Source of the DNA: Candidatus Moraniibacteriota bacterium
GTDB taxonomy: Bacteria; Patescibacteriota; Minisyncoccia; Moranbacterales; UBA1568
Length of the DNA stretch: 64,000 nucleotides
Assembly (NCBI GenBank): GCA_049287005.1
Contig: JBAQEZ010000003.1
Coordinates: 31,493-95,492 of the forward strand
Direction: 5' to 3'
Under the pieces are notes generated by a model. The model searched no databases, was not told the origin of the DNA, and saw only the letters and a list, made by a program, of their open reading frames with translations. The position numbers and the translations under genes are program-made. Below are positions 1 to 64,000 of the stretch, piece by piece. Positions within the stretch are counted from its first letter, which is position 1, and every line of letters begins with the position of its first letter.

Positions 1-525
1 CGCTTCTTTCTCCAAACCAACCGCGTAATAGAGCGTCGTGCCGGCATAATCTTTGAGCGTATTCCCGGGGGTCACGCTGGCATACCCTTCTTTTTTCAAA
101 AAATCTACTGCTAAACCGGCGCTCCCTTTGGCTGCACCTCCATTCAAGACGCTGACAGACGCCTTCTTGACCGCCACGAGAGCATCCTCGTCAGCCTGTC
201 CGGCGGATGGCTTGGTCTGATCGCTCTCTGCGGTTTTTGTGACATCAGCCGCAGCAGCATTCTGCTGTTCATTCGCTTGTTCTGACAATACCGCTATGGA
301 AGGTTCCGCCTTGGCCGCCCGTTCCGTCTTCCACTTGGAATAGGTCCCCCACCCGATAGAGGCAATGCTCACGATAACAAAGAGAAGCATGAAAGCGAAC
401 AACAGCGCCCCCCACAACGATTCATGCGAGCGCGTCCTGGGAATATCTTGTGCATGGGAAACGGCGTCTGTTTCTTCCGGCGGCACTTCCGGCGTAGCGG
501 ACTGTTCTGTTTGCATCTCTGACAT
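1..525 (-). CDS. Partial CDS (C-terminal part; start at 525, runs off the left window edge): membrane-anchored protein with a LytR_C-like C-terminal domain
   Basis: Minus-strand translation from the ATG at 525 gives MSEMQTEQSATPEVPPEE..., one TM helix (LWGALLFAFMLLFVIVSIASIGW), then ...KKASVSVLNGGAAKGSAGLAVDFLKKEGYASVTPGNT..., which resembles the LytR C-terminal domain. It is absent from the ORF track because it is truncated by the window edge. Confidence 0.4.
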   Translation of the reverse strand, partial: MSEMQTEQSATPEVPPEETDAVSHAQDIPRTRSHESLWGALLFAFMLLFVIVSIASIGWGTYSKWKTERAAKAEPSIAVLSEQANEQQNAAAADVTKTAESDQTKPSAGQADEDALVAVKKASVSVLNGGAAKGSAGLAVDFLKKEGYASVTPGNTLKDYAGTTLYYAVGLEKEA

Positions 526-599
526 AAGCATTTTTATTTTACACGATTGTATTATACCACAGGACCAAGAAAAAAGAGGGGGCAGCCCTCTTTCTTCCC

Positions 600-1745
600 T
601 CACTTGATAGCGCTCGCTACCGCTTTGACCACGCCCTTATCAAACGGCGGAGGAATAATACGATCCGCAGTCGGTTTGGGTACCAATGCCGCCAATTTCT
701 TCGCGGCCCGAATCAACATCGTGTCGGTAATATCTTTCACCCCATTATCCAACGCACCCCGGAAAATACCCGGGAAGCCGAGCGAGTTATTGATCTGATT
801 GGCGAAATCCGAGCGACCTGTCGCCACCACTGCCGCCCCTGCCTTCTTCGCTGCATCGGGCATAATTTCCGGTATCGGATTGGCCAGAGCAAAAACGATG
901 GCGCGCGGTGCCATGCTCTTCACGTTCTCCGCGGTCACCGTATTGCCCCGTGAAACTCCGATAAAGGCGTCTGCGCCGACAAGAGCCTCGGTAACTCCCC
1001 CACACAACTTCTGCTTGTTGGTCACCTTGGCTAACCTGCGTTTGAAGTCATTGATATCCTTGCGGGCCTCATTGATGATGCCTCGGCTATCCACAAGCAG
1101 CAGATTACCGACACCGAACTGGAGGAGAAGATTGGCGATCGCGTTTCCGGCAGCACCCGCTCCCGCTATGACAACGGTACTTTTTTTCAGGTTTTTCCCT
1201 ACCGCTTTGAACGCGTTGATCACGCCGGCCAGCACCACCATGGCTGTCCCGTGCTGATCATCATGGAAGACAGGGATATCCAAAAGCGCCTTCAATCTCC
1301 GTTCTATCTCGAAACACTGCGGAGCCGCGATATCCTCGAGATTGATACCTCCGAATACCGGAGCGATGTTTTTGATCGTCGCTATGATCTCTTCCGTATT
1401 TTGAGTAGAGAGCACGATAGGAAACGCGTCGATATCCGCTAGCGCCTTGAACAACATCGCCTTCCCCTCCATGACGGGGAGTGCCCCCTCCGGTCCGATG
1501 TTCCCGAGACCGAGCACGGCCGAGCCATCCGATATGACAGCGACCGTATTGCCTTTCATCGTGTACTCGCGCATCTTGTCTTTGTGTTCTGCCAGGTACG
1601 AAGAAACCGCCCCGACACCCGGCGTATAGTAAACGCTCAGATCGTCTTTGGTGGTCATCTTGGCTTTCGGTTGAATCATGATTTTCCCCCGGAGCTTCTT
1701 ATGCACCGCCATCGCCTTTTTGGCAAAATTATTTTTCAATGCCAT
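600..1745 (-). CDS. NAD(P)-dependent malic enzyme (short, ~380 aa form)
   Basis: [10 protein letters not shown], a Rossmann motif [16 protein letters not shown] and [10 protein letters not shown] are all typical of malic-enzyme / malate dehydrogenase (decarboxylating) proteins. Confidence 0.85.
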
Positions 1746-1773
1746 ATCATTTCAATAAAAAAATTATGAAGAA

Positions 1774-2088
1774 TTACTTCTTCTTCGCCGTATCAATTCC
1801 CAATAGCTTGATAACAAAATAGACAATGAGAGCAATAATGAGAAAATCAATAGTCGTGCTCACAAAGTCTCCCCACAGAATTTCCACATTGCGAATCGTA
1901 AATTTTGCGTTTTTCAAATTTGCTGCATTCACCAGCACGAGTCCGATGAGAGGGTTGATGATATCGGTCACCAGTGCCGTGACCATTTTGGCTACCGCGC
2001 CGGCCAGTACGAATCCTACTGCCACCCCCACGACTCCCTGTTTACGGATAAAATCCATAAACCCCGCCATATACGCCTTGATATCCAT
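1774..2088 (-). CDS. mscL: Large-conductance mechanosensitive channel MscL
   Basis: 104 aa. MDIKAYMAGFMDFIRKQGVVGVAVGFVLAGA...IINPLIG matches MscL TM1 and the conserved N-terminus, and there are two TM helices. Confidence 0.9.
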   Translation of the reverse strand: MDIKAYMAGFMDFIRKQGVVGVAVGFVLAGAVAKMVTALVTDIINPLIGLVLVNAANLKNAKFTIRNVEILWGDFVSTTIDFLIIALIVYFVIKLLGIDTAKKK

Positions 2089-2150
2089 AAATATATTGTT
2101 TGCTTCTTCGTGTATATTATCAGTGTAGCATACTCGAAAAAAGGCTCATA

Positions 2151-2873
2151 TCAAGCAACCATCGGCACTTCTATCGCCAAAACAAAAGCACCTTTTTTCG
2201 CTTGCAAGTGGACACGCTCCGTCTCCCAGAGACCGATGGCATCCCTTTTCTCCAGCGCCTGACCTTCTATAGTCACCGCACCGTCAATCACGAAAAAATA
2301 TACGCCCTGTTCTTCCTTTCGCAAGGCATACTCGATGCTGGTATCGGTATCGAAGCGTCCCAGAGACAGGAATGCGTCTTGATGGATAGAGAGGGCGCCG
2401 CTCTGCTCGCTTGCTTCCGGTCCGACGACCAGATAAAAAGCATTTTGGAAAAGAGCCGCGTCAAAAGGTTTCTGTTCATAGCGCGGAACAACGCCCGGCG
2501 CGCGGGTCAGGATCCATATCTGCAACAAACTCACCGCTTCCGTCTGCGAAGCGTTGAACTCCGCATGCTCGACGCCGGTACCCGCGCTCATCACCTGGAC
2601 TTCGCCCGTTTGGATCATAGCCGCATTCCCCATACTGTCTTCATGAGCGAGCGCACCGGAGAGAGGAATGGTGATGATTTCCATATTCTCATGCGGATGC
2701 CTGCCGAACCCCTGGCCCGCCGCAATAGTGTCATCATTGATCACCCGCAGCGCGCCGAAACCCATCCGCTCAGGATTGTAATACGAAGCGAAGCTGAAAG
2801 AATGGCGGGTTTCGAGCCACCCCTGTTTCACGTATCCGCGCGAATGAGCTTTATGCAAAATAGCCTGCATCAC
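2151..2873 (-). CDS. Pirin family protein (bicupin)
   Basis: GFGRHPHENMEIITIPLSGALAHEDSMGN is the pirin N-terminal cupin metal-binding motif (HxH...E). Length is 240 aa. Confidence 0.85.
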   Translation of the reverse strand: MMQAILHKAHSRGYVKQGWLETRHSFSFASYYNPERMGFGALRVINDDTIAAGQGFGRHPHENMEIITIPLSGALAHEDSMGNAAMIQTGEVQVMSAGTGVEHAEFNASQTEAVSLLQIWILTRAPGVVPRYEQKPFDAALFQNAFYLVVGPEASEQSGALSIHQDAFLSLGRFDTDTSIEYALRKEEQGVYFFVIDGAVTIEGQALEKRDAIGLWETERVHLQAKKGAFVLAIEVPMVA

Positions 2874-2879
2874 CGTAGA

Positions 2880-3530
2880 TTACAGCGTGGTAAATACCTG
2901 CTCCTCGGCATAACGCACCTTGACCGCTTGAGCGGCCGGGTCATCTATCTTGCGGAAACCCAATCCCACCATGACGCGCGATACCAAACCACGTTTGTCG
3001 AGACCCAGGATTGCATCGAAGGCTTGCGGATCGAATCCTTCCATCGGCGCCATATCAATCCCTTCCACCGCTGCCGCTGCCGCAAGGACGCCCAGGGCGA
3101 TATAGACTTGCCTGACTGCCCACTCGCGCGCACCAGCCTCTCCCTTCGCCTCTATGCTGCCATTCAACATGCCTCGAAAACCTTCCAAGGTTTCCACAGG
3201 AATGTTTTTCGTCACAGCGATGCTCTGCAGGTACTTGTCCACCAGCGCGGCATCGACATTCTTCTCAGTCGCCAAAACGAGGAAGTGGGAAGCGTCGGTA
3301 ATCTGCGGCTGATCATAGCCTGCGGCACGCAATTGCTTGCGCAGCTCCGTATCTTCCACGATGACGAAGTGCCACGGCTGGAGACCGAACGATGAAGGAG
3401 CGAGCCGGAGCGCCTCTTTCAAAGTATGTAACTGCTCCGCTGAGAGCTTCTTTTCCGGATCAAACTGCTTGGTGGCATAGCGCCACTGCAATGCTTCGAT
3501 AATATTTGACATAATATTCATATCAATCAC
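2880..3530 (-). CDS. NAD(P)H nitroreductase (NfsB-like)
   Basis: The N-terminus RYATKQFDPEKKLSAEQLHTLKEALRLAPSSFGLQPWHFVIV is the nitroreductase FMN-binding signature. Confidence 0.8.
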   Translation of the reverse strand: MIDMNIMSNIIEALQWRYATKQFDPEKKLSAEQLHTLKEALRLAPSSFGLQPWHFVIVEDTELRKQLRAAGYDQPQITDASHFLVLATEKNVDAALVDKYLQSIAVTKNIPVETLEGFRGMLNGSIEAKGEAGAREWAVRQVYIALGVLAAAAAVEGIDMAPMEGFDPQAFDAILGLDKRGLVSRVMVGLGFRKIDDPAAQAVKVRYAEEQVFTTL

Positions 3531-3602
3531 AAATTATACTTGCATCCTAACAGATAACATACTATTATACAAGTACATACATATTAGTAAGTATAACTCT
3601 CT

Positions 3603-3917
3603 ATGAAACAAGGCTCTCTCCAAACATCGTGCCCACTCGAGAAGACGCTTCGGATGATTGTCGGAAAATGGAAAACCATTCTCCTGTGGCATCTTTCCTC
3701 CGGGAAGAAGCGCTACGGGGAACTGAAGAAGCTCATTCCGGCGGTGAGCGAAAAGATGCTCATCCAATCGCTCCGCGCGCTCGAACAAGACGAGCTTGTG
3801 ATTCGTCGCGTCTATCCCGAGATTCCGCCGCGCGTCGAATACAGTCTGAGCAAGCGAGGCAAGAGCCTCTCCTCACTCATCTGCGCCCTCAATACTTGGG
3901 GCAAGAAACATCTGTAA
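3603..3917 (+). CDS. HxlR-family winged-helix transcriptional regulator
   Basis: CPLEKTLRMIVGKWKTILLWHLSSGKKRYGELKK...PRVEYSLSKRG matches HxlR/DUF24. It is divergent from the nitroreductase, which is a common pairing. Confidence 0.8.
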   Translation: MKQGSLQTSCPLEKTLRMIVGKWKTILLWHLSSGKKRYGELKKLIPAVSEKMLIQSLRALEQDELVIRRVYPEIPPRVEYSLSKRGKSLSSLICALNTWGKKHL

Positions 3918-3940
3918 AAACTCCCGCTCCGCATCAGAAG

Positions 3941-4948
3941 CTAGGGCAACACCTCCTGACTTTCTTGGATATCGATCAGAAAAAGATTGCGGAGCTCCGA
4001 CGCGAAAGTGTGGTTCGTGCTGATCACGTTCACTTCATAGTTGATCCAAAAGCTGAGCCAGTCAAAATTGCAGCTGCCCACGGAAGCCCAGTGATCGTCT
4101 ATGACAATGGATTTGGCATGCAGCACCTTCGCGGTATACAAAAAGACACGGACGCCATGGCGGCGCAATGTTTTAAAATACCTTTTCGCCAGCAGATCCG
4201 CCAGCAGAATATCCGACTTCTCGGGGAGCAGGATACGGACATCCACGCCTTTCGTATGCGCGTAGTAAAGCGCCCGACGAAATTCCGCGTTGGGGGAAAA
4301 ATAGGCGCTGGTGATATAGATATATTTTTTGGCCGCGGTGATATGACGAAGGAAAGAACGATAGAGATCCTTATCATGGAGATAGAAAGAGTTGCCGGCA
4401 ATGGAAAACTCCGCCCCTTCCTTCTTGGAGAGCACTCGTCCGACAGGATCCATTTTACGAGACCGCTGCCATACGGTATCGAAAGACCGAGCCAGTTCGC
4501 TCACTACCTTGCCGCGCAAACAGACTGAGGTATCCCTCCACGAACGCGCTTGCCCCGCGATAATCACACCGCCGATATGTGCTTCGTTCCTATCCACCAC
4601 AAGCAGTTTGCGGTGGTCTCGGAGCACCAAAGGGAACAATCTCTTCAGAGAAGGGATGAGGATCCCCCGGTGGAAAGCCACTTGCACTCCCCCTGCCTCA
4701 AGCTCTTGCCGCAGCGCTCCACGGTAAAAACCGAAGCTTCCCACCGCGTCAAACAGCAGGCGGACGACCACCCCCGCTTTGGCTTTGGCTAAAAATAAAT
4801 CAGCGAAGGTCCGTTCGATCGTAGTGCCCCCGCCAAAAATATACTGTTCCAAGTCGATGGTCTCTTTCGCTTCACGACACGACGCCAGCATCGCCTCCCA
4901 GGCCATTTCAGAAGTAGTGGAAAATTTCCAAGAATAGGCTTCGTTCAT
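3941..4948 (-). CDS. Phospholipase D-family protein with two HKD motifs (cardiolipin synthase-like; no N-terminal TM helices)
   Basis: HKD motif 1 is HRKLLVVD and HKD motif 2 is HAKSIVIDDHWASVGSCNFD. Confidence 0.75.
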   Translation of the reverse strand: MNEAYSWKFSTTSEMAWEAMLASCREAKETIDLEQYIFGGGTTIERTFADLFLAKAKAGVVVRLLFDAVGSFGFYRGALRQELEAGGVQVAFHRGILIPSLKRLFPLVLRDHRKLLVVDRNEAHIGGVIIAGQARSWRDTSVCLRGKVVSELARSFDTVWQRSRKMDPVGRVLSKKEGAEFSIAGNSFYLHDKDLYRSFLRHITAAKKYIYITSAYFSPNAEFRRALYYAHTKGVDVRILLPEKSDILLADLLAKRYFKTLRRHGVRVFLYTAKVLHAKSIVIDDHWASVGSCNFDWLSFWINYEVNVISTNHTFASELRNLFLIDIQESQEVLP

Positions 4949-4951
4949 AAT

Positions 4952-5395
4952 TTACTCCCCGATGATTTGCAAAGCTATTTTTCTCGGACGTGAACAATCG
5001 AGTTCTATGGCAAATACCCTCTGCCACGTACCCAGCTGCAAACTATTTTTCATCACGTTGAGCATCGTTGAAGTCGGCAGATGGAGAGCCTTGCTATGAG
5101 CATGTCCGTTAGCCTTCTCGAAAGGCGTCATATTGACCGTGCGTATCTTGAAATTGTCATGCATATATTTGTACGTTCTCGGCGCCAGTTTTTCCAATAA
5201 AACTTTCATATCCTTGATGAGGAGCGGTTCGGCCTCATTCACGATCACGGCCATCGTGGTATGGAGGCTCTGGATATTGATAATGCCGTTTTTTATTTTG
5301 GATGCTTTTATTTTTTTCTGGATTTTTTCGGTAATATCGATGAAGTCCAGCGTCGTAGCGGTCGTCAACCGTATGACATGATTTACGATTCTCAT
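4952..5395 (-). CDS. YjbQ/UPF0047 family protein (secondary thiamine-phosphate synthase-like)
   Basis: 147 aa. TTATTLDFIDITEKI...GIINIQSLHTTMAVIVNE...GHAHSKA...QRVFAIELD matches the YjbQ family. Confidence 0.8.
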   Translation of the reverse strand: MRIVNHVIRLTTATTLDFIDITEKIQKKIKASKIKNGIINIQSLHTTMAVIVNEAEPLLIKDMKVLLEKLAPRTYKYMHDNFKIRTVNMTPFEKANGHAHSKALHLPTSTMLNVMKNSLQLGTWQRVFAIELDCSRPRKIALQIIGE

Positions 5396-5627
5396 ATTGT
5401 TATGCTTTGTGAATTAAGCTACAAACGTTCTATATCTGCAGTAATGAATATTTTTCATTATACTCCATGATGCGACAGGTGTCCTTCCGTTTGCATATCT
5501 TCAGATACCTGGTATCATAAAACACTGCTTTTTCAGGCAGTTTGCAACTTAAAAAATACCTCGAAATAACCTTAAATTAAGGAAAAGGGGTAATCGAAGT
5601 CCCATTCCAACAAAAGGAGTCAGAAAG

Positions 5628-7235
5628 ATGAACAGAAAAAACGCGCTTCTATCGGTATACGACAAAACCGGCATCGTGGAATTTGCCCAGTCGCTCGTCC
5701 TACTCGGCTGGACGCTGTATTCCTCAGGAGGAACAGCCAAGACTATCGCTGCTGCAGGAATCCCTGTTTCCGACGTTGCCAGTCTCGTCGGCGGAGAGGC
5801 TATCCTCGGACATCGGGTTGTGACACTCTCGCGCGAAGTCCACGCAGGACTCCTCGCCAGAAATATCGACATTGATATCACTGAACTCGAAAAGCTCGGC
5901 GTCCCTTGGCTCGACCTGGTCTGCGTCGACATGTATCCGCTCAAGGAAGAAATCAACAATCCTGAAAGCACGCCGGAATCCGTCATCGAAAAAACCGATA
6001 TCGGCGGCCCCACGATGCTACGCTCTGCCACCAAAGGCAGGCGCATCGTCATGTGCGACCCAGACGACAGAATAGGAATCATTCGGTGGCTCAAGGACGG
6101 TGAACCGGCTCGGGAATATTTTATCACCAAGCTCGCCGCCAAAGCTGAAGCCACTGTCGCTGACTATTGCCTCGCGTCCGCTATATACCATGGCAAGGGC
6201 AAGTATGCTGGCATGATCGGCAAGCGTTCGATTGTCTGCAAATACGGAGAAAACGGTTATCAGACACCAGCCGCTCTCTATTCGTGCGAAACCAACGATC
6301 CTCTCGCGTTGGATAAGTTCCAACTGGTTGCCGGAGATGCGCCCAGCTACAACAACCTCTGCGACCTTGACCGTCTCTTGCAAACCATGACACATATTGC
6401 AGCGACGTTTCATGTGAACTTCTCAGATATGCCTTCGATTGCGATTGGTGCCAAACACGGCAATGTCTGCGGTGCAGCAGTGGAAATAGACGAGGTCACA
6501 GTTGTCCAGATGATGCTCGCAGGCGATCCGCTGGCAATTTTCGGCGGTCTCGTCATGCTGAACTTCGACGTTACCGAAGATATTGCTGAAACACTTCTTT
6601 CCTACGGCATGATCAAAGGACAAAGACGGCTTCTCGACGGCATCATCGCACCTTCATTCGACGAAGGAACGGTGGAACTCCTCAAACGCAAAGGTGACAA
6701 ATGCCGGTTCATCGCCAATCCGGCACTGGCCAACCTGAATCGCAGCAGCCTCGACCGCGCACCGAGGTCTCGCTATGTACGGGGCGGATTCCTTCTTCAG
6801 CCGAACTACACGTTCATCCTGAATTTACATGATCCAGATCTCGTGCAGTACGGCAAGGCGGACAGAGGACAAGAACAAGACATGCTTTTGGCCAAAGCTA
6901 TCTGCGACACATCGAATAGCAACACCATCACGGTCGTTTCTAATGGAAAGCTCATCGGCAACGGTGTCGGTCAACAAGCCAGAGTCTACGGATCGCGCCT
7001 GGCACTGACAAGAGCAGAAACAAGTAATCACTCCGCTGCGGAATCCTCGGCCGCTAGCGATTCATTCTTTCCATTCACGGATGGTGTCGAAACGCTTGCT
7101 CTAGGCGGCATCAAAGCTATCATCTCAACCAGCGGTTCAGTAAATGATGGAAAGGTTATCGCCTACTGCGAAGAAAACGGTATTGCTCTCTATCTGATTC
7201 CCGACAAGAAAGGGCGGGGCTTTTTCGGTCACTAG
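5628..7235 (+). CDS. purH: Bifunctional AICAR transformylase / IMP cyclohydrolase PurH
   Basis: ALLSVYDKTGIVEFAQSL, DIGGPTMLRSATKG, YGENGYQ, HGNVCGAAVE and the C-terminal SDSFFPFTDGVE...ISTSGSVNDGKVIAYCEENGIAL all match PurH. Confidence 0.85.
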   Translation: MNRKNALLSVYDKTGIVEFAQSLVLLGWTLYSSGGTAKTIAAAGIPVSDVASLVGGEAILGHRVVTLSREVHAGLLARNIDIDITELEKLGVPWLDLVCVDMYPLKEEINNPESTPESVIEKTDIGGPTMLRSATKGRRIVMCDPDDRIGIIRWLKDGEPAREYFITKLAAKAEATVADYCLASAIYHGKGKYAGMIGKRSIVCKYGENGYQTPAALYSCETNDPLALDKFQLVAGDAPSYNNLCDLDRLLQTMTHIAATFHVNFSDMPSIAIGAKHGNVCGAAVEIDEVTVVQMMLAGDPLAIFGGLVMLNFDVTEDIAETLLSYGMIKGQRRLLDGIIAPSFDEGTVELLKRKGDKCRFIANPALANLNRSSLDRAPRSRYVRGGFLLQPNYTFILNLHDPDLVQYGKADRGQEQDMLLAKAICDTSNSNTITVVSNGKLIGNGVGQQARVYGSRLALTRAETSNHSAAESSAASDSFFPFTDGVETLALGGIKAIISTSGSVNDGKVIAYCEENGIALYLIPDKKGRGFFGH

Positions 7236-7378
7236 AAAAAAGCGGTATTTTCTCACCTCCCGGTTCCACGATGATTCATCCGTGGAACCTTTTTTTATTT
7301 CTCTAAAAAAGCGCCCAAGAATGGACACACACCTCTTTTTGTAGTAGTTTGTCTGTTGTGGGTTGCCACATGAAATCT

Positions 7379-7465
7379 GGAGAGATGGCCGAGCGGTTGA
7401 AGGTACTTGCTTGGAAAGCAAGCGTGCGGGAAACCGTACCGAGGGTTCGAATCCCTCTCTCTCCG
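7379..7465 (+). tRNA. tRNA-Ser (anticodon GGA), long variable arm
   Basis: Cloverleaf read directly from the sequence: acceptor GGAGAGA/TCTCTCC, anticodon stem CTTGC/GCAAG with loop TTGGAAA, a long extra arm, T-loop GGTTCGAATCC and discriminator G. Confidence 0.85.
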
Positions 7466-7518
7466 CATCAAGTATTTAGTATCGAGTGACTCGTTTAGAG
7501 GAGTTACGAGGTAACCTT

Positions 7519-8076
7519 ATGAAAAACAAAGATATAAAAGATCCTGTGAAAAAACCTGTCATCTTTACCATTGGCCACTCCACCCACCCTATCGACGAGT
7601 TTATGGAGCTGCTGAAAGCACACGCGATACAAGAGGTCGCCGATGTCAGAACAATACCTAAGTCGCGCCACAACCCACAGTTTAACGAAGATGATTTAAA
7701 AAAATCTCTACGAACGGCGCACGTACGATACAAACACATAAAAAGACTCGGAGGGCTACGCCATACAACAAAAGATTCGATAAATCTTGGCTGGCACAAC
7801 ACTTCGTTCAGAGGATATGCTGACTATATGGCGACTCCGGAGTTTGAAGAAGGGCTTGAGACACTGCTGAAAATCGCAAGCACAAAAAATACGATAATTA
7901 TGTGCGCCGAGGCAGTGCCATGGCGATGCCACCGCTCGCTCATTGCCGACGCGCTCACCAAAAAAGGTTGGTTGGTACGCGACATTATGAGCCACACCTC
8001 CGCCGTAAAACACCGCTTAACACCATTTTTGAAAGTAAGAAAAGGACAACTCATATATCCCGCACCTAAAACATGA
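7519..8076 (+). CDS. DUF488 family protein
   Basis: PVIFTIGHSTHPIDEF...CAEAVPWRCHRSLIAD is the DUF488 signature. The ATG at 7519 has GAGG 9 nt upstream; an alternative GTG at 7486 exists. Confidence 0.7.
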   Translation: MKNKDIKDPVKKPVIFTIGHSTHPIDEFMELLKAHAIQEVADVRTIPKSRHNPQFNEDDLKKSLRTAHVRYKHIKRLGGLRHTTKDSINLGWHNTSFRGYADYMATPEFEEGLETLLKIASTKNTIIMCAEAVPWRCHRSLIADALTKKGWLVRDIMSHTSAVKHRLTPFLKVRKGQLIYPAPKT

Positions 8077-8387
8077 TCCGCCTGTCCTATGTCTCGTTTG
8101 TCTCAAAAGGGTGACCCGACCTCCTCAATTCTCTCGCCGGACAAGACCTCCAAGAAATCCCAGAGCGGCTTGATTTCTCAAAGTTCTAGACCGATGACGC
8201 CCGCAGTGAACAAAGTGAACGAAGGAGAGAAGGAAGCCAACTGCTTGGCTTCCGAGAGGGATGAGAAAGACGGAGCGATGTTTCGCGAGCACGCGAAACC
8301 GCGAGTCGGGGTCGCGGAAATCCGGTCGCGACGGCGAGCGGATTATCTGTGACCGAATCTTCTTTAAATCTCTCCGCAGAAAGAAAA

Positions 8388-8412
8388 GAACCGCACAAGG
8401 CGGTTCTTTTTT
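8388..8412. terminator. Bidirectional intrinsic terminator (GC hairpin GAACCGC-ACAA-GGCGGTTC flanked by A-run and T-run) between the convergent DUF488 gene and pyk
   Basis: Perfect 8-bp stem with a 4-nt loop, followed by TTTTTT on the plus strand and preceded by AAAAGAA, which is a T-run on the minus strand. Confidence 0.55.
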
Positions 8413-8437
8413 GAATCTTTTTAATTTACATCAATAT

Positions 8438-9880
8438 TCAGCGGATTTCCCGGATTCCGACAAGTTTGAGCGTGTCCTGATCAGGCGTGCGGCCGTGGAA
8501 CACCACGACTCGATCGCCGATTGAGAGCTTGCCATCGTTCTTGGTTTTTTGCATCAACCGTTCGGTGAACGTCTCTAGCTTTTGATCATCTTCGAAAAGA
8601 TAGGGATCCACTCCCCACACCAAAGAAAGCGCGTTCCATGTATCGCGACTGTTCGTCGCGACAAACAGCTTACCCTCCGGTCGGAAATGAGAAAGGATAC
8701 GCGCCGTATAGCCGCTCATCGAAAGAAGCAGAATCGCCTCCACGCGAAAGCTCTTGGCCAGCTCATAGACACTGCGCATCATCGTGGCGTACTCGCTCTG
8801 AAAATTGAGGCCGAGTGTCTGATACAAATCATCGAACGGCGATTCCTCTGTTTTTCCGATGATTTCCGCCATCATTGCAACCGTCTCCACCGGATACTTG
8901 CCCATGGCCGATTCTTCGGAGAGCATCACGGCATCCGCATGGTCAATCACAGCATTGGACACGTCGCTCACCTCAGCCCGTGTCGGGCGAGGATTCTCTG
9001 TCATACTTTTCATCATCTGGGTCGCGACGATTACCGGCTTGGCAGCACGCAAGCTTTCCGCGATGATCTGCTTCTGGAGAATGGCCACTTCGCTTTCCGG
9101 CATTTCGATGCCCAGGTCTCCGCGCGCGACCATGATAGCATCACTGGCCTTCACGATGGCTACGAGATTTTTGATCGCTTCTTTGCGCTCTATCTTGGCA
9201 ACGAGTTTCGGCGCCAGTGCACCCTCGGGGAGCATCTCTCGCATCGTCAGTCGCACCTGCTCGATATCTGCGGTGGAACCCACAAAGGAAAGTCCGACGA
9301 AATCCACTCCCTCCTCCAAGACAAAGCGCAGATCTTTCAAATCCTTTTCGGAAAGGATGGAAAGGGTCAGGTGTGAATCAGGAAGGATGACCCCCTTGCG
9401 ATTCTTGATTACGCCATCATTTTTCCCCTCCGCGATAACGCAGTTTTCTCCAACTTCCGTCACGGTCAATTCCACCAGTCCATCTTCGATGAGAATAACG
9501 TGCCCCACCCGCACGCCGGAAATAACGCCCGCCATATCGAGCAACATCGTTTTGTCTTTGGATTTCGGAAGATTCTCTTTCTGCGCGATATCGCTCACGC
9601 GGACCCGACTGCCTTTTTGCACTTCTATAGAATCCACTACCGCTGTCCGGATGCGTGGTCCTTGCATGTCAGCGAGGATGCCGATCGGAATATCGAGTTC
9701 ACGAGATACCTCTCTGACACGATTGATAAGCATCCGATGCCACGCGTGCTCGCCGTGCGAAAAATTGAGTCGCACCACGTTCATCCCCGCCTCTACCATC
9801 TTGCGCAGGATGTCTTTCGATTCCGAAGCCGGCCCGATCGTCGCGACAATTTTTGTTTGTTTCATATTTTTGAGCTCCAT
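8438..9880 (-). CDS. pyk: Pyruvate kinase
   Basis: TKIVATIGPAS...MNVVRLNFSHG...GILADMQGPRIRT plus the full-length PK barrel and C-terminal domain; 480 aa. Confidence 0.95.
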   Translation of the reverse strand: MELKNMKQTKIVATIGPASESKDILRKMVEAGMNVVRLNFSHGEHAWHRMLINRVREVSRELDIPIGILADMQGPRIRTAVVDSIEVQKGSRVRVSDIAQKENLPKSKDKTMLLDMAGVISGVRVGHVILIEDGLVELTVTEVGENCVIAEGKNDGVIKNRKGVILPDSHLTLSILSEKDLKDLRFVLEEGVDFVGLSFVGSTADIEQVRLTMREMLPEGALAPKLVAKIERKEAIKNLVAIVKASDAIMVARGDLGIEMPESEVAILQKQIIAESLRAAKPVIVATQMMKSMTENPRPTRAEVSDVSNAVIDHADAVMLSEESAMGKYPVETVAMMAEIIGKTEESPFDDLYQTLGLNFQSEYATMMRSVYELAKSFRVEAILLLSMSGYTARILSHFRPEGKLFVATNSRDTWNALSLVWGVDPYLFEDDQKLETFTERLMQKTKNDGKLSIGDRVVVFHGRTPDQDTLKLVGIREIR

Positions 9881-10022
9881 GAGTTTTTAGTTTTCAGCTT
9901 CACTCGCTTTCTCATTATACCGTAAAACAAAAATTTTAAGAAAAAGAAAAACGGCCGGTCTCGCAGAAGTAAGATTCTCTTCTTTGAAACCGACCGCTCG
10001 GTCGGGAAACTGTCGCTCCGCT

Positions 10023-10379
10023 CTACTCCGGGCAGACGCGAAAGGTTTGCGTCCCAAGGGACCTACCGTTCTCGTCGAAGATTTTCTTCGACTCCCGATA
10101 ACATTCTTGTTGGGAAGCCGGTGCCCGTGGCCGCTCCACGTAGACAACAGGTGCGGGAGGAGGCACATAATAAGCAGGCGGAACGTAGTACGCGGGAGGC
10201 GCTACATACGACGGCCTCGTGAGTAGGTATCCGACACCGGCCCCGATAACAAGCGGGGTAAACCAACCGCCGCCGTGATGTCCGCCGCCACGATGTCCGC
10301 CGCGGTACCCCCGGTCGGCCGATGCCGTACCGGTAACAGTGAGCAGCAAAACCACCAACAGCATTTTGATTGCTTTCAT
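10023..10379 (-). CDS. Small secreted protein, Gly/His-rich with PAYYVPP repeats (hypothetical)
   Basis: Taken from internal Met13: MKAIKMLLVVLLLTVTGTASA signal peptide, then GGHRGGGHHGGGW, PPAYYVPPAYYVPPPAP and a C-terminal Cys pair. No recognisable family. Confidence 0.45.
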   Translation of the reverse strand: MKAIKMLLVVLLLTVTGTASADRGYRGGHRGGGHHGGGWFTPLVIGAGVGYLLTRPSYVAPPAYYVPPAYYVPPPAPVVYVERPRAPASQQECYRESKKIFDENGRSLGTQTFRVCPE

Positions 10380-10513
10380 GACTTCTCCTCTCGTGTAGGT
10401 GGCGCTAAGCACCAAAATGGAACAACAATTTCAAAGGAACTATTCAATTTTATATATTACACTAAAAAACGTGAAGTGTCAAGCCAATAATGGTATTACT
10501 GGCTTGTATAAGG

Positions 10514-10551
10514 CATTTTTTAAAAACAAAACAGGCCTTTTCGGACCTGTT
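10514..10551 (-). terminator. Intrinsic terminator downstream of the 10599-11162 membrane protein gene
   Basis: Hairpin AACAGGCC-TTTTC-GGACCTGTT; on the minus strand it is followed by a T-run (TTTGTTTTTAAAAAA). Confidence 0.5.
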
Positions 10552-10598
10552 CTTTTCTTTATTCTTCCAAAGCGACAAGCTCCAAACCGCTCGCTCGT

Positions 10599-11162
10599 TT
10601 AGTTTTTGTACAATTCCTTGACTTGGAAAAGAATGTACCAGCCGATGATGGCGCTGATAGCCCCGCCGATAATATTGAAAGCGAGGATGCTACCGATCAG
10701 ACTCACGATGCTGGCATAAAAAACCAAGTTCCATCCGCCTTTAGTACGTTTGAAAAGTCCCGGTACGGCCATCACTTCCATGACGAGTGTAATGACAGCA
10801 ACCGCCAGCGATATGATGGCTCTGAGTCCCCAGCCGAATCCCCAGCCAGCACCCATCATAGCAAACGGTGTCAAGACAGCTGAAAGGCCGAGAGCGGCAA
10901 AAATAAACGGGAGTGCCAGAACAGCAAAAACGATTACGAGGTACGGCGATACTTTCGCAATGAATTCCTTCAGCTCCGCCGGGAGAGCAAAGGGAGCTTT
11001 TTTTACCATATATTCATCGAGCAGCGCCTCGAGCTGACCGATTATATTTTTCGTTTCTGCCTTCATGTTGCCGGTGCTATTCGCAGCGCCAGACTGATTC
11101 TGCCCGCCCTGATTTGACGCACCACTCGCTTCGCCTTGCGGCACATTGCCTTCCATATGCAT
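10599..11162 (-). CDS. Hypothetical integral membrane protein (about 4 TM, Gln/Gly/Ser-rich N-terminal tail)
   Basis: Hydrophobic helices VSPYLVIVFAVLALPFIFAAL, AIISLAVAVITLVMEVMAV and others. Intrinsic terminator downstream. Confidence 0.5.
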   Translation of the reverse strand: MHMEGNVPQGEASGASNQGGQNQSGAANSTGNMKAETKNIIGQLEALLDEYMVKKAPFALPAELKEFIAKVSPYLVIVFAVLALPFIFAALGLSAVLTPFAMMGAGWGFGWGLRAIISLAVAVITLVMEVMAVPGLFKRTKGGWNLVFYASIVSLIGSILAFNIIGGAISAIIGWYILFQVKELYKN

Positions 11163-11166
11163 ATGA

Positions 11167-11649
11167 TTAAAAGTAAACGTCTTCCCCTTCCCCTATTATA
11201 TTCCCCTCTTCGATTTCACGCAAAATTTCCGCCGGGATCGGGTTACGTTTGGGGCTGACTCCCGGGTAGCGCCAGGCGCTGATGATACGCAAGCTGGTAG
11301 CTGGTAGCGGGTAGCGGGTAGGAAGAGAGGGTTGGGCATTCTTTTTTTGTTGTTGGTTTCTGATAATAAACATCACCCAGATTTCCTGCTTCCATGTTTC
11401 CTTGCCCTCCGCCTTTTTTATCGACACCGGTTGCATCACCGCCACCGTCTTCGGCACGATGCCCTCTTCGCGGCGCTTGGGGTTGCGGATCACGCTCTTC
11501 ACTCTCTGTTCAGAGAGGCCATACTGCTGCATCTTGTGCTGGGCATGCAGCGTAAACTGATATTGCCCCTTGCCTGATGCATTGACCTTCCGTCTCTCCT
11601 CAAAGCGCTCCTTGGCCTTGCGCACGAAATCCTGATAAGGGGAACCCAT
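11167..11649 (-). CDS. Hypothetical protein, possibly with a DUF4258-like core (very tentative); carries an in-CDS heptanucleotide repeat
   Basis: Segment YQFTLHAQHKMQQYGLSEQRVKSVIRNP...TVAVMQP is loosely reminiscent of DUF4258. It is 4 nt downstream of, and probably co-transcribed with, the membrane protein gene. Confidence 0.4.
   Translation of the reverse strand: MGSPYQDFVRKAKERFEERRKVNASGKGQYQFTLHAQHKMQQYGLSEQRVKSVIRNPKRREEGIVPKTVAVMQPVSIKKAEGKETWKQEIWVMFIIRNQQQKKNAQPSLPTRYPLPATSLRIISAWRYPGVSPKRNPIPAEILREIEEGNIIGEGEDVYF
11293..11320. repeat. Heptanucleotide tandem repeat (GCTGGTA)2(GCGGGTA)2 inside the 11167-11649 CDS
   Basis: Read directly from the sequence: four tandem 7-bp units, 28 bp in total. 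Confidence 0.7.
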
Positions 11650-11778
11650 ACTTCAATGATCAATCATCAAGCTCCAACCACCAAGGAAATTTCAATATTC
11701 AATCGTCAACAATCAAACGTTCTCTGTTTGGTTATTCGGAAACTGGTCATTGAACGTTCCTTGTGTCTTGGAATTCGG

Positions 11779-12681
11779 TTATTGGTTATTATCAACATTC
11801 ATCCCCCGGAGTGCGGCTATCCTTTCCTCGATTGGCGGATGAGTCATGAATAATTTTGTCACATTTTTCCCCTTGAAAGGATTGGCGATATACAGATGCG
11901 CGGTCGCCCGATTGGCGGCTTCGAGCGGCTCCGTGTCACCGGAAATTTTTTGCAGGGCGCTCGCCAAGCCCTCTGGATAACGCGTCAGGAGCGCCCCGGA
12001 GGCATCCGCCAGAAACTCCCGCTTGCGAGAAATGGCTAATTGTATGAGCATGGCGGCTAGCGGCGCCAGAAGAGACAAGATGATCGCTGCCACCATCAAG
12101 ATGACCTGAAGCTGGTTCTTATTATCATTATCGCGGCTGCCCCCGAACCACGCCCAGTGACGGAACCAGTCCGCCAGGAGCGCCACAAAGCCGACGAGGA
12201 TCACGACCACGGTGGACAGCAGTGTGTCACGATTGCCGATATGGGAAAGCTCGTGAGCGATCACTCCTTCCAATTCTGTTTTGTCCAGACGCCCGATGAT
12301 GCCGGTCGTGAGACAGATCACCCCGTGCTTTGGATCGCGCCCCGTGGCAAAAGCATTCATCGCCGTATCCTCGATGATATATATTTTTGGCAGAGGCAAG
12401 CCGGCTGTGATAGACAGATTCTCTACCAAACGATAGGTTTCTTTGTTCGCTTCAAATGTCAATTCTTTGGCGCCGCTCATCGAGAGCACGATCCTGTCGC
12501 TCCACCAGTAGGAAACGAAGCTGGTCACCATCGAAAACGCGACCGCCACATACAGGATCAGGCTCGATTGCATCGCTCCCGCAAAGACATACCCGACCCC
12601 GATGACGAACACCAGAAAAAGCGTGATGTATATCCACGTCAGCCGGATATTCTTGTCGTACTCGTTATACAGTGTTGCCAT
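11779..12681 (-). CDS. htpX: Zinc metalloprotease HtpX (peptidase M48)
   Basis: HEXXH motif HELSHIGNRD, four TM segments and the conserved LemA neighbour. Confidence 0.9.
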   Translation of the reverse strand: MATLYNEYDKNIRLTWIYITLFLVFVIGVGYVFAGAMQSSLILYVAVAFSMVTSFVSYWWSDRIVLSMSGAKELTFEANKETYRLVENLSITAGLPLPKIYIIEDTAMNAFATGRDPKHGVICLTTGIIGRLDKTELEGVIAHELSHIGNRDTLLSTVVVILVGFVALLADWFRHWAWFGGSRDNDNKNQLQVILMVAAIILSLLAPLAAMLIQLAISRKREFLADASGALLTRYPEGLASALQKISGDTEPLEAANRATAHLYIANPFKGKNVTKLFMTHPPIEERIAALRGMNVDNNQ

Positions 12682-12775
12682 ACTATGAAAAGAATCACGA
12701 ATTATGAATCAGGAATCAAGAAGAGAATCCTTTTTTATTCATACTTCATGATTCTTCGTTCCCGATTCCCGCTCT

Positions 12776-13327
12776 TTAGAACGCGACTTTCACCGGTTCT
12801 TTCTCGCCGTCAGCGACTTCGAAAAATTCACGCTTCGCAAAAGAAAATATGCTCGCGATAATATTGCTCGGAAACATATCGATCTTGTTGTTGAGTTCAA
12901 GGACATTGCCATTATAGAAACGTCGGGCAGCCTGGATCTTATTTTCCGTATCGGACAATTCACGCTGCAATTCGAGGAAATTCTGATTGGCTTTCAGGTC
13001 CGGATACGCCTCAGCCACGGCGAAGAGCGACTTGAGCGTTCCCGAGAGCATGTTCTCCGCTTCTGCCTTGCTCTCTGGCGTGCCGGCCTGCATCGCAGCC
13101 GTACGAGCAGCAGTCACCTTTTCAAACAATCCTGATTCATGAGCGGCATAACCTTTCACGGTATTGATGAGGTTCGGAATAAGGTCATAGCGGCGCTTGA
13201 GCTGGACGTCGATATCGCTCCAGGCTTCGCTCACGCGATTCTTGAGCTGCGCCAAGCCGTTGAATATCATGATAATGTATACCGCGAACAGTCCAAGCGC
13301 GATGAGGACGATCAATGTTGCGTTCAT
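12776..13327 (-). CDS. lemA: LemA family protein
   Basis: An N-terminal TM helix followed by RYDLIPNLINTVKGYAAHE...FAVAEAYPDLKANQNF...RRFYNGNV is the LemA signature. Confidence 0.85.
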   Translation of the reverse strand: MNATLIVLIALGLFAVYIIMIFNGLAQLKNRVSEAWSDIDVQLKRRYDLIPNLINTVKGYAAHESGLFEKVTAARTAAMQAGTPESKAEAENMLSGTLKSLFAVAEAYPDLKANQNFLELQRELSDTENKIQAARRFYNGNVLELNNKIDMFPSNIIASIFSFAKREFFEVADGEKEPVKVAF

Positions 13328-13452
13328 AAGGTTTTTCCCTTGTTAGTAGTTACCTCGTCCTTACAGAGTACCAAATTGCAGGAAAAATGCAACGTGATAT
13401 ACTATGCGTACCGACACACGTCTTTTCCATCGTAATCCAATAACTCGCTTCT

Positions 13453-13899
13453 ATGGAATCGTACCAGACATACTTGGTGTTTCTCATCCCTATCACGGTC
13501 GGCATCATCACCCAGATCATCAAGTTCATCCTCTATACCATCAAGCACGGCTGGGATATAGAATACGCTTTCACCCACGGGCATATGCCGAGCGCCCATA
13601 CCAGCCTCGTCATCTCGCTGCTCGTGACCATGGCGCATTACGAAGGGGTGAACTCGGCCGCGTTCGCTCTCTCGGCGGTTCTCTCGTTCATCGTCATCGA
13701 TGATGCCGCTCGCATCCGCATGTATTTGGGCGATCAGGGGCGCTATCTGAATATGCTCATCGATCAGCTCAAGGGAGAAATCGATGAAAGCCAGTTCCCT
13801 CGCTTGAAAGAACGCGTCGGGCACCGTGTCAGCGAAATCATCGGCGGCGCCTTTATCGGATTTTTTCTCACACTCTTGTTCATCTACCTTCTCCAATAA
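13453..13899 (+). CDS. Divergent PAP2 family membrane protein (DUF212 / YuiD-like)
   Basis: THGHMPSAHTSLVISL motif on a four-TM architecture; 148 aa. Confidence 0.7.
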   Translation: MESYQTYLVFLIPITVGIITQIIKFILYTIKHGWDIEYAFTHGHMPSAHTSLVISLLVTMAHYEGVNSAAFALSAVLSFIVIDDAARIRMYLGDQGRYLNMLIDQLKGEIDESQFPRLKERVGHRVSEIIGGAFIGFFLTLLFIYLLQ

Positions 13900-13980
13900 T
13901 TTTTCATCTTGTAAAAACAGACAAAAAAATCCCCCTACCAAGACATCTGGTAAGGGGTTTTCGTCGCGGCGCGGCGATAG

Positions 13981-14874
13981 CTATTCGTCTACTGCCAACC
14001 GTGTCAGCGCCTGATGGTACTTCTCTGCGGTCTTTGCGATGATTTCATAGGGCAAGCGTGGCGCGGGAGCCTTCTTGTCCCAAGGTTGTGTTTCCAACCA
14101 ATCACGCACGAACTGCTTATCGTATGATGGCGGGCTCGTGCCTATCCGATACTCTTCGACGGGCCAGAAGCGAGAAGAGTCTGGGGTCAGCACCTCGTCG
14201 ATCAGGCAGAGTTTGCCGTCTGCGTCAATTCCGAACTCGAACTTGGTGTCGGCGATGATGATACCGCGTGCGGCGGCATACGCTGCCGCATGAATGTAGA
14301 GCGCCCGCGCCGTATCGCGGATGCGCCAAGCCATAGTGACACCGATGAGCTTCTCGGTCTGCTCGAACGAGATGTTTTCGTCATGCTGGCCGGCCGGGGC
14401 TTTGGTGGACGGCGTGAAGAGCACTTTCGGCAACTTCTCTGCCTGCCTGAGGCCAGAAGGAAGCGTGATGCCGCAGACGGCACCGGTTTTCTGGTAATCC
14501 TTCCAGCCAGAGCCGATGAGATAGCCGCGTACGATGGCTTCGATGGGGAGCGACTTCAGTTTCTTCGCCACTACAGCGCGCCCGCGCACCTGTGCCCGCT
14601 CCGACTCACCAGAAACCACTGCTGTTGGGTCGATGCTGGTCATATGATGAGGTGTCAAATGGCCGAACTTCCAGAACCAGAAATTCGATAAGGCTGTCAA
14701 CACTTCGCCCTTGCCCGGTATCGGATCATCGAGAACAACATCGAAAGCGGACAGACGGTCAGTCGTCACGATGAGGAGCAATTCGTCACTGATGGCGTAC
14801 GTATCGCGGACTTTGCCGCGGTGTACAAGAGGAAGGGACTGGATGCTGGATTCGAAAAGAACTGCTTCGTTCAT
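13981..14874 (-). CDS. purC: Phosphoribosylaminoimidazole-succinocarboxamide synthase (SAICAR synthetase, long ADE1-type)
   Basis: [30 protein letters not shown]...[32 protein letters not shown]. Confidence 0.9.
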
Positions 14875-14979
14875 GCTTCTCTCCTTGAGTTGGTTCTCGG
14901 ATTGAGGAAAACAGAAAGCGGTGCAAAACCGCCTCGTGACAATACAATAAGGGAACCCTCGCTTGGAGTCAACCCCGCA

Positions 14980-16242
14980 CTACCCCGCATGCTCCAGGGT
15001 TGCCAATTCTTCCTCAATCACTTTCCGCTCGTGCCACGGAATCCTCTGCGCGCCGATGGCCATGGTTTCCTCGGCTCCCTTGCCGGTGACGAGGACGATA
15101 TCGCCGATTTCAGCCAAAGAGAGCGCTTTGCGTATCGCGGTCCGGCGATCGAAAATACGAAAATACTCTTTATCCTTCTTTTTGGTCACCCCCTTCTCGA
15201 TGTCATCGATGATCTGCTCTGGATCTTCATAATAAGGGTCTTCGTTGGTGAGAACGATGATATCCGCGTACCCGGAGGCGATTTCCCCCATCTGCGGACG
15301 TTTGCCCCGATCGCGCTCCCCGCAAGCGCCGAAGACATGAATGATTTTCGTGCCCGGGATCTTGAGCGGCAGGATCGAAGCATACAGTTTTTCGAAAGCA
15401 TCCGGGGTCACCGCGTAATCGATGATGATGTCGGCCTGCTTCGCGTTCGGCACGAGCTCCATCCGTCCAGGTATGCTGACCACGCTTGCCAAAGCTTCCG
15501 CCGCGGTCGGAAAATCAATGCCGAGTAACTGTGCCACGCCCAATGCCGCCAAAGCATTTTCAATATTGAATAACCCCGGCAAACACAGATGAAAACGAGT
15601 ACCGTCAACCGTAAACTCTGTCCCGGCGAAATCCAGCTCGACATGCTCCGCGAATAAATGAGCGTGCTGATCTTTGGTGCTGTAGAAAAGCGCTTGCTGT
15701 TTCGCGTCGACGCAGAAAGAGTCCGGCTCTTCCATGTCCAAATTGATGACCGCTTGCTTGGCCAAACGAAACAGGCGGCATTTGGCTCGGCGATACTCCT
15801 CCATCGTTTTGTGATAATCCAAATGCTCGCGCGTCACATTGGTCATGACGGCGATGACATAAGGAATCCCCCACACGCGATGCTGATCGAGGGCATGCGA
15901 AGATGTTTCGATGACGGCGTACTCGCAGCCCACTCGCACCGCTGCCCGCAAAAACTTCTGTAACTTCCAGGCTGACAGAGTCGTAAACTTCGAGTCGTTC
16001 ACCCATTTTTTGTCTCCGATCTGAAAGTTGATAGTCGAGGCGACGGCCACTTTGTTCTCGGCTCGCTCCAGAATGCGCGCGATGAACTGCGTCGTCGTCG
16101 TTTTGCCGTTCGTCCCCGTCACTCCGATCACCTGCAGTTCTTTCCCGGGAAAACCGAAACAGAAGCACGCCACAAGAGACTGCACCATGTGGTACCAATT
16201 CTTGAAAACTTGCGGGACAATTTTTGAGAAAAAGCGTTTCAT
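14980..16242 (-). CDS. murE: Mur ligase family protein, MurE-like (UDP-MurNAc-tripeptide synthetase) with a short N-terminal region
   Basis: GVTGTNGKTTTT P-loop, TREHLDYHKTMEEYRRAKCRLF, and the C-terminal GACGERDRGKRPQMG...VLVTGKGAEE. The N-terminal UDP-binding domain is largely missing (only about 40 aa lie before the P-loop). There is a 4-nt overlap with the femAB gene. Confidence 0.75.
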   Translation of the reverse strand: MKRFFSKIVPQVFKNWYHMVQSLVACFCFGFPGKELQVIGVTGTNGKTTTTQFIARILERAENKVAVASTINFQIGDKKWVNDSKFTTLSAWKLQKFLRAAVRVGCEYAVIETSSHALDQHRVWGIPYVIAVMTNVTREHLDYHKTMEEYRRAKCRLFRLAKQAVINLDMEEPDSFCVDAKQQALFYSTKDQHAHLFAEHVELDFAGTEFTVDGTRFHLCLPGLFNIENALAALGVAQLLGIDFPTAAEALASVVSIPGRMELVPNAKQADIIIDYAVTPDAFEKLYASILPLKIPGTKIIHVFGACGERDRGKRPQMGEIASGYADIIVLTNEDPYYEDPEQIIDDIEKGVTKKKDKEYFRIFDRRTAIRKALSLAEIGDIVLVTGKGAEETMAIGAQRIPWHERKVIEEELATLEHAG

Positions 16243-17255
16243 GAAAATATATTGAGTGAACGGATGATGGCTTGCAATCGGCGGAGGAAAGTATACAAAA
16301 AATAGGCTCTGGAATCAAGGATCATATCATAGGAACCCGGAAAAACAATCGGTTGTGTGCTCGGCGCAAATCCGCTCTTGAAACGCGTAATCCCCTTCCA
16401 ACCGTTTCTTCCGTCCTTCCTGATTCCTGATTCCTGATTCATTCGCGTTTTCACTCCCCCGAAATCATATTCCGTACAACCCCTCTCTTTCGCGTATTTG
16501 ATCTGCTCCCACTGGAGCAGATACGGGGCCATCGCATCACGATGCTCATTGCTTGATCCGCCATGCAAATAGATCGCCCTGCCTTCGAAAACGACCAGGA
16601 GATTGGCCGCGATGACTCGCCCGGCGTATTCTGCCACGAACAACTGGCACATGCCTTCCGGAAAAGCAGTAAAAAGATGTTCGTAGTGGCTCCGTGGATG
16701 CGGGACGATTTCTTTGCGATCCGCTGTCGCTTCGATAAGAGCAAGAAAGATCTGCTGGTATTTTTCGTCACGCGTGGTGAACACTCTCACTCCGCGCTTT
16801 TCCGCCAAGCGGATATTATAACGGGTCTTCGGTTTCATCGCGGCAAGTAATGCTGCTTCTGACTTCGCGATGTCTATCACGAAAATCTCCCGCGGCTGCA
16901 TATCATGTGACGCTTTTATGACCCTATACGGAACAGCCTTCCGTATCTCTACGAGCAATGTTTCTGCCTCAGGCTCGATGCGTATCCAACCCGCCTGTTC
17001 GACTCTGGCTTTTTCCAGAAGTTCCCGCATGCCATGCTTGATTCCCGATTCTTGATTCCCGCTTCCGACTATCGGTCCTCTCGGCACATACAAATACTTT
17101 CCCACGCAGGGAAGCCGATGAACGATTCCATTGGACAAGAAGTTATCCGAGGAACAGCGAACCACTGTTTTATCGGTAGCTACCTGAAACGCGAGCCACT
17201 CTTCAGATTGGAGAAATTCTGGTGTCTGATCCATTCCTTTAGTTTTTCTTGCCAA
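16239..17255 (-). CDS. FemAB-family peptidoglycan interpeptide-bridge aminoacyl transferase
   Basis: 338 aa. The KPKTRYNIRLAEKRGV...LYLHGGSSNEHRDAMAPYLLQWEQIKYAKERGCTEYDFGG pattern is typical of FemX/FemAB. It is co-directional with murE. Confidence 0.75.
   Translation of the reverse strand: MARKTKGMDQTPEFLQSEEWLAFQVATDKTVVRCSSDNFLSNGIVHRLPCVGKYLYVPRGPIVGSGNQESGIKHGMRELLEKARVEQAGWIRIEPEAETLLVEIRKAVPYRVIKASHDMQPREIFVIDIAKSEAALLAAMKPKTRYNIRLAEKRGVRVFTTRDEKYQQIFLALIEATADRKEIVPHPRSHYEHLFTAFPEGMCQLFVAEYAGRVIAANLLVVFEGRAIYLHGGSSNEHRDAMAPYLLQWEQIKYAKERGCTEYDFGGVKTRMNQESGIRKDGRNGWKGITRFKSGFAPSTQPIVFPGSYDMILDSRAYFLYTFLRRLQAIIRSLNIFS
16421..16441. repeat. Heptanucleotide tandem repeat (TGATTCC)x3 inside the femAB CDS; a related 14-bp tandem duplicate TTGATTCCCG[A/C]TTC x2 lies at 17047-17074
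   Basis: Read directly from the sequence. The coding strand is GGAATCA x3, encoding NQESGIR; the second site encodes GSGNQESGIK. Confidence 0.7.
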
Positions 17256-17814
17256 GATTTTTCAACGCCTGTCGGATGCGCTTGCTCACGTCCGTGATGT
17301 CTGCCGGCACCAGCTTGAGGGCTTCGCGCGCCTCCGTCACAGAATACCCGAGCGATGTGAGCGCTTCGATCGTATCCTGCCCCGAGAGGGCGCTGGCCTG
17401 ATCTTCGATATTGACCGCATCCACCTTATTCTGCAACTCAATAATGACGCGCTCAGCAGTCTTCTTGCCCACGCCAGACACCCGGGTCAGGATGCCCGGA
17501 TCCTTGTTCACGATAGCCGTGCAGATTGTTTTGACATCGGCGATAGAAAGGATCGACAACGCTACTTTCGGTCCGATACCGGAAATAGAAATGAGAAGCT
17601 CGAACATTGTCAGCTCTTCTTCGTTGAGAAAACCATACAACGAGAGCTGGTCTTCGCGCACGTGCGTGTGAATATGGAAAAACACCTGTTCCTGGCCAGC
17701 CACCTTGCCCAGCGTATAGGAAGAAACAGCCACCCTGTAACCGACGCCGCCGACCATCACGATCACCGCGCTTCCTTTTATTCCAGCAATTTTCCCTTCA
17801 AGTTGTGCAATCAT
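17239..17814 (-). CDS. ruvA: Holliday junction DNA helicase RuvA
   Basis: MIAQLEGKI...VGGVGYRV N-terminal OB fold, helix-hairpin-helix motifs ISGIGPKVALSIL and VSGVGKKTAERV, and a C-terminal domain. Confidence 0.9.
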   Translation of the reverse strand: MIAQLEGKIAGIKGSAVIVMVGGVGYRVAVSSYTLGKVAGQEQVFFHIHTHVREDQLSLYGFLNEEELTMFELLISISGIGPKVALSILSIADVKTICTAIVNKDPGILTRVSGVGKKTAERVIIELQNKVDAVNIEDQASALSGQDTIEALTSLGYSVTEAREALKLVPADITDVSKRIRQALKNLGKKN

Positions 17815-17975
17815 AGGATAAGGATCGAGAATAGAATGTAATGAATACTTGCCACACGCCTACAGGATACCATCTCGGTCACTTTCTTGCCAAAAAGGCC
17901 ATAGCGTGCTAAAAAGGATAGGTCTCAGTTTTCTCTTTTGTGTCTGCATAACTCATCGCTAATCGCTCAATAATT

Positions 17976-18248
17976 ATGCCAATCAAGAAATCAGCCAAAA
18001 AATACATGCGCGTCACCGCGAAGAACACGGTGCGCAATAAAATAGCCACTGGCGTAGTCAAAAGCGCGACCAAAAAGACCCGCGAAGCCGTCAAGTCTGG
18101 CAGCATCGATGAAGCACAAGAATGGCTCAAGAAAGCTATCAAATCTATCGACAAGGCTGCTCAGAAAAAGATTATCAAGAAAAATACTGCTGCCCGTAAA
18201 AAATCCCGTCTCAATGCTTTCGTCAAGAACGCCGCTACCAAAAAGTAG
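17976..18248 (+). CDS. rpsT: 30S ribosomal protein S20
   Basis: MPIKKSAKKYMRVTAKNTVRNK...; 90 aa and Lys/Ala-rich. Followed by a terminator. Confidence 0.9.
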   Translation: MPIKKSAKKYMRVTAKNTVRNKIATGVVKSATKKTREAVKSGSIDEAQEWLKKAIKSIDKAAQKKIIKKNTAARKKSRLNAFVKNAATKK

Positions 18249-18268
18249 CAAGGGGCAGATAGCAAGGA

Positions 18269-18296
18269 AAAAAGAGCCTGGCGGCTCTTTTTTTAT
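18269..18296 (+). terminator. Intrinsic terminator after rpsT
   Basis: AAAAGAGCC-TGGC-GGCTCTTTTTTTATTT: a GC stem followed by a T-run. Confidence 0.6.
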
Positions 18297-18356
18297 TTCT
18301 TTCCGCTCTTCTTCTTTCCTTTGCTCCATCCTGCTTATTCCGTGCCCCTTCTGTAT

Positions 18357-19322
18357 TCAGAACTTCCAAATAAACAGATCAAGTGCCACGTGCGGATCCA
18401 TACCGCCTTGCTTGAGCGTCGTATCGAGATCGGCAAGCATCACCAGTCCTTGCTTGATACGGGTGGTCGAAAAGTTACTGATGGTGCCGAGCATTTTTTG
18501 CACGACAAATGGTGGCAATTTGGTCCGTGCCGCGATATCGGCTGCGCGAAGCGTTCCGGTATCGAACACTTCTCTTACTTGGAGCAAGCGTCGCACCTGC
18601 CACGCGCACATCGAAAGGAGAGGGTAGGCGCCTTCCGGACCAGAAGCCTCACGATGGAAAAGAAAGAGGGCCTTTCTTTTATCCCCTCGTCCCAACGCAT
18701 CCAAGGCTTCGAAAATAACGTTTTCTGAAAGACCGCTGACCAGCAACGCTACATCGGCTGCTTCAAAAATACCTTCCGGTTTGAAAGCAGAAAGTTTCTG
18801 CAGTTCTGTCCGAATACGCGCCGTATCGGCGCCAATGGAGGAGCCAAACAGCTGGAGCGCTTCCCGGGAAAAACTCGCTCCCGTATCGATCGAAGCCAGT
18901 TCTCGCTTGATATAGGCTCCCATATTTTTTTCTTCCGGTTTTTCCAAGAGCTCTTCTTTGTCAGCCTGTTTCGTGAGGAGTCGCGCCAGCGGATGCGTTT
19001 TTTTTATTTTCCCCGGGTGAACGAACAGCAGTGTCATTCCGTCCTCATCTTTCTTCACGAATGCTTCGAGAAAATCCAGGAGGGGCTTTTCAGCTGCTTC
19101 TCCGAGCGCGAACGGATGGAGAAAAACGACCATCTTCCGCGAAGCGAATAGCCCCCCTTTGCACGCGGCAAGGCTTCGCTTGACATCATCGAGCGTTCCC
19201 TGATCTTCAAAATCAAAGATAAAAAGCTCCCCTTGGGGATACTTATGCATGAAGGCTTTTTGCAAAACACCCCGCCGCTCATTCACCAGGAAACTGTCTC
19301 CGCCATGCAGGAATATGATCAT
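18357..19322 (-). CDS. holA: DNA polymerase III delta subunit (HolA)
   Basis: N-terminus MIIFLHGGDSFLV..., 321 aa, an alpha-helical C-terminal domain with the delta-subunit pattern ...LFIWKF. Confidence 0.7.
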   Translation of the reverse strand: MIIFLHGGDSFLVNERRGVLQKAFMHKYPQGELFIFDFEDQGTLDDVKRSLAACKGGLFASRKMVVFLHPFALGEAAEKPLLDFLEAFVKKDEDGMTLLFVHPGKIKKTHPLARLLTKQADKEELLEKPEEKNMGAYIKRELASIDTGASFSREALQLFGSSIGADTARIRTELQKLSAFKPEGIFEAADVALLVSGLSENVIFEALDALGRGDKRKALFLFHREASGPEGAYPLLSMCAWQVRRLLQVREVFDTGTLRAADIAARTKLPPFVVQKMLGTISNFSTTRIKQGLVMLADLDTTLKQGGMDPHVALDLFIWKF

Positions 19323-19438
19323 AAAAACAGCTTATAGGGAATAGCTTGTAGCTTATTAGAATACCCTCAGTATAGCAAGAAACAGGCAAAAATGCCTGTC
19401 TTTTGTATCTTGGTGCTTGGTTATTGGAATTTGCAATC

Positions 19439-20572
19439 TTATTGCTGAGGTTCCCACTTCAGTGTCTGCCCAGGCTCGAGTACTTCTACCCACATCTGTC
19501 CCGGGACAAAAGCCACCTCATTGCCGGATTCATCGAAAAAGGTGAGTTTGCTCGCGATATTCGATTTATCCTTTTTCCAGGTGCCGCGATATTGCTGTCC
19601 GTTCATATAATAGAAGGCGTCGCCGCTATCGGTTTGGTCATACCACGGATCACCGAGCTGCACGTTGTTGTACTGTCCTTCGATCTGATCGGATTGTGCC
19701 ATCAGGACAATGACGTTTTTAGGAGCGACCCGGTTTTTGGTGTTGCGATCGGTATCAGGAACATTTCCCCATGTGCGTAAATAACTATTGGTCTCACGGT
19801 CATAATCATATTCGGCCGCGAATGGGCCGGCAAAAGCGACCCGCAAATGTCCGCCCTGCAAACGACTCTCGAGCGGCGTTTCCGCTGCATGCTTGTATCC
19901 GGAAAATTTATTTTCCAGACCGTATCCGAATTCCTTGGCGCAGGTGAGGAGATCTGCCGGATGACTATAGCCGCTATCGACTCCGCGTGCCATGCCCTCT
20001 TTCCGAAAACACGGGTTCGTACTGCAGGCGTTGGCTGATTTGCCGGCGTCCCCATTGCAATTGATATTCTCTATCTCCCCGCGATCGAGGATGCCCTTGG
20101 CGAGTCCGACGGGATCGGTGCCTGAATGCGATTCCGAGCGTCCCCAAGAAACGAAAATAGCATCCAATCCCTTGGCCAGGTCGATGAAATCATGCCGCGC
20201 ACTGCGCATTGATCCCACCTCCGAGGGCGTATTGCAGATATAGACCGCCATCAAGCGGGTCACGCTGGCGGTAATGACCGGCATTTCGATCACCATGTCC
20301 GCTTCGGAGAAACCGGCAGCTGGACGCGCCGTCACATCGCCAGGCTGCATAATCGCCAATGGACGACGGTTCCAGTTGTCGCAAGGCAAACCGGAGATCG
20401 GACTGACGTTCCCATCGTTGAGCGGTCCGGTCGAGACGGTTGTCGGAGACTGGTTTTTGTTATTGAGCTCGATCGGCTTGCGCGCTACTTTTTCTCCGAA
20501 GATGAGATAGCTTCCGATCCCTACCAAGACGATGGCTGCCAGAGCGACAATGATTTTTTTTCTTTTTTCCAT
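19439..20572 (-). CDS. DUF3048 domain-containing secreted/membrane-anchored protein
   Basis: Start taken at MEKRKK followed by a TM anchor. RRPLAIMQPGDVTARPAAGFSEADMVIEMPV...VGSMRSARHDFIDLA resembles DUF3048 (YerB-like). Confidence 0.55.
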   Translation of the reverse strand: MEKRKKIIVALAAIVLVGIGSYLIFGEKVARKPIELNNKNQSPTTVSTGPLNDGNVSPISGLPCDNWNRRPLAIMQPGDVTARPAAGFSEADMVIEMPVITASVTRLMAVYICNTPSEVGSMRSARHDFIDLAKGLDAIFVSWGRSESHSGTDPVGLAKGILDRGEIENINCNGDAGKSANACSTNPCFRKEGMARGVDSGYSHPADLLTCAKEFGYGLENKFSGYKHAAETPLESRLQGGHLRVAFAGPFAAEYDYDRETNSYLRTWGNVPDTDRNTKNRVAPKNVIVLMAQSDQIEGQYNNVQLGDPWYDQTDSGDAFYYMNGQQYRGTWKKDKSNIASKLTFFDESGNEVAFVPGQMWVEVLEPGQTLKWEPQQ

Positions 20573-20613
20573 AACGCAATTTCCATTAAAAAATATTTCT
20601 GACATCTACGCTG

Positions 20614-21465
20614 TCACCGCTGACAGCGCGGGCAATAAAAAGCGCTGCGCTGTCCGATTTTTTCACGCAGTATTATTGTACCACATTTTTTGCAGGATTC
20701 TCCTGTACGCCCATACACGAAGAGTGTCCGCTGAAAGCGCCCCTCCAAACCATCCGTGTCACGAAAATCGCCATCGCTCGTCCCGCGCAGTTTCACCGCC
20801 GTGTGCAGAACCTTTTTGATGGCAGGCAGCATTTTCTCCCATTCGTTTTTCGTCAGTGTTGTGATGCGCCGCGTCGGCAGAACTCCGGCGAGAAACAAGG
20901 CTTCGCTCCGATAGATATTGCCGATCCCGGCCATCACCTGTTGTTCCAAAAGAACCGCGCCGATCGGGCGCTTCTTTTTCCTTGCCAGCAGAGCCTGAAA
21001 ACGTTGGCGCGTCAGCTGCGGCGAGAGCGCGTCGATGCCGAGCGTCGCGATACTAGGGAGCGTTTCGACAGCTCCCGTCTGAATGGCTCTCAGCCAGCCG
21101 AATTTGCGCATATCAGAAAACTCGAGCGTCGTACTATCAGAAAAAGTGAGTATGTGATGGATATAGCCATTTTTCAAGTCCTCCGTGAACGCCTTGCTCC
21201 CTCGGTTCTCTTCCGTCTTGTATAAAAAATGTCCCGTCATCTTGAGGTGGGCGACGATCGAATGCCCGTTATCAAGATCGATGACGATATGCTTGCCGAA
21301 GCGTCGCGTGCCCAGCACGCGCGCGCTCCTGATCTGCTTCGCGAATACCGCAAACGAAGGAAGGATATTCTTTCTCCAGTCGCTCCAAAAACCTTTGATT
21401 GTCTTGCCGACGATTTTCCGCTCCAATTGCGTTACCACCGTCTGCACTTCCGGGAGTTCTGGCAT
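20614..21465 (-). CDS. mutM: Formamidopyrimidine-DNA glycosylase (Fpg/MutM)
   Basis: MPELPEVQTVV N-terminal catalytic Pro, an H2TH domain and a C-terminal zinc finger CKKCGT...CPRCQR. Confidence 0.9.
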   Translation of the reverse strand: MPELPEVQTVVTQLERKIVGKTIKGFWSDWRKNILPSFAVFAKQIRSARVLGTRRFGKHIVIDLDNGHSIVAHLKMTGHFLYKTEENRGSKAFTEDLKNGYIHHILTFSDSTTLEFSDMRKFGWLRAIQTGAVETLPSIATLGIDALSPQLTRQRFQALLARKKKRPIGAVLLEQQVMAGIGNIYRSEALFLAGVLPTRRITTLTKNEWEKMLPAIKKVLHTAVKLRGTSDGDFRDTDGLEGRFQRTLFVYGRTGESCKKCGTIILREKIGQRSAFYCPRCQR

Positions 21466-21558
21466 AAAATGGCTTTCTTAAAGCAATAAATATTATTATC
21501 TCTTGACAAAATGAATAAAATATATTATCCTATAATCCCAAAACTTGGAGCCGTTATC

Positions 21559-21771
21559 ATGTCACCGGAAGAGTTGGTAGAAATTCTCCGAAGGAGAGTT
21601 TCCGAGTTCGGCGAAAAGCCAGCGTATATGCTTTTCCCGGAAGAACTTTCTCTCGGAAAGCAGCATTCCCTTTTCTTACTTCAAGCGCCAGAAGACCGCG
21701 GTGATGGAACCCTCATCACAAAGGCGGTTTTCGAAGGAAAAAATTTCCTCTGCGTCGTAAGAAAGGACTGA
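21559..21771 (+). CDS. Small hypothetical protein (70 aa) on its own transcription unit
   Basis: The ATG at 21559 has GGAG 8 nt upstream. Upstream AT-rich promoter-like elements (TTGACA 21503-08, TATAAT 21531-36) have a non-canonical 22-nt spacing. A strong intrinsic terminator follows immediately. The longer track ORF from 21511 would start inside the promoter. Confidence 0.4.
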   Translation: MSPEELVEILRRRVSEFGEKPAYMLFPEELSLGKQHSLFLLQAPEDRGDGTLITKAVFEGKNFLCVVRKD

Positions 21772-21786
21772 AAAACATGCGCGCCT

Positions 21787-21821
21787 TGCGGCTACGATAA
21801 TGTAGCCGTTTTTTCTTTTTT
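21787..21821 (+). terminator. Intrinsic terminator after the small 21559-21771 gene
   Basis: GCGGCTAC-GATAAT-GTAGCCG followed by TTTTTTCTTTTTTT. Confidence 0.65.
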
Positions 21822-21829
21822 TCCCTCTG

Positions 21830-22207
21830 CTACTTCTGCACATATTGTTCTCTGCCGCTTACGAGATGGGCAAGATTTGCCACTCGTTTCAAGTCTTCTG
21901 GATTTCTCTTGCCAGCGGCAGCGTGGTCAAGCCCAAACACCATAATACAAAGCTGGTTGTGCAGTTGCCTTCTTCTTGATTGGCTTTCCCGCACGTCAGT
22001 CTCTCTGCTGGTCGTTTCAAGATGGACTTCTTTGGAGTACTCCTTGCAAACATCCCATAAGCGCGCATATGCCGCTGTTCCTGCCTGGGGAAATTCTATA
22101 TTCTTCAGCCCCGCATCTACCGCGAAGTCCCGGAGCATATCTATGTTCTCCGCCGCCACGGACTCTTTCCCGCCTGACGCCAACATCGGGTGTTCTAACC
22201 TATTCAT
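21830..22207 (-). CDS. Hypothetical protein (125 aa) immediately downstream of polA
   Basis: ORF with a 9-nt gap after the polA stop. No recognisable family motif. Confidence 0.4.
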   Translation of the reverse strand: MNRLEHPMLASGGKESVAAENIDMLRDFAVDAGLKNIEFPQAGTAAYARLWDVCKEYSKEVHLETTSRETDVRESQSRRRQLHNQLCIMVFGLDHAAAGKRNPEDLKRVANLAHLVSGREQYVQK

Positions 22208-22215
22208 AATTTTTT

Positions 22216-24831
22216 TTAAATTTCTCCCCAGTTTTTGCCTGTCAGCACTGCTGCAGTCAAAGGAACCCGGAGCGGATAAGCTTTTTCCATCACTTGTTTT
22301 ATCTCCTCTGCGAACGCCGCCACCCGTTTTTCTCTCACTTCGAAAATGAGCTCATCGTGCACCTGTAGCACCATCCTGGCATCTGCACCGTATTTTTCTA
22401 CGAGATCGTCCGCGGCCAGCATCGCGAGCTTCATGATGTCCGCCGCCAAACCCTGAATCGGCATATTGATGGCCATGCGTTCCGCAGCATGCGCTACCTG
22501 GACGTTGCCGCTTCCGATTTCCGGCGTATACCGGCGGCGTCCCAGCTCGGTTTCCACATAGCCCTTTTCGCGAGCACCTTCTTTCATTCCTTCTATGAAT
22601 TTCGCGACGCCGGAAAATTTCTTGAAGTAAGCGGCGATGAACTCTGCCGCGATCTTCTGATCGATCTGCGCCGCTTGCGCCAATCCATACGCTCCCATGC
22701 CGTACATGATGCCGAAATTGAACACCTTGGCCTGACGCCGCATGTCGGATGTCACCTCTTCCGGTTTGACTTTGAAAACGACAGCGGCCGTCCGGGCGTG
22801 AACATCTTCCTTGTTCTCAAAAGCGGCTGTCAGCGCCCGATCACCGCTCAGATGAGCCATCACCCGCAGTTCGATCTGAGAGTAATCCGCCCCCACGAAA
22901 AGATACCCCTCCGATGCTTCAAAGGCGCTCCGCACCCGCTCCCCCCACGTGTTGCGGGCGGGGATATTCTGCAGATTCGGATCAGACGAAGAAAGTCTCC
23001 CTGTAGCCGCCACCGCCTGATGAAACGTCGTATGGAGACGGGAATCCTTATCAACCAAAAGCGGCAACGCATCAAGATAGGTCGTCTTCAATTTGAACAA
23101 CTCACGATAACTCTCGATTTTTGCCACGATCGGGTAGGCCTGCAGTTTTTGTAACTCTGCTGCCGCCGTCGAGATGCCTGTCTTCGTCTTCTTGATATTC
23201 GTGGTAGGAATTTTCAGGTCTTGAAAAAGAATCTCAGCAAGCTGCTTGGGCGAGTTGATATTGAATTCGCGGCCGGCCAATGCGTAGATATCTTTCTCCA
23301 AAGTCATCAGCTCCTCTTTCAGTCTGTCCGATAATGTTTTGAACTTTTCCGTATTGAGCAAAATGCCATTCATCTCCACTGCGAACAGCGCCGACAAAAG
23401 CGGCATCTCGATGTTTTCAAACACTCCGCGGAGCGTTCTCTCTTTTGTCTGAGTCTTGCTCACCTCGTCTATACGCTCTCCATATATTTCATGAAGGACT
23501 ATGAGCTTTTGCGCCGGAAACACACTCTCTTCTTCGCCACATTCTTCCAAGATGAGATAGGTGAAGTCGACATTGCCGCCAGAATTGAGGAGATACGCCG
23601 CAAGCATCACATCGAACGCAATACCCCGCATATCGATCCCTTCTTTTTCGAAAAGATGCATCAAACTCTTTCCGTCGTACACGATCTTTTTTCTTGTCTC
23701 GTCTTCCAGGAACGCTTTGAGAAACTTCTTCGTCCCTTCGTTCCAAATAATACTCGCTTCTTCATCTTTTGCGATCGCTATATGCACGCTTTCGATGCCC
23801 GCCCCGAACAGTGTCCCTTCCGATTGTTTTACATACACGGCTATTTCGTGAACGTCTCCAAAAAAATTTTCCAGTCCTGCCTTCGTGTCCAACTTTTTTA
23901 TTTTTATTTTCTTCTCTTTCGCACACGCCTCCGTAGCCTGGGCGGCGGAAGGAGCTTCTTCGGATCCAGATAGCCGCTTGATTAGGCTGAAAAATCCCAG
24001 TTCCTGAAAGAGTCCCGTTACGGTGTTGCGATCAAAGTCCTTGCTCACACACGCCTCCAAGTCCAGCGCGACTGGTGCCGCGGTATCGATGGTGCCGAGT
24101 TCTTTCGAAAGAAAAGCCCTCTCTTTATCGGGCTCCAGTTTTTTCCGTACGGATTCTTTTACCTCAGACAGGTGCTCATAGATATTTTCCAACGTCCCGA
24201 ATTCTTGGAGTAAATCCGTGGCAGTCTTGGCGCCGACACCCGTCACGCCAGGAATATTGTCCGATGCATCGCCGGCCAACCCTTTGTAATCCGGAAGTTG
24301 CGCCGCCGTAAATCCGTATTTTTCCATCACCGCCTGCTCATCATACAGGACGACATCCTTGATGCCCTTCCGCAGCATAAAGACTTTCACTTGCGGTGTC
24401 ACGAGCTGTAAAGCATCACTGTCCCCTGTCACGATAATCACTGCCACGCCTTCACGCTCCGCCTGACGAGCCAGCGTTCCCACGCAATCATCCGCCTCAA
24501 ACCCTTCTTTCTCATAGATAGGAATATTGAAGGCCCGCGTCATTTCCTTGACCCGTTCAATCTGCGCGTAGAGATCCTCCGGAGCCTTCACCCGTGTCGC
24601 CTTATAGGCTTCAAACTTGTCGTGCCGAAACGTCTTGCCCGCCAAATCGAAAGAAGCCGCGATATATTCCGGCTTGAATTTATCCAAAACAGAAAGCAGC
24701 GTCAGCGTAAACCCATACACCGCATTCACCAGCTCCCCTTTCTTCGACGTCAAAGGCGGCAAAGCATGATACGCCCGATGTATAAGCGCATTTCCGTCGA
24801 GTAACACCAAGGTTTTTTTCTTTTCAGTCAT
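22216..24831 (-). CDS. polA: DNA polymerase I
   Basis: N-terminal 5'-3' exonuclease (LVLLDGNALIHRAYHAL...), a central domain and C-terminal polymerase motifs (RRQAKVFNFGIMYGMGAYGLA, QVHDELIFE); 871 aa. Confidence 0.95.
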   Translation of the reverse strand: MTEKKKTLVLLDGNALIHRAYHALPPLTSKKGELVNAVYGFTLTLLSVLDKFKPEYIAASFDLAGKTFRHDKFEAYKATRVKAPEDLYAQIERVKEMTRAFNIPIYEKEGFEADDCVGTLARQAEREGVAVIIVTGDSDALQLVTPQVKVFMLRKGIKDVVLYDEQAVMEKYGFTAAQLPDYKGLAGDASDNIPGVTGVGAKTATDLLQEFGTLENIYEHLSEVKESVRKKLEPDKERAFLSKELGTIDTAAPVALDLEACVSKDFDRNTVTGLFQELGFFSLIKRLSGSEEAPSAAQATEACAKEKKIKIKKLDTKAGLENFFGDVHEIAVYVKQSEGTLFGAGIESVHIAIAKDEEASIIWNEGTKKFLKAFLEDETRKKIVYDGKSLMHLFEKEGIDMRGIAFDVMLAAYLLNSGGNVDFTYLILEECGEEESVFPAQKLIVLHEIYGERIDEVSKTQTKERTLRGVFENIEMPLLSALFAVEMNGILLNTEKFKTLSDRLKEELMTLEKDIYALAGREFNINSPKQLAEILFQDLKIPTTNIKKTKTGISTAAAELQKLQAYPIVAKIESYRELFKLKTTYLDALPLLVDKDSRLHTTFHQAVAATGRLSSSDPNLQNIPARNTWGERVRSAFEASEGYLFVGADYSQIELRVMAHLSGDRALTAAFENKEDVHARTAAVVFKVKPEEVTSDMRRQAKVFNFGIMYGMGAYGLAQAAQIDQKIAAEFIAAYFKKFSGVAKFIEGMKEGAREKGYVETELGRRRYTPEIGSGNVQVAHAAERMAINMPIQGLAADIMKLAMLAADDLVEKYGADARMVLQVHDELIFEVREKRVAAFAEEIKQVMEKAYPLRVPLTAAVLTGKNWGEI

Positions 24832-24882
24832 GGCTTCAGTATACTCCGGCTCTAAGGAAAGGTAAAAAGGTTCAAACCCCTC

Positions 24883-25326
24883 TTATCCCTCCGAAGCTAC
24901 GAGTATCTCCCGCTCGTTTTCGCTCAAATTCTTGAAAGTTATTTCTATCCTCTCCGGGGGAAGAAGCGCCGCGACGCGCTCAGGCCATTCGAGAATGACG
25001 ACGCCTTTTTTGTCCGCACACCACTCGGCGAATCCCAGGGCTGCAAAATCCTGCGCCTCGACACGGTAAGCGTCGACATGATAAATGCGCTCAATGCCGC
25101 GTTCGGATGGGAGGGCGAGATCGTACTGCTTCATGATGACAAAGGTCGGACTGACATAGGGACGCTCCGCCCCCAATCCTTCCAAAAACCCTTGGGTGAA
25201 CGTCGTCTTGCCCGCACCCAAATTCCCCGTGAGACACAAAAACGTTCCCGGCGCCATGGTTTGTGCCATTTTTTTCCCCAGGCTTCTCGTTTCCTCAGCC
25301 GATTTTGTCGTATAACTATTGTTCAT
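24883..25326 (-). CDS. tsaE: tRNA threonylcarbamoyladenosine biosynthesis protein TsaE
   Basis: SAEETRSLGKKMA...LCLTGNLGAGKTTFTQG P-loop; start taken at MNNSYTT. Confidence 0.8.
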   Translation of the reverse strand: MNNSYTTKSAEETRSLGKKMAQTMAPGTFLCLTGNLGAGKTTFTQGFLEGLGAERPYVSPTFVIMKQYDLALPSERGIERIYHVDAYRVEAQDFAALGFAEWCADKKGVVILEWPERVAALLPPERIEITFKNLSENEREILVASEG

Positions 25327-25442
25327 GCGTATGCTTGAGAGAGAGGTATCGTACACATTCTCTATACCATACATTCCAGATCCGAAGCCAGAGGTGACGC
25401 ATCAAGAAAAATGGGCGCTCCGTGCGTCTGTCATTCTCGAGG

Positions 25443-25470
25443 TTGACTTTCCTATTTTTTTCGTGTATAC
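25443..25470 (+). promoter_or_regulatory. Sigma70-like promoter (TTGACT-16 nt-TATACT) reading into a ~100-nt non-coding stretch that ends at an AT-rich perfect palindrome
   Basis: -35 TTGACT at 25443-48 and -10 TATACT at 25465-70 with a 16-nt spacer. No convincing ORF lies downstream before the palindrome at 25547-25580. Confidence 0.35.
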
Positions 25471-25546
25471 TCATATGGTATCCGGGTGAGGGAAAATCAA
25501 AAATTACATAGCTGATATTTTCTTAGGTCTGCGATCTGGAGCAGGT

Positions 25547-25580
25547 AAAAAATATTTTATTCTTGAATAAAATATTTTTT
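25547..25580. repeat. Perfect 16-bp inverted repeat with a 2-nt spacer (AAAAAATATTTTATTC TT GAATAAAATATTTTTT) followed by a T-run
   Basis: Read directly from the sequence. It could act as an AU-rich hairpin terminator or an operator. Confidence 0.5.
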
Positions 25581-25946
25581 TTATTTCTCAATTGCTCACG
25601 GGTGAACTCATTTACGGCATAGTGGCGCCGCAAAAGAGTGAAAACCCAAGGGCCGCAGAGAAAGAGTTCCAAATCCGAACAACGATGCCTGTTATTTATT
25701 CTTAAAATAAAACCCGCCATGACACGATTCGAAATGATCAAAAAGTTAGAATATCTGATCGCATTCCAATCAGACTGCCTGTGCAACGGAGATTGGGAGG
25801 TTTTTGATCGTCTCGAAGACAGCATCAAAAGATTGGAGTTGCGTCTCCTACAGTCCTTTGCGGACTAAACACCGCCATTCGACCACTTGCCTTTTCTGGT
25901 GCTTCAGAACATAATACTGTGTTCCTTAACAAATGAAGGGAGAGCC

Positions 25947-26360
25947 ATGAGGCATGAAGCTATCGATGAAACCAGAGCGGCTATCGCTGTTATCCTGTCT
26001 GTCCTGGAGCACGCCGTGCAAGGTACTCCGAGAGTATCAGCGGAAGGGCCGGCTGCGTTCGTGTGCTTTCGCAACTTCTGCGCTGTACGGTTGTATCCCC
26101 TGAATTTTCAGGACGACATCTATGGCGCTATCGGGCTGGCACTTCTCAACACGAAGTACGAAAGGAAAAGAGGGAACCTTATCCGAGACATCAACGCGTT
26201 CCTGCGGCTCAAACGCAGGCGCGTGGCAATGGTTCCGGAATTCATACAAGTTTTCTCGCAGGCAAAAAAAGAAATGGCGCTCCTCAAACGTTTCTCTCGA
26301 AACGCCGCTCCCCTCAATACCGAAAACCTACCAGCGGCATTCGCCTCGCTGCGTCTTTAA
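25947..26360 (+). CDS. Hypothetical protein (137 aa), orphan gene with its own RBS and terminator
   Basis: The ATG at 25947 has AAGGGAG 6 nt upstream. No family motif recognised. A strong terminator follows. Confidence 0.5.
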   Translation: MRHEAIDETRAAIAVILSVLEHAVQGTPRVSAEGPAAFVCFRNFCAVRLYPLNFQDDIYGAIGLALLNTKYERKRGNLIRDINAFLRLKRRRVAMVPEFIQVFSQAKKEMALLKRFSRNAAPLNTENLPAAFASLRL

Positions 26361-26373
26361 TGTCGCCCCTGTC

Positions 26374-26403
26374 GAAGCAGCCCACCCGCTGCTTCTTTTT
26401 TTT
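26374..26403 (+). terminator. Strong intrinsic terminator (GAAGCAGC-CCACCC-GCTGCTTC followed by T9)
   Basis: Perfect 8-bp GC-rich stem followed by TTTTTTTTT. Confidence 0.75.
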
Positions 26404-26627
26404 ACGCGCAACCGGATACGATTTGACCCCACGCTGACCGTAGATAACGTCTTTGGCACGAACGGAACCGCCCCCTGAACTCACCGCGTCTTGAAGGCGT
26501 ATGCTCTTCTCCGTGCCCAGAACAGCCTTTCTTATCTTTTGCCTCAAGTGAGCGCTGGGTTTGACATCCGGGCTCTTCTCTGCTACTTTTGACTATCTGT
26601 CTTGCGAATTATGTTAAATTGTGATTT

Positions 26628-27803
26628 TTGATTTTTTCATTTCTCTTTATGTCCCTCACCCTTTCCCAACAATTCCAAGACCTCCTGAAAAAAACGGCTG
26701 CTCCGCTGATTATTCTTCCTTCGTATCCCAGCCGCGATGCTCTGGCGAGCGCTTTCGCCTTGGCGCTCTTTCTCAAAAATACAGGGAAGGCCGTAACGCT
26801 GGCCAGCGAACATATCGATGCCGATAAGGAGGCGCTGGCTTTCCTGCCGCAGCCGGAAAACATCATCACCTCTATCGCCGGGGCGCGCGATTTCGTTCTC
26901 GCTTTCAATACATCGCGTAATAAAATACTCAGCGTGCGCACAGAAAACGTCGAGGATGAAGTCCGTATCTATCTCACTCCGGAAAATGGCTCCATCGATC
27001 CCCGAGATTTCTCTTTCATCCCGGCAAAGTTCAAATTCGATCTGGCCATTGTCATCGGCGCGCCAGACAAAGAATCCTTAGGAAAAATCTATGAGGACAA
27101 TCCGGATATTTTTTATGAAATTCCGATCATCAACATCGATAACCATCCGGAGAACGAACTGTTCGGGCAAATCAATCTCGTCGATATCACTTCCTCTTCC
27201 GCTGCCGAAATTCTCGCCGAAACGCTCGAGAACGCTGATGTAAAATTTTTCACGGAGGCCGTCAGCGAAAGCTTGCTGACCGGGATCATCGCTGCCACGG
27301 ATAGCTTCCAGAAGCGTAATACCACTCCCAAGGCGCTCAAGCTCGCCTCACACCTGATGGATAAAGGCGCGGACCAGCAAAAGATTGTCCGTTCCCTCTA
27401 CAAAACCCAGCCTCTCCATCTCCTCAAGCTCTGGGGGCGAGTGATGGCACAAGTGAAATGGAACGAGGAGCTGAAGTTGATCTGGGCAGTTGTCACCATC
27501 GAAGACCTCGTCCAGGCGCGGGCTCGCGTCGAAGATTTGCCGCAAGTACTCGAGAAAATCAAAAGCAATTACTCCTCCGCCCGCATCTACATGATTCTGC
27601 ATTTGGAAACAAACACTCTCGTGCGCGGTGTCGTGAAGGCGCATGCGAGCGAGGCGCTTGTCTCTTTTTCCGAACGCTTCAAAGAAGGAACTCTCCATGG
27701 CGACACGTTTTCGTTCGCCATCCCTGCAAGTACCCCGGAAGAGGCGGAGCGCGTCGTCATCAGTCGCCTCCAGAATATCCTCCCCCCCGCGGAGGCCCTC
27801 TAA
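26628..27803 (+). CDS. DHH-family phosphoesterase with DHHA1 domain (NrnA-like oligoribonuclease / pAp phosphatase)
   Basis: DHH motif region IINIDNHPEN, Asp-rich motifs, and the C-terminal DHHA1-like region; 391 aa. Confidence 0.75.
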   Translation: MIFSFLFMSLTLSQQFQDLLKKTAAPLIILPSYPSRDALASAFALALFLKNTGKAVTLASEHIDADKEALAFLPQPENIITSIAGARDFVLAFNTSRNKILSVRTENVEDEVRIYLTPENGSIDPRDFSFIPAKFKFDLAIVIGAPDKESLGKIYEDNPDIFYEIPIINIDNHPENELFGQINLVDITSSSAAEILAETLENADVKFFTEAVSESLLTGIIAATDSFQKRNTTPKALKLASHLMDKGADQQKIVRSLYKTQPLHLLKLWGRVMAQVKWNEELKLIWAVVTIEDLVQARARVEDLPQVLEKIKSNYSSARIYMILHLETNTLVRGVVKAHASEALVSFSERFKEGTLHGDTFSFAIPASTPEEAERVVISRLQNILPPAEAL

Positions 27804-28024
27804 AAAATACCGGTTCTCCTTGTCTCATCTCGCTTTTCGCGAGAGAATTTTTTTGCGCTTCCCGTCTCCGTCACCATAATGCTCATGGATCAGGTTCCAT
27901 GCCCCTCGTTTCTGAATGCCGCTTCATACATATCGGCAGCCGATCGAGAAGCGGATATCATGGTGCGAGGCAAACTTTTGAGGTACAATAGAGGCGAACC
28001 GTCCCCAAACACAAAACAAATCCT

Positions 28025-31000
28025 ATGACAAAAGTGATCCGCAAAAGCGCCTCTCCTCATTCCGAAAAAGACGAGCGGTCTCAGGAAATTTTAAAAAAAA
28101 TGCGCACGGGTTCGATCGAGGAGCAAGCTTCCCTTTTGGCAAACGCGCACGGTCTTACCTATACGGATCTGCACGTCTTTCCGATGAGCGCCGAGGATAT
28201 CATCCTGATTCCGGAAAGCGAGGCAAAAAAATTCAACCTCGTCCTGTTCAATACAAAAAATGCACTGGCTCGTTTCGCTCTTCTTGATCCCGCTAATGCG
28301 GAGGCGTTCCAATTCATCAAAGATGTTTCTGCTCTCCACGGATGGCAACCGGAAATATATATCGTTTCCCAGCCGTCGCTGGAACGAGCCTGGAAAGCTT
28401 ACTCCAAGCGCACGTTTATCGATAATCTGGATCTCGTCCGGGTCTCTCTCGGAGGTGACGATGTGGAAAAATTCGAGAAAGATTTCGGGGAGCTCGTGGC
28501 TCTCAAAGACAGCCACACAGCCAATACTTCGCGAGCCATGGAAATCATCCTGGCCGGCGCGAGAAAACTCCATGCCAGCGATATCCATCTGGAACCGGAA
28601 GAAAACGAGGTCCGCCTCCGTTACCGGATCGACGGTGTTTTGCAAGAAATAGGCAACCTGCCACAAGAACGCTACCATCTGATGCTGTCGCGCATCAAGA
28701 TGATTGCCAAGATGCGTCTCAACGTGCGCAAAGAGGCTCAAGACGGCCATTTTTTCATCAATCTGGAGGACAAGCGCATCGACGTGCGCGTCAACAGCAT
28801 TCCAGGCAAATACGGCGAAAATATCAACATGCGCCTTCTCTCAGGCGATGATGTCATCGTCGATGTCACGGCTCTCGGTCTCCGCGGCCTCGCCTACGAG
28901 GAGGTCATGAAACAAATCACCAAACCCAACGGCCTCATCCTCAACACGGGACCGACCGGTTCAGGGAAGACGACGACACTCTACACGCTGCTCAACCATA
29001 TCAATCAGCCAGAGATGAAGGTCATCACTATCGAAGACCCGATCGAATACACGCTGCCCGGTATCGTACAAACAGAAATTTCCAAGAACAAAGACTACAC
29101 GTTCGCAACGGCGCTCCGAGCCGTTGTCCGCCAAGATCCAGATATTATTCTCGTTGGAGAAATTCGCGACGACGAAACCGCTGATATTACCGTCAATGCC
29201 GCGCTGACCGGACATTTGGTGTTTTCTACGCTCCATGCCAATAGCTCGGCAGCGGCCATTCCGCGTTTTATGGAGCTTGGGGTCAAGCCGTCGCTCATCT
29301 CTGCCTCGCTCAATGCGCTCATCGGGCAACGCTTGGTACGCGTTCTCTGCGAACACTGCAAAGAATCCTATGAACCAGCGCGCGAAACGATCGATTCTAT
29401 CCTGAAACTCGTCACGATCATCTCCCCGAAAGCAAAAATTTCTCTCCCTAAGGAGGTAAAGGTCCTGTACAAATCGGTTGGGTGTGCTCAATGTCATTTC
29501 ACCGGATACCATGGACGCATCGGCATCTTTGAAGTCCTTACCATGACACAAGGAGTGGTAGAAATAATAAACAACATGGGTACTGAACAAGAGATTCTCC
29601 GCGCCGCCCTGGAAAACGGGATGGTCACTATGACGCAAGACGGGATACTCAAGGCGCTCGAAGGAACCACGACGCTTGATGAAGTGTGGCGAGTCGCCGA
29701 CCAGACAGAATCACTCCGCACTATTTATACAGAACTGATGCCGAGTGAGCTCTCTCGTTCCACGCATATCACAGAGGATCTTTTTGACGCGACAAAAAAA
29801 GAAATAGCCTCTCTCAAAAACTTTACTGCCTACGTAGGAACCCTGGATTCTAAGCTGCGCCTTCCTTCTCTCTTCGCAGGAGCCATCCTCATGCGCGCTG
29901 GAGACATTCACATCGAACCGAACGGAGATACCGTCGAGGTCCGCTTCCGCATCGATGGGATTCTCCAAACAGCCGCCCGCTTTCCGATTGCCGACTACCC
30001 GACGCTCATTGCGGAAATCAAGCTGGCTGCCGGACTCAAGTCCGGTGAGCGTTCCGGTACTATCGATGGTCGCTTCTCCCTCACCCTGGAAAAGATGGGA
30101 ACAAGCAAGATCGAGACCATCGATATTCGCCTCTCCATCATTCTCGGCGGCTTTGGAGAGACCATTGTGATGCGCCTGCTCAATCAGGCTGCCGTCAAAC
30201 TCGATCTTGATCTGCTCCATATCCGCAAAAAAAATCTTGAGAATATTTACACCGCCATCAGCAAACCTCACGGCGTCATCTTGAACGTCGGGCCGACCGG
30301 TTCCGGAAAAACGACGACGCTCTATAGCATCTTGGCCAAGCTCAACACGCCCGAAGTAAAAATTATTACCGTCGAAGACCCGATCGAATATCAGATTCCT
30401 GGCATCCTCCAGACCCAAACGAAAGAAAGCGAGGGTTATACGTTCGCCACAGCGCTCCGCTCGCTCATGCGTCAGAATCCGAATATTCTGATGATAGGTG
30501 AAATTCGCGACGACGAAACTGCTCAAATGGCTGTCCAGGCAGCCAGTACCGGCCATCTCGTCCTTTCCACGCTCCACACCAACTCAGCCGCCGGGGTTGT
30601 TTCTCGCCTGACAGCCATGGGGGTAAGCAACGATGACATTGCCAACACCGCCAACCTTTTTATGTCCCAACGCCTCGTCCGCAAAGCGTGTCAGAAGTGC
30701 AAAAAGCTCCTGCCGCCTACCAAAGAAGAAAAGGCTCTTATCGAAAAAATGCTCAGCTCGATGCCGGCATCGGCAGAAAAAGAGGCTGCCTTGAAAAACA
30801 TGTCCCTCCCTCATGAAAAGGGTTGCCCGGAGTGCGGCGGCACCGGTTTCGCCGGACAGATGATCATCGCCGAAACGCTTCTCGTTGACAAAAATCTTTC
30901 TGAGCTCATCTCACGCGGAGCGCTCGTCAGTGAAATCGAAGAAAAAGCCATCGAGCTCGGCATGATCACGATGACACAAGACGGCATTCTTTCTGTGCTG

Positions 31001-31048
31001 GAAGGCGACACCACGCTCGGAGAAATAAAGCGCGTGACGGATATTTGA
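28025..31048 (+). CDS. Tandem-duplicated type II/IV secretion ATPase (two complete GspE/PilB-like modules fused in one 1007-aa polypeptide)
   Basis: Module 1: an N-terminal N1E-like domain, Walker A NTGPTGSGKTTTLY, Walker B IILVGEIRDDETA, His box LVFSTLHAN and a CEHC...CAQC tetracysteine. Module 2: Walker A NVGPTGSGKTTTLY, Walker B ILMIGEIRDDETA, His box LVLSTLHTN and CQKC...CPECGG. Confidence 0.85.
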   Translation: MTKVIRKSASPHSEKDERSQEILKKMRTGSIEEQASLLANAHGLTYTDLHVFPMSAEDIILIPESEAKKFNLVLFNTKNALARFALLDPANAEAFQFIKDVSALHGWQPEIYIVSQPSLERAWKAYSKRTFIDNLDLVRVSLGGDDVEKFEKDFGELVALKDSHTANTSRAMEIILAGARKLHASDIHLEPEENEVRLRYRIDGVLQEIGNLPQERYHLMLSRIKMIAKMRLNVRKEAQDGHFFINLEDKRIDVRVNSIPGKYGENINMRLLSGDDVIVDVTALGLRGLAYEEVMKQITKPNGLILNTGPTGSGKTTTLYTLLNHINQPEMKVITIEDPIEYTLPGIVQTEISKNKDYTFATALRAVVRQDPDIILVGEIRDDETADITVNAALTGHLVFSTLHANSSAAAIPRFMELGVKPSLISASLNALIGQRLVRVLCEHCKESYEPARETIDSILKLVTIISPKAKISLPKEVKVLYKSVGCAQCHFTGYHGRIGIFEVLTMTQGVVEIINNMGTEQEILRAALENGMVTMTQDGILKALEGTTTLDEVWRVADQTESLRTIYTELMPSELSRSTHITEDLFDATKKEIASLKNFTAYVGTLDSKLRLPSLFAGAILMRAGDIHIEPNGDTVEVRFRIDGILQTAARFPIADYPTLIAEIKLAAGLKSGERSGTIDGRFSLTLEKMGTSKIETIDIRLSIILGGFGETIVMRLLNQAAVKLDLDLLHIRKKNLENIYTAISKPHGVILNVGPTGSGKTTTLYSILAKLNTPEVKIITVEDPIEYQIPGILQTQTKESEGYTFATALRSLMRQNPNILMIGEIRDDETAQMAVQAASTGHLVLSTLHTNSAAGVVSRLTAMGVSNDDIANTANLFMSQRLVRKACQKCKKLLPPTKEEKALIEKMLSSMPASAEKEAALKNMSLPHEKGCPECGGTGFAGQMIIAETLLVDKNLSELISRGALVSEIEEKAIELGMITMTQDGILSVLEGDTTLGEIKRVTDI

Positions 31049-31096
31049 TCTGAGCCCGTCAGGAAAACTCTCTTCAACAACCAAAGCATCAAAAAA

Positions 31097-31120
31097 AGAC
31101 CTCCGTGCGGAGGTCTTTCT
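31097..31120 (+). terminator. Intrinsic terminator after the tandem ATPase gene
   Basis: AAAAAAAGACCTCCG-TG-CGGAGGTCTTTCT. Confidence 0.6.
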
Positions 31121-31426
31121 GGATTTCGCTGAACAAAAACTGTTTAAACTGTAGACAAACCTCAAGTATAGGAGCCCGAGGAAAGGAAAAGTGTCGAGGT
31201 ATAGCGCAGCCGAAACCACCCTACCCGAATCTTGACTGACAGTTCCGCGATTGAGGACAAAAGATAGTAATCCCCAATTGTCTACAGATGAAACAGCCCC
31301 GGAAAGCTCCGAGGAGTCTTGTTAAGCGAAATATCATACTAGCATAGCTTTATTCTTTTGTCAACACATGTTACAATACAGGAGCCGGTATCTCGCTTTT
31401 TCCTTTCATTAAGCCTCTTTAGTCCT

Positions 31427-32440
31427 ATGTTAGTCCCCTCCGATACCACCCTCGCCGATGAGCAGAACTTCGATAATGTCTTGCGTCCCCAACATTTTTC
31501 AGAATATGTCGGCCAAGAAAAAATCAAGTGTCATCTGGATATCTTTATCCAGGCCGCGAAAAAACGCGAGGAAAGCATCGACCATGTCCTCTTGTATGGG
31601 CCAGCTGGCCTCGGCAAAACGACTCTCGCCCATATCATCGCCAAAGAGATGGGTGTCAACATCAAAGTCACCTCCGGTCCCGCCATCGAAAAGGTGGGGG
31701 ATTTGGGCTCTATCCTCACCAACCTCGACGATGGAGACGTCTTGTTCATCGATGAGATCCATCGCCTCAACAAAATGATCGAGGAGGTGTTGTACCCAGC
31801 CATGGAAGACTACAAGCTCGACATCATCATCGGCAAGGGACCGGCGGCGCGCACCATTCAACTGGATCTCCCTCGCTTCACGTTGATCGGCGCCACCACG
31901 CGGCTCGGTTCTCTTTCTAATCCTCTCCGCAATCGTTTCGGTTCGACGCATCGCCTCGAATTCTATACCCCGGAAGAAATCGAGAAGATCGTGAAACGTT
32001 CATCGGGCATCCTGGATATCGGTCTCGATGAAGAGGGCGCCAAAGCGATCGCTGGCTCGAGCCGTCAGACGCCGCGGGTTGCCAATCGCATCTTGAAACG
32101 TGTCCGCGATTATGCGCAGACGAAAGATTTCTCCACGATTACCGGCACCATCGCCCGTGAAGCGCTGCATCTCTATGAAATAGATCATCTCGGTCTCGAA
32201 CCGACCGACCGACACATCCTCGAAACCATCATCAGAAGGTTCAAGGGCGGCCCGGCCGGCCTCCAGGCGGTAGCCTCCGTCACTGGTGAAGAGATGCAAA
32301 CTATCGAAGATGTCGTCGAACCCTACCTTCTGCAACTGGGGTTTCTGGCACGCACGCCGCGTGGCCGCGTCGTCACTCCCGAAGGTTACAAACACCTCGA
32401 CATCCATATGCCTACCGACCATCAGGATAAATTGCTGTAG
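31427..32440 (+). CDS. ruvB: Holliday junction DNA helicase RuvB
   Basis: [16 protein letters not shown]...[24 protein letters not shown]...LFIDEIHRL, which is the AAA+ RuvB pattern. Start taken at MLVPSDTT (31427); the track ORF extends upstream to 31358. Confidence 0.95.
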
Positions 32441-32518
32441 GTTCCCGCTTCTGGTTGCTCTATAAACCGTATCGACCACACTTTTGATTTCGCGCGCCTG
32501 GTGGTAAACTAACGTGGT

Positions 32519-32737
32519 ATGCAATCGATTTTTGGAATTGTTTATTTGCTGCTTTTTTTCAGCTACGTTCTCGTCGCGATTTTCATCATTTTTCATATTT
32601 TCCGTTACTCTCTCAAGCGCGGCGCGGCTCTATTCGGCGCCACTCTGTTCTCTGTTGTCTTGGCCGTCTTACTTCTCGCCAACTTCCTCCTCTTCCTGTC
32701 GCTTCCATTCAATGAGCTCCTTGCACATACTTTCTGA
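32519..32737 (+). CDS. Small hypothetical membrane protein (72 aa, 2 TM)
   Basis: Two hydrophobic helices. Immediately upstream of the bPH_2 membrane protein gene and on the same strand. Confidence 0.3.
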   Translation: MQSIFGIVYLLLFFSYVLVAIFIIFHIFRYSLKRGAALFGATLFSVVLAVLLLANFLLFLSLPFNELLAHTF

Positions 32738-32745
32738 ACATTTTT

Positions 32746-33291
32746 ATGGCCTCTCTATTTCATCGTTATCATTTTTCTGGGCAGCGCGAAGGCGAAGAGG
32801 TGGTTAGAGTGATCCATCGCCACTGGTTCAACATTTTTGCTCATTTTCTGCTCATCCTGCTCTTTTCCTTGCTGCTGGTCGGGAGTCTCGTGACACTCCC
32901 TGCTCTTTTTCCGGATATGCTCCGTGCGGTGGATGCGCGCTTTTTCATCTTCATGGAAAACACCTTTTTCATTTTTCTCTGGCTTTTCAGCTTTCTCATA
33001 TGGATCGACTATTATTTCGATGTCTGGATCATCACCAGCCAACGTATCGTCAACATCGAGCAGAAAGGGTTGTTTAACCGCCACATAAGCGAGCTCAACT
33101 TCTCCAACATTCAGGATGTCACTACGACCGTGGAAGGCATCATCCCCACGGTGCTGAATTTCGGCGAAGTCCTAGTGCAGACCGCTGGTGAGAAAGAACG
33201 CTTTGTCTTCCATATGGTTCCGGACCCCTACAAAATCAAAGACGCTATCATGAAAATTTCCGAACACTCTCGCTCCGATGGCTTGCGCTAG
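32746..33291 (+). CDS. Bacterial PH-domain (bPH_2 / YdbS-like) membrane protein
   Basis: Two N-terminal TM helices followed by a roughly 80-aa PH-like domain (ITSQRIVNIEQKGLFNRHISELNFSNIQDV...). Confidence 0.6.
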   Translation: MASLFHRYHFSGQREGEEVVRVIHRHWFNIFAHFLLILLFSLLLVGSLVTLPALFPDMLRAVDARFFIFMENTFFIFLWLFSFLIWIDYYFDVWIITSQRIVNIEQKGLFNRHISELNFSNIQDVTTTVEGIIPTVLNFGEVLVQTAGEKERFVFHMVPDPYKIKDAIMKISEHSRSDGLR

Positions 33292-33391
33292 AAAATCAGC
33301 GCGGGGGTTGATTCTTTTCAAAAAATCAGTACAATAGATCTTCCTCTCGCATTTTTCGCCCCTCATCCTCTATTCATTGTTTTTCTTCACT

Positions 33392-34111
33392 ATGTCAGGA
33401 CACTCACACTGGGCCACTACTCATCGGCAGAAAGGCGTCAACGATGCGAAGCGCGGCGCCGTCTTCACTAAATACGGCCGCAATATTATCGTGGCGGCCA
33501 GTCATGGCGGAGGCAACCCTGATACCAACTTCAGCTTGCGTCTCGCTATCGACCAGGCAAAAACGGTCAATATGCCCAAAGAAAACATCGAGCGCGCCAT
33601 CAAACGCGGTACCGGCGAACTGAAGGATGGAGTCCAGATAGAGGAGCTCACCTATGACGCCTACGGCCCGGGCAATATTGCGCTCCTTATAGAAACAACC
33701 ACGGATAACAAAAATCGCACCGTAAGCGAAATCAAAAGCATCCTCACGAAAGGCGGGGGAAAATTCGTCCCAGCCGGATCGGTAGGGTTTCTCTTCAAAC
33801 GCGTCGGTATGCTTTCGTTTCCTGCCAAACCAGAAGAAAGAGAAAACTATGAACTGACTGCTATCGATTCCGGAGCAGATGATTTTTCTTCCGAAGAAGG
33901 CTACTTCATCGTTTATACGAAGCCAGAGGATTTTCAGAGGGTCAAAGATTATTTTGAAACACGGGGACCTGCCCCTGAAACCGCCACGCTTGGATATGTG
34001 CCGCTGCAAACAGCTGCCCTCCCCGAAAATGCCACGGCTTCTTTTGAAAAACTCTTCGAAACCCTCGAGGATCACGCCGATGTCCAAACCGTTTGGACCA
34101 ACCTCGAATAA
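33392..34111 (+). CDS. yebC: YebC/PmpR family DNA-binding regulatory protein
   Basis: MSGHSHWATTHRQKGVNDAKRGAVFTK...; the classic ruvC neighbour. Confidence 0.9.
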   Translation: MSGHSHWATTHRQKGVNDAKRGAVFTKYGRNIIVAASHGGGNPDTNFSLRLAIDQAKTVNMPKENIERAIKRGTGELKDGVQIEELTYDAYGPGNIALLIETTTDNKNRTVSEIKSILTKGGGKFVPAGSVGFLFKRVGMLSFPAKPEERENYELTAIDSGADDFSSEEGYFIVYTKPEDFQRVKDYFETRGPAPETATLGYVPLQTAALPENATASFEKLFETLEDHADVQTVWTNLE

Positions 34112-34160
34112 CCGCAAAAATCTCGTGGGTCCGCTCTATAAAATGCTTCGTCTCACCGCT

Positions 34161-34658
34161 ATGAAAATATTGGGCATTGATCCTGGCACGGCGACGGTCG
34201 GCTGGGGAGTCATCAATACAGACGGTAGCAAGACGACGGCTGTCGCCTATGGTCATATAGCCACTTCCAAAGATTTGCCCCTCCCCAAACGCTTACTGGA
34301 AATTGCTCAGGACCTTTCCGATATCATCCGAGAACACCAACCCGAGGAAGCGGCCGTTGAAGAGATTTTCTTCTCCAATAACCAAAAAACCATTATTTCT
34401 GTCGCCCAAGCCCGTGGCTGTATCCTCTTGACATTGGAGAATTTATGTGTTAATATTTTCAGTTACACTCCTCTCGAAGTGAAACAAGCACTCACCAATT
34501 ACGGACGCGCCGATAAGGCCCAGGTACAGCTGATGGTCAAGGCGCTCCTCAATCTGGCGGCTATACCGAAACCGGATGATGTGGCGGATGCACTGGCCAT
34601 CGCGCTCTGTCATGCCAGCCGTCGCAAGATGGAGGCTATAAAAAATTCTCCCCAATAA
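34161..34658 (+). CDS. ruvC: Crossover junction endodeoxyribonuclease RuvC
   Basis: MKILGIDPGTATVGWGVI...EEIFF...ADALAIALCHA, which includes the catalytic Asp/Glu residues. The start lies inside the track ORF 33879-34658. Confidence 0.9.
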   Translation: MKILGIDPGTATVGWGVINTDGSKTTAVAYGHIATSKDLPLPKRLLEIAQDLSDIIREHQPEEAAVEEIFFSNNQKTIISVAQARGCILLTLENLCVNIFSYTPLEVKQALTNYGRADKAQVQLMVKALLNLAAIPKPDDVADALAIALCHASRRKMEAIKNSPQ

Positions 34659-34685
34659 GTAAGTTCATAAACTACGGGCTATCCT

Positions 34686-35342
34686 ATGGCGTACCATCCT
34701 CTCATTACTTTTTTTGTGACACAGGGCGTACCGGTGCAAACTATCGTCCTTCTTTTGATGCTGCCGATCGTAGCGACGCTGGTGGCCTTCTTCCGCCAAG
34801 TCATAGGTGTCAAGGCTTTCGGCATCTACACTCCCTCCATCATCACCTTTGCTTTGCTCGCCTTTGATCCGAATGGCGTGAAGTACGGCATCGCCATTTT
34901 CATCAGCGTTATCTTGGTCGGGATGGTGACCCGTTTTATCTTAAAAAGGTTCCGCCTGCTTTATCTGCCGCGCGTCGCCATCACCCTTTCCATCATTTCT
35001 CTCGCCATCCTCTTCATTCTCGTGGTGGGCGGGGCGTACCAGCGCACCGGGCTGGCTTCGGTATCTATCTTTCCGCTCCTCATCATGATCACGCTCGCGG
35101 AGAAATTCATCGCGACACAAATCGAGAAAGGGAGCCGAGCTGCCTTCATCTTGGCGGCCGAGACGCTCGTCATTTCTGTCATTGGCTATTTCCTGGTAAG
35201 CTGGCACGCGCTCACCGTCTTGATTCTGGAATACCCTTGGCTGGTTCTTCTTACTTTCGTCATCAATTTCTCTTTGGGGAAATGGACGGGCTTGCGCATT
35301 ACGGAATATTTCCGTTTTCGCAAAATCGCCCGTTATTTATAG
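34686..35342 (+). CDS. Seven-TM integral membrane protein; candidate stand-alone 7TM partner of the ATP-grasp/protease module (7TM_transglut-like, lacking a transglutaminase domain)
   Basis: Seven predicted hydrophobic helices in 218 aa, sitting 21 nt upstream of the ATP-grasp-protease fusion gene on the same strand. Confidence 0.5.
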   Translation: MAYHPLITFFVTQGVPVQTIVLLLMLPIVATLVAFFRQVIGVKAFGIYTPSIITFALLAFDPNGVKYGIAIFISVILVGMVTRFILKRFRLLYLPRVAITLSIISLAILFILVVGGAYQRTGLASVSIFPLLIMITLAEKFIATQIEKGSRAAFILAAETLVISVIGYFLVSWHALTVLILEYPWLVLLTFVINFSLGKWTGLRITEYFRFRKIARYL

Positions 35343-35363
35343 TTTTCTTTCTTCGACTTCTCT

Positions 35364-36779
35364 ATGTTTGAATTTTTCAAAAAAAGCCAGGGGCTCCTTG
35401 GCATGAACGCGCGGAACCTCGAGTACATCCGCCCTCATAATCGCCGCCGCGGCATGGAGATTGCCGACAGCAAACTTCTCTGCAAGCGCATCTTGAAAAA
35501 AAATAGTCTCGGCGTCTCCACACTCATTGCCAAAATAAAAAATTACGAAGAACTCGATCAATTCGATTTTACGACGCTGCCCGATAGTTTTGCCCTGAAG
35601 CCGAACCGCGGTTTCGGAGGCGAAGGCATCATGGTGGTGTACGCTCGCAAAAAATCTGCTCGCGCTGCCGGCGAAAATCATGGCAATGTCTGGATAAAAG
35701 CCGACGGATCTACCATTACGACTGAGGATCTCAAAAGTCATATTCGCAACATTATCGATGGATCATTCTCTCTTTCCAACGTTCCCGATATCGCTTTTTT
35801 TGAAGAGCGGCTAAAGCTCCTCAAGCTCTTCAAACCATACTCCTACAAAGGCATCCCCGATATCCGCATCATCATCTTCAACCGCATCCCGGTTATGGCG
35901 ATGCTCCGTCTCCCGACCCGCGCCTCTGACGGCAAGGCCAACCTCCAGCAGGGGGCCATCGGCGTCGGCATCGACCTGGCGACCGGCACAACGACGAGCG
36001 CTATTTTGGGGAAAGGCCACATTATCGAATATGTTCCCGGCACACGTCTCGCTCTCTCGGGCATCAAAATCCCCTACTGGAAAACCATTCTCCGTATGGC
36101 TATCGATGCTCAATCGATATCACACCTCGGCTTCCTCGGCGCCGATATCGCCATCGATCGCGACCGCGGTCCGGTCATCCTGGAGCTGAATGCCCGGCCG
36201 GGGCTGTCTATCCAGCTGGCAAATCTGAGCGGCCTGAAAGAGCGCCTGAAACGCATCGGCGGACTGAAGATCAAAACTCCCGAGCGCGGCATGCGCGTCG
36301 GGATGAACCTCTTCGGCGGCGAGATCGAAGAAGAAATCGAGGAGCTCTCCGGCAAGCACGTCATCGGGAGCATTGAGAAGATCAAACTCATCGGGAAGGA
36401 TGGTCAAGAAATCGAAGTGGAAGCGAAGATCGATACCGGTGCTGACTCCACCTCTATCGACACGGAGCTAGCCAGACAACTCGGGTTTGGAGAAGCGTTA
36501 AAAACATTCGGGGAAAGAGCCTCAGGAAAAAATATTCTTGCCGAGCTTTCCAAAGAAGAACGCGAGAGTCTTTTTTCTCATATCCCTGATCTCGCAGATA
36601 CAGTCCCGATCAAATCTTCCCACGGGGTTTCCTACCGTCCGGTCGTACTCCTCACGCTCATCGTCGACTCAGTCGCTATCCCCGCGAAGGTTTCTTGCAT
36701 CGATCGTTCGCATCTCGCCTACCCTGTTATTATCGGCCGCAAACATTTGAGAAAATTTCTCATCGATATCAACAAATAA
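35364..36779 (+). CDS. Alpha-L-glutamate ligase-related (RimK-like ATP-grasp) enzyme fused to a C-terminal retropepsin-like (RimB/PF05618-type) aspartic protease domain
   Basis: The N-terminus QGLLGMNARNLEYIRPHN... matches the start of alpha-L-glutamate-ligase-related proteins. ATP-grasp core (FALKPNRGFGGEGIMVV ... ILELNARPG). The C-terminal ~150 aa carry the retropepsin motif KIDTGADSTSID and a second half ending ...AYPVIIGRKHL. Confidence 0.7.
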   Translation: MFEFFKKSQGLLGMNARNLEYIRPHNRRRGMEIADSKLLCKRILKKNSLGVSTLIAKIKNYEELDQFDFTTLPDSFALKPNRGFGGEGIMVVYARKKSARAAGENHGNVWIKADGSTITTEDLKSHIRNIIDGSFSLSNVPDIAFFEERLKLLKLFKPYSYKGIPDIRIIIFNRIPVMAMLRLPTRASDGKANLQQGAIGVGIDLATGTTTSAILGKGHIIEYVPGTRLALSGIKIPYWKTILRMAIDAQSISHLGFLGADIAIDRDRGPVILELNARPGLSIQLANLSGLKERLKRIGGLKIKTPERGMRVGMNLFGGEIEEEIEELSGKHVIGSIEKIKLIGKDGQEIEVEAKIDTGADSTSIDTELARQLGFGEALKTFGERASGKNILAELSKEERESLFSHIPDLADTVPIKSSHGVSYRPVVLLTLIVDSVAIPAKVSCIDRSHLAYPVIIGRKHLRKFLIDINK

Positions 36780-36842
36780 TCTGCCCCATTTTTTTATTGT
36801 TCCTTTTTTAGAGATTGTTTTTAATTTTTTTTGACACCCCCT

Positions 36843-37838
36843 ATGACGTTGGAAGATTACATCAAGAATATCAAGCACGGCGGCTTCAAGTCCTTTCTCA
36901 AAAAGGCATCGGGTCTCGGCGTACAGATAGAGATGATCGAGGAAGAGGGCTCTCCTATCTTGAAACTCACCTACAAAGAGAAAGCTATTTTTTGCTATAA
37001 AAGGAATCTGCCTATTTACAAAAGGATGGGCAACCTCACAAAAAATAAAGCGGTTACCAAAACGATTCTCGAAGCTTCAGGCATCCAAACGCCCAAAGGA
37101 ATCACCGCCACTTCCCTGAGGGAAGCTCTGGATCTCGTCCGAAAGAAAAAACTCCGCTACCCGCTCATTTGCAAACCCGTTGACGGATCGCTGGCCAAAG
37201 GCGTGACCTGGGATATCGCTTCGCCCCAAGAGCTGCGCGTCGCTGTCGCCCACGCGAAGGGCGCCTATGGCAAGCGTCCGCGAGCCAGATTTCTGATTGA
37301 GGAAATGTTCGTTGCGAACGAGTACCGCGTCTTGATCTTCAATGGCAAAGTGCTCTCTTGCGTGCAAAAAATTTCTGCGGGGGTCACTGGCGACGGGGTC
37401 TCTACTATCGAGGAGCTCATTTCCCGTTTCAATGCGAAAAGATTGCCTGGCTTTGAAATCAAGCTCGACAAGACAGCGAAGGAGACCCTCAAGACGCGCC
37501 TCCTCTCTCTCAAGTCCGTGCTCCCAAAAAATCATTTTTTCAAATTAAGGAATAATCTCAACATGTCTGACGGTGGGAGATCTATCGATTGTACGAAAGA
37601 CATGCATGCTGCTTTCAAAGATATCTGTACGCGGGCCATTGAGGCAGTAGGTCTCACCTATGGCGGCATCGATTTTTTTGCAAAGGATATTTCTTCTTCG
37701 GCAAGCGAATACGTTATTATCGAAATCAACCCCAACCCTTTCTACAATATGCACGAGAAACCACTTGTGGAAGGCAAAGGAGTGGATGTTTCCAGCGAAA
37801 TCCTCAAGGGAATCTTTCCGCGGCTAGACAAAAAATAG
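36843..37838 (+). CDS. Second ATP-grasp enzyme, cyanophycin-synthetase (CphA N-terminal ATP-grasp)-like
   Basis: LTKNKAVTKTILEASGIQTPKG...YPLICKPVDGSLAKGV...NEYRVLIFNGKVLSCV...YVIIEINPNP parallels the CphA and RimK ATP-grasp motifs. Confidence 0.6.
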   Translation: MTLEDYIKNIKHGGFKSFLKKASGLGVQIEMIEEEGSPILKLTYKEKAIFCYKRNLPIYKRMGNLTKNKAVTKTILEASGIQTPKGITATSLREALDLVRKKKLRYPLICKPVDGSLAKGVTWDIASPQELRVAVAHAKGAYGKRPRARFLIEEMFVANEYRVLIFNGKVLSCVQKISAGVTGDGVSTIEELISRFNAKRLPGFEIKLDKTAKETLKTRLLSLKSVLPKNHFFKLRNNLNMSDGGRSIDCTKDMHAAFKDICTRAIEAVGLTYGGIDFFAKDISSSASEYVIIEINPNPFYNMHEKPLVEGKGVDVSSEILKGIFPRLDKK

Positions 37839-37897
37839 CCCTCGCTCTCAAAATACGGGCAGATTAGCTTCTCTTTTCGCCCATTCCGTGCTATACA

Positions 37898-40486
37898 ATG
37901 AAGATACCTTTATGCACACAGCGTATGGCCTTTTTCCGCAAAAAACGTCAAATTCCTAGCCAAGCAAAGCCTAAAAGCCGTTTTTGGCCTTTCCTTTGGA
38001 AAACAGCTCTTTTTCTCGTTGCCGGGTTGTTCTTGCTGGCGCTCGGCGCGTTCGCCTACATCGCCAAAGACCTCCCCAACCCAGGGATGGTCAACCAGCG
38101 CGTCATCGCCGAATCAACGAAAATTTATGACCGCACCGGCACGCACCTCCTTTACGATGTCCACGGGGAAGAAAAGCGCACGGTCATCGCGTTTTCTGAT
38201 ATGCCTGATGTCGTCAAATATGCTACTATCAGTCTCGAGGACCAAGATTTCTACAGTCACTACGGCATAAAACTCTCCTCAATCCTCCGTTCCATCTTCA
38301 AAGACGCCATCCAGCTCGGCAAGGCGCAAGGCGGGTCGACGATCACTCAGCAATTCGTCAAGAATTCCCTCCTGACCAACGAAAAAACACTCCTCCGCAA
38401 AGTGAAGGAGGTGATCCTCTCCCTGGAGATCGAAACGAAGTTTTCCAAAAATGAAATCCTGGCCATGTACCTCAATGAGATACCCTATGGCTCAAACGCG
38501 TACGGCATCGAGGCCGCCGCTCAGACTTTTTTCGGCAGGCCGGCTCGCGAGCTCACGCTCGACGAAGCCGCTCTCATCGCGGCGCTCCCCCAGGCGACGG
38601 CCTATTATTCGCCCTATGGCTCGCACACGGACGCGCTCATCGGGCGGAAAGACTTCGCCCTGAAAACCATGGCCCGACTCGGTTATATCACGCCAGAACA
38701 GGCCGATGAAGCCATTGGCACCAATACGCTCGACAAGTTGCAGCTTCAAAAAGACATCATCGCTGCGCCACATTTCGTCATGTACATCAAAGACTACCTC
38801 CAGCAAAAATATGGGGACCAGGCGGTAGAACAAAGCGGTTACAAAGTCATCACCACGCTCGATTGGGACAAGCAGCAGATTGCTGAACAGGCCGTGCTCG
38901 ATGGCGCTAACAAAAACGGACGCTGGAAAGCGGCAAACGCCGCTCTCGTAGCGATGGACCCGAAAACAGGGCAAATTTTAGCTATGGTGGGATCAAAAAA
39001 TTATTTCGGCGACTCAGAACCCAAGAATTGCATCCCCGGGAAAAATTGCGCTTTCGAACCCAACTACAACGTCGCTACTGCTCAGAGACAGCCAGGATCG
39101 TCTTTCAAGCCGTATGTCTATCTCACCGCCTTCACCAAAGGATACCTCCCTGAAACTATCCTCTACGATACGAAAACACAGTTCGAAACAGCGGAAGGGA
39201 AAAGTTACGAGCCAAACAACTATGACGGGAAATTTCATGGCCCGCTGCCGATGATGAAGACTCTCGGCGGCTCTCTCAACGTACCGGCGGTCAAGACCCT
39301 CTACCTTGTCGGTGTCAACAACGCCATCGCCATGGCAAAAAACCTCGGCATCTCCGGCCTCAACGACCCCTCAAAGCTCGGGCTTTCTCTCGTTCTCGGC
39401 GGTGGGGAGGTGACACTCCTCGATCATGTGAGCGCCTACAGCACCCTCGCCACCGGAGGGGTCAAACACCCGAAGACTGCCATCCTCCGTATCGAAGATG
39501 CGAAAGGGAACATGCTTGAAGAAGCCCGGCCCGACGGAGGAGAGCGTGTCGTAGACGAAAAATATGTCGCCATGCTCGATTCCATTCTCTCCAATAACGA
39601 GAACCGGGCATGGGTGTTCGGAGACAACTCCCCCCTGCGTTTTGACAACCGCTCTGTCGCCGCTAAAACAGGCACCACCAACGAATTCCGTGACGGATGG
39701 ACCATCGGCTATACTCCGTCTCTCGCTGTCGGCGTGTGGGCAGGAAACAATGACAATACGGCCATGGTCACCGGTGCGGACGGCGTGAATGTGGCCGCTC
39801 CGATTTGGCGCGCCTTCTTGGACAAAGCGTTGACAAACTACGCTATCGAAAGTTTCCAAAAATACAATCCGGACGATGAAATCGGGGACGGGGACGGGAA
39901 AACCAACAAGTCTATGCTCGCGGGCAAACTTGAAACCACTCAGAATCTGAAGGTTTGCGGCATCCCTGGCGATAAGGGAAGTTATTGCCTCGCGAACAAA
40001 TATTGTCCTGACAGCGAAGCTGACAAGAAAGACTTCGTAAGCACACACGATATCCTGTATTATGTTAGTCGCGATGACCCCCGAGGGCCCATCCCTGACA
40101 AGCCAGAACTCGATTCTCAGTACAAAAACTGGGAGAGTGGCGTGAAAGATTGGTATAAAGAGCAGAAAAAGTCTGCCCTCGGAGCTCCTCCCACAGATGA
40201 ATGCAAAGAAGGCGACTTCAAAAAATATCAGCCCAGCGTGAGTCTGACCACCGCGAACAGCTCAACATCCGCATCAATAACCTTGAGCGCCGATGTCAAC
40301 GCCCCCTATGGAGTAGCCTCCGTCACTTACTCGGTTGACGGCGACGAAGTGGGTTCTATATCTTCCAGCCCCTATTCGATCGCGTATACCGCCCCCGCCG
40401 CCTCTACGATAACCATAGAGGTCAAGGTGAGGGATGCGAACGGCAATATCGCAAGCGACAGCAAAAACATGAGCCTCAGCTTCTAG
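37898..40486 (+). CDS. Class A penicillin-binding protein (bifunctional transglycosylase / transpeptidase, PBP1A-like)
   Basis: GT51 motifs EDQDFYSHYGI and GGSTITQQ, transpeptidase motifs SSFKP, SLN and KTGTT, an N-terminal TM anchor and a C-terminal Ser/Thr-rich extension. Confidence 0.9.
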   Translation: MKIPLCTQRMAFFRKKRQIPSQAKPKSRFWPFLWKTALFLVAGLFLLALGAFAYIAKDLPNPGMVNQRVIAESTKIYDRTGTHLLYDVHGEEKRTVIAFSDMPDVVKYATISLEDQDFYSHYGIKLSSILRSIFKDAIQLGKAQGGSTITQQFVKNSLLTNEKTLLRKVKEVILSLEIETKFSKNEILAMYLNEIPYGSNAYGIEAAAQTFFGRPARELTLDEAALIAALPQATAYYSPYGSHTDALIGRKDFALKTMARLGYITPEQADEAIGTNTLDKLQLQKDIIAAPHFVMYIKDYLQQKYGDQAVEQSGYKVITTLDWDKQQIAEQAVLDGANKNGRWKAANAALVAMDPKTGQILAMVGSKNYFGDSEPKNCIPGKNCAFEPNYNVATAQRQPGSSFKPYVYLTAFTKGYLPETILYDTKTQFETAEGKSYEPNNYDGKFHGPLPMMKTLGGSLNVPAVKTLYLVGVNNAIAMAKNLGISGLNDPSKLGLSLVLGGGEVTLLDHVSAYSTLATGGVKHPKTAILRIEDAKGNMLEEARPDGGERVVDEKYVAMLDSILSNNENRAWVFGDNSPLRFDNRSVAAKTGTTNEFRDGWTIGYTPSLAVGVWAGNNDNTAMVTGADGVNVAAPIWRAFLDKALTNYAIESFQKYNPDDEIGDGDGKTNKSMLAGKLETTQNLKVCGIPGDKGSYCLANKYCPDSEADKKDFVSTHDILYYVSRDDPRGPIPDKPELDSQYKNWESGVKDWYKEQKKSALGAPPTDECKEGDFKKYQPSVSLTTANSSTSASITLSADVNAPYGVASVTYSVDGDEVGSISSSPYSIAYTAPAASTITIEVKVRDANGNIASDSKNMSLSF

Positions 40487-40497
40487 GCTCTGCTCAT

Positions 40498-40788
40498 TCA
40501 CATCTGTTGAGTGATTTTGATTTCTTGTACCACGTCTCCCCCCAACACCTCATTGATGCGCTGCGCCAGATGGCTCCGCATCAGATACACCTCGCTCGCC
40601 CACAGCGAGCTCCGCGGCGAAAGGAAAAGTTTTTTTTCTTTATAATACGTAGGGATAATATTATCCCCTCCTCGCACACCGTATTCCTCCACCAAAACAC
40701 GCTTCGCGATATGAAAAATTGTTTTTTCATCCACCTCCTCCGAGGATGCCCGCTGTTTTTTCGGTAGAAGATCTTTCAGGGAACGCAT
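40498..40788 (-). CDS. DUF721 (DciA-like) protein downstream of dnaN
   Basis: 96 aa, immediately after dnaN (a conserved position). LFLSPRSSLWASEVYLMRSHLAQRINEVLG resembles DUF721. Confidence 0.55.
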   Translation of the reverse strand: MRSLKDLLPKKQRASSEEVDEKTIFHIAKRVLVEEYGVRGGDNIIPTYYKEKKLFLSPRSSLWASEVYLMRSHLAQRINEVLGGDVVQEIKITQQM

Positions 40789-40796
40789 AATAATAA

Positions 40797-41948
40797 CTAT
40801 TTCCTAATAGGCATCACAATGTAGAGATAGCTCTCCGCAAGGGCGGTTTTCGCCCCGTCTTGTGCGCGAAGCGCCGCGGGGGTCGCTCCATCGTTCGCTG
40901 AAAAGAGAATTTTTTCGCTCGCAAGGACATTTATCCCCTCCAGAACGTAACGTGGGTTAAAGACGATAGTCAGCGGTTCCGCGCCCTGGGCCACCTCCAT
41001 CGGCAACACTGTTTTATTTTCCCCGATTTCCTGAGATTGCGACGAGATGGTGCATTGTTTCCCCTCTGGCTGAAACGAAAGAGTGATCTCGCCTGAATTA
41101 TAAGAAGAGAAGCTGCTCGCTATTTTTACCGCTCTCTGGAAGGCTTCTTTTTCCAAAACCACTTGCAGAGAGAAGTCCTTTGGAATAATCTGCTTATAAT
41201 CAGGGTACTTCCCATTAATAACCCTGGATATGATCTGCACGCCGTCTATTTCAAAAAATATCTGATTTTCCTTTAAGGCAACTTTCACTTCTTTGCTTTC
41301 CGGAGAAATAACATGAATAATTTCCTGTAAAGTATTCCCAGGAATAATAAGGGAAGGGTTCTGAGAAAGAAAATCGCTATACCCGCTTCCCTGGTTCGTA
41401 AACGCGATAGTCTCCTCCGCCAAACGAAAGCTGTCGGTCGCCGCAAGCTCAATCTTGTCTTGATAAAAGAAAATATGCACCCCCGTAAGCTCCAGGCGCG
41501 CATTATTCAAACTGATACAGAACAACAGCCTTGAAAGAGCCCTTTTCAGCTCTTGTGCAGGGAAAAAGAAAAAATAATCCTGCTTATACTCAGGGATAAT
41601 AGGAAAATCTTTCCCATCCAAGCCTTTTATCTTTATCTGATAAGAAGTACTGATTATTTTCAACCCCTCATTATCACTCTCTAATTCAAGAACATCTCCT
41701 AAAGGAAGATTGTGAATAAAATTACTCAGGAGTTTTGCAGGAACAGCTAATTTACCTTCCTGCTCTATTTTTGCCCCGATATACGCGATCACCCCTATCT
41801 CCAAGTTTGTCGCAGAAATCTTCAATCTCCCTTTTTCTGTTTCCAATAAAAAATTACTCAAAATAGGAAGCGTGGATTGTTTCCCTGCCACACGTTCCAA
41901 ATAAAAGATGACTCGGTTAAGATTTTCATGCGTGCAGATGAGTTTCAT
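40797..41948 (-). CDS. dnaN: DNA polymerase III beta subunit (sliding clamp)
   Basis: MKLICTHENLNRVIFYLERVAGKQSTLPILSNFLLE...; three-domain clamp, 383 aa, directly downstream of dnaA. Confidence 0.9.
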   Translation of the reverse strand: MKLICTHENLNRVIFYLERVAGKQSTLPILSNFLLETEKGRLKISATNLEIGVIAYIGAKIEQEGKLAVPAKLLSNFIHNLPLGDVLELESDNEGLKIISTSYQIKIKGLDGKDFPIIPEYKQDYFFFFPAQELKRALSRLLFCISLNNARLELTGVHIFFYQDKIELAATDSFRLAEETIAFTNQGSGYSDFLSQNPSLIIPGNTLQEIIHVISPESKEVKVALKENQIFFEIDGVQIISRVINGKYPDYKQIIPKDFSLQVVLEKEAFQRAVKIASSFSSYNSGEITLSFQPEGKQCTISSQSQEIGENKTVLPMEVAQGAEPLTIVFNPRYVLEGINVLASEKILFSANDGATPAALRAQDGAKTALAESYLYIVMPIRK

Positions 41949-42207
41949 AAGACTTGTATTAATATTCTTTTAAAATTATATATAAAAACTTCTTATTATC
42001 ATTAGAGGTGTGGATATCTGGATAAGTCGGTTTTTCTCTTTGTATGAGGGATTATTTTTTGAGGGATTATTTTTTTATATCCCCGGCAAGAGATGGATAA
42101 ATGGGGCACAAAGAGAGGTGTTCGTGAGAGTTCTTAATTATCCACACCAGCACCTCTTTTATACAAACGCTCCGCACCGGCGTTGAGGGGTTATACAGGA
42201 TTATACA
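41949..42207. promoter_or_regulatory. dnaA-dnaN intergenic region: oriC candidate with DnaA boxes, an AT-rich DUE-like tract and a 15-bp tandem repeat
   Basis: Perfect DnaA box TTATCCACA at 42138-42146. One-mismatch boxes TGTGGATAT (42008-16) and TCTGGATAA (42017-25). AT-rich tract at 41955-42000. Tandem GAGGGATTATTTTTT x2 at 42046-42076. Confidence 0.6.
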
Positions 42208-43623
42208 CTACACAGGGTAGTAGAGACGCTCTCGGAGGGTGCCTAATTCTTCTTTGAGCCGCGGGGAAGACTCTTTATTCATGTTGATTTTTTCGAATGC
42301 GTGGAGGGCGGTGGTGTGGTCTCTCCCCCCGAAAATATCCCCGATGGCGGAAAAGGGCGTTTGGAGTTCGGTTCGGAGGATGTACATCATTACTTGGCGC
42401 GGGTGTGAAATTTCCTTTTTCCGGCCCTTTTTCACGATATCTTCTTTGGTGATATTGTAAAACTCCGTCACGACACGGAAAATATCGTCTACCTGGATGG
42501 TTTTTTTGTTGTTTTCGATGAGTTGGGAGAGGATTTTCTTGGTGTTCTCCAGTGTCGGAGAAAGCTTATGAAATTCGCAGAAAGCGATCACTCGGGTGAG
42601 GGCTCCTTCGAGCTCACGGATGTTCTGGCTGATATTTTCGGCGATAAAACGGATGGCTGGCGTATCGATGACGAAGCTCCTCTCCGCGATTTTTGACTCC
42701 AAAATGGCGATTCTCGTCTCGAGATTTGGGCGGCTGATATCGGTGATCATGCCGCCTTCGAAACGTGAGCGCAGGCGTTCTTCCAGGGTGGGGATGGCTT
42801 TCGGCGGGCGGTCGCTGGAGATGACGACCTGCTTGTTGATCTGGTAGAGAGCGTTAAAGATATGGAAAAATTCATTTTGGGTCTTTTCTCTGCCGGAAAG
42901 AAACTGGATGTCGTCAATAATGAGAAGATCCATCTGTTGGTAGTACTCTTTGAATTTGTCGATTTTTTGATTTTTGATAGAGTCGACGAGTTCTGTTGTG
43001 AAGCGTTCAGAATTGATATACTTGATTCTTTTTTCGGGTGAATTTTTCGCCACCTCGTTCCCGATAGATTGGAGGAGGTGAGTTTTCCCGAGCCCGACCC
43101 CCCCGTAGATAAAAAGCGGATTGTAAGCCATACCGAGGTTCTGTGAGACAGCGTAACAGGCCGCACGCGCCAGCTCGTTGTTCTCGGCGACAATGAAATT
43201 TTCGAACGTGTACCGGTTATTGAGATTTGTTTCATGAAATGTCGGGGTAGATGACCCCGACTCGGTGAAAAAAGGCTTTTCTATAAGCTTTTTTCGCACG
43301 AATCCGGTGGCCTCGGGGGACCGCACCGCGTCGACATTCTTGACGGAATCTATGGCTGGCAAGGAAGAGGTAAATTTTTCTGGAGCGATAACGCAGCGGA
43401 TATTCTGCACGTTCTGATCGAGACTTTTTAAGGCGCGCAAAATATAAAGATTATATTTGTTTTCCAGCCATTCTTTCGCGAAACCGTTCGGCACGCCGAT
43501 CGTGACCACTCCGTCTTGATGGCTTATGACACTCGTGTTCTTGAACCAGGTGATAAAGTTTGCTCTGGAAATAGAGAGCTCCATTTGCCCCAAAACAGCC
43601 CCCCACAACTCCTCGTTTGTCAT
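42208..43623 (-). CDS. dnaA: Chromosomal replication initiator protein DnaA
   Basis: AAA+ Walker A YGGVGLGKTHLLQSIGNE, the DnaA signature, and a C-terminal DNA-binding domain; 471 aa. Confidence 0.95.
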   Translation of the reverse strand: MTNEELWGAVLGQMELSISRANFITWFKNTSVISHQDGVVTIGVPNGFAKEWLENKYNLYILRALKSLDQNVQNIRCVIAPEKFTSSLPAIDSVKNVDAVRSPEATGFVRKKLIEKPFFTESGSSTPTFHETNLNNRYTFENFIVAENNELARAACYAVSQNLGMAYNPLFIYGGVGLGKTHLLQSIGNEVAKNSPEKRIKYINSERFTTELVDSIKNQKIDKFKEYYQQMDLLIIDDIQFLSGREKTQNEFFHIFNALYQINKQVVISSDRPPKAIPTLEERLRSRFEGGMITDISRPNLETRIAILESKIAERSFVIDTPAIRFIAENISQNIRELEGALTRVIAFCEFHKLSPTLENTKKILSQLIENNKKTIQVDDIFRVVTEFYNITKEDIVKKGRKKEISHPRQVMMYILRTELQTPFSAIGDIFGGRDHTTALHAFEKINMNKESSPRLKEELGTLRERLYYPV

Positions 43624-43975
43624 AAGCGCAAGCCATCCTTAGCAAGTGATAAAAACGTTGAATTAAAGTATATCACGCCCGTATAGGGAGGCATAGGGCG
43701 GGAAAGTGCGCGAAGGGTGGATAAGCGGTGCATAACTCTGGGAAGGGCTTGGCGCCGGCTCGAGGTGCCTCCTCCTCCGGAGCCTTCCGAAAAAAATGTT
43801 TTTTGGCGCCGGTTCCGTTTGTGAACTTAGGATAGAGTGTTCGGAGGCGGTTTCTTGAGGGAATCTCGGAAAAAGCAGCTCGGATAGATGAATTTACCGG
43901 CTTGGAGATTGACTTTCTTTCCTTTTCTGGTACACTGGAAAAACATCCAATCGCTTAAGATCTAATGTCCATCGT

Positions 43976-44116
43976 ATGCCAAAGAGAACGTATCAACCGA
44001 AGACCCGTAAGCGTGCTAGACGGCATGGTTTCTTGGAACGGATGAACACCGTAGGCGGGAAAAAGGTGGTAGCTAGCCGGCGCCGGGAAGGGCGGAAAAA
44101 ACTGACAGTAGCGTGA
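43976..44116 (+). CDS. rpmH: 50S ribosomal protein L34
   Basis: 46-aa ORF not in the track: [46 protein letters not shown], the classic L34 sequence, immediately upstream of rnpA. Confidence 0.85.
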
Positions 44117-44119
44117 AAT

Positions 44120-44464
44120 ATGTTAAAAAAAGGCTTTCGTTTGCGAAGAAAAGAGGATTTCGACAGAGTCTTTCGCTACGGCAAGCCTCTTTTTTTTGAA
44201 GAAATCGGCTGCCGTTGCTTGTTAGACGCCCCTTCTTTGCGATTGGGCTTCTCTTTGGGGAAAAAACACCTTCCTTTGGCAGTTGATCGTAACAGGCTGC
44301 GAAGAGTCCTTTCCGGGGCTTTCTCTGAGTATCGGGATCTGTGGCCGAAACGTGGGGACATTCTGTTTTTCCTCGTCAGAAAGCCAAAAAAGATGGGGAT
44401 AACGCGAGCCCGGGAGATTGTGAAAACCCTGCTCCAAGCTATAAATAAAAGCCATAAAGCCTAA
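44120..44464 (+). CDS. rnpA: Ribonuclease P protein component
   Basis: MLKKGFRLRRKEDFDRVFRYGK...; basic, 114 aa, between rpmH and yidC. Confidence 0.85.
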   Translation: MLKKGFRLRRKEDFDRVFRYGKPLFFEEIGCRCLLDAPSLRLGFSLGKKHLPLAVDRNRLRRVLSGAFSEYRDLWPKRGDILFFLVRKPKKMGITRAREIVKTLLQAINKSHKA

Positions 44465-44472
44465 AAAAGAGT

Positions 44473-45204
44473 ATGATGCATCTTTTTGACATCGCTATCT
44501 ATCAGCCGCTGTACAATACCCTCATATTTTTTTATACCTTTGTTCCGGGGCATGATTTCGGAGTGGCTATCATCCTCACCACGCTGGCTTTGAAATCTTT
44601 ACTCATACCGCTTTCCAAAAAACAGATTGAATCGCAGAAAAAAATGCAGGAGCTGCAGCCGCAGATGAAAGCGCTCCAGCAGCAGCACAAAAACGACAAA
44701 GAAAAACAAACGAAGGCATTGATGGCGTTTTATAAGGAAAATAAAGCCAACCCGCTGTCCGGATGTTTGCCTCTCATTATCCAATTGGTGTTCCTGATCG
44801 CCATTTATCGCGTGATCATCAACATCTCCCAAGCCGGCTTCGTGGTGAACCCGAGTGATTTGTATGCGTTTATCCCCGATCCCGGAGCCATCAACCATTT
44901 CTTCTTGCGTTTTGTGGATCTGACAAAGCCGAATTATATCCTCGCCCTCCTTTCCGCTGCCGCTCAATATTTTCAGACAAAAATGCTGTTTCAAAAGCAA
45001 AACAATCCCGCTGCCGAGACCGCGGCTTCCTCTGAACCCGACTTTACGGCTATAATGAATAAGCAGATGCTGTACCTCGGCCCTGGACTGACGTTTTTCA
45101 TCGGAGCGACATTTCCGGCCGCCCTCGCCTTGTACTGGCTCTTCTCGACACTGTTTATGCTCTTCCAGCAAATGGTCATCTTTAAGCCGAAACAAGAGAA
45201 TTAA
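44473..45204 (+). CDS. yidC: Membrane protein insertase YidC (short YidC/Oxa1 form)
   Basis: IAIYQPLYNTL..., a coiled-coil KKQIESQKKMQELQPQMKALQQ, GCLPLIIQ and five TM segments. Confidence 0.9.
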   Translation: MMHLFDIAIYQPLYNTLIFFYTFVPGHDFGVAIILTTLALKSLLIPLSKKQIESQKKMQELQPQMKALQQQHKNDKEKQTKALMAFYKENKANPLSGCLPLIIQLVFLIAIYRVIINISQAGFVVNPSDLYAFIPDPGAINHFFLRFVDLTKPNYILALLSAAAQYFQTKMLFQKQNNPAAETAASSEPDFTAIMNKQMLYLGPGLTFFIGATFPAALALYWLFSTLFMLFQQMVIFKPKQEN

Positions 45205-45207
45205 TGT

Positions 45208-45702
45208 ATGGGAAAAACACGCTCAGAAATTATCAAAGAAACGGTTGCGGAGCTTTTGCACAAGCTTGATTTCAAGGCGTCCGTTGAGGTGGCAGAACAG
45301 CCGGGTGTCCAGGATGCCTTTTTGTGCATGGCTCGCGTGGAGCAAGACCAGAACTTCCTGATCGGTCAATATGGGGCGAATCTCGCCGCTGTCCAGCATC
45401 TCGTACGCGTTATGCTGCGGAAGAAAATCACTGAAAGAGTGAATGTCATCGTGGATGTCAACGAGTATTTTCTTGAAAAAAAGGGAGCATTGGAAGCGGA
45501 GGCAGAAAAAGCGGCCGCGGAGGCTCTCGCAAGCGATATTTCCGTTTCTTTGCGCCCGATGCTTCCCTATGAGCGCAAGGTGGTGCATTCTTTCCTCGCA
45601 GAAAATCCGGGTATCAGTACTGAAAGTGTCGGGAAAGGCGAAGGAAGGAAGGTCATGGTCAGTCCAAAAACGTCGAAAAACAAGCCGTCAGACCTCGTGT
45701 GA
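45208..45702 (+). CDS. khpB: RNA-binding protein Jag/KhpB (KH + R3H domains)
   Basis: Position after yidC. The C-terminal R3H-like segment ...LPYERKVVHSFLAENPGISTESVGKGEGRKVMV. Confidence 0.8.
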   Translation: MGKTRSEIIKETVAELLHKLDFKASVEVAEQPGVQDAFLCMARVEQDQNFLIGQYGANLAAVQHLVRVMLRKKITERVNVIVDVNEYFLEKKGALEAEAEKAAAEALASDISVSLRPMLPYERKVVHSFLAENPGISTESVGKGEGRKVMVSPKTSKNKPSDLV

Positions 45703-45731
45703 GGCGTCTTTAAAATTAAAGAGACACAGCA

Positions 45732-47198
45732 ATGGCTCTTGCGCGTAAAATCGCTTATAACGTCGTTCTCAATTCTTTTCTGAAAGTATTTTCGACGGTA
45801 GCTCTTTCTCTCTATTCGATCCGTTTGATCACCGGCTATCTCGGGCAGGACGGCTTCGGCAAGTATGCGACGGTGCTTGCCTTTTTTGCTTTCTTCTCCG
45901 CTTTGGCCGACTTGGGCCTCAGCTCCGTTACGGCCCGTGAGATTTCCCGTGAAGGAGCAGACGAGAGCAAGATTCTGAGCAAGGTGCTCTCTTTGCGGCT
46001 CACGTCTTCTTTCGTGGTTTTTTTGTTGGCGCCCTTTCTGGTGGTCTTTTTTAATTATTCCCGTGATTTGAAAATCGGCATTCTCATCGGTGCCGGAGCC
46101 GTCCTTTTTTCTACGCTGTCGCTGATGCTGAACGGTATTTTCCAGAAACGGGTAGCCATGGACAAGGTGGCGCTCGTGGAGTTTCTCGGCAAGCTTTTCC
46201 AGGTAGGCGCGGTTATTCTCGTGGTGAGGGCGAACCTTGGATTTTTAGCCGTCACCGCAACGCTTTTAGCATCACTTTCTTTCAACGCGCTTGTCGTGCT
46301 CTTTCTCAGCCGCCGCTTCGTGAAATTTTCTCCAGAGATCGATTACGCGTATTGGAAAACGTTCCTCCATGAATCGCTGCCCATGGGGATGACGGCCATT
46401 ATTACCTTCACTTATTTCAAGATGGATACGATTTTGCTTTCTGTCTTGCAGACGAGCGCCCACGTAGGGATCTACAATGTCGCCTATAAGGTAATGGAGA
46501 ATCTTATCTTTTTCCCGGCCATGCTGGCGGGGCTTATTCTCCCGCTGCTTTCACGCTTTATTTATACTCGGCGGGAGCGCTTTGAAGAAATCGCCAACAA
46601 AACATTCAAGGTGTTTGTTATTATCGTCGTCCCGATCATGGCGGGGACGTGGTTCTTGGCTGGAGACATCATCCGCATCGTGAGTGGTGACACCTTTCCT
46701 GAATCTGCCCCTGTCCTGCGCATCCTTATTTTCGCTCTCGGGTTCATCTTTTTCGGCAACTATTTCAATATGCTTTTGGTGGTCGGGAACGCTCAAAAAA
46801 AGCTGATGCAAACGCTTTTTTTTGTCGCTCTCTTCAACGTGCTCCTCAACTCTTTCCTGATCCCCCGCTTTTCGTATACAGGAGCAGCGAGCGCTTCGCT
46901 GGCTACGGAAATGCTCGTTGTCGCCCTGACCAGTGTTCTCGTGTACAAATACATCCATTACGTCCCTTCCTTTGAAAATATCGGAAGAATTTTGTTGTCC
47001 GGAGCGGTGATGGTAATCGTCCTTTTTTTCCTGTCCCCGTATCCTTTTTTCTTGTCCGGCATAGGAGGCGTCTGCGCTTATCTCGGGATGTTGTGGCTCA
47101 CGAAAGCGATCAGTCCTGACGAAATCACGAGTCTTTTCCAAAAAGAAGAGGAGTCTCCTTTTTCGCCCGTTGAGCCGATAGAAACGATGGTGCCATAG
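45732..47198 (+). CDS. Wzx-type oligosaccharide flippase (polysaccharide biosynthesis protein, MOP superfamily)
   Basis: 488 aa, roughly 12-14 TM helices, N-terminus ...VLNSFLKVFSTVALSLYSIRLITGYLGQDGFGKY typical of Wzx. Confidence 0.75.
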   Translation: MALARKIAYNVVLNSFLKVFSTVALSLYSIRLITGYLGQDGFGKYATVLAFFAFFSALADLGLSSVTAREISREGADESKILSKVLSLRLTSSFVVFLLAPFLVVFFNYSRDLKIGILIGAGAVLFSTLSLMLNGIFQKRVAMDKVALVEFLGKLFQVGAVILVVRANLGFLAVTATLLASLSFNALVVLFLSRRFVKFSPEIDYAYWKTFLHESLPMGMTAIITFTYFKMDTILLSVLQTSAHVGIYNVAYKVMENLIFFPAMLAGLILPLLSRFIYTRRERFEEIANKTFKVFVIIVVPIMAGTWFLAGDIIRIVSGDTFPESAPVLRILIFALGFIFFGNYFNMLLVVGNAQKKLMQTLFFVALFNVLLNSFLIPRFSYTGAASASLATEMLVVALTSVLVYKYIHYVPSFENIGRILLSGAVMVIVLFFLSPYPFFLSGIGGVCAYLGMLWLTKAISPDEITSLFQKEEESPFSPVEPIETMVP

Positions 47199-47288
47199 CA
47201 GCCCTTTCGTTTTGGAAGGGGTCTCGTCCTGTTCATAATGTTTTGGCTGCCAACAGAGAGGATCCACGCGTCAGGTAAAGGAAATCCT

Positions 47289-48155
47289 ATGTCTCAAGAC
47301 CAAAAAGTAGGCATTATTGTTTTGAATTACAACGGCAAGGCGTGCCTGTCCGCGTGTCTGCGCTCACTCGATCAGCTTGTGTACGCGAACCAGGAAGTAA
47401 TCGTGGTGGACAATGGCTCGACGGACGGGTCCTTCCTCCGCGCAGAGCGGCACTTCCCGCGCTTCGTGTTTGTTCGGAATGGAAAGAACGAAGGATTCGC
47501 GAAAGGCATGAACGTCGGTATGCGGCTGGCGCTTGCGCGCGGCGCGCAGTGGTGCCTCCTCTTCAATTATGACGCGGAAATCGCTCCGCAAGCGCTGTCT
47601 TCCCTCATCGCGGCCGCGCGCCGGCATCCGCGCGCCGGGCTTTTGAGCCCGGTGATTTACAAAAAAGGCAGTGAACAGATTTGGTTCGCGCAAGGGAGAG
47701 TGGAGTTTCTCCGTATGCGAGCGACACACAGAGGGTTGCCGCGTGCCGCGTTCGCATCGGACGCCTACCGAAGCGAATTCCTTACGGGCTGTGCCCTGCT
47801 GATAAAAAAAAATCTCATTGACACCATCGGTTTTTTGGACGAGCGCTTCTTTTTGTATTACGAGGATGCGGATTATTCTTTGCGGGCGGCACGGGCCGGA
47901 TTCGATTGTTTGGTTGTCCCGCAAGCCATGGTATGGCACAGCGAAGCCAGCAGGAAAAATCCGAGCAAAACATACCATCTGGTATACTCGGGGCTACTTT
48001 TTTTCGAAAAACACACGCCCCCCTTATTACGGCCGTACATGGCGCTTTATGGTACAATACGGAGAGTCAAAAATGCTCTCGATAGAATCCTCGGAAGAGG
48101 GGGTGCTGCCGAAGAAGTCCACCGCGCCTATGAACACTTTTCCCATGAACACTAA
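47289..48155 (+). CDS. Family 2 glycosyltransferase
   Basis: VGIIVLNYNGKACLSACLRSL...VIVVDNGSTDGS...NEGFAKGMN: GT-A fold with a DxD-containing core. Confidence 0.8.
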   Translation: MSQDQKVGIIVLNYNGKACLSACLRSLDQLVYANQEVIVVDNGSTDGSFLRAERHFPRFVFVRNGKNEGFAKGMNVGMRLALARGAQWCLLFNYDAEIAPQALSSLIAAARRHPRAGLLSPVIYKKGSEQIWFAQGRVEFLRMRATHRGLPRAAFASDAYRSEFLTGCALLIKKNLIDTIGFLDERFFLYYEDADYSLRAARAGFDCLVVPQAMVWHSEASRKNPSKTYHLVYSGLLFFEKHTPPLLRPYMALYGTIRRVKNALDRILGRGGAAEEVHRAYEHFSHEH

Positions 48156-48948
48156 ACCGGACATCTCTCTTATTTTTGTGAACTACCGGAGCGTTCGGTA
48201 TCTTGCGAAGGCTTTGGAGAGCCTTTTTTCTTTTGAAAAAGAGACAGGCCTTTTTGAAGTGATCGTGGTGAATAATGATGTTTCAGAAGGTTCGAGTTTG
48301 GAGGCGCTGGGGCTACGATTCCCTTTCCTCCTGATTGAGAATGGCACCAACATCGGGTTTGGTAGAGGCAACAATGTCGGCGCCAAGCGGGCACAGGGTA
48401 AGCTTTTGGGATTTATCAATCCGGACATCCTGTGGGCAGGACCGCACCTGCGCGGTATCGGAGGAGTGTTTGCTGAAAAGAAGCAGATCGGCATCCTCGG
48501 CATGGGAATGGTTGACGCGAAGAGGAGAGAAGAGGCCTGGAGCGCCGGGACGGAGCCGAGTCTGGCCAATCTTTTCCGCAACAACCTCTTGGCTCCGCAG
48601 CAATCTTACTGGAAAGCACCGGGCCTCTCTTTTCCGGATTGGGTGAGCGGAGGGGCTCTCTTCGTACAGAAAGACCTCTTTTCTCTCATCGGAGGTTTTG
48701 ATGAGCGCTTTTTCTTGTACTTTGAAGATGTTGATCTTTGTAAAGAGGCTCGCCGACGCGGCTTTTCTGTCGCTCGTTCCGCAGATCACGCGCTGATCCA
48801 TCTCGGCGGGCAAAGCAGCCACTCTCCGCAGCTCCAGAAAAAACACTTCTATGCTTCCCAGCGGAAGTATTTTGAAAAACACCGGCCAGCATGGGAAAAG
48901 CACGCGGTGAAGTGGCTCCAATTTTTCTTTTGTAAGACGAGCGTATGA
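48130..48948 (+). CDS. Family 2 glycosyltransferase (second, start overlapping the previous stop)
   Basis: ISLIFVNYRSVRYLAKALESL...VIVVNNDVSEG...NIGFGRGNN...YFEDVDLCKEARRRG. Candidate ATGs at 48130 and 48145; the 48145 start overlaps the upstream TAA by 11 nt. Confidence 0.75.
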   Translation: MNTFPMNTKPDISLIFVNYRSVRYLAKALESLFSFEKETGLFEVIVVNNDVSEGSSLEALGLRFPFLLIENGTNIGFGRGNNVGAKRAQGKLLGFINPDILWAGPHLRGIGGVFAEKKQIGILGMGMVDAKRREEAWSAGTEPSLANLFRNNLLAPQQSYWKAPGLSFPDWVSGGALFVQKDLFSLIGGFDERFFLYFEDVDLCKEARRRGFSVARSADHALIHLGGQSSHSPQLQKKHFYASQRKYFEKHRPAWEKHAVKWLQFFFCKTSV

Positions 48949-50210
48949 GCTTCCTCGAAAAAACGATGCTCATTTTTCTGTTCGGCCTCCCTTTCCAGTT
49001 CGCTTTGCACCCGGCCGCAGGGGTAGATTTGGCTCTGGCCCGCGTCTTGGCTGTCGGCATGTTCCTCGCGTGGGGAGCGAGAAGCTTGCTGAGAAAAAAT
49101 ATCATCCTCCCGCGGCCGCAGGCATTCTTTTTCTTTTCATCATACCTGGCGTGGGCGGTCGTTTCGATCGTGTGGGCAGGAAACACAGACTGGGCGCTCC
49201 GGAAAGTCTTGTTTCTCCTTTCGTTCATGCCCCTTTTCATCGTTTTTGTTGCGGTACTGGGCGAGACATCTTTTCGAGAAAAAGCCATCAAGGCCTTTGG
49301 TTATGGCGCTTTTCTGAGCGCTTTTCTTGCGCTGGCGCAATTTTTTTGCCAGTTTGTTTTCGGGGTAGGCGCAACATTCACTTTCTGGGTCCGAGAAGTG
49401 CTGCCTTTTTTTCTTGGTCCGAATTTTAGTGCTGCTGTAGCGGATTACCCGAGCCTGCTGGTAAATATTTCTGGCAGTACGCTCATGAGAGCCATCGGGG
49501 TTTTTCCTGACCCGCACATGTTTTCCTTTTTCCTTGGCATGTCTTTGCCGTTGACGCTGGCTCTCGCCGTGAGAAGTGCGCCAGGGAAGCGGCATGTTTG
49601 GGTGATCGGTGCGGGGATGATTTTTTTGGCAGACCTGCTGACGTTCTCACGCGGCGGGTATATAGGACTGATTTTTGGGATGAGTGCTTTTTTCTTTCCG
49701 CTTCTTGCGCAATCTGCACAGCGGAAGAAACAGCTCTCACACATAGGTCTAGGAGCGCTTTTTGTCTGCGGCGTGGTTTTTCTCAGTCCGGTGGGAGCGC
49801 GCCTTTTTTCAAGCTTTTCGCGCAGCGATGGATCGAATGTCGAACGCCTCCGTTTATGGCAGGAATCCGCCGTCTTTATTGTTGAACATCCGGTGCTGGG
49901 GGCTGGTCTGGGGAATTATCCTCTCGCGGTAAAGCCGAGCGCAAGCTATCGAGAGCCTATCTACGCGCACAATCTCTATCTGGATGTCGCGTCGGAACTG
50001 GGGCTGGTTGGACTATTCTTTTTCAGCGGGCTGCTTGTCTTGGGCATACTGTCTGCTTGGCAGAAATGGCAGGGAGAACACGATATTTTTGCGTTGGCAT
50101 TCTGTTCGTCACTGATTCTTTTCTCTGTCCATTCTTTTTTCGAAACACCGCTTTTCTCCGTGCATGTATTGCCGTCGCTTTTTTTCCTAATAGCAGCGAG
50201 CATCGTGTAG
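48945..50210 (+). CDS. O-antigen ligase / Wzy_C family membrane protein (paralog 1)
   Basis: About 11 TM helices. The periplasmic loop carries the SRGGYIGL and YAHNLYLDVASELG motifs typical of Wzy_C/O-antigen ligase. Confidence 0.7.
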   Translation: MSFLEKTMLIFLFGLPFQFALHPAAGVDLALARVLAVGMFLAWGARSLLRKNIILPRPQAFFFFSSYLAWAVVSIVWAGNTDWALRKVLFLLSFMPLFIVFVAVLGETSFREKAIKAFGYGAFLSAFLALAQFFCQFVFGVGATFTFWVREVLPFFLGPNFSAAVADYPSLLVNISGSTLMRAIGVFPDPHMFSFFLGMSLPLTLALAVRSAPGKRHVWVIGAGMIFLADLLTFSRGGYIGLIFGMSAFFFPLLAQSAQRKKQLSHIGLGALFVCGVVFLSPVGARLFSSFSRSDGSNVERLRLWQESAVFIVEHPVLGAGLGNYPLAVKPSASYREPIYAHNLYLDVASELGLVGLFFFSGLLVLGILSAWQKWQGEHDIFALAFCSSLILFSVHSFFETPLFSVHVLPSLFFLIAASIV

Positions 50211-50225
50211 TGAGAAAATATTTAT

Positions 50226-51485
50226 ATGGAACATATGTTGAAAGTACCGTCCGTCATCCGGATATGTATCGCCGCCAGCATCGTGCTTTTGCCTCTGGCA
50301 CAGTGGAAGGCAAGTGTTTTTGGTATCCCTCTGTATAGCGTGGAGATACCCATACTGGTGGCTTGGGCAGTCTATGGGTATGGACGGTGGCAAGGGACAG
50401 CTTCATCTTGTGAGAAGATCGATGTGCACAATCCGCTGGTGTTGGGTGGCACTGCCTTTCTCTTGGGCGCGTTGCTCTCTTTTTCTGCCAACCCATTTTC
50501 TCTGATGGGGCTGGGGATGATCAAGACCTGGCTTGCCGTACCTCTGCTCGCAGCATGGCTCTGGCTGCAGACAAGGCCGGAAAAACGGGATACGGAAAAG
50601 CTTCTGTTTGTTTGGTTGAGCACCTTGGCGGCCGTCTCTCTGGCAAGTCTCGGATATTTGTTTCAAGGCAGACTCACCTATGATGGCCGCCTCGCTGCAT
50701 GGTATCTGTCCCCGAATTACCTCGCCTTTTTCTTGGCGCCCGGAACATTGCTGGCGCATCATTTTTATTTTCATCCGTTTGGAGCGAGAATGAAAACTTT
50801 CAGACACGTGTTCCTTCTCGCCTTTGTTGTTTTCATGGTCGTTCTCTTTTTTACACGTTCGTATGCAACATGGGTGGGTCTGGTCGTGGCCGGTTTGGCT
50901 TTTCTTTTTCTCGACATGCCAGAGAGCGCTACTAGGTGGAAAAAAAGCGCAGCCCTCTTTTTACTCGTAACTGTTTTCAGCGCCCTGCTTCTCTTGGAAT
51001 CAGGAAGCCCGAAATGGCAAGCGCTGACTTCGCTCCAAGAACGATCATCTCTCGCCTCTCGAGAAATGATTTGGCGAGTGGCGGTAAAAATTATTTCTGA
51101 TCACCCTGTGCTGGGTATCGGTCTCGGCCGCTTTCAAGAGGTGTACCTTTCTTATCAGCAATATTTCCCGCCGTATCTGGAATGGGCGGTGCCACAGCCG
51201 CACAATCTGTACCTGGCTGTGTGGCTGCAGACAGGACTGCTCGGTCTGTTGGGGTTCACCCTCTTCATCGTGGCGTGGCTCAGAAAGATGTTGGCACTCC
51301 GCAGATCAGAGGGTGAAAATGGCGGGAGGCGCAATTTGAGCGCCCTTTTGGTGGCCTTGCTGGTGTTGTACCTTGTCTTTGGTCTAGTTGATACGCCGTT
51401 TTTCAAGACTGATTCGGCATTCGCCTTTTGGTTTTTGATCGCCTTTGGAGCGGGACTTATGAACCAAGAAAAAAGCCTCCGGTAG
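50226..51485 (+). CDS. O-antigen ligase / Wzy_C family membrane protein (paralog 2)
   Basis: TRSYATWVGL...PHNLYLAVWLQTG in a multi-TM context; tandem to paralog 1. Confidence 0.7.
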   Translation: MEHMLKVPSVIRICIAASIVLLPLAQWKASVFGIPLYSVEIPILVAWAVYGYGRWQGTASSCEKIDVHNPLVLGGTAFLLGALLSFSANPFSLMGLGMIKTWLAVPLLAAWLWLQTRPEKRDTEKLLFVWLSTLAAVSLASLGYLFQGRLTYDGRLAAWYLSPNYLAFFLAPGTLLAHHFYFHPFGARMKTFRHVFLLAFVVFMVVLFFTRSYATWVGLVVAGLAFLFLDMPESATRWKKSAALFLLVTVFSALLLLESGSPKWQALTSLQERSSLASREMIWRVAVKIISDHPVLGIGLGRFQEVYLSYQQYFPPYLEWAVPQPHNLYLAVWLQTGLLGLLGFTLFIVAWLRKMLALRRSEGENGGRRNLSALLVALLVLYLVFGLVDTPFFKTDSAFAFWFLIAFGAGLMNQEKSLR

Positions 51486-51505
51486 GAGGCTCTTCTGGGC
51501 ATGCT

Positions 51506-52642
51506 CTAGAGGTCGATGCGATAGAGGCGGTGGGTGGCTCTGTCAGTAAAGAAGAGCGTATCTTCATCGGGCGAAAGGAAAAGATCGGAGCTGTCGAAGT
51601 TTTGCGTGACCTCCTTGAGGCCTGCCAGGCGAGATTTTTTCCCGGTCAGCGTGTCCATTTTCCAAAAAGTGTCTTTGGTATACAGGGGCTTGTCAAAATA
51701 ATCATTGGGAAGAACGGCGTTTTCAGGGAGCGCTCCGGGCAAGGCATAGTAGATGGTCTTGCTATCCTGGGACCACACCACTTTGGAGACGAGCGTTGGG
51801 ATAGCCAAGCTTTGGAACTCTCCTCCATTCGCATTCATGATATTCAAGAGAATGCCTTTCCCCCCTTTTTCTGTGCTTGCGCTGACGAGCACCCTTTCCG
51901 CATTCGGTGACCAGAGATAGTCGGCGCCGAACTTTTCGGAGAGCAGGGTGCGCCGATTGTCTCCTGAGCTACCGATACTCTCAAAAGAAGTTTGTTCCAA
52001 CGCCGTCGGTCTGCTCCAGAAGGAAACGCCGGCACTCTGCGGAATGGGCGCAATAAAGGTTTCCTGAGACAAGTTCGCGAGCTTTTGCCAGCCGGTGCCA
52101 TTAGGATTGGCCACATTGATCGTGCGGTCTCCTTGGGTCGGGTCGGTGTATTGGTAGAAAATCTTGTCCCCGAGATTATTCCAGACGATGCGCGATATCT
52201 CCGGTTTGAGCGGCACGAGCGTTTTGGTAACCAGGTCGGAAAAATACCAGAGGTTGGGCCCCATGCTCTGTTTCAGAAAAAGGAGGACGCGATCCCTTTT
52301 GGGTGACCAGACTATGCGCACCGGCACTCCCGGGAGATTGCTCAACAGAACTGATTTGTTTTTTCCTTCCAGCGAGGCTTTTTTCAGGGATTTTTCATCC
52401 AGGGAGTAGTAGCAGAGGGATCCGTCGGGAGAAACGGCGGCTCCCATCACATCTTCGTTGACAGAGGCGATGATGTTTGTGATATCCGGCGGGACATTGG
52501 ATGTTGTTGCTGCCTTCTCTGCCTTTTTGTCTGGGTCAGCGATAGGGCTGTTGACATTATTTTTGAAGACGAAATTATAAGCTGCTAAAAAAATAAGCAC
52601 CAAGAGGAGAAAGCCGAGAGAAAAATAGAAAACTTTTTTCAT
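51506..52642 (-). CDS. Membrane-anchored beta-propeller (TolB/PD40-like) repeat protein, hypothetical
   Basis: N-terminal TM anchor followed by a repetitive beta-strand-rich region (VSPDGSLCYYSL, VWSPKRDRVLLF, LWSPNAERVLVS, VWSQDSKTIYYAL). Confidence 0.5.
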   Translation of the reverse strand: MKKVFYFSLGFLLLVLIFLAAYNFVFKNNVNSPIADPDKKAEKAATTSNVPPDITNIIASVNEDVMGAAVSPDGSLCYYSLDEKSLKKASLEGKNKSVLLSNLPGVPVRIVWSPKRDRVLLFLKQSMGPNLWYFSDLVTKTLVPLKPEISRIVWNNLGDKIFYQYTDPTQGDRTINVANPNGTGWQKLANLSQETFIAPIPQSAGVSFWSRPTALEQTSFESIGSSGDNRRTLLSEKFGADYLWSPNAERVLVSASTEKGGKGILLNIMNANGGEFQSLAIPTLVSKVVWSQDSKTIYYALPGALPENAVLPNDYFDKPLYTKDTFWKMDTLTGKKSRLAGLKEVTQNFDSSDLFLSPDEDTLFFTDRATHRLYRIDL

Positions 52643-52672
52643 AGAAAGAAAGGTTCGCGGCAGACGCTCTTC

Positions 52673-53500
52673 TTATAAGGTGCAGCAGTTCGTCTGTGTG
52701 CTAACATGGATATGATTGCCTTCATTTTTGGTTCTTCCTCCACAAGCAGAAGCGGCGTTTACAATAGCCTGAGCAGAAACACCGCTTGTGGAAAGATCAA
52801 CAGCCTCTGATTTCTGGCAGCTTTGCGATGCCCCGCCGCCGTAATGGCAGGAAGTCGCGGCATGCGCGCATACCCCTTGTTGCCAGTTTGTTTTGCATCG
52901 TGCGAATCCGGCGCTATCGGAGATGCTATTTACTTTGGTGTTGGGATCTTTATCGTACATACACTTGAGCAGATCAGATAACGCTTGAGACGCATCAGCG
53001 CACTGGCTGCTGCTGATACCTCTCACGGCATAGCCACCGCACGTACCAGCAACACCGACACCTGTCGGGGGCGGAGCTGTCGGTGGTCCGGCCGGGACAG
53101 CGACAGCGGACAGACCATTGAGGGTGACGGTCACCAGGTCCGGGTTGATGACGTTCAAGAGCAAGTAGGCCGTGAGGGCGATGACAAGACCGATCAAGGA
53201 ATCGAAAATGACGCCTTTGGCCGTCCCCATGGCGGAGGTGTTACCGGCACTCGTCAGGTACATGAATCCTCCGATGGAAAGCATCAGTACGGCGGACAAA
53301 ACGATGACGGCCAGCGCGAGATTGTAAATAGCGGCGATATACCGAGGCAAGTTGCTGCCGTCGGTACTCGCGAAGCCAGGAATTTTCTCCAGGAGCTGAT
53401 AATCAAGTCCTGCGGCGCTGGATTCGGAAACAAACAGAAAAGTACTTGCGGAAAACAGAAGCAAGAAAAACAGGATGAAAAATTTTTTATTTTTTGGCAT
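52673..53500 (-). CDS. VirB2/TrbC-like (T4SS-pilin-like) protein with a Pro-rich linker and a C-terminal Cys-rich domain
   Basis: Signal peptide. A pilin-like helix-loop-helix (RYIAAIYNLALAVIVLSAVLMLSIGGFMYLTSAGN...GVIFDSLIGLVIALTAYLLLNV). Then PAGPPTAPPPTG and a roughly 120-aa domain with 12 Cys. Confidence 0.55.
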   Translation of the reverse strand: MPKNKKFFILFFLLLFSASTFLFVSESSAAGLDYQLLEKIPGFASTDGSNLPRYIAAIYNLALAVIVLSAVLMLSIGGFMYLTSAGNTSAMGTAKGVIFDSLIGLVIALTAYLLLNVINPDLVTVTLNGLSAVAVPAGPPTAPPPTGVGVAGTCGGYAVRGISSSQCADASQALSDLLKCMYDKDPNTKVNSISDSAGFARCKTNWQQGVCAHAATSCHYGGGASQSCQKSEAVDLSTSGVSAQAIVNAASACGGRTKNEGNHIHVSTQTNCCTL

Positions 53501-53634
53501 ATGGAAATAGCAACGTATCGTTATTATATCACATATCTTTTAAGAAAAAATCCCAGACTATGCTTGGGACAGAATCTTATTTTTTTAATTTTTTGAGCTA
53601 AAAAGCTAACGAAGCCACAAGCGAAGAAGCTCTA

Positions 53635-54678
53635 TCAGAAATCCCAACTGCCATTCATGCTGCTCGACTGGGTATAGTTGACGACGGTGGTTTCGAAGAA
53701 ATTTCCTTTGTCGCTGTTGGGATCCTGGAGACGGTCGAGATGTTTGTAGGGATTGGTGATGGCTCCTGGGTAGAGCGGGCCGATATTGAGCATCGCGAGG
53801 CGATTGTTGGCTAGCCAGTGCGTGTAGTCCTCGGTGGTGGTGCTGTTGATGCCTGGGATGCGATCGCCTAAGATGTGTTTCCCCCACTCGGTTTCCTGTT
53901 CGACGGCGGCCGCCATCATTTCCAAAATGAGTTTCTCATCGTAGACGGCCGGGAACTCCTTGCGGATCTCGCGGATGATATTGGAAAAAATGGTGATATG
54001 AGTGAGCTCATCGCGGCGTATATAAGCGATCATCCTGCCCGTGGCCAGCATTTTCATGCGATCGACGAGCGTGTCGAAGAAGGCGAAACCATTGTAGAAA
54101 TAGACTGATTCGAGGAGGAAATTGGCTACGATGCCACGGAAGAATTGTGCATCCGACGGGTCGTTGATGAAATCTTCATAGATCTGGCCGATGTATTTGT
54201 TCCGTTCCAGGAGGGTCTCGTCGGTGCGCCAGAAATAGTAGATTTCGTCGCGCTCCTTGCTTTCGACAACCGATTCCAGGATCGTGGCATAGGACTGTGA
54301 GTGGATGGCTTCCTGGTAGGCCTGGATAGAGAGGATTAGATTCACTTCCGGCGAAGTGATGTAGTCGGAAAAGTGCGGGAGGTTGACGGTCTGGATGGAA
54401 TCGAGAAAAATGAGGAAGGAGAGGATGCCTTTGTAGGCTTTCTGTTCCTCTGCCGAAAGATCCGCGTGAAACATGCGAGCATCGTCTTTGAGGCCGGAAA
54501 CTTTTTCGGGAATCCAAAAATTTCCTACCATGACCTGATAGAGAGACTTGGCCCAGGGATATTTTACGGCGTTCAGGTTAAAAAGTCCCGTGGTGGCGCC
54601 CTTGATGATGGTTCTTGCTGCTACATCGTCGTTGCCTTGCGGGTTGAACATCAGGTTCCTTCGCATTTCCTCGGTCAT
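53635..54678 (-). CDS. nrdB: Ribonucleoside-diphosphate reductase beta subunit (class Ia)
   Basis: Di-iron and tyrosyl-radical motifs (ESVYFYNGFAFF, the ...EAIHSQSY region) and a C-terminal tail for alpha binding. Immediately downstream of nrdA. Confidence 0.9.
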   Translation of the reverse strand: MTEEMRRNLMFNPQGNDDVAARTIIKGATTGLFNLNAVKYPWAKSLYQVMVGNFWIPEKVSGLKDDARMFHADLSAEEQKAYKGILSFLIFLDSIQTVNLPHFSDYITSPEVNLILSIQAYQEAIHSQSYATILESVVESKERDEIYYFWRTDETLLERNKYIGQIYEDFINDPSDAQFFRGIVANFLLESVYFYNGFAFFDTLVDRMKMLATGRMIAYIRRDELTHITIFSNIIREIRKEFPAVYDEKLILEMMAAAVEQETEWGKHILGDRIPGINSTTTEDYTHWLANNRLAMLNIGPLYPGAITNPYKHLDRLQDPNSDKGNFFETTVVNYTQSSSMNGSWDF

Positions 54679-54732
54679 AAGTGTGCGCTTTATGCTGTTT
54701 GTTACGGGTACCTCTCTTGCTACTCCTTCTGC

Positions 54733-57348
54733 CTAGCCGCTGCAGCTGACGCAATTTTCTTGTATTTCGCCGGAAAGGCTACGTACGTAGTAGATAGTTT
54801 TGATGCCTTGTTTCCAGCTCTTCATATAGTAGCCGTAGAGTTGCTCCGGGCTGACGCGCGTCGGATCGATCATCCACTCGAAAGAAATAGACTGGTCGAT
54901 CCAGGGATAAATGACAGCCATCATATCGATGACATCGTTCATATTCATATTGATGTATTCTTTGTAGTACCAGAAGTTCTCTGTGGAGAGTTTGGGCGCT
55001 ACGCGGATGGTGGGGGCTGAGAGGTTGGTTTCTATGAAGAACTTCTTGTAAATAGGGAGGAGGGCGGCGGTAGTCCCGACGACGCCGGCGGTAGAAGTAT
55101 TGGGAGCGGGAGCCGTATGATAAGCGAAACGTACACCGGAGATCTGCATGTCGGCGAATAGTTGCTTCCATTCCTTCGCGAAGGACGTATGCGTTTCGAA
55201 CCAAGCTTCTTCTCGTCCGAGCAAGACGCCTTTGGAATATTCACTTCCCGGGTAAAGTTCGTAATTTCCCCTCTCCTTGGCGAGATCGATTGAGGCGCGG
55301 TAGGTGTGATAGGTATACCGTTCGAAGAGACGGGCGGTCTCCTGGCGAGCCTCCTCGCTGTCATAGGCGAGTTTCCTCACGGCCAGATATTCCGCCAATC
55401 CCAGGTAGCCGAGGCCGACGCTCCGGTACCGCAGAGCTGTCCGTTTGGCCTCCTGAATGGGATAATAGTTGAGTGTGACGACGTTATCGAGAATGCGCAT
55501 GACCACCGGAAAAACATCCGCGATGACTTCCGGAGTACAGACGGTTGCGATATTGATGGAGGCGAGGTTGCAGACCACGAGATCTCCCGGTTCATAGCGG
55601 ATAATAATCTTGCCATCCTCGATCGTCTCTTCGATGAATTTTGTGGCGGAAGTATTCTGACAAATCTCCGTGCAGAGCTGGGTGGAATAGATGTTGCCAA
55701 CGTGCTTGTTCGGATTGAGACGGTTGACCGTGTCGCGGAAAAAGACATAGGGCATACCGGTTTCCACCGTAGATTTCAAGAACTTTTTGAAGACCTCTTT
55801 CGCTTTGACCACCTTCTTCATGCCGAGGCGCTCGTCCTTTTCCAGCGTCGTATACAGTGCATCGAAATCCTGATTGAATGTATCCTGGAGACGCTTGCCG
55901 TAGAATTTTTCGATCTCGTGCGGATCAAAGAGCGTGATATCGGCATCTGCTTCCAATCTGCGCATAAAAAGATCCGGAATAGAAACCGCGGGGAAAACAT
56001 CGAATGCCTTGGCGCGGATGTCTCCCGTTTCTGTCTGCAGATCGAGAAAGTCGTAGATATCGAGGTGCCAAATGTCGAGCGTCACGGAGATAGCCCCTAG
56101 GCGCGACCCGAGCTGGTTGACTGCCACAGCAGTATCATTGATGACTTTTACCCACGGGTTGACCCCGCCTGACATCCCTTTGACATCACGGATGGCGCTG
56201 CCGCGGGCTCGGATATTGCCCAGGTAGACGCCTACTCCACCGCCGAATTTGGAAATCTGCGCCATGTTTTCAACGGCATGGTAGATATCACGAAGATCAT
56301 CGTTGATATTGATTTTGAAACAGCTGGAAAGTTGATGAAAATTGGTGCGAGCATTGAGGAGTGTCGGTGTCGGCAAGGAGATGCGCTGCTGTGAACAGTG
56401 CCGGTAAATCTTAAGAGCAAAAGCCAGACGATCCCCTTGCTTTTCCGGAATAGCCAAAAAGAGAGCCACGGACATATACATCTCCTGCGGTAACTCCTTG
56501 ATTATCTTGTTCGGGTTCAGGAGGTAGCGTTTTGCGAAGGAAACCACAGTCGTGTATTCGTAGCCATTATCGGTATCCAAAGAGAGGTGTCTCCCCGCCT
56601 CGATGATATCTGCGGTGGAATAATATTGGTAAAAATCTTTGTAATACAATCCGCACTCGATGTAATCATCGAAGAGCGCCTTATACGCTTCTGGAGAATA
56701 GACATCCTTCTGCCCCAAGTCACGATTTTTCGTTGCTTGTTTGTAGAGGTTGCCCAAGAGGATGCGAGCCGCAATATTCTGCCAGAAGATATTCTCTACC
56801 GTGACGAGATCGATGCAGGCTTTGATGAGCAGCTGATTGATATCCGATGTCTTGATTTCGTCGACGATGTTCTTTTTAAATGCCTCGATCAAATCATCGA
56901 AATGGCACATTTTTTCATAACCGAGGGCGGCTCGATCGAAAACCGTTTTTATCTTTTGGATGTCGAAAAGCTCCTTGGTTCCATCGGCTTTGACCACTTG
57001 CATCGAGTGCCGTTCGAATTGCTCGATGAGTTTTTCTTTTCGTTCTTCGCGTTCCCCGCCCCGCTTTTCTCGATAGAGAATATAGGCCTTGGCGATTTCG
57101 TAGCGGCTTTCCCGCATCAGATGTTTCTCGACGAAGTCCTGGATGGTTTCCACGGAAGGAATATGTACACCGGCCTCTTCACCACAGGCAAGGATAATAT
57201 CTTGGATGACAGCGTCGGTCATCTGTGGGATGAACTCTTTATCGGTTTCCCCTGTCGCATCGCAAGCGTTTTCAATAGCTTTCTCGATACGGAGACGGTC
57301 AAAGGAAACCACTTCGCCATCACGACGTTTGATTTGGGTCAGCGTCAT
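54733..57348 (-). CDS. nrdA: Ribonucleoside-diphosphate reductase alpha subunit (class I)
   Basis: N-terminal ATP cone (MTLTQIKRRDGEVVSFDRLRIEKAIENA), catalytic core with NLCTEI/STQLCTEI-type and PYVFF-type motifs, and the C-terminal CVSCSG Cys pair. The start is trimmed from the track ORF, which overlapped sodA. Confidence 0.95.
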   Translation of the reverse strand: MTLTQIKRRDGEVVSFDRLRIEKAIENACDATGETDKEFIPQMTDAVIQDIILACGEEAGVHIPSVETIQDFVEKHLMRESRYEIAKAYILYREKRGGEREERKEKLIEQFERHSMQVVKADGTKELFDIQKIKTVFDRAALGYEKMCHFDDLIEAFKKNIVDEIKTSDINQLLIKACIDLVTVENIFWQNIAARILLGNLYKQATKNRDLGQKDVYSPEAYKALFDDYIECGLYYKDFYQYYSTADIIEAGRHLSLDTDNGYEYTTVVSFAKRYLLNPNKIIKELPQEMYMSVALFLAIPEKQGDRLAFALKIYRHCSQQRISLPTPTLLNARTNFHQLSSCFKININDDLRDIYHAVENMAQISKFGGGVGVYLGNIRARGSAIRDVKGMSGGVNPWVKVINDTAVAVNQLGSRLGAISVTLDIWHLDIYDFLDLQTETGDIRAKAFDVFPAVSIPDLFMRRLEADADITLFDPHEIEKFYGKRLQDTFNQDFDALYTTLEKDERLGMKKVVKAKEVFKKFLKSTVETGMPYVFFRDTVNRLNPNKHVGNIYSTQLCTEICQNTSATKFIEETIEDGKIIIRYEPGDLVVCNLASINIATVCTPEVIADVFPVVMRILDNVVTLNYYPIQEAKRTALRYRSVGLGYLGLAEYLAVRKLAYDSEEARQETARLFERYTYHTYRASIDLAKERGNYELYPGSEYSKGVLLGREEAWFETHTSFAKEWKQLFADMQISGVRFAYHTAPAPNTSTAGVVGTTAALLPIYKKFFIETNLSAPTIRVAPKLSTENFWYYKEYINMNMNDVIDMMAVIYPWIDQSISFEWMIDPTRVSPEQLYGYYMKSWKQGIKTIYYVRSLSGEIQENCVSCSG

Positions 57349-57358
57349 ATTTTTGTAT

Positions 57359-57934
57359 TTAATGCGAGAATCTGTTTTCTGCTTTATTCCAGTCGATCGA
57401 ACGGAAAAATACCGCCAGATAATCTGCTCGTTTGATGCCGTAATCAAGCATAAAAGCGTGCTCGAACACGTCCATGACAAGGAGCGGTGTCGCTCCGACC
57501 AGGTGACCGAGATCGTGCTCGTTGATCCAGATATTGCACAGCGTGTCGGTTTCCGGATCATGGACCAAGGCTACCCAGCCGATACCGCGCATCGCTCCCA
57601 ACCCGAGGAAATTCTTCTCCCAATTTGCCATGCTGCCGTAGGTTTTTTCAATTTTTTCTTTGAGGAGACCGTCCTGGAGAGTGCCGGCCGCTTTGGTCAT
57701 ATTGCCGAAATAGAGCTCATGCATCCGCATACCATTCCATTCCCAGCCCAGCCGCCGTTGCAGCTCGGCATATTCTGGAGTGCCCAGCTCCTTTGTCTTG
57801 AGAAGATTCACGAGAACATTGGTATTTTTCACATACCCCTCATAGAGCGTGAAATGGTTGTTGAGGAGCGCGTCGCTCAAACCGTCCAAACCGAGGAGGT
57901 GGGTGTAATCTTGTGGCGTGTAGATGTCAGACAT
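57359..57934 (-). CDS. sodA: Fe/Mn superoxide dismutase
   Basis: HFTLYEGYV..., WEWNGMRMHELYF, metal ligand context ...DVFEHAFMLDYG; 191 aa. Confidence 0.9.
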   Translation of the reverse strand: MSDIYTPQDYTHLLGLDGLSDALLNNHFTLYEGYVKNTNVLVNLLKTKELGTPEYAELQRRLGWEWNGMRMHELYFGNMTKAAGTLQDGLLKEKIEKTYGSMANWEKNFLGLGAMRGIGWVALVHDPETDTLCNIWINEHDLGHLVGATPLLVMDVFEHAFMLDYGIKRADYLAVFFRSIDWNKAENRFSH

Positions 57935-57945
57935 AAGAGCGTGTG

Positions 57946-58566
57946 TTAAATTTTTCCGACGAGATCGATGCCAGGCTTCAGTGTTTTGTCGCCTTTTTTC
58001 CAGTTGGCTGGGCAGACTTCCCCGCCATGTTCTCGGACGAAAACAGCCGCCTCGAGTTTGCGGAGCAATTCAGCGGCGCTGCGGCCGATATTGTTGGCGT
58101 GTATCTCGTAGGCCTGCAAGACACCATCGGGATCAATGATGAAGCTGCCGCGCAGTGCCAGGCCCCTGTCCTCCCCTTCTTCTATATAGATGCCAAAGTA
58201 CTTGGTCAAATCACCAGCCGGATCACCGACCATGGGAGAGGCGATTTTTTTGATAGTCGGGGAAGCATCGTGCCAGGCTTTGTGAGCGAACTTGGTGTCC
58301 GTACTGACAGAGAGCACTTCAGCGTTCAGCTTTTGGAATTGCTCGTAGTGAGCGGCCATTTCTTCGAGCTCTGTCGGGCAGACAAAGGTGAAGTCAGCCG
58401 GATAGAAGAACAGGATGACCCACTTGCCTTTGAAGTCCGCGAGGTGCGCTTTGCGAAAAGCATTCTGATGGTAGATGTCGACTTCGAAATCAGCGACTGG
58501 CTGTCCGATAACCGGAGGCAGAGCGGAAGCGCATGAGCCATCGCCACAACATGAATCTTGATACAT
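57946..58566 (-). CDS. 2-Cys peroxiredoxin (AhpC/TSA family) with a short Cys-rich N-terminal extension
   Basis: Peroxidatic Cys FTFVCPTE and resolving Cys GEVCPANW. N-terminal MYQDSCCGDGSCAS extension. An alternative TTG start lies at 58590. Confidence 0.85.
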   Translation of the reverse strand: MYQDSCCGDGSCASALPPVIGQPVADFEVDIYHQNAFRKAHLADFKGKWVILFFYPADFTFVCPTELEEMAAHYEQFQKLNAEVLSVSTDTKFAHKAWHDASPTIKKIASPMVGDPAGDLTKYFGIYIEEGEDRGLALRGSFIIDPDGVLQAYEIHANNIGRSAAELLRKLEAAVFVREHGGEVCPANWKKGDKTLKPGIDLVGKI

Positions 58567-58809
58567 AGGTTTGCTTTTAAATATTAACAAACGGAGCGTT
58601 CCGTGTACCCATGATAGAGGGTTGATTTCGACGTGTCAACTCGCCTGATTTTAAGCCGATAAAGAGGGGTACTATTTTATGATTTTGATAATTTCAACAA
58701 TATGTAGTGGCGCTTTTTATATTTCTACCACAAGAGCAAAAAAAGAAGGAGAGAAAAAATTCCTTCAAAAAATGAGGGGATCCCATCGATTTTGAAGGCT
58801 GCAAGAGGC

Positions 58810-59097
58810 TCATTTTTTGAGCGGAGGAATGATCTGATTTCCTCTTCTCCCAAGAGCGAACCGTGTGATATTTTCGAGAATCGTATCGAGAATGCGCCCG
58901 AGAGATTCTTCGCTATAAGATCCGATATGCGGAGTGAAGACAGCGTTGTCGCGGCCGAGCAAATTTTTGCCTTGATCGATCTGTCGTATCTGATCGGGCG
59001 CGCGGTTTTCACGCAAGTACCTCATCGAGTGAAACGTATCCGAAACGGAGTATTTCCGAAAGAAGGTATAGCGATCTTCGTAGGAGGCTGTTTTCAT
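58810..59097 (-). pseudogene. Remnant (C-terminal ~95 aa) of a D-isomer-specific 2-hydroxyacid dehydrogenase gene
   Basis: ...LLGRDNAVFTPHIGSYSEESLGRILDTILENITRFALG matches the C-terminal end of D-2-hydroxyacid/phosphoglycerate dehydrogenases. No NAD-binding or catalytic domain is encoded upstream. Confidence 0.45.
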
Positions 59098-59188
59098 AAT
59101 GCGTGCCTGCTCCAGAGCTTGCCCTCAAGGCGAATACCGTATAGTATACTTCAACGTCCACTTTTCACGTCAATCACCTGTTTGCTCT

Positions 59189-60217
59189 ATGGACACGCAA
59201 GTATCAAGCGAAAAAATACTGCTGGAGGTTCCGCGCCGTCTCGTCGATAAGCGGCTGGATGTGGCAGTTTTTGATTTGCTGCACAAAAAACTGCCAGGGA
59301 GCGATTTTTCACGCGGAAGCGTTGCCCGTCTGATCAAAGAGCACAAGATCTCTCTCAATGGCGCGCTGGTATCAGCGACATATCTGGTAAAGCTGCATGA
59401 TCGGGCGGAAGTTTCTACCCAAGATCTCTTTGCGGCCGCGCCGCAGCTGGAGCCGCGCACCGACATCGATTTGCCTGTATTGTACGAAGACACTGCCGTG
59501 GTGGTCATCAATAAGCCGGAAGGGATCCAGATTCACCCGGCTGGCAATATCGATATGAAGACGGTGGCGCACTGGGTGATCACGCGGTACCCGGAAATAC
59601 GCGGTATTGGAGAAGATCCGCTGCGGCCGGGCATCGTGCATCGTTTGGATCGGGAGACATCCGGGGTGTTGGTCATCGCCAAGACAAACTCGGCTTTTCA
59701 AGCGCTCAAGGAGCTGTTCCAGAAACGTACTATCCAAAAGACGTATATCGCTCTGGTGTACGGGCATATGCCGGCGCTGGAAGGTCAGATAGACAAACCT
59801 CTGATACGCCACTCCGGCGAGCTCAAACGCTTCGTCGTGGAGACACAGCACATACCGGATGGCGCGCGGCAAGCTCTCACTCTCTATCGTGTCATCGCCC
59901 GCTATGCTGAATTCGATCTTTTGGCCGTCACGCCAAAAACGGGGCGGACGCATCAGATTCGGGTACATCTGGCCTCTCTCGGTTGTCCCATTGTGGGCGA
60001 CAAACTCTACGCTTTCAAGTCTATGCGCCGTGGAGACAAGCTCTTTTCGGAGCGGCAAATGCTGCACGCCTACCGCTTGGAATTCGAGCTTTTCGCCAAA
60101 AAGTATGCTTTTGAAGCTCCTCTCCCTCCTGATTTCCGGTCGGTGCTCCGAGATATTGACGAAACGCTGGATGCAGGCTATGATGATGAGGCCTTGAAAA
60201 GCCTTTTACCGGAATAA
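59189..60217 (+). CDS. RluA-family 23S rRNA pseudouridine synthase (RluD-like, with N-terminal S4 domain)
   Basis: S4-like N-terminus, catalytic motif GIVHRLDRETSGVLVIAKT, and HQIRVHLASLGCPIVGD. Confidence 0.85.
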   Translation: MDTQVSSEKILLEVPRRLVDKRLDVAVFDLLHKKLPGSDFSRGSVARLIKEHKISLNGALVSATYLVKLHDRAEVSTQDLFAAAPQLEPRTDIDLPVLYEDTAVVVINKPEGIQIHPAGNIDMKTVAHWVITRYPEIRGIGEDPLRPGIVHRLDRETSGVLVIAKTNSAFQALKELFQKRTIQKTYIALVYGHMPALEGQIDKPLIRHSGELKRFVVETQHIPDGARQALTLYRVIARYAEFDLLAVTPKTGRTHQIRVHLASLGCPIVGDKLYAFKSMRRGDKLFSERQMLHAYRLEFELFAKKYAFEAPLPPDFRSVLRDIDETLDAGYDDEALKSLLPE

Positions 60218-60301
60218 CAAAGGTCAAGGTTTTTTCTTTTTTTTCATCTTTTATCCATTGGCGGTTCTCGATAGAGAAGACCCCCTATTTATCTCAAACG
60301 T

Positions 60302-60751
60302 ATGCAACAGAAGCTCATATCTTTCAATTTGAAGCAGAGAAAGCCGCTTGATACCCCGGAACTCCAAGCCGGAGATGTGGTCAAAATTTTTCGTAAGATC
60401 AAAGAAGGCAGCAAGGAACGCCTTCAGTCCTTTCAGGGCACCGTGATTGCCATCAAGGGCGGTCAGAGTTCTTCGAAAACGATTACCGTGCGCAAGGTTT
60501 CTTTCGGCGTCGGTGTCGAGATTGTTTTTCCTTTGTCTTCGCCACAAATTGAGAAAATTGAATTCATCAAACGGACCCGTGCCCGTCGCGCGAAGCTGTA
60601 CTTCGTGCGTGACAAGTCTGTGAAGGTGCTGAGCAAGAAACTCAAAGAAGTGGCTGTCAAAGGCGGTTTCGTAGCAAAAACAGGGAAAGAGAAGAAGGCT
60701 GCTCCTCAAACCACTGAAGAAGTAACAGCACCGGCAGAGGCGAAGGAATAA
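60302..60751 (+). CDS. rplS: 50S ribosomal protein L19 (with a Lys/Ala-rich C-terminal extension)
   Basis: LQAGDVVKIF...FQGTVIAIKG...ITVRK...GVGVEIVFPLSSPQIEKIE. Confidence 0.9.
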   Translation: MQQKLISFNLKQRKPLDTPELQAGDVVKIFRKIKEGSKERLQSFQGTVIAIKGGQSSSKTITVRKVSFGVGVEIVFPLSSPQIEKIEFIKRTRARRAKLYFVRDKSVKVLSKKLKEVAVKGGFVAKTGKEKKAAPQTTEEVTAPAEAKE

Positions 60752-60878
60752 CTTGTGCTGCGCCTTCCTCGGCGGCGCACTCATATCGTTACGCTTTGCG
60801 TACGAAATGTTTCAAGCTGGGATTGACTTCCATAGAGTTTAAAGAAAGAGGAAAATAAGGTAGAATACAGTACGATAT

Positions 60879-60962
60879 GCCCAGGTGGCGGAATTGGTAT
60901 ACGCGCTAGCTTGAGGTGCTAGTTCTCGCAAGGGATTGGAGGTTCGAGTCCTCTCCTGGGCA
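60879..60962 (+). tRNA. tRNA-Leu (anticodon GAG)
   Basis: Acceptor GCCCAGG/CCTGGGC, anticodon stem CTAGC/GCTAG with loop TTGAGGT, a long variable arm, T-loop GGTTCGAGTCC and discriminator A. Confidence 0.85.
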
Positions 60963-61007
60963 CAGGGGGAATGAAATGAAGGTGAATTACAACTGGAGAC
61001 AAGAAAG

Positions 61008-61080
61008 CGCGCTTAGCTCAGTTGGTTAGAGCACCTCGTTTACACCGAGGGGGTCCAAGGTTCGAGTCCTTGAGCGCGCA
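61008..61080 (+). tRNA. tRNA-Val (anticodon TAC)
   Basis: Acceptor GCGCGCT/AGCGCGC, D-arm GCTCAGTTGGTTAGAGC, anticodon stem CCTCG/CGAGG with loop TTTACAC, T-loop GGTTCGAGTCC. Confidence 0.9.
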
Positions 61081-61215
61081 CAGGAGAACGAAGTGAAGCC
61101 TGTACACGCTCAACAAGCCAACTGCTTGGCTTGCTGAGGGACGAGAAGGCCGGAGCGCTGCCGTAAGGCCGCGAGGCGGGGTCGAGAGCTTGCGAAAGTA
61201 AGACTCGTGACCGAA

Positions 61216-61231
61216 TCCTTGAGCGCGCACC
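61216..61231 (+). repeat. Degenerate direct copy of the tRNA-Val 3' end (TCCTTGAGCGCGCAC), about 135 bp downstream of the intact tRNA-Val
   Basis: CGAGTCCTTGAGCGCGCACA in the tRNA (61062-61081) versus CGAATCCTTGAGCGCGCACC in the copy (61212-61231). The T-loop in the copy is disrupted. Confidence 0.6.
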
Positions 61232-61319
61232 AGCGAATGGAATGAGTTTGTGTAAGGATAGGGGTATTTCAGTGTATAAGTCCGCTTATCCACAGGAAAT
61301 ACAAGGAGATTGACAATTT

Positions 61320-61391
<72 letters not shown>

Positions 61392-61562
61392 CAGAATGTC
61401 TGTGGAAAGGAAAGTCCCTGGGTTTCAGCTATCGTTTTGAAATGATAAGATTGAACTGGGAAGGGGTCGGGAAACGGGAGTTTCCCGTATGGGGTGACCG
61501 CGAGCTGTCGCGGGCTAGAGGGCGGAAGCCCTATAGAGCGCAGCCCGAAGGACAAGCAGTGA

Positions 61563-61583
61563 AATTCCTGCCCCTCAGCACCA
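61563..61583 (+). repeat. Degenerate direct copy of the tRNA-Phe 3' end (TCCTGCCCCTC[G/A]GCAC), about 170 bp downstream of the intact tRNA-Phe
   Basis: AATCCTGCCCCTCGGCACA in the tRNA versus ATTCCTGCCCCTCAGCACCA in the copy. Confidence 0.55.
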
Positions 61584-61636
61584 AAATGGCTGTATAAGGT
61601 GTGGATAAGCTGGGAAAAGGCCTATTCTAGCCCTGG

Positions 61637-61708
61637 GGGACTGTAGCTCAGTGGTAGAGCGCGCGGCTCATAACCGCTTGGTCGATGGTTCGATCCCATC
61701 CAGTCCCA
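61637..61708 (+). tRNA. tRNA-Met (anticodon CAT; elongator-type G1-C72 pair; tRNA-Ile2-lysidine not excluded)
   Basis: Acceptor GGGACTG/CAGTCCC, anticodon stem CGCGG/CCGCT with loop CTCATAA, T-loop GGTTCGATCCC. Confidence 0.85.
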
Positions 61709-61775
61709 CAGAAGAAATGAAAAATTGAGCCAATGTCATCGCTTAGCGGGCCTGCCTCGCCGAAGCGTAGCGTAG

Positions 61776-61850
61776 GCGGGTATCGTATAGCGGCTATTAT
61801 GTGACCTTGCCAAGGTTAAGATAGGGGTTCGACTCCCCTTACCCGCTCCA
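61776..61850 (+). tRNA. tRNA-Gly (anticodon GCC) with encoded CCA
   Basis: Acceptor GCGGGTA/TACCCGC, anticodon loop TTGCCAA, T-loop GGTTCGACTCC, discriminator U and an encoded CCA. The 3' end is overlapped by the stop region of the recombinase gene. Confidence 0.85.
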
Positions 61851-63446
61851 AGTTGCAGAAACAGGCTCAAAAGAGTCTGTTTTTGTTTTATCTGAAGCAA
61901 AATCAGTCAGTTCTAACCTAGGGTTTTGAGCCGTTATCATTTCCATGCCTTTTTCAATGATCTGATACTGCTTTCGGAGAGTGATATCGATCTGTCCATC
62001 CTTCAGGACGAAGCTTGAACCAAGCGCCCGTAGTATTGAAGTCTTGGTTTTATAGTCTCCTTGATTGAAATTATGCTTGGCGTAGATGGCGAATTTGAAT
62101 GTTTTCTCGGTCAGTTCTAACCATTCATCCGCCCGTTGACTTAAAGTGATCAATTTCTGTTCGATTTCAGCTTTCTCTTTAAGAAGGGATGACTTCTGGC
62201 TTTTGAATTCTTCATCGCTCAAGAGTTCTTTTTCGGAGTTAGCGGTTGAGATATATATCTTGAGAAGGTTATCGATGCTCTCTTGGCAGGCCTTGAGAGC
62301 TTTCTGCTGATTCTTGAGCATGATATTCCTGTTATCGACCTCAAGCTCGTTGTCGCGGTTGAGTATTTCCAGGGCAAAAGTGAGAAAGCTCTCTGGTAGA
62401 GCGATCCTGTCTAGCTTTTCAAGAATCTGCTGATTGAGCTTATCGAAAGAAACAGACTTCTGCTTGCAAGGAATATTAATCTTTCTTCGCGTGCAGTGGT
62501 GATAGATAAAGCTTTTGATGACATTCTCGCTCTTTATCCGTTTGGTTTTGATTTCGGTCGTCACATAGCAACCGCATTCACCGCAGCGGATCGTCCCACG
62601 ATAAGGAAGGTCTTTGTGTTTCGTCTGCGGTTTTGCCTTGATTCCTAAGAGTTTCTGGACATAATCGAATTCCCCAGGCGTGATCATCGGCTCATGCTTG
62701 CCTTGATACACCTTATTATCCCATTCGTACTCACCGTAGTAGAAAGAATTGGTAAAAATATCGTACCCATGGCTTTCATAGAGCTTCACCTCGCCATTCT
62801 GTTTCGTTCTTCGTAGCCCCCATTCCTCGTTAGCAATCTCAATTATCTTAGAGATCGAGTATTCACCAGTGAGCATCAAATCCCACATCTTCCGAACCAA
62901 AGGAAACTTTTCTTCATCCGTATGAATAATCTTGCTGCCTTGGTCGCCGCCTTTGTCGTTTTTATATCCGATAGGTGCTCGTCCTGGTCGCCATCCCTTC
63001 TCTGCCTTGGAAAGCATCCCTCGCTTCACATCCTTGCTCAAATCGATGCTGTACTGCGTAGCCATCCCCAATTCAACGCTCATCAGTATCGTGTTGTCGC
63101 CAGTCTTGTAGTCTCTTCCTGGCGTTTGAACCGATTGGACGATGCCTTGCTGCATCAGCCACATGATCTCTCCTCCGTCGATCGGGTTTCGAGCCAAGCG
63201 ATTGAGTTTCCAGCAGAGTATTCCATTCGCTTTTCCTTTCTTGATCTCGCTCAGCATCTTTTCGAACTGCGGACGGCCGGGCTTTTTGGCGGAAATGCTT
63301 TCTTGGTAGGTGCCTTTTATTTCAAGCTTAAGCAGTCTGGCTATCCGCTCCAGTTCTTTCCTCTGATCTTCGATTGATTGGATCTGACGATCTTCGCTGT
63401 CCGTGGACTTACGAAGATACATGAAATACCCGGTGTCCCTTTTCAT
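61839..63446 (-). CDS. Large serine recombinase (site-specific integrase; resolvase-type catalytic domain + recombinase domain + zinc ribbon)
   Basis: Catalytic N-terminus YLRKSTDSEDRQIQSIEDQR with the Ser nucleophile. A large C-terminal recombinase domain with a zinc ribbon CGECGCYV...HHC and a long coiled-coil region; about 535 aa. The track ORF starts at 63473; the start was chosen at MKRDTGYFMYLRK. Confidence 0.85.
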   Translation of the reverse strand: MKRDTGYFMYLRKSTDSEDRQIQSIEDQRKELERIARLLKLEIKGTYQESISAKKPGRPQFEKMLSEIKKGKANGILCWKLNRLARNPIDGGEIMWLMQQGIVQSVQTPGRDYKTGDNTILMSVELGMATQYSIDLSKDVKRGMLSKAEKGWRPGRAPIGYKNDKGGDQGSKIIHTDEEKFPLVRKMWDLMLTGEYSISKIIEIANEEWGLRRTKQNGEVKLYESHGYDIFTNSFYYGEYEWDNKVYQGKHEPMITPGEFDYVQKLLGIKAKPQTKHKDLPYRGTIRCGECGCYVTTEIKTKRIKSENVIKSFIYHHCTRRKINIPCKQKSVSFDKLNQQILEKLDRIALPESFLTFALEILNRDNELEVDNRNIMLKNQQKALKACQESIDNLLKIYISTANSEKELLSDEEFKSQKSSLLKEKAEIEQKLITLSQRADEWLELTEKTFKFAIYAKHNFNQGDYKTKTSILRALGSSFVLKDGQIDITLRKQYQIIEKGMEMITAQNPRLELTDFASDKTKTDSFEPVSATWSG

Positions 63447-63492
63447 GCTGTTACTAAAAATTTGTACGCACAAGAACGATCATATCGCGCTC

Positions 63493-63660
63493 TCATTTTC
63501 TCGTACACTGAGAATCATCTTTCTTCATGGGCTTATAGATCGACCGAATCATCTCGACCAAGCTCTCGGCGCACTCCAAAGACTCTTCGAGAGACAGTTT
63601 TTCTCCTGTTTCTTTCTCGTAGAGCCTTTGGAATTTGAGAGCATCTGATTCGGTGATCAT
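63493..63660 (-). CDS. Small hypothetical protein (55 aa) of the integrated element
   Basis: ORF not in the track: MITESDALKFQRLYEKETGEKLSLEESLECAESLVEMIRSIYKPMKKDDSQCTRK. It lies between the recombinase and the 93-aa ORF on the same strand. Confidence 0.3.
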   Translation of the reverse strand: MITESDALKFQRLYEKETGEKLSLEESLECAESLVEMIRSIYKPMKKDDSQCTRK

Positions 63661-63676
63661 CGTGGTATTGGGTCAG

Positions 63677-63958
63677 TTAAAAAGGGACGCTCTCCTGTTC
63701 AGGGATGTTCTCATTGTTCACGACGTTCACATCGTCATCCTTTTTGGTAATCTTGTAGCGCTTTCGGAGAATCTCGATCTTTTCGTAGCCATCCTCAGTA
63801 AGGGCGTACCCGTCCCTTGTCTTTTCGGTTTTCAAGTCCATAATCCTTTTGATCAAAAACGCCATCGTCTTCGGGCTTTTTTGATCGGCGATACGCTGAC
63901 CCTCGTTGAATTTGTCAGTGATCCTTTTGATTGTTATTCTTGTCCAGCCCTCATCCAT
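63677..63958 (-). CDS. Small hypothetical protein (93 aa) of the integrated element, possibly DNA-binding
   Basis: A charged, Lys/Arg-rich 93-aa ORF followed by a further minus-strand ORF running off the window edge. Confidence 0.4.
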   Translation of the reverse strand: MDEGWTRITIKRITDKFNEGQRIADQKSPKTMAFLIKRIMDLKTEKTRDGYALTEDGYEKIEILRKRYKITKKDDDVNVVNNENIPEQESVPF

Positions 63959-64000
63959 CAGTTCGCAAATGGCTTCGAGAATTTGATACCTATAACTAAG

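What the first reader, a model, noticed from the sequence alone, without database searches (positions are those of the whole stretch)
28025..31048. Single 1007-aa polypeptide containing two complete GspE/PilB-type secretion ATPase modules
Both halves carry a full catalytic set: Walker A GPTGSGKTTTLY, Asp box, Walker B (I/L)(L/M)(V/I)GEIRDDETA, His box STLH(A/T)N and a tetracysteine motif (CEHC..CAQC and CQKC..CPEC). The first half also keeps an N-terminal N1E/MshEN-like domain. The two halves are clearly diverged from each other, so this is not an assembly duplication. Secretion and T4P ATPases normally work as homohexamers of single-module subunits. A covalent tandem would give a trimer-of-dimers pseudo-hexamer with potentially non-equivalent sites, comparable to tandem AAA+ proteins. 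No pilin, PilC/GspF or PilM/N/O genes are adjacent; the neighbours are a DHH phosphoesterase and ruvB. This makes it an orphan, unusual motor.
Basis: seen in the sequence. Interest (0 to 1): 0.7.

Follow-up and report, generated by a model that had tools for sequence, protein, structure and literature searches.

The report
Two-motor pilus-type ATPase fused in one chain
This is a real, conserved gene of tiny uncultured (CPR/Patescibacteria) bacteria in which two complete pilus-assembly-type ATPase motors are joined in one protein; it always sits next to a degenerate DHH-family gene, and this natural "concatemer" appears undescribed.

Summary
ORF 28025-31048 (+) encodes 1007 aa: an N1E-like domain and two full GspE/PilB modules, 44% identical to each other. 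Walker A, Asp box, Walker B, His box and the four Cys are present in both. It is not an assembly artefact. More than 120 protein clusters from independent assemblies (Moranbacteria, Parcubacteria/Paceibacterota) share the architecture, and the catalytic residues of both modules are invariant or nearly so in 116 members. Tandems are rare overall (about 14 of the 150 best 50%-identity representatives) and arose several times. One relative has three modules.

"Orphan" holds only for pilus genes: none lie in the 64-kb window or within 10 kb in about 35 related loci, apart from one prepilin gene. The gene belongs to a conserved cassette, tsaE(-) | DHH-like(+) > ATPase(+) .. ruvB(+). Other CPR lineages carry single-module versions of it. 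The adjacent DHH protein is an NrnA paralogue with degenerate catalytic motifs.

The two pilus-cluster PilBs I could test fall outside the clade holding the cassette ATPases.

Most likely it forms a trimer that makes a six-module ring. This is inferred, not shown. I found no literature on it. Verdict: new variant of a known kind, moderate interest.

The parts
24883..25374 (-). tsaE, divergently oriented upstream flank of the conserved cassette
   Evidence: Pfam TsaE E 3.2e-36. It has the same position and orientation in L001, L003-L007 and in the cassette loci where the contig allows.
26628..27803 (+). DHH* gene: NrnA-like DHH/DHHA1 family protein with degenerate catalytic motifs (PSRD for DxD, IG for motif II LD, DNH for DHH, GGGH lost). 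The likely true start is the ATG at 26649.
   Evidence: Pfam DHH scores 21.7 bits, below the 28.1 cut-off. Best PDB relatives are a DHH family protein, 4LS9 (E 4.3e-14), and NrnA/Rv2837c (about 6e-12). Motif states come from alignments. The gene lies directly upstream of the ATPase in 33 of 80 CPR loci.
27828..27844 (+). terminator-like hairpin just after the DHH* stop codon
   Evidence: Consensus scan only. Together with the promoter-like site it suggests separate transcription in this genome. The DHH*-ATPase gap is 221 bp here but only 26 bp in L007.
27933..27961 (+). weak sigma-70-like promoter match upstream of the ATPase start
   Evidence: 9 of 12 hexamer matches; the number of such sites in the region equals the shuffle expectation. 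Weak evidence.
28025..31048 (+). tandem GspE/PilB-type ATPase gene (1007 aa)
28115..28405 (+). N1E/MshEN-like N-terminal domain (aa 31-127), present once only
   Evidence: PF05157 scores 20.7 bits, sub-threshold. The TIGR02538 PilB model alignment starts at aa 16. AF2 gives an alpha/beta domain with pLDDT 71-89. The MshEN c-di-GMP-binding motif is absent.
28547..29701 (+). module 1: N2D-1 plus CTD-1 (aa 175-559)
   Evidence: T2SSE 374 bits. K315, E337, D338, E341, E379, H404 and C442/445/487/490 are invariant in 45 aligned homologues. Matches PilF/PilB chains with TM-score up to 0.91 normalised by target.
28949..28972 (+). Walker A of module 1 (GPTGSGKT, aa 309-316)
29702..29869 (+). inter-module linker (aa 560-615), mostly helical and the least conserved segment
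   Evidence: AF2 helices 561-571, 584-592 and 597-606, with a low-confidence break at 570-576. Mean pairwise identity 0.38. No Pfam match.
29870..31045 (+). module 2: N2D-2 plus CTD-2 (aa 616-1007)
   Evidence: T2SSE 348.6 bits. K762, E784, D785, E788, E826, H851 and C889/892/934/937 are invariant. dN is about twice that of module 1 but still far below dS.
30290..30313 (+). Walker A of module 2 (GPTGSGKT, aa 756-763)
31358..32440 (+). ruvB, the usual downstream flank of the cassette
   Evidence: Pfam RuvB_N E 1.9e-79. It lies 2.4-5.4 kb downstream of DHH* in most cassette loci, but is displaced in L003.

Best explanation
The gene encodes a covalently duplicated assembly-type (PilB/GspE-like) type IV filament ATPase. 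Its layout is one N1E-like domain, then N2D-CTD, a helical linker of about 55 aa, and a second N2D-CTD. Both nucleotide sites appear competent.

Shown:
- The architecture is real, old and conserved in Moranbacteria and other Parcubacteria/Paceibacterota.
- It derives from a single-module, CPR-wide PilB-like group that sits in a fixed cassette, tsaE(-) | DHH*(+) > ATPase(+) .. ruvB(+).
- The two pilus-cluster PilBs tested lie outside the clade that holds these ATPases.
- The neighbouring DHH* is an NrnA paralogue that has lost catalytic motifs.

Inferred:
- Three chains assemble into one six-module ring with alternating N-type and C-type modules and only three N1E domains.
- This ring would dock on a trimeric PilC/GspF platform, whose protomers each offer two non-identical cytoplasmic domains, giving a 3:3 complex.
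- It would drive polymerisation of a type IV pilus or competence-type filament whose other genes lie elsewhere in the genome.
- DHH* would act as a non-catalytic adaptor or nucleotide-sensing regulator of the motor.
For: Architecture and catalytic sets.

Conservation: more than 120 clusters cover the protein at 100% down to 53% identity. Further tandem clusters at 40-47% identity come from Parcubacteria/Paceibacterota.

Catalytic residues are invariant or nearly so in both modules. Mean pairwise identity of the modules is 0.65/0.68 against 0.60/0.62. dN/dS is about 0.02-0.14 in both, with dS saturated.

Both modules are PilB/GspE-type. They have the tetracysteine motif, lack the PilT AIRNLIRE motif, and best match Geobacter PilB, Thermus PilF and Vibrio GspE.

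One old fusion: C modules of different tandem families cluster together, and most N modules also cluster together (those of P0121 and P0123 fall elsewhere), in NJ trees with weak deep support.

Cassette: the same tsaE | DHH > ATPase order holds at 78, 67, 54, 48, 47 and 43% identity. Single-module versions occupy the same cassette.

In a DHH-seeded scan of one genome per species, 33 of 80 loci have the ATPase directly downstream: 17 tandem, 2 cut off by contig ends and 14 single-module (two of them atypical, L024 and L055). Adjacency goes with loss of the motif II Asp (29/33 vs 3/37, Fisher p 5e-12) and of GGH (0/33 vs 22/37 retained, p 1e-8).

Link to type IV filaments: a prepilin gene (N_methyl + LamG) follows the ATPase in L010. 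A DHH-family gene directly follows pilD in the L060 pilus cluster.

The two pilus-cluster PilBs tested (L092, L060) fall outside the clade containing the cassette ATPases (bootstrap 67). The window protein's N half is 36% identical to the L092 PilB.

Platform symmetry rationale: the PulF trimer: PulE hexamer model, in which Cyto1 and Cyto2 each bind a neighbouring N2D (PMC10790770).
Against: - No oligomer prediction or experiment was possible. The AF2 monomer has pTM 0.55 and I had no coordinates, so ring geometry is untested.
- No PilC, pilin, PilD or PilT lies within the 64-kb window or within 10 kb in about 35 cassette loci, apart from the prepilin gene in L010. I could not inspect the rest of the genome.
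- Whether Moranbacteria also keep a canonical pilus-cluster PilB is unknown.
- DHH*-ATPase adjacency could be inherited synteny among housekeeping genes rather than functional coupling. In this window a terminator-like hairpin and a 221-bp gap separate the two genes.
- The Fisher tests are not corrected for phylogeny.
- Deep nodes of the NJ trees are weakly supported (bootstrap 6-67).
- Natural single-module variants inside the Moranbacteria clade (L024, P0134) show that module 2 can be absent.
Confidence: 0.6

Rival explanations
1. Six chains assemble into two stacked six-membered rings, one of N modules and one of C modules. This is how tandem RecA/AAA+ ATPases such as KaiC, p97/NSF and ClpB are built. 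It would replace the single trimeric pseudo-hexamer.
For: The linker is long (about 55 aa) and helical, so either geometry is sterically possible. The three-module relative P0010 shows that module number is not fixed at a divisor chosen for one ring. That tandem ATPases commonly form double rings is established knowledge and was not tested here.
Against: In solved PilB/GspE/PilT hexamers the N2D of one subunit packs on the CTD of its neighbour (my knowledge of the structures listed). A chain with two N2D-CTD units therefore fills two adjacent ring positions naturally. Two and three both divide six. In the published model the platform protein contacts N2Ds on one ring face only, which would leave a second ring without a partner.
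Confidence: 0.2
2. Only one module hydrolyses ATP. The other is a nucleotide-binding or purely structural pseudo-subunit, as in many heteromeric rings.
For: Module 2 evolves about twice as fast in dN and is slightly less conserved. Module 2 is absent in L024 and P0134. An independent tandem, P0136, has lost the Walker A lysine in its first module.
Against: In this family Walker A Lys, the Asp-box Glu/Asp, the Walker B Glu, the His-box His, the N2D arginines and the Zn cysteines are invariant in both modules across 45-116 homologues.
Confidence: 0.15
3. The cassette ATPase is not a pilus motor. It would be a CPR-specific machine with another role, for example DNA or nucleotide uptake and processing together with the DHH-family protein and the neighbouring recombination genes, or a ComGA-like competence ATPase.
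For: Its neighbourhood is consistently DNA-metabolism genes: ruvA, holA, fpg, polA, ruvB, ruvC. It never lies in a pilus cluster. It is phylogenetically separate from the two pilus-cluster PilBs tested. The NCBIfam ComGA model scores above its cut-off, 465 against 300, summed over two modules. In Saccharibacteria a pilus locus carries recA/recX (PMC12206443).
Against: Competence pseudopili are themselves type IV filaments, so this overlaps with the main explanation. The full PilB/GspE models score higher. A prepilin gene follows the ATPase in L010. DHH* has lost the residues a nuclease would need. Synteny with housekeeping genes in reduced genomes is weak functional evidence.
Confidence: 0.2
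4. Assembly or gene-calling artefact: two adjacent single-module genes were wrongly joined.
For: None found. It was considered because the window comes from a metagenome-assembled genome.
Against: The same uninterrupted architecture occurs in more than 120 clusters from independent NCBI, JGI, ENA and Logan assemblies. It also occurs in 17 further species-representative genomes. The linker is conserved in length and partly in sequence. The halves are only 69% identical in DNA over 329 nt, so there is no repeat to mis-assemble.
Confidence: 0.02

Closest known systems
PilB / GspE assembly ATPases of type IVa pili and type II secretion (Geobacter metallireducens PilB 5TSG/5TSH/6OLJ, Myxococcus PilB 3JC8, Vibrio GspE/EpsE 1P9R/4KSR/4PHT)
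   Same: Each module has the N2D + CTD fold, Walker A, Asp box, Walker B, His box and the tetracysteine motif. Identity is about 40% and TM-score up to 0.91 normalised by target. An N1E-like domain is present at the N terminus.
   Different: All solved and described members are single-module chains that form homohexamers. Here two modules are covalently joined, with one N1E per two modules. The gene is not in a pilus or secretion cluster.
Thermus thermophilus PilF (6F8L, 5OIU, 5IT5)
   Same: It is the best structural match for one module (TM-score 0.90-0.91 normalised by target). It is also an elaborated PilB, and serves both pili and DNA uptake (my knowledge).
   Different: PilF multiplies the N-terminal GSPII/N1E domains and keeps one ATPase core. 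This protein multiplies the ATPase core and keeps one N1E.
Canonical CPR pilus-cluster PilB (for example L092 5120-6895, Parcubacteria CG1_02_37_51, in a cluster with pilM, pilT, pilC, a prepilin gene and pilD)
   Same: Same superfamily, same phylum-level group, and also has an N1E domain.
   Different: Only 36% identical to the N half. It branches outside the clade that holds the cassette ATPases. It has a single module and is clustered with the pilus genes.
PilC/GspF platform protein (PulF trimer, PMC10790770)
   Same: It is itself an internal tandem duplication (Cyto1-TM / Cyto2-TM) that assembles as a trimer with pseudo-sixfold character. The paper models 3 PulF: 6 PulE, with each Cyto domain on a neighbouring N2D.
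   Different: It is a different fold and a membrane protein. The analogy is architectural only. A 3:3 complex with a tandem ATPase is my inference.
Tandem-domain ring ATPases (KaiC; type II AAA+ such as p97, NSF, ClpB)
   Same: Two P-loop ATPase domains sit in one chain, with division of labour between them (established knowledge).
   Different: These form stacked double rings of six chains and are not members of the T2SSE family. No sequence relationship was tested or is claimed.
NrnA / Rv2837c (CnpB) DHH-DHHA1 phosphoesterases, for the neighbouring DHH* gene
   Same: Homologous over the DHH and DHHA1 regions (E 4e-14 to 6e-12).
   Different: The ATPase-linked subfamily lacks the motif II Asp and the GGGH motif and often has DNH, DNN or DCH instead of DHH. 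It therefore probably does not catalyse the reaction. As a concept it resembles degenerate signalling domains that regulate PilB, such as FimX (my knowledge, not tested).

Membership tests
GspE/PilB-type secretion ATPase (Pfam T2SSE PF00437; NCBIfam TIGR02533/TIGR02538) | Full-length match of the N2D+CTD core to the family model above its threshold | tested here: met
   Module 1 scores 374 bits and module 2 scores 348.6 bits against a cut-off of 24.9, each covering nearly the whole 370-position profile. The GspE and PilB equivalog models exceed their cut-offs, but only as the sum of two stretches.
GspE/PilB-type secretion ATPase | Walker A, Asp box, Walker B (GE) and His box catalytic residues | tested here: met
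   Present in both modules. Invariant or nearly so in 116 and in 45 homologues.
GspE/PilB-type secretion ATPase | Tetracysteine (zinc) motif in the CTD, which separates PilB/GspE from PilT | tested here: met
   C442/C445/C487/C490 and C889/C892/C934/C937 are all invariant. About a fifth of relatives have CxC in place of the third CxxC.
GspE/PilB-type secretion ATPase | N-terminal N1E (GSPII/MshEN-fold) domain | tested here: inconclusive
   PF05157 scores 20.7 bits against a cut-off of 23.1 in this protein. Many homologues list it, though marked weak in most look-ups. The AF2 model has an alpha/beta domain at aa 31-123. It is present once, not once per module.
GspE/PilB-type secretion ATPase | Homohexamer of single-module subunits | tested here: not met
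   The chain carries two modules. The actual oligomeric state cannot be tested with these tools.
GspE/PilB-type secretion ATPase | Encoded with, or functionally tied to, PilC/GspF, PilM/GspL and (pseudo)pilins | tested here: not met
   None lie in the 64-kb window. None lie within 10 kb in about 35 cassette loci, except one prepilin gene in L010. The rest of the genome could not be read.
PilT/PilU retraction ATPases | AIRNLIRE motif, no N1E domain, no tetracysteine motif, about 350 aa | tested here: not met
   The motif is absent. The Cys motifs and an N1E-like domain are present. The PilT-family model scores 325.6 against a cut-off of 319.1 only as a sum over two modules. PDB PilT chains match at E about 1e-31, against 1e-98 for PilB.
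MshE-type c-di-GMP receptor domain | Tandem RLGxx(L/V/I)(L/V/I)xxG(L/V/I)(L/V/I)xxxxLxxxLxxQ motifs at the N terminus | tested here: not met
   A regular-expression search finds none.
NrnA-type DHH/DHHA1 phosphoesterase (neighbouring gene 26628-27803) | Motif I DxD, motif II D, motif III DHH and the DHHA1 GGGH motif | tested here: not met
   The window protein has SRD, G, DNH and TLHG at these positions. The same pattern holds across ATPase-linked loci, while unlinked CPR homologues mostly keep the canonical motifs. The Pfam DHH score of 21.7 is below the 28.1 cut-off.

The most novel reading that the evidence does not exclude
The tsaE | DHH* > ATPase cassette encodes a second, CPR-wide type-IV-filament-like motor that is distinct from the canonical pilus PilB. 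A catalytically dead NrnA-like protein would serve as its adaptor or nucleotide sensor. In Parcubacteria the motor would have become an obligate hetero-ring through gene fusion (two, rarely three, modules per chain). The N-type and C-type modules would have specialised for the two non-identical cytoplasmic domains of a trimeric PilC-like platform, or for a platform still unidentified. That would make it a natural asymmetric concatemer of a rotary secretion ATPase.
Probability: 0.25. Interest if true: 0.75.

Novelty: new variant of a known kind. Interest (0 to 1): 0.58.

Why it matters
Open questions for PilB/GspE motors include how the six subunits take turns (the C2 'ccocco' and C3 'ocococ' states are both seen in solved hexamers) and how a hexamer couples to the platform protein, modelled as a dimer or as a trimer. 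Covalently linked subunits are the classical tool for such questions, and here nature supplies them. A conserved two-module chain fixes alternating non-equivalent positions. A three-module relative would fix a different repeat. Mutating one site per chain becomes trivial.

The work also points to a PilB-like group that is widespread in CPR, kept outside pilus clusters and consistently paired with a degenerate DHH protein. CPR pilus papers I read do not mention it. Type IV pili are central to the episymbiotic lifestyle of these bacteria, so a second conserved motor deserves attention.

If it proves to be only the ordinary pilus motor encoded elsewhere, it remains a useful structural curiosity but is not a new system.

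Tried and rejected
- **Same-genome pilus genes.** I tried to learn whether this genome, or any tandem-bearing genome, also has PilC, PilT, pilins or a canonical PilB. I took PilC and PilB from CPR pilus clusters (L060, L092) and searched the protein collection. I then compared contig lengths and source names. There was no Moranbacteria-labelled hit and no shared contig among the 120 rows shown each time. This is inconclusive, because thousands of hits are not listed.
- **Exact look-up of the window protein.** It returned nothing, so the assembly accession was not recovered.
- **AlphaFold database fold search.** The library was not available. No model coordinates were exposed, so inter-module contacts could not be measured.
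- **Literature.** Six searches for tandem or fused PilB/GspE, pseudohexamer, or Patescibacteria/Parcubacteria PilB found no description of this architecture.
- **Prepilin signal search.** A regular-expression search over all six frames of the window gave only one non-pilin chance match.
- **Motifs in the protein.** No MshEN c-di-GMP motif and no PilT AIRNLIRE motif.
- **Internal start.** There is no obvious Shine-Dalgarno sequence before M573, so I see no support for separate translation of module 2.
- **RNA families.** Rfam finds only tRNAs in the window.
- **DHH as ordinary NrnA.** I considered that the DHH neighbour is simply the housekeeping NrnA kept by synteny. This is rejected as the sole explanation, because ATPase-linked copies form a motif-degenerate subgroup while unlinked CPR copies mostly keep canonical motifs. 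Synteny without functional coupling is still not excluded.
- **A separate second-module gene.** I checked whether single-module loci have a separate second ATPase gene between the ATPase and ruvB. They do not. Several instead have an opposite-strand gene; the one scanned (L033) carries TPR repeats.


Full report
**1.

The window has an uninterrupted ORF at 28025-31048 on the + strand, encoding 1007 aa. Pfam T2SSE (PF00437) matches it twice (E 7.7e-215). Scored separately, the halves give 374 and 348.6 bits, each over almost the whole 370-position profile. The NCBIfam GspE and PilB models also match in two stretches.

- Walker A GPTGSGKTTTLY at aa 309 and 756
- Asp box at aa 336 and 783
- Walker B (GEIRD) at aa 375 and 822
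- His box at aa 401 and 848
- two CxxC pairs in each half

The halves are 44% identical in protein (E 1e-112). In DNA they are only 69% identical over 329 nt. The duplication is therefore old and offers no repeat that an assembler could collapse or expand.

The N-terminal N1E/MshEN-like domain is real but weak. PF05157 scores 20.7 bits against a cut-off of 23.1. The PilB model aligns from residue 16, and AF2 builds an alpha/beta domain at aa 31-123. The protein lacks the c-di-GMP-binding motif of MshE and the AIRNLIRE motif of PilT.

**2. It is a conserved protein family, not an artefact**

The identical protein is on record from an NCBI MAG named Candidatus Moraniibacteriota, on a 766,823-bp contig. 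More than 120 90%-identity clusters of about 1004-1009 aa cover it end to end at 53-86% identity. They come from NCBI, JGI, ENA and Logan assemblies.

An exhaustive HMMER search of 1.84 billion 50%-identity representatives found 55,519 relatives. Among the best 150, about 14 are tandems of about 1000 aa, at 40-56% identity. The rest are ordinary PilB-like chains of about 550 aa. Named members of the distant tandem clusters come from 'Parcubacteria group' and 'Candidatus Paceibacterota'. One example is KKU82539.1, annotated 'General secretory pathway protein E'.

In 116 family members the Walker A Lys, Asp-box Glu/Asp/Glu, Walker B Gly-Glu, His-box His and all eight Cys are invariant or nearly so in both modules (invariant columns). 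Mean pairwise identity is 0.65/0.68 for N2D-1/CTD-1 and 0.60/0.62 for N2D-2/CTD-2. It is 0.43 for N1E and 0.38 for the linker. Against close relatives, dN is 0.05-0.09 in module 1 and 0.12-0.16 in module 2, with saturated dS above 1. Both modules are thus under strong purifying selection, and module 2 evolves about twice as fast.

**3. Origin**

I cut 183, and later 142, N2D-CTD cores out of tandem and single proteins and built bootstrapped neighbour-joining trees. The C modules of the Moranbacteria family and of the distant Parcubacteria tandems group together (bootstrap 35-37). Most N modules form a separate group together with several single-module proteins (weak support); those of P0121 and P0123 fall elsewhere. 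This pattern fits one old fusion that preceded diversification, but deep support is weak.

Three other tandems have N and C modules as sisters: P0126 (bootstrap 100), P0128 (84-92) and P0136 (94-96). These are independent, younger fusions. One relative, P0010 (1460 aa, from one JGI contig), has three modules. P0136 also carries T2SSF (PilC-type) cytoplasmic repeats at its N terminus and has lost the Walker A lysine in its first module. Two close relatives of the N half (L024 and P0134, 601-611 aa) have one module only; L024 shows no remnant of a second, and P0134's contig ends about 290 bp after its stop codon.

**4. Genomic context: orphan with respect to pilus genes, but in a fixed cassette**

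Pfam scans of essentially all sizeable ORFs found no PilC, PilM/N/O, PilT, prepilin peptidase or prepilin in the 64 kb. The window is the replication-origin region: dnaA and dnaN lie at 40.8-43.6 kb, and GC skew flips near 42 kb.

The immediate neighbourhood is conserved far beyond close relatives. The order tsaE(-) | DHH-like(+) > ATPase(+) holds at 78, 67, 54, 48, 47 and 43% ATPase identity. ruvB usually follows, but in the three-module locus it lies elsewhere while DHH and the ATPase stay together. Single-module relatives sit in the same cassette:
- P0137: DHH > ATPase > .. ruvB.
- P0146: a DHH-like gene, then the ATPase, then a prepilin gene with an N_methyl signal and a LamG domain.

To test the link independently, I seeded a scan of one genome per species with an alignment of the DHH proteins. 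All 80 best loci appear to be CPR, although a few records carry other taxonomic labels. In 33 of them a PilB-like ATPase starts directly downstream of the DHH gene:
- 17 are tandem.
- 2 are cut off by contig ends.
- 14 are single-module, including the atypical L024 (611 aa) and L055 (only partial core matches).

tsaE lies upstream and ruvB downstream where the contig allows.

The ATPase-linked DHH proteins are a distinct, degenerate subgroup:
- The motif II Asp is lost in 29 of 33 linked copies and in 3 of 37 unlinked copies (Fisher p 4.6e-12).
- The DHHA1 GGH motif is kept in 0 of 33 linked copies and in 22 of 37 unlinked copies (p 1.1e-8).
- DHH itself is DNH, DNN, DHN or DCH in 23 of 33 linked copies.

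These tests are not corrected for phylogeny. The closest solved relatives are a DHH family protein (4LS9) and NrnA/Rv2837c. The neighbour is therefore most likely a non-catalytic NrnA paralogue.

In this window a terminator-like hairpin and a 221-bp gap separate the two genes. In L007 the gap is 26 bp. None of about 35 cassette loci has PilC, PilT, PilD or pilins within 10 kb, apart from the prepilin gene in L010.

**5. Relation to the canonical CPR pilus motor**

I found two CPR pilus clusters:
- L092 (Parcubacteria CG1_02_37_51): pilM .. pilB (591 aa) - response regulator - pilT - pilC - prepilin gene - pilD - further N_methyl gene.
- L060: pilC'-pilins-pilB-pilT-pilC-pilins-pilD, followed directly by a DHH-family gene.

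Their PilBs branch outside the clade (bootstrap 67) that contains all cassette ATPases. The N half of the window protein is 36% identical to the L092 PilB. That is lower than its identity to its own C module (44%) or to Geobacter PilB (about 40%). On these two examples the cassette ATPase is a paralogue of the pilus-cluster PilB rather than a displaced copy of it. I could not establish whether Moranbacteria also keep the canonical cluster. Published CPR work describes co-localised pilB, pilT, pilC and pilM/N/O and does not mention this gene or any tandem form (PMC6744442 and PMC12206443).

**6. Structure**

AF2 with 45 homologues gave mean pLDDT 77.9 and pTM 0.55. Both modules show the same order of secondary-structure elements. 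The linker (aa 560-615) is mostly helical, with a low-confidence break at 570-576. Foldseek against the PDB matches one module at a time to Thermus PilF and to Geobacter PilB (TM-score 0.80-0.91 normalised by target, about 40% identity). No solved chain spans both modules: the TM-score normalised by query never exceeds 0.36. Sequence search of the PDB likewise finds only single-module chains. No coordinates were available, so inter-module packing could not be examined.

**7. How it most likely works**

Shown:
- two intact PilB/GspE-type modules in one conserved chain
- one N1E-like domain
- a conserved DHH* neighbour
- no adjacent pilus genes

Inferred:
- In solved PilB/GspE hexamers the N2D of one subunit packs on the CTD of the next, so two N2D-CTD units in one chain should occupy adjacent ring positions.
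- Three chains would then close a six-module ring with alternating N-type and C-type modules and three N1E domains instead of six.
- Guilvout et al. (PMC10790770) model the platform protein PulF as a trimer under a PulE hexamer, with Cyto1 and Cyto2 each binding a neighbouring N2D. A tandem ATPase trimer would turn that 6:3 complex into a 3:3 complex and let each module co-adapt to one Cyto domain.
- P0136, which fuses T2SSF cytoplasmic repeats to a tandem ATPase, is Rosetta-stone-type support for such contact.
- An alternating ring fits threefold states such as the 'C3ocococ' PilT4 structures. In the twofold 'C2ccocco' state of PilB (both listed), opposite positions would be occupied by different module types.
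- A three-module chain would instead match a twofold repeat.
- DHH* may act as an adaptor or as a sensor of nanoRNA or cyclic dinucleotides, by analogy with degenerate signalling domains that regulate PilB. This step is the most speculative.

**8. Rivals**

- A six-chain double ring, as in KaiC or type II AAA+ proteins, cannot be excluded (0.2).
- A catalytically silent module is unlikely given the invariant residues, but the faster evolution and occasional loss of module 2 keep it open (0.15).
- A role outside pili, for example DNA uptake or processing with the recombination genes nearby, is possible and overlaps with a competence-pilus role (0.2).
- An assembly artefact is effectively excluded (0.02).

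**9. Novelty and verdict**

The proteins are deposited under generic names. Six full-text searches found no paper that describes a tandem PilB/GspE or the DHH-linked cassette. That library does not include most subscription journals. I rate this a new variant of a known kind. The fold and chemistry are ordinary. The covalent two-module (rarely three-module) architecture, its conservation across a large CPR class, and the cassette with a degenerate DHH protein appear undescribed.

Interest is moderate (0.58). It gives motor specialists a natural concatemer and points to a second conserved PilB-like motor in CPR. Its oligomeric state and cellular role remain untested.

Noticed in passing
L003 10001-14383 (protein P0010, JGI 3300022698): A 1460-aa relative has three complete T2SSE modules in one chain and sits in the same tsaE | DHH > ATPase cassette. 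It is seen on a single contig only. The modules are diverged from one another, so it is not a simple assembly repeat.
   Followed up: partly
protein P0136 (1047 aa, taxon unknown): An independent tandem ATPase carries T2SSF (PilC/GspF cytoplasmic) repeats fused at its N terminus. Its first Walker A lacks the lysine (GPTGSGTTT). This is a Rosetta-stone hint that platform cytoplasmic domains contact the ATPase.
   Followed up: partly
proteins P0126 and P0128 (995 and 994 aa): These are younger, independent tandem fusions. Their N and C modules are each other's closest relatives (bootstrap 100 and 84-92). PilB-type tandem fusion has therefore happened at least four times.
   Followed up: partly
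L060 1-11149 (JBBIQZ010000006.1): A complete CPR type IV pilus cluster (pilC', pilins, pilB, pilT, pilC, pilins, pilD) is followed directly by a DHH-family gene. Its cluster PilB has Walker A GPQGSGRSAT and IEGMRD in place of GEIRD, so it looks catalytically impaired.
   Followed up: no
L010 763-3348: A single-module cassette ATPase is followed 25 bp later by a prepilin gene (N_methyl signal plus a Laminin_G_3 domain). This is the only cassette locus with a pilin next door.
   Followed up: partly
L024 11264-13096 and protein P0134 (L008): These are single-module versions (611 and 601 aa) of the Moranbacteria-type protein, about 51-55% identical to the N half. They end just inside the linker. 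L024 shows no remnant of module 2.
   Followed up: partly
window 40797-45204: This is the replication-origin region: dnaN, dnaA, rnpA and yidC, with the GC-skew sign change near 42 kb. The tandem ATPase lies about 10-15 kb from it. A single-module PilB-like gene (P0315, L011) also lies beside PBP1/dnaN/dnaA in a Minisyncoccia genome.
   Followed up: partly
window 52673-53500 (-): A 275-aa protein gives a borderline T4SS_pilin (PF18895) match, 27.1 bits against a cut-off of 26.6. Genes with the same Pfam family lie next to ruvB in L009 and near dnaA in L011.
   Followed up: no
window 25375-26627: The gap between tsaE and the DHH gene is 1.25 kb and holds only unannotatable ORFs. One is a 157-aa + strand ORF followed by a terminator-like hairpin at 26374-26395. 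In several relatives (for example L001 and L006) the gap is under about 200 bp. There is no Rfam or Pfam match.
   Followed up: partly
window 60879-63473: A cluster of five tRNA genes (Leu, Val, Phe, Met, Gly) abuts a large serine recombinase gene (61839-63473, -). This may be the edge of an integrated element. GC drops to 0.45 in the last 2 kb.
   Followed up: no
window 34686-37838: A 7TM_transglut membrane protein is followed by two ATP-grasp proteins, the first with a RimB-like (PF05618) C-terminal region. This group is conserved downstream of ruvC in the relatives examined (L001, L004, L005, L007). Function unknown.
   Followed up: no

Follow-up and report, generated by a model that had tools for sequence, protein, structure and literature searches.

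A fused ATP-grasp ligase and retropepsin-like protease with a 7TM membrane partner in a Moranbacteria genome: a candidate reduced form of the Rlo/Rim systems

Introduction

Three consecutive genes of a Candidatus Moraniibacteriota bacterium, a member of the CPR (Patescibacteria), encode a membrane protein, a polypeptide which joins an ATP-grasp ligase to a retropepsin-like protease, and a further ATP-grasp ligase. Which of these genes belong together, what might they make, and do they constitute a system of their own? Neighbourhoods of ATP-grasp, 7TM-transglutaminase and aspartyl-protease genes were reportedly predicted by Iyer, Abhiman, Burroughs and Aravind in Mol Biosyst in 2009; both PF14397 and PF14402 of Pfam are said to go back to their study, as is the idea of joint peptide modification. 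In a literature search, no paper was found that links the 7TM or the fusion proteins with CPR bacteria. We have analyzed the three genes within a 64-kb stretch of DNA (the window in the following), which corresponds to about 8% of the genome.

Results

Gene layout and reality of the fusion

A re-check of the sequence confirmed the first-pass annotation of the stretch 34686-37838: three open reading frames lie on the + strand (34686-35342, 35364-36779, 36831-37838), genes 1 and 2 are separated by 21 nt, and the motifs quoted for the fusion protein, GMNARNLEYI and KIDTGADSTSID, were found again at residues 13-22 and 355-366, respectively. For gene 3, orthologues and an independent gene call (331 aa) indicate the ATG at 36843 as the start and not the TTG at 36831, which gives 335 aa. 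The features are:

34686..35342, + strand: gene 1, stand-alone 7TM_transglut membrane protein, 218 aa (PF14402, membrane part of RloB)
35364..36779, + strand: gene 2, RloC-type ATP-grasp fused to a RimB/RloA-type retropepsin-like aspartic protease, with a Glu-rich helical linker between them, 471 aa
35412..36260, + strand: ATP-grasp domain of the fusion, residues 17-299
36312..36356, + strand: conserved acidic linker of the fusion, FGGEIEEEIEELSGK, residues 317-331, helical in the model
36351..36776, + strand: retropepsin-like protease domain of the fusion, residues ~330-471
36843..37838, + strand: gene 3, accessory ATP-grasp ligase of the cyanophycin-synthetase G-domain / GshAB C-terminal type (TIGR02068, GshAB)

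A scan for promoters and terminators gave no intergenic terminator and no informative promoter; terminator-like sites occurred at chance level.

More than 120 protein clusters share the fusion architecture, with identities of 72-100%, and it is present in 40 independent genome loci, which excludes an assembly artefact as the source of the ligase-protease fusion. Three loci (L041-L043) were discarded as relatives, as they had been matched via the protease domain only; L041, the one of them that was checked, contains separate rimB and rimK genes and stems from Bacteroidota.

The ligase domain

Residues 17-299 match the family PF14397 (ATPgrasp_ST) with an E-value of 9.4e-66 and 222.3 bits (threshold 31.4), covering profile positions 2-277 of 278. 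The match to TIGR02291 (alpha-L-glutamate ligase-like, RloC type) has an E-value of 4.5e-83 and spans positions 8-290 of 317; as its score of 278.9 bits does not reach the trusted cutoff of 314.2, the domain cannot be equated with RloC: it is a close relative and not a certified equivalog. These matches uphold the relation to alpha-L-glutamate ligases that had been read from the sequence. The domain does not belong to the RimK family: TIGR00768 yielded a local match of 29.2 bits (cutoff 143.4), and searches with Pfam and NCBIfam profiles gave no match of the fusion protein to the pre-ATP-grasp domain Rimk_N.

K79, D261, E274 and N276, which serve ATP and Mg binding, do not vary in an alignment of 31 sequences with identities down to 35%; thus the fold, the conserved lysine and the Asp/Glu/Asn Mg-binding residues that mark active enzymes of the ATP-grasp superfamily are all present. 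The AF2 model of the fusion protein (pLDDT 88.5) contains an ATP-grasp and a retropepsin fold. The best Foldseek matches of the ligase domain are ArgX/LysW, CphA1 and RimK; a sequence search of the PDB with this domain gave no match.

The linker and the protease domain

At the beginning of the linker, F317 is invariant and G318 nearly so among the 31 aligned sequences, and a helix spans residues 320-329 in the predicted model; a search for a hydrophobic segment in the linker found none. The C-terminal domain matches PF05618 (Zn_protease/RimB-like) with an E-value of 3.5e-9 and a score above the gathering threshold. Together with the catalytic D357-T-G-A, an IIGR motif and the retropepsin fold, this bears out the assignment to the retropepsin-like family, so that profile searches have placed both halves of the protein as expected, in PF14397 and PF05618. 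The NCBIfam models RloA3, RloA2 and RloA1 match residues 329-470 with 29-39 bits, well below their cutoffs of 210-280, and the domain is not RloA in the strict sense.

D357-T358-G359, R425 and R448 are each retained by at least 90% of the same 31 sequences. According to the alignment, K355, R425 and R448 are the counterparts of the Glu-binding residues K46, R114 and R137 of RloA; of these, R114 and R137 are indispensable for the cleavage of poly-Glu (PMC12239564). The spacings equal those of K46, D48, R114 and R137: the lysine precedes the catalytic aspartate by two positions, aspartate and first arginine are 66 positions apart (in RloA numbering and after a 3-residue gap), and the two arginines 23. 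Because the fusion protein has neither a signal peptide nor a membrane segment and the protease is internal, attached to the C-terminus of the ligase, the protease domain must, as judged from the sequence, be cytoplasmic. As each chain contains a single DTG, we infer that the retropepsin is a homodimer with one active site.

The 7TM membrane protein

Gene 1 encodes a member of PF14402 (7TM_transglut; E-value 3.9e-28, 99 bits, gathering threshold 25). The match to the NCBIfam model of RloB (NF052267) is restricted to positions 312-505 of 508, i.e. to the membrane part, and its 76.9 bits are far from the cutoff of 900; consequently, the protein is no complete RloB and, as had been noted, lacks the transglutaminase domain. 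The same holds for all 120 homologue clusters listed, 118 of which have a length of 217-220 aa. From helices and loop charges, seven helices with the N-terminus outside and the C-terminus inside are predicted. The cytoplasmic C-terminus contains the motif G-x-x-x-G-L-R-x-x-E-Y/F-x-R-F, which is invariant in an alignment of 23 sequences; at the N-terminus, other members of the family bear extracellular modules, namely PKD domains (L044) and the inactive transglutaminase of RloB.

Similar-looking G...P motifs led us to consider a relation to CapC/PgsC. It was rejected, as profile-profile comparison (hhalign) with genuine CapC/PgsC sequences gave probabilities of 0.15-0.19% and E-values of 0.3-0.4. 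PF14102 was not matched at E-values up to 10, and homology to a known transporter was not detected. Since, in addition, the model of the 7TM protein, predicted from closely related sequences only, is of low confidence (pLDDT 55.9), an export role of this protein is a guess.

Linkage and neighbourhood

The 7TM gene is located immediately 5' of the fusion gene in each of the 39 loci with upstream DNA, and the pair extends beyond Moranbacteria into Paceibacterota, WS6 and further Patescibacteria, where identities are 37-50%. Single-chain proteins exist as well: P0252 joins the 7TM protein to the ATPgrasp_ST ligase, and about 43 of the 150 clusters listed at 50% identity unite ATPgrasp_ST, retropepsin and a MATCAP domain in a chain of about 790 aa; further fusions occur. 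Such chains are direct evidence, at the level of sequence, that the proteins act as one physical unit, and with the constant adjacency they substantiate the suspected linkage of the first two genes. Across 26 Moranbacteria loci, fusion and 7TM protein each have a median identity of 70%, compared to 63% for RuvC, 64% for PBP1A, 60% for DnaN, 55% for YebC and 79% for RuvB. Thus, the pair is as conserved as its housekeeping neighbours, and these values point to strong purifying selection; the genomes measure about 0.8 Mb.

The PBP1A gene, whose functional link had been left open in the first-pass annotation, follows the module as part of a wider origin-proximal block, ruvB-yebC-ruvC-...-PBP1A-dnaN. 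In L044, genes on the opposite strand intervene, and distant loci retain the 7TM-fusion pair and have lost this neighbour. A functional link to PBP1A is therefore rejected; general synteny explains the adjacency.

Gene 3 and the accessory slot

The resemblance of gene 3 to the ATP-grasp part of cyanophycin synthetase is genuine, its role as a constant third member is not. TIGR02068 is matched with an E-value of 1e-56 at positions 210-473 of 862, the G domain, and 192.5 bits (cutoff 850) do not suffice for membership; GshAB follows with 5e-46, and the best PDB sequence match is the G domain of CphA1 (7LG5, 6.7e-35). The protein stands alone, devoid of the N domain and the Mur-ligase-like M domain of CphA1. 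An orthologue (49-84% identity) is located 3' of the fusion gene in only 8 of the 26 Moranbacteria loci, so that the expected synteny was found for the 7TM gene but not for the CphA-like gene. At least one further ATP-grasp gene is present in 31 of the 36 loci with downstream DNA, and elsewhere the slot is occupied by RimK-, YheCD/TTL- or CphA-like ligases, MATCAP-like peptidases or a GT4 glycosyltransferase. Gene 3 is hence the occupant of a fast-changing slot. The variable ligases and the GT4 genes seen at some loci also fit a glycopeptide or a cell-wall target.

Discussion

Proposed function and alternatives

We consider it most likely, with a probability of roughly one half, that the module is a membrane-docked ligase/endopeptidase which makes and trims an acidic, poly-alpha-glutamate-like peptide. 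The suggestion that it builds and trims a non-ribosomal peptide, made before any comparison, fits what is known of the homologous RimK/RimB and Rlo proteins (PMC11957791, PMC12239564). The ATP-grasp domain, being of RloC type, would employ RimK/ArgX-like chemistry: a carboxylate is activated to an acyl-phosphate and amino acids, presumably glutamate, are added stepwise to a chain that may be free or bound to an acceptor. The fused retropepsin would require a dimer for activity, and for this reason the ligase would be dimerized too. As the catalytic DTG and the Glu-binding Lys/Arg residues of RloA are retained, the acidic chains made by the ligase are also the expected substrate of the protease; if RimB and RimK are a guide, it may cap chain length or free the product, and stimulate the ligase. 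In Pseudomonas, the defects of a triple mutant lacking rloA1-3 are suppressed by the loss of rloB or rloC (PMC12239564); the fusion sets ligase and protease at 1:1, and thus a ligase whose uncleaved product is harmful would never occur without its protease. The 7TM protein would dock the enzyme at the membrane, probably via its invariant cytoplasmic C-terminal helix, and may carry the product or the acceptor through the membrane or along it. The CphA-G-like ligase would belong to a set of accessory ligases and peptidases which can replace one another and diversify the peptide. A part in envelope or osmotic-stress physiology is conceivable; Pseudomonas rlo touches osmotic tolerance, biofilm formation, beta-lactam sensitivity and cell shape (PMC12239564).

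An unlikely alternative is protein tagging: the ligases would extend the C-terminus of a target by amino acids, which the protease would take off again, and the target could be S6, a different cytoplasmic protein or the 7TM protein. RimK and ArgX/LysX, which are nearest in structure, do extend the C-termini of proteins (S6 and LysW), and TTL-like ligases and MATCAP-like carboxypeptidases, which occur in the accessory slot, are the enzyme pair of tubulin tailing and trimming. However, acceptors of RimK and LysX end in Glu (S6 in Glu-Glu), whereas the tail of the 7TM protein is basic (5 K/R, 1 D/E) and variable at its end: 117 of the 120 clusters terminate in L, Q, I, M or F and one in E. Therefore, the 7TM C-terminus, initially regarded as a candidate substrate, finds no support as an acceptor. 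Moreover, neither rpsF nor an open reading frame with an acidic C-terminal tail nor a run of at least four Glu residues was found in the window, which covers about 8% of the genome, and RimK/RimB are not strictly paired with a membrane protein.

Rather improbable is a modification of an envelope glycopolymer or of peptidoglycan, in which the 7TM protein would hold a cell-surface precursor linked to a sugar or a lipid, and the ATP-grasp enzymes would load it with single amino acids or short peptides. The Pfam name and description of PF14397 ("sugar-transfer associated") suggest it, and so do the GT4 genes behind the ligases at six loci, the rapid change of the accessory slot between closely related genomes, which resembles that of surface-polymer loci, the extracellular N-terminal modules of the 7TM family, the cell-shape and beta-lactam phenotypes of Pseudomonas rlo mutants, and the position of PBP1A downstream in Moranbacteria. 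But GT4 genes are found in a minority of loci and nowhere in the window, the PBP1A adjacency is explained by synteny, and the conserved Glu-binding arginines of the protease indicate a peptide and not a glycan. A cyanophycin-like store, an Asp/Glu-based reserve polymer built by the CphA-like and RloC-like ligases and mobilized by the protease, is highly improbable despite the match of gene 3 to the cyanophycin synthetase G domain and the presence of CphA1 among the best fold matches of the fusion ligase, since gene 3 has neither the N nor the M domain and is missing from most related loci, all of which keep the core pair, no cyanophycinase-type peptidase is present, and the comparative data already suggest a full function of the pair without a CphA-like gene.

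Significance

As a version of the Rlo system, the CPR form would be the smallest in nature, one soluble polypeptide with two predicted activities plus a membrane partner of 218 aa, and is attractive for reconstitution in vitro. Its composition suggests that a periplasmic transglutaminase-like domain and secretion of the protease are dispensable for the core function, and it speaks against the published view of the rlo arrangement as a gammaproteobacterial innovation derived from rim. A bolder proposal, which probably goes too far, regards the 7TM_transglut protein and the fused ligase-protease as a self-contained synthase/translocase that is embedded in the membrane and handles an acidic peptide polymer of non-ribosomal origin, functionally analogous but evolutionarily unrelated to the PgsBC poly-gamma-glutamate machine; interchangeable ligases and peptidases would turn the polymer into a lineage-specific surface peptide of CPR bacteria. 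If this were true, the product of the Pseudomonas Rlo system would be identified, the transglutaminase-like domain and the secreted protease would be later additions to an older cytoplasmic core, and the surface peptides could be relevant to the episymbiotic cell-cell contact of CPR bacteria.

Comparison with known systems

There is about an even chance that the module is the CPR version of the Rlo/Rim ligase and retropepsin systems, reduced to two core genes. The closest system is rloABC of Pseudomonas aeruginosa, which combines the same three families: RloB (7TM_transglut), RloC (TIGR02291/PF14397) and RloA (PF05618). Its genes lie next to each other and depend on one another genetically (Lormand et al., mBio 2025, PMC12239564), and the catalytic DTG and the Glu-binding K, R, R are common to RloA and the fusion protease. 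The differences are manifold. The membrane protein lacks the periplasmic inactive-transglutaminase domain of RloB; RloA is secreted and periplasmic in Pseudomonas, whereas the protease studied here would be cytoplasmic and forms the C-terminal part of the ligase chain, so that the handling of the product may differ between the two systems. The order is B followed by the C-A fusion and not A-B-C, all scores for the NCBIfam Rlo models and TIGR02291 stay below the cutoffs, and extra, variable ATP-grasp genes follow downstream. The host is a CPR bacterium, whereas 96% of the RloB sequence matches are in Proteobacteria (PMC12239564).

RimK and RimB are the second point of reference. RimB cleaves poly-Glu, increases the ATPase activity of RimK about 4-fold and also stimulates the synthesis of poly-alpha-Glu (Little et al., JBC 2025, PMC11957791). 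The ligase described here is not RimK proper (29 bits with TIGR00768 instead of 143, no Rimk_N), its 7TM partner is obligatory, and nothing in the data singles out S6 as its target. With CphA1 and the C-terminal ATP-grasp of GshAB, gene 3 shares clear homology across the whole ATP-grasp region and the chemistry of extending a peptide at its C-terminus; in contrast to CphA1, it is a stand-alone protein of 331 aa, far below the family cutoffs, and an interchangeable accessory.

In the light of these systems, the module can no longer be called uncharacterized in kind, as had been assumed: the homologous rloABC was characterized genetically and structurally in 2025 (PMC12239564). Nor are ligase and protease confined to separate proteins in known systems, because a RimB-RimK hybrid exists, which has been purified and is proteolytically active (PMC11957791); for this reason, a ligase-protease fusion is not new in principle. 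In the hybrid, the protease is N-terminal and RimK follows, whereas here the ligase (17-299) precedes the protease (330-471), an arrangement that sets the protein apart from RimBK. The points of difference from the known hybrid are the ligase family, the order of the domains and the 7TM partner.

Gene order and genomic context

The three-gene module proposed by the first-pass annotation is real and consists of co-directional open reading frames (ORFs), which are separated by 21 nt (gene 1/gene 2) and 51 nt (gene 2/gene 3):

34686-35342, + strand: gene 1, ORF, 7TM protein of 218 aa
35364-36779, + strand: gene 2, ORF, fusion protein of 471 aa
36312-36356, + strand: Glu-rich linker FGGEIEEEIEELSGK, fusion residues 317-331; from the alignment, helical in the model
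36831-37838, + strand: gene 3, ORF, CphA-like ATP-grasp; start revised to ATG at 36843
40498-43623, - strand: dciA (96 aa), dnaN and dnaA, replication-origin neighbourhood; from gene content and GC skew

In the window, the module is preceded by ruvB, a gene for a bPH-domain protein, yebC, and ruvC; it is followed by a class A PBP and, on the opposite strand, dciA, dnaN, and dnaA. At about 42 kb the GC skew changes sign and its cumulative curve reaches the minimum; therefore, the module region adjoins the replication origin, which is predicted at a distance of about 4 kb. The conserved block around the module is ruvB-yebC-ruvC-7TM-fusion-(variable)-PBP1A-dnaN.

Between ruvB and yebC (32519-33291, + strand), a hydrophobic 72-aa ORF precedes a 181-aa membrane protein with bPH_2; this pair shows no link to the module in distant loci. 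A further protein of 1007 aa (28025-31048, + strand) is a tandem of two complete secretion ATPase units of the PilB/GspE type (T2SSE; 713 bits to PF00437 over two stretches). As such ATPases normally act as hexamers of single units, this is by its sequence an unusual, duplicated single-chain form.

Domains and active sites

Profile searches bore out the initial domain reading: Gene 1 passed the Pfam threshold of 7TM_transglut (PF14402), gene 2 those of ATPgrasp_ST (PF14397) and PF05618 (current name RimB-like), and gene 3 matches the G domain of CphA. The NCBIfam cutoffs were reached neither by gene 1 (RloB), nor by gene 2 (RloA, TIGR02291, RimK), nor by gene 3 (CphA).

PF14402 is the sole Pfam match of gene 1 (E 3.9e-28), and of the RloB model it covers the C-terminal membrane part alone (positions 312-505 of 508). 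The transglutaminase domain is lacking, as first noticed, and is likewise absent from all 120 homologue clusters listed, 118 of which have a length of 217-220 aa. The predicted model of the 7TM protein is unreliable; an N-out, C-in topology would fit single-chain fusions, loop charges, and the helices of this poor model. Homology to CapC/PgsC was tested and is unsupported. The C-terminus is basic and variable, which makes it unconvincing as an acceptor; the suggestion that the 7TM protein is the substrate thus found no support.

In the fusion, residues 17-299 constitute ATPgrasp_ST (E 9.4e-66); the hit to TIGR02291 ('alpha-L-glutamate ligase-like'; E 4.5e-83, 278.9 bits) is slightly below the cutoff of 314.2. 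PF05618 matches the C-terminal region, and the RloA1/2/3 models match residues 329-470. An identical protein (100%) in public data is annotated as 'sugar-transfer associated ATP-grasp domain-containing protein'. The AlphaFold2 model, computed from 31 sequences, has a mean pLDDT of 88.5, and a Foldseek search of the PDB ranked ArgX-LysW, CphA1, and RimK on top; both postulated folds, ATP-grasp and retropepsin, were thereby confirmed.

In an alignment of 31 fusion proteins (identity down to 35%), K79, D261, E274, and N276 of the ATP-grasp are invariant; D357-T358-G359, R425, and R448 are kept in at least 90% of the sequences. In phmmer alignments to 9G58, 9G59, and 2PMA, residues K355, D357, R425, and R448 lie opposite the only Lys/Asp/Arg/Arg set common to these structures, and their spacings equal those of K46, D48, R114, and R137 in RloA. 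RloA residues R114 and R137 touch glutamate side chains and are required for poly-Glu cleavage and complementation (PMC12239564). Due to this conservation and correspondence, both halves look catalytically competent, and the retropepsin looks tuned to acidic peptides. The linker between them is conserved; because the protease family favours poly-Glu, it may serve the protease as a pseudo-substrate or as a site of self-processing.

Linkage across genomes

A neighbourhood scan, restricted to a single genome for each species, yielded 43 loci, and synteny was assessed by tblastn with the window's proteins. The 7TM gene lies directly 5' of the fusion gene in all 39 loci with upstream DNA, among them loci named Paceibacterota, Parcubacteria, and WS6 as well as other Patescibacteria whose fusion is just 37-50% identical. 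In the 26 Moranbacteria loci, the 7TM protein and the fusion each have a median identity of 70%; the neighbours reach 79% (RuvB), 64% (PBP1A), 63% (RuvC), 60% (DnaN), and 55% (YebC).

When 1.8 billion representative proteins were searched, the fusion architecture proved to be widespread. Of the 150 best-scoring clusters, about 46 combine ligase and retropepsin, about 43 combine ligase (with or without retropepsin) and a MATCAP metallopeptidase (roughly 790 aa), and further ones carry an added YdjC domain or a second ATP-grasp. One protein from this search (P0252) is a single-chain 7TM::ATPgrasp_ST, which retains the conserved motif G-x-R-x-x-E-x-x-R-F ahead of the ligase. In one related locus (L044), the order is yebC-ruvC-[PKD+7TM]-[ATPgrasp_ST+MATCAP], with another extracellular module on the 7TM protein. 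The single-chain fusions (7TM::ligase, ligase+MATCAP) are strong evidence that 7TM protein, ligase, and peptidases function as one unit.

Other CPR genomes carry variants of this system at:

L044, 3436-4980
L028, 12312-13304
L019, 11423-12334

In one such variant, N-terminal PKD domains replace the transglutaminase-like domain of the 7TM protein; another consists in DUF3541 proteins that recur in the variable slot.

A set of loci carries mixed labels (Bdellovibrionales, Gammaproteobacteria): L004, L005, L011, L012, L015, L022, L023, L031, L033, L034, L036, and L038. Eight 'uncultured Bdellovibrionales' records show the Moranbacteria gene order and 63-81% protein identity to the window; the 'uncultured Gammaproteobacteria' records L033, L034, L036, and L038 keep the 7TM-fusion pair alone (37-42% identity). 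These third-party assemblies appear to be taxonomically mislabelled.

The third gene and the variable slot

For gene 3, hits were obtained to the G (ATP-grasp) domain of cyanophycin synthetase (positions 210-473 of 862; E 1e-56) and to the GshAB C-terminal ligase; among solved structures, CphA1 and CphA2 come closest. According to its orthologues and to a separate gene call, it begins with the ATG at 36843 and is 331 aa long. The presumed synteny holds for the core pair but not for this gene, as a good orthologue (49-84% identity) lies 3' of the fusion in just 8 of the 26 Moranbacteria loci. The others have one to three different genes in this slot, whose occupants are:

RimK-like ATP-grasps
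YheCD/TTL-like ATP-grasps
GT4 glycosyltransferase (6 loci)
MATCAP-like HExxH peptidases
DUF3541 proteins (recurrent)

Of the 36 loci that include DNA 3' of the pair, 31 have at least one additional ATP-grasp gene, and the content of the slot varies even among genomes whose fusion is 74-82% identical to the window's. Judged by these comparisons, the downstream slot is conserved, its content is not, and gene 3 is accessory.

Proposed mechanism

The initial interpretation as a module building and trimming a peptide tag was right in outline but claimed too much novelty and too large a role for the third gene. We give a probability of about 0.5 to a mechanism in which an acidic-peptide ligase with a fused trimming protease is docked to the membrane by the 7TM protein, with accessory diversification. 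By analogy with homologues, the ligase domain would lengthen an acidic peptide through acyl-phosphate chemistry, and the retropepsin, active as a dimer, would cut or release chains and maintain ligase activity. Owing to the fusion, the ligase would never occur without the protease that clears its potentially harmful product. The 7TM protein would keep the enzyme at the membrane, as linkage and fusion suggest; beyond this, it may serve to present an acceptor or to export the product. Accessory ligases and peptidases would diversify the peptide.

C-terminal tagging of a protein, which the RimK-like fold brings to mind, is rather unlikely; the 64-kb window searched contains neither S6 nor an acidic-tailed candidate substrate. 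Modification of an envelope glycopolymer or of peptidoglycan appears slightly less probable still: PBP1A lies 3' of the module in Moranbacteria, within the general origin-proximal synteny, but in L044 genes on the opposite strand intervene, and distant loci lack it. A cyanophycin-like reserve polymer, suggested by the match of gene 3 but disfavoured by its patchy occurrence, is highly improbable.

Comparison with the Rlo and Rim systems

Contrary to the statement that the module is not a characterised system, the same three protein families make up rloABC of Pseudomonas aeruginosa, and a RimB-RimK hybrid is known. RloA is a secreted retropepsin cutting at least 8 consecutive Glu, RloB comprises an inactive transglutaminase and a 7TM part, and RloC is an ATP-grasp; the triple protease mutant has osmotic, biofilm, antibiotic, and shape defects, which are suppressed when rloB or rloC is deleted (PMC12239564). 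The cytoplasmic pair RimK/RimB polyglutamylates and trims S6; RimB raises the RimK ATPase about four-fold and is required for the synthesis of free poly-alpha-Glu (PMC11957791). In Desulfotalea, a RimB-RimK hybrid with N-terminal protease is proteolytically active (PMC11957791). Of the RloB sequence hits, 96% are from Proteobacteria, and a gammaproteobacterial origin from rim was proposed (PMC12239564); the broad distribution in CPR genomes does not fit well with this picture. The module is of interest as a minimal, experimentally tractable form of a Rlo/Rim-type system. Its ligase and 7TM partner are Rlo-type, whereas the predicted location of its protease is cytoplasmic and thus Rim-like, and the order of the fusion is the reverse of that in the RimB-RimK hybrid; by its sequence features, it is a third arrangement beside rlo and rim.

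Follow-up and report, generated by a model that had tools for sequence, protein, structure and literature searches.

The Ccr recombinases of SCCmec offer a familiar case of a non-phage island inserted at the very 3' end of a conserved housekeeping gene, which stays functional. In reviews and databases, integration into tRNA genes is ascribed to tyrosine integrases, and serine integrases are described as cutting within protein genes; the authors of Islander state that serine integrases are not known to target tRNA genes. The known serine-recombinase IMEs disrupt dispensable protein genes (PMC5704250). In serine integrases, the zinc-ribbon-domain motif is shifted by 5 bp between attP and attB (PMC3783163). 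The locus considered here lies in a 64,000-nucleotide stretch of a Candidatus Moraniibacteriota contig (the window) and consists of a large serine recombinase (LSR) gene running into the 3' end of tRNA-Gly(GCC). The region is probably the attL of a non-phage island of about 11.7 kb, with the LSR crossing over at GCTC, at the tRNA 3' end. In the literature searched, no description was found of serine integrases that target tRNA genes or of this clade, which is not proof of novelty. The features of the locus are collected in Table 1.

Table 1. Features at the left junction of the element, in window coordinates
Feature	Position	Strand	Remarks
tRNA-Leu(GAG), Val(UAC), Phe(GAA), Met(CAU), host genes after rplS	60879-61709	+	ARAGORN, Rfam
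tRNA-Gly(GCC), integration target	61776-61850	+	ARAGORN; Rfam 56.7 bits vs gathering score 29
LSR gene, 535 aa, ATG start	61839-63446	-	last 12 nt overlap tRNA-Gly
Proposed common core GCTC, would hold the crossover dinucleotide	61845-61848		sequence of both junctions
Terminator-like hairpin, 14 pairs, and T-run, for the tRNA operon	61855-61895	+	inside coding sequence of LSR tail
TCAGTTCTAACC, with core motif GTTCTAAC at 61910-61917	61907-61918		spans R-L-E-L codons of LSR tail
55-aa ORF	63493-63660	-	matches no known family
C-terminal 107 codons of a 467-aa ORF running beyond the window	63677-64000	-	

The LSR gene and tRNA-Gly(GCC) are convergent and overlapping: the stop codon TAA lies in the tRNA acceptor stem, where tta at 61839-61841 is its reverse complement. 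The initial annotation had described a minus-strand recombinase of about 535 aa that points at the tRNA and ends at or in its 3' end, with a resolvase-type domain (YLRKSTDSED), a recombinase domain, a zinc ribbon and a coiled coil; the reading frame bears out the former, and both Pfam and an AlphaFold model agree with the latter. Besides the YLRKSTDSED motif, the protein contains the Resolvase domain (PF00239, 5.9e-20, residues 17-160), the Recombinase domain (PF07508, 4.8e-9) and Zn_ribbon_recom (PF13408, 3.8e-5), whose 24.4 bits are slightly below the cut-off of 25.3. In the AlphaFold model, the N-terminal catalytic domain is followed by the recombinase domain and by a zinc ribbon carrying a long inserted coiled coil (helices 352-399 and 411-462), the domain order expected of an LSR, and the model is of low confidence at residues 511-535. 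Foldseek aligns the protein over its full length with integrase-DNA complexes (E 1e-21 to 1e-12), and the top structural matches are full-length serine integrases, namely the SPbeta-type complexes, phiC31, LI/A118 and Bxb1. Furthermore, comparison with 30 homologues reveals that R12, S14, R83 and R86 are invariant, as are the zinc-ribbon cysteines C288, C291, C318 and C327. The protein is a bona fide large serine recombinase, and its gene is the sole recombinase gene found in the element.

The extent of the element was established by extending the window with 100%-identical contigs and reading the right end in L085. It covers about 11.7 kb, from the tRNA-Gly 3' end (window ~61849) to a distal site (window ~73586). 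The GC content falls from ~0.52 to 0.44 at tRNA-Gly, lies between 0.31 and 0.47 inside the element versus ~0.5 outside, and jumps at L085 ~10650-10800; the initial annotation of an integrated element running past the window is thus upheld, the extension showing a low-GC element that begins at tRNA-Gly. The distal site, at L085 10733-10759, consists of GTTCTAAC, 18 nt and then GCTC. The full right-end sequence reads TCAGTTCTAACC gtattaac TACCCAGCT CAG, followed by a hairpin and a T-run, a host-type terminator. Next come the host genes HAD, VKOR, 3D, UDG, DHH and RbfA; in L005, whose LSR is 80% identical, the 3D-domain gene likewise lies beyond the element.

At this right end, the direct repeat of the tRNA-Gly 3' end (attR) that had been expected is absent: no such repeat of at least 9 nt is present at or near the boundary (within 10 kb and the full extension). 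The only tRNA sequence in register is the 4-nt GCTC, accompanied by a look-alike of the tRNA end with 5 extra nt, the spacing from motif to core being 18 nt in the element arm vs 13 nt in the tRNA. The Islander pattern, in which one end bears the intact tRNA and the opposite end a displaced piece of it, does not describe this element, and the "classic tRNA-attL-integrase arrangement" of the initial annotation is a property of tyrosine integrases. Dyad symmetry is at chance level in the reconstructed attP and attB and among the four half-sites, the right half-sites (P' and B') are not parsable, and neither an attP nor an attB junction from excision or integration of this element was observed.

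On the left, tRNA-Gly(GCC) is the last gene of a Leu-Val-Phe-Met-Gly cluster behind rplS. Its T-loop motif GTTCGACT is at 61827-61834, its discriminator T at 61847 and CCA at 61848-61850; each of the other four tRNAs is followed by CAG, and none of them encodes CCA. Structured elements follow tRNA-Val and tRNA-Phe. CCA follows tRNA-Gly at the left junction and CAG follows the pseudo-end at the right junction. The two junctions (CCCGCTC followed by CAAGT on the left, CCAGCTC followed by AGATA on the right, L085 10756-10759) have only GCTC in common in register. The hairpin and T-run just downstream of the tRNA are carried by the element, and terminators at element-free sites are unrelated to them. 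Such a terminator occurs family-wide: the mean fold z-score is -3.4, and 57 of 66 loci have a T-run with 6 or more T in 8 positions. A crossover in the terminator loop was also considered and was rejected because, on the left, the two halves of the stem form better pairs with one another than with the halves from the right junction.

Comparison with related genomes, the check suggested by the initial annotation, reveals the same site without the insertion at 12 related tRNA-Gly loci, three of them with conserved flanking genes, and shows that the recombinase is not a conserved core gene at this position. In L099, which two further loci (L097 and L091) resemble, rplS and the Leu-Val-Phe-Met-Gly cluster are followed by the 3D-domain gene 1.26 kb on, whereas 13.9 kb separates tRNA-Gly from this gene in the window genome. 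Half of the element-free sites (6/12) read GCT-CAG. In L009 and L010, related elements occupy different tRNA-Gly genes, and their distal ends are identical through AGCTC and unrelated beyond it. In L024, the LSR tail is joined directly to a distal-type arm, an attP-like junction. Repeats of 17-24 nt of the tRNA end in L005, L013 and L082 were initially taken as attR; they are now regarded as older relics because they are located 60-215 nt outside the conserved distal site.

Taken together, these comparisons suggest how the island may integrate. The LSR would act as its integrase, recombining at the short GCTC core at the extreme 3' end of tRNA-Gly. The left half of attB would be formed by the T-arm and the 3' acceptor strand of the tRNA, and the P arm of the element would be a tRNA look-alike, composed of the T-loop-like GTTCTAAC, 18 nt and the same core. 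The P-arm motif lies 5 nt further from the core than the tRNA T-loop, which would correspond to the attP-vs-attB offset of serine integrases. Integration would keep the tRNA body intact, and the native terminator would end up beyond the distal site. The element would supply a replacement terminator, whose antisense strand, together with that of the tRNA end, would provide the final ~25 codons of the integrase, its disordered tail. For a crossover at GCTC, the predicted junctions are ...CCTTACCCGCTCAGATAAAAAC... (GACTCCCCTTACCCGCTCAGATAAAAACAAGGCTC) for the empty site and ...AACTACCCAGCTCCAAGTTGCAG... (CCGTATTAACTACCCAGCTCCAAGTTGCAGAAACAGG) for the circle. The second GTTCTAAC, in the LSR tail, is given no role by this scheme; as a DNA-constrained motif at the end of the folded protein, it may be a further recombination or control site.

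The geometry recurs across the LSR clade as one fixed arrangement at tRNA 3' ends. The clade extends throughout Patescibacteria: 1788 proteins fall within E<=1e-10, and GTDB species genomes contain 400 relatives. Of the 71 loci with enough sequence, 65 have a convergent tRNA where the LSR gene ends; these cover 11 isoacceptor types, Gly, His, Asn and Trp among them. The C-termini of the clade's LSRs either end in W/L-S-G or continue as antisense tRNA. Genes of the RT, HEPN-like, HD, SNase and SpoVG-like types are found in the related elements, which are 6-11 kb long.

The distal arms of these elements repeat only the last 3-5 nt of the cognate tRNA. For the 21 distal sites scored against their cognate tRNA, the window's included (two more loci have no tRNA), the match to the tRNA end at the fixed 18-nt register averages 3.4 contiguous nt, vs 0.2 for non-cognate tRNAs and a maximum of 0.62 in 300 permutations. 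The distal sites were located by motif search, and their frequency is accordingly a biased estimate; in 647 kb upstream, the GTTCTAAC motif occurs 33 times in the same orientation vs 9 in the opposite one. The core common to both arms amounts to 4-9 nt and is cognate-tRNA-specific, in fixed register. Outside the last 3-5 nt, the similarity between the tRNA and the acceptor-like stretch of the P arm is weak, and an ungapped comparison of the distal arm with the whole acceptor strand is not better than the control. If the last 3-5 nt before the crossover set the tRNA specificity, this would explain the movement of the clade among at least 11 tRNA types. A tentative generalization, somewhat short of an even chance, is that in this phylum-wide clade the universally conserved tRNA T-arm serves as the zinc-ribbon-domain half of attB and the attP arm as a decoy tRNA end shifted by 5 bp, that the choice of tRNA depends on its last 3-5 nt, and that the LSR gene overlaps its own site and terminator.

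The alternative that survives best, albeit an unlikely one, retains the same element and integrase and places the crossover at the quasi-palindromic GTT-CT-AAC found at 61910-61917 and at the distal end. The tRNA end, terminator, tail codons and pseudo-tRNA arm would then be a "landing pad" left in the chromosome after excision, and the recombinase of the free form would end in ...RLELNF*. The predicted junctions are ...AAATCAGTCAGTTCTAACCGTATTAAC... for the attB type and ...GAAATTCAGTTCTAACCTAGGGTTTTG... for the circle, also given as GCAAAATCAGTCAGTTCTAACCGTATTAACTACCC and AGTCAGAAATTCAGTTCTAACCTAGGGTTTTGAGCC. The appeal of this reading lies in the TCAGTTCTAACC of the LSR tail, a 12-nt exact direct repeat of the element's distal end. 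Its motif is shaped like the centre of a serine-recombinase site, with a non-palindromic dinucleotide between inverted triplets, and lies exactly where the folded protein ends in the AlphaFold model. Furthermore, the tail GTTCTAAC is under clear DNA-level selection, whereas other occurrences of this amino-acid motif in the gene show no such constraint. In the metagenomic locus L096, which has no recombinase, tRNA-Gly is followed by a terminator of the element type, by the tail as far as the motif and by an arm of the distal type; the locus looks like a recombination product between the two GTTCTAAC motifs. In L009 and L010, the conserved block of ~58 bp is centred roughly on the GTTCTAAC motif and not on GCTC. 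The tail repeat, L096 and this block count against the GCTC model. Nevertheless, no such pad exists at 11 of the 12 element-free tRNA-Gly sites. The terminator and tail, together with the distal arm, are shared by related elements at different tRNA genes and in different hosts, which implies that they move with it. In every clade, the final 3-5 nt of the arm track the cognate tRNA, so that an event at the tRNA end is needed in any case, and the LSR tail shows protein-level conservation throughout the family.

The island could alternatively be an immobile, fixed remnant with decayed sites in which the recombinase persists, which appears improbable. The pseudo-acceptor of the right end contains an inserted A relative to the tRNA (TACCCAGCT vs TACCCGCT), as might be expected of decay; the same inserted-A arm occurs in L005 and L007, however, so that the insertion belongs to the arm itself and is no sign of decay. 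Such loci often contain relic sites and solo cassettes. A free form was not observed, and a search for circular contigs found no terminal overlaps. Against a remnant speak the full-length recombinase ORF, which keeps every family-invariant residue including R12, S14 and the four zinc-ribbon cysteines, the variable presence of the element among related genomes, and the differences in size and cargo between elements at the same site (9.3 kb in L005 vs 11.7 kb here).

The gene content bears on the nature of the island. Among its ~12 genes are regulators, one gene resembling a primase and one cargo gene of a defence-like kind. Related elements keep the 467-aa protein, for which no Pfam, PHROG, NCBIfam, PADLOC or PDB-sequence match was obtained, along with the DnaG-type zinc-ribbon protein. 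Domains of a relaxase, a coupling protein or a T4SS were not detected, although remote homologues are possible among the four unannotated ORFs (467, 295, 194 and 136 aa), and the repeats around the HTH/M78 module show no significant fold. Small ORFs of 55 and 93 aa and one at the window edge had been proposed as a phage early or regulatory region; the 55-aa ORF is real, while the 93-aa ORF (63677-63958) is the C-terminus of the off-window 467-aa ORF and hence one gene with the edge ORF. Related elements also carry the 55-aa ORF, beside or near their LSR (66-74% identity in L005, L009 and L010), and the N-terminus of a protein in L013 appears similar to it when read by eye. Directionality factors (RDFs) are too diverse for recognition by sequence, and none was identified in the window element; the 55-aa ORF is a candidate regulator or directionality factor.

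The island is probably a mobile one, and it is not a prophage. That it is a temperate phage with the LSR as its integrase, a possibility raised by the initial annotation, is very improbable, even though the integrase adjoins a tRNA and the element encodes an Xre-type repressor paired with an M78 peptidase as well as a primase-like zinc ribbon (DnaG-type) with PHROG primase matches. The complete element is just 11.7 kb long, Pfam and PHROGs reveal no gene for a capsid, portal, terminase, tail or lysis function in it, and the supposed early-region ORFs at the window edge are mostly one 467-aa gene. The genes of its relatives, 6-11 kb in size, include the RT, HEPN-like, HD, SNase and SpoVG-like ones, and 2.9 million IMG/VR contigs yield a single weak relative with 36% identity. 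Finally, the notion that the LSR is a host core gene, or an invertase or resolvase merely located beside the tRNA cluster and unrelated to any insertion, could draw on the recombinases of 60-80% identity at the same tRNA-Gly position in the related MAGs L005, L008, L010, L011 and L025, but has a negligible chance given the 12 tRNA-Gly loci without an LSR (three with conserved flanks), the low-GC, variable adjoining genes, the well-defined far end and the full integrase-type architecture.

With 400 relatives in GTDB species genomes and >1,700 proteins, the clade comprises serine integrases with a fixed geometry at tRNA 3' ends. Such elements are of the kind missed by finders that use the tRNA-fragment signature or tyrosine integrases, and virus catalogues hardly contain them (1 IMG/VR match). 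In Patescibacteria, whose genomes are very small, they appear to be a main vehicle of accessory genes and of defence-like ones. The proposed site logic, with a conserved T-loop motif, a 5-bp shift and a 3-5-nt core, would be an unusually readable form of attP-vs-attB discrimination and could guide the design of integrases for tRNA loci; if correct, these enzymes would be retargetable integrases for such loci.

Among the known systems, serine-recombinase IMEs and PICI-like satellites are likewise small, combine an integrase, an Xre/M78 pair and a primase-like gene with cargo, and have no autonomous transfer machinery. Of the PICI-like modules, the integrase, repressor and primase/replication functions are present in the window element in some form. 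In contrast, no relaxase or oriT and no packaging, helper-interaction or helper-interference gene is recognisable in it. The CcrA, CcrB and CcrC recombinases of SCCmec are also LSRs, and the window LSR gives partial NCBIfam matches to them; its scores (CcrB 68.5 bits vs a cut-off of 900, CcrA 53.8 vs 700, CcrC 51.8 vs 900) are far below the cut-offs, so that it is not a Ccr member. The SCCmec target is the protein gene rlmH/orfX and not a tRNA, and a pair of recombinases acts there, in other hosts, whereas a single recombinase gene is present here.

The tRNA/tmRNA islands of tyrosine integrases (Islander signature; P4-, P22- and SaPI-like) also start at the 3' part of a tRNA with the integrase adjoining, and they likewise keep a functional tRNA, pile up old relics and carry defence-like cargo. 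Their recombinase is unrelated, the window LSR not being the tyrosine integrase that Islander looks for. Their duplicated tRNA fragment is at least 15 nt long, compared with 4-9 nt in common here, and their crossover takes place in the anticodon loop or T-loop, while here it would lie at the discriminator/CCA.

In comparison with the phage-type serine integrases (LI/A118, phiC31, Bxb1, SPbeta and TP901-1), the window LSR exhibits the same domain order and a full-length structural match at a sequence identity of just 12-19%. In both cases a short sequence is common to the two junctions, and the arm motif of the window element, 5 bp further from the core than its chromosomal counterpart, would correspond to the attP-vs-attB shift described for those enzymes (PMC3783163). 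The carrier differs, being in the window clade a 6-12-kb island without virion genes whose host range is Patescibacteria. The site of the phage-type enzymes is inside a protein gene, whereas here it is the 3' end of a tRNA, and, unlike theirs, the reading frame of the window LSR runs across the proposed attachment site into the tRNA.

The five-tRNA cluster 3' of rplS (Leu, Val, Phe, Met, Gly) ends with tRNA-Gly(GCC), and a gene for a 535-residue large serine recombinase (LSR) converges on its 3' end. This arrangement, already recognized in the initial annotation, is confirmed by the ARAGORN and Rfam tRNA calls, by the Pfam domains and by an overlap that comprises the final 12 nt of the gene, because its TAA stop codon, the reverse complement of tta at the T-stem/acceptor-stem junction, falls inside the tRNA. 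The AlphaFold model (30 homologues; mean pLDDT 82) contains catalytic, recombinase and zinc ribbon domains, the last carrying two long inserted helices. Since its top PDB matches are full-length serine integrases on att DNA (SPbeta-type, phiC31, LI and Bxb1) at 12-19% identity, the modelled protein is regarded as a genuine but distant LSR; all structural LSR features tested are present, and its scores fall far under the cut-offs of the named subfamilies XisF and CcrA/B/C.

The exact LSR protein is also encoded on a 28.5-kb contig of GCA_049304235.1 (Candidatus Moraniibacteriota), which is covered in full by two look-ups, L001 and L085, and is 100% identical to the window across the shared 12,162 nt. 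Counted from 61849 to the core copy in L085, the element measures 11,738 bp. The GC content is 0.31-0.47 throughout this block and ~0.5 on either flank, and host genes (HAD hydrolase, VKOR, 3D-domain protein, UDG, DHH phosphoesterase and RbfA) lie past the far end. The proteins of the block give no match to capsid, portal, terminase, tail, lysis, relaxase or secretion families; with no virion or lysis family among them, the earlier reading of the element as a phage is not supported. The 93-aa ORF previously listed as separate is the C-terminal end of a 467-aa gene leaving the window.

An HTH_3/M78-peptidase pair, whose best PADLOC matches are CapH/CapP, is divergent from the 823-aa DUF4238/SEC-C gene. 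Homologues of the latter, 45-60% identical, occur in Smithellaceae, Gammaproteobacteria, Acidobacteria and others, and its product is a candidate for horizontally transferred defence cargo. The HTH/M78 module is flanked by five copies of a 49-nt repeat and two of a 100-nt repeat; these fold as RNA no better than shuffled sequence and may be duplicated operator or promoter regions.

Coordinates of the features in the window, in look-ups L001 and L085 of the extending contig, and in related loci (L-numbers)
Feature	Position	Strand	Assignment or remark
tRNA-Gly(GCC)	61776-61850	+	ARAGORN, Rfam
T-loop octamer GTTCGACT	61827-61834		G53 to N60
Proposed core GCTC	61845-61848		tRNA 3' end
Core copy	L085 10759		far end
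LSR ORF, 535 aa	ATG at 63446, stop 61839-61841	-	Pfam Resolvase, Recombinase, Zn_ribbon_recom
Tail motif GTTCTAAC	61910-61917		codons R-L-E-L
12-nt direct repeat	61907-61918; L085 10730-10741		tail motif; distal motif
Third motif GTCAGTTCTAACC	62114-62121		codons W-L-E-L-T
55-aa ORF	beyond LSR in element
467-aa ORF	beyond LSR		C-terminal end within window
204-aa protein	beyond LSR		DnaG-type zinc ribbon
ORFs of 295, 136, 194, 49 aa	beyond LSR in element
M78 peptidase + HTH_3 protein	beyond LSR		CapH/CapP-like pair
823-aa protein	beyond LSR		DUF4238/SEC-C
HTH_3/M78 pair with 823-aa gene	L001 788-4547		~window-equivalent 68900-72660
Repeats flanking HTH/M78 module	L001 3335-3560, 4885-5380
211-aa protein	beyond LSR		GC climbs again directly after its gene
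Structured elements after tRNA-Val and tRNA-Phe	61082-61240, 61440-61595
tRNA 3'-end copies outside distal sites	L005 2243-2259; L013 3026-3042; L082 3282-3305		17-24 nt
LSR abutting partial tRNA	L079 and L039 (~11580-11650)

When metagenome contigs are scanned with the 5'-terminal 41 nt of the tRNA-Gly gene, 12 tRNA-Gly loci emerge, and a recombinase is present in none (0/12). At L099, rplS and the same five tRNAs are followed by a 3D-domain gene 1.26 kb past tRNA-Gly, and a similar arrangement is seen at L097 and L091; the window genome has 13.9 kb between the tRNA and the homologous gene. Because these empty sites retain conserved flanking genes, insertion is indicated and a core gene at this position is excluded. 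The integrated element originally suspected is supported by its low-GC block, its defined far end and relatives lacking it. L005, whose LSR is 80% identical, has a 9.3-kb element of its own at this tRNA, with the same 3D-domain gene past it. At L096 (WBZP01001273.1), a 'solo cassette' without recombinase lies ~60-110 nt past tRNA-Gly and consists of an element-type terminator, an LSR-tail remnant extending to GTTCTAACC and a fused distal-type arm; ~7.5 kb separates it from the conserved 3D-domain gene, and in this stretch ORF N-termini resemble, by eye, Y-family polymerase and SRAP peptidase.

At the GC jump that marks the far end, the intergenic sequence reads ...agtcagaaattcAGTTCTAACC gtattaac TACCCAGCT CAG ataaaaacaaggctc(17 nt)gagccttatttgtt... 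Here ...CCCAGCT precedes CAG and a terminator-like hairpin, and GCT-CAG followed by a terminator is found in 6 of the 12 element-free tRNA-Gly sites on related metagenome contigs. CAG directly follows each of the four other cluster tRNAs, for which CCA is not encoded; at the left junction, CCA directly follows tRNA-Gly. GCTC is the sole in-register sequence common to both junctions. Repeat searches detected no tRNA 3'-end copy of the tyrosine-integrase type at the far end, and neither the expected attR repeat of the tRNA-Gly 3' end nor the proposed 'classic tRNA-attL-integrase arrangement' is borne out.

Conserved structured elements of ~120-150 nt follow tRNA-Val and tRNA-Phe, each ending in a copy of the upstream tRNA's 3' end (T-loop to discriminator); neither has an Rfam match. 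The post-Val type keeps its position in L005 and L090, with 10 of 44 predicted pairs covarying among only 3 sequences. The post-Phe type is found after tRNA-Gly in L088, L099 and L097 and appears to move between tRNA genes, because the copies in L088 and L099, which were aligned, terminate in the 3' end of tRNA-Gly. These structures are candidates for a miniature integrated element or for a tRNA-linked RNA.

Relatives of the LSR number 1788 at E<=1e-10, nearly all of ~535 aa and from Patescibacteria; IMG/VR yielded a single, weak relative. From the 400 relatives in a scan of one genome per GTDB species, the loci of the best 80 were examined. A tRNA converges on the LSR 3' end in 65 of the 71 loci with >=90 nt downstream, the targets being His (19), Gly (18), Asn (7), Trp (7), Ser (4), Gln (3), Ile (2), Met (2), and Thr, Lys and Glu (1 each). 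The C-termini end in W/L/M-S-G or read on into antisense tRNA ('ESNP...', 'ALPTEL' etc.), and a hairpin with T-run lies 3' of the tRNA, inside the LSR tail, family-wide (mean fold z-score -3.4; T-run in 57/66 loci). Two family elements can share one small genome (L022 and L043 on JACKFN010000003.1, at Thr and Trp; L034 and L045 in CAYWNT01, at Ile and Asn). As exceptions to the rule, the LSR abuts just the 3' 30-45 nt of a tRNA in L079 and L039, and a distal-type arm, with an attP-like junction, in L024 and L032; for these four, tandem arrays, free forms or disrupted tRNAs are conceivable. Many TPA_asm MAG contigs titled uncultured Gammaproteobacteria, Bdellovibrionales or Methanosarcinaceae archaeon (L012-L014, L019, L020, L054 and others) show a Patescibacteria-type recombinase/tRNA context, which suggests mislabelling or mis-binning.

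Over 647 kb upstream of the recombinases, GTTCYAAC (tRNA orientation) has 33 occurrences in the same orientation and 9 in the opposite one, and 23 occurrences, including that of the window, share one layout: GTTCTAAC, 18 nt, and a host-specific hairpin with T-run. Twenty-one of these sites have their cognate tRNA in the locus, and there the 18 nt finish with 3-5 nt identical, in fixed register, to the final nucleotides of that tRNA (Gly, GCT; Thr, CGGCT; Trp, CCTG or CGTG; His, CACC; Asn, GAG). Contiguous identity averages 3.4 nt for cognate vs 0.2 for non-cognate tRNAs (maximum 0.62 in 300 permutations); the remaining acceptor strand matches the distal arm only weakly. Related elements at tRNA-Gly(CCC) and tRNA-Gly(GCC) of different hosts (L009 and L010) have distal ends identical through AGCTC and unrelated beyond, and their LSR-end terminator and tail are likewise conserved; the outer boundaries of the mobile DNA are therefore the tRNA end and the core. 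The LSR-to-distal-site distances imply elements of ~6-12 kb. Virion genes are absent from the three related elements examined, whose products include a reverse transcriptase accompanied by a HEPN-like protein, as well as an HD protein, a nuclease and SpoVG-like proteins. In L005, L013 and L082, copies of the tRNA 3' end starting at the T-loop and followed by another terminator are located 60-215 nt beyond the distal site; they resemble remnants of earlier insertions with T-loop crossover, in a layered history at these tRNA genes.

From the arrangement, the boundaries and the statistics, which are observed directly, we infer half-site roles and a crossover position. The tRNA T-loop octamer stands 13 nt from the discriminator, and the element-arm octamer GTTCTAAC stands 18 nt from the equivalent base, 5 nt more. 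Serine integrases have their zinc-ribbon-domain motif 5 bp nearer the crossover in attB (bp 11-19) than in attP (16-24), and this difference is how the integrase distinguishes the two (PMC3783163). Because the two shifts are equal, it is proposed from the sequence that the T-arm and acceptor 3' strand of the tRNA would form the left half of attB and the distal arm that of attP, with the crossover dinucleotide within the short common core at the discriminator (GCTC here). Integration would leave the entire tRNA body as host DNA, the element would provide the sequence following it (CCA, terminator and LSR-tail codons), and the native terminator would be displaced to 11.7 kb away. In L024 the LSR tail is joined straight to a distal-type arm in place of a tRNA, which looks like an unrecombined attP. 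Dyad-symmetry tests of the attachment sites gave chance-level results, and the right half-sites could not be parsed.

A second GTTCTAAC lies in the LSR tail, 59 nt past CCA in 41 of 52 loci and exactly where pLDDT falls from ~90 to ~55, at the end of the confidently folded LSR. Of 80 genes, 70 have G as the last base of the preceding codon (background 21%), 64 use TTA or TTG for the hydrophobic residue before Glu, 76 encode Glu by GAA and 79 have C as the first base of the next codon; in WLELTE, the same amino-acid motif 68 codons upstream, synonymous sites vary freely. By this codon pattern, the tail motif is under DNA-level selection. A third match, 204 nt from the tail copy, may be due to chance in this genome, since its position varies freely at synonymous sites in the family. 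A crossover between the tail and distal motifs, instead of at the tRNA-end core, is kept as an alternative because GTT-CT-AAC has the form of a serine-recombinase centre; the DNA-level constraint and the 12-nt exact direct repeat containing both motifs agree with it, and L096, with tRNA-Gly, terminator, tail up to the motif and distal-type arm, is the expected leftover of such recombination. It is nevertheless rather unlikely, as 11 of the 12 empty sites have no such pad, both halves of the pad move with the element and the distal arm follows the cognate tRNA. Crossover within the core at the tRNA end is preferred.

Integrative elements with serine recombinases use sites inside protein genes with very short repeats (IME review, PMC5704250), and a 2026 provirus survey reports that cores are longer for tyrosine than for serine integrases and that tyrosine integrases prefer RNA genes. 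No description of this LSR clade was found in the literature searched, the coverage of which was incomplete; the serine integrases described differ from it in site choice and layout. Tyrosine-integrase insertions leave a copy of the tRNA 3' end, whereas this element carries none. In functional terms the closest parallel is SCCmec, where an LSR-borne island occupies the 3' end of a housekeeping gene. The proposed site logic of the present clade can be read family-wide and departs from the textbook rule.
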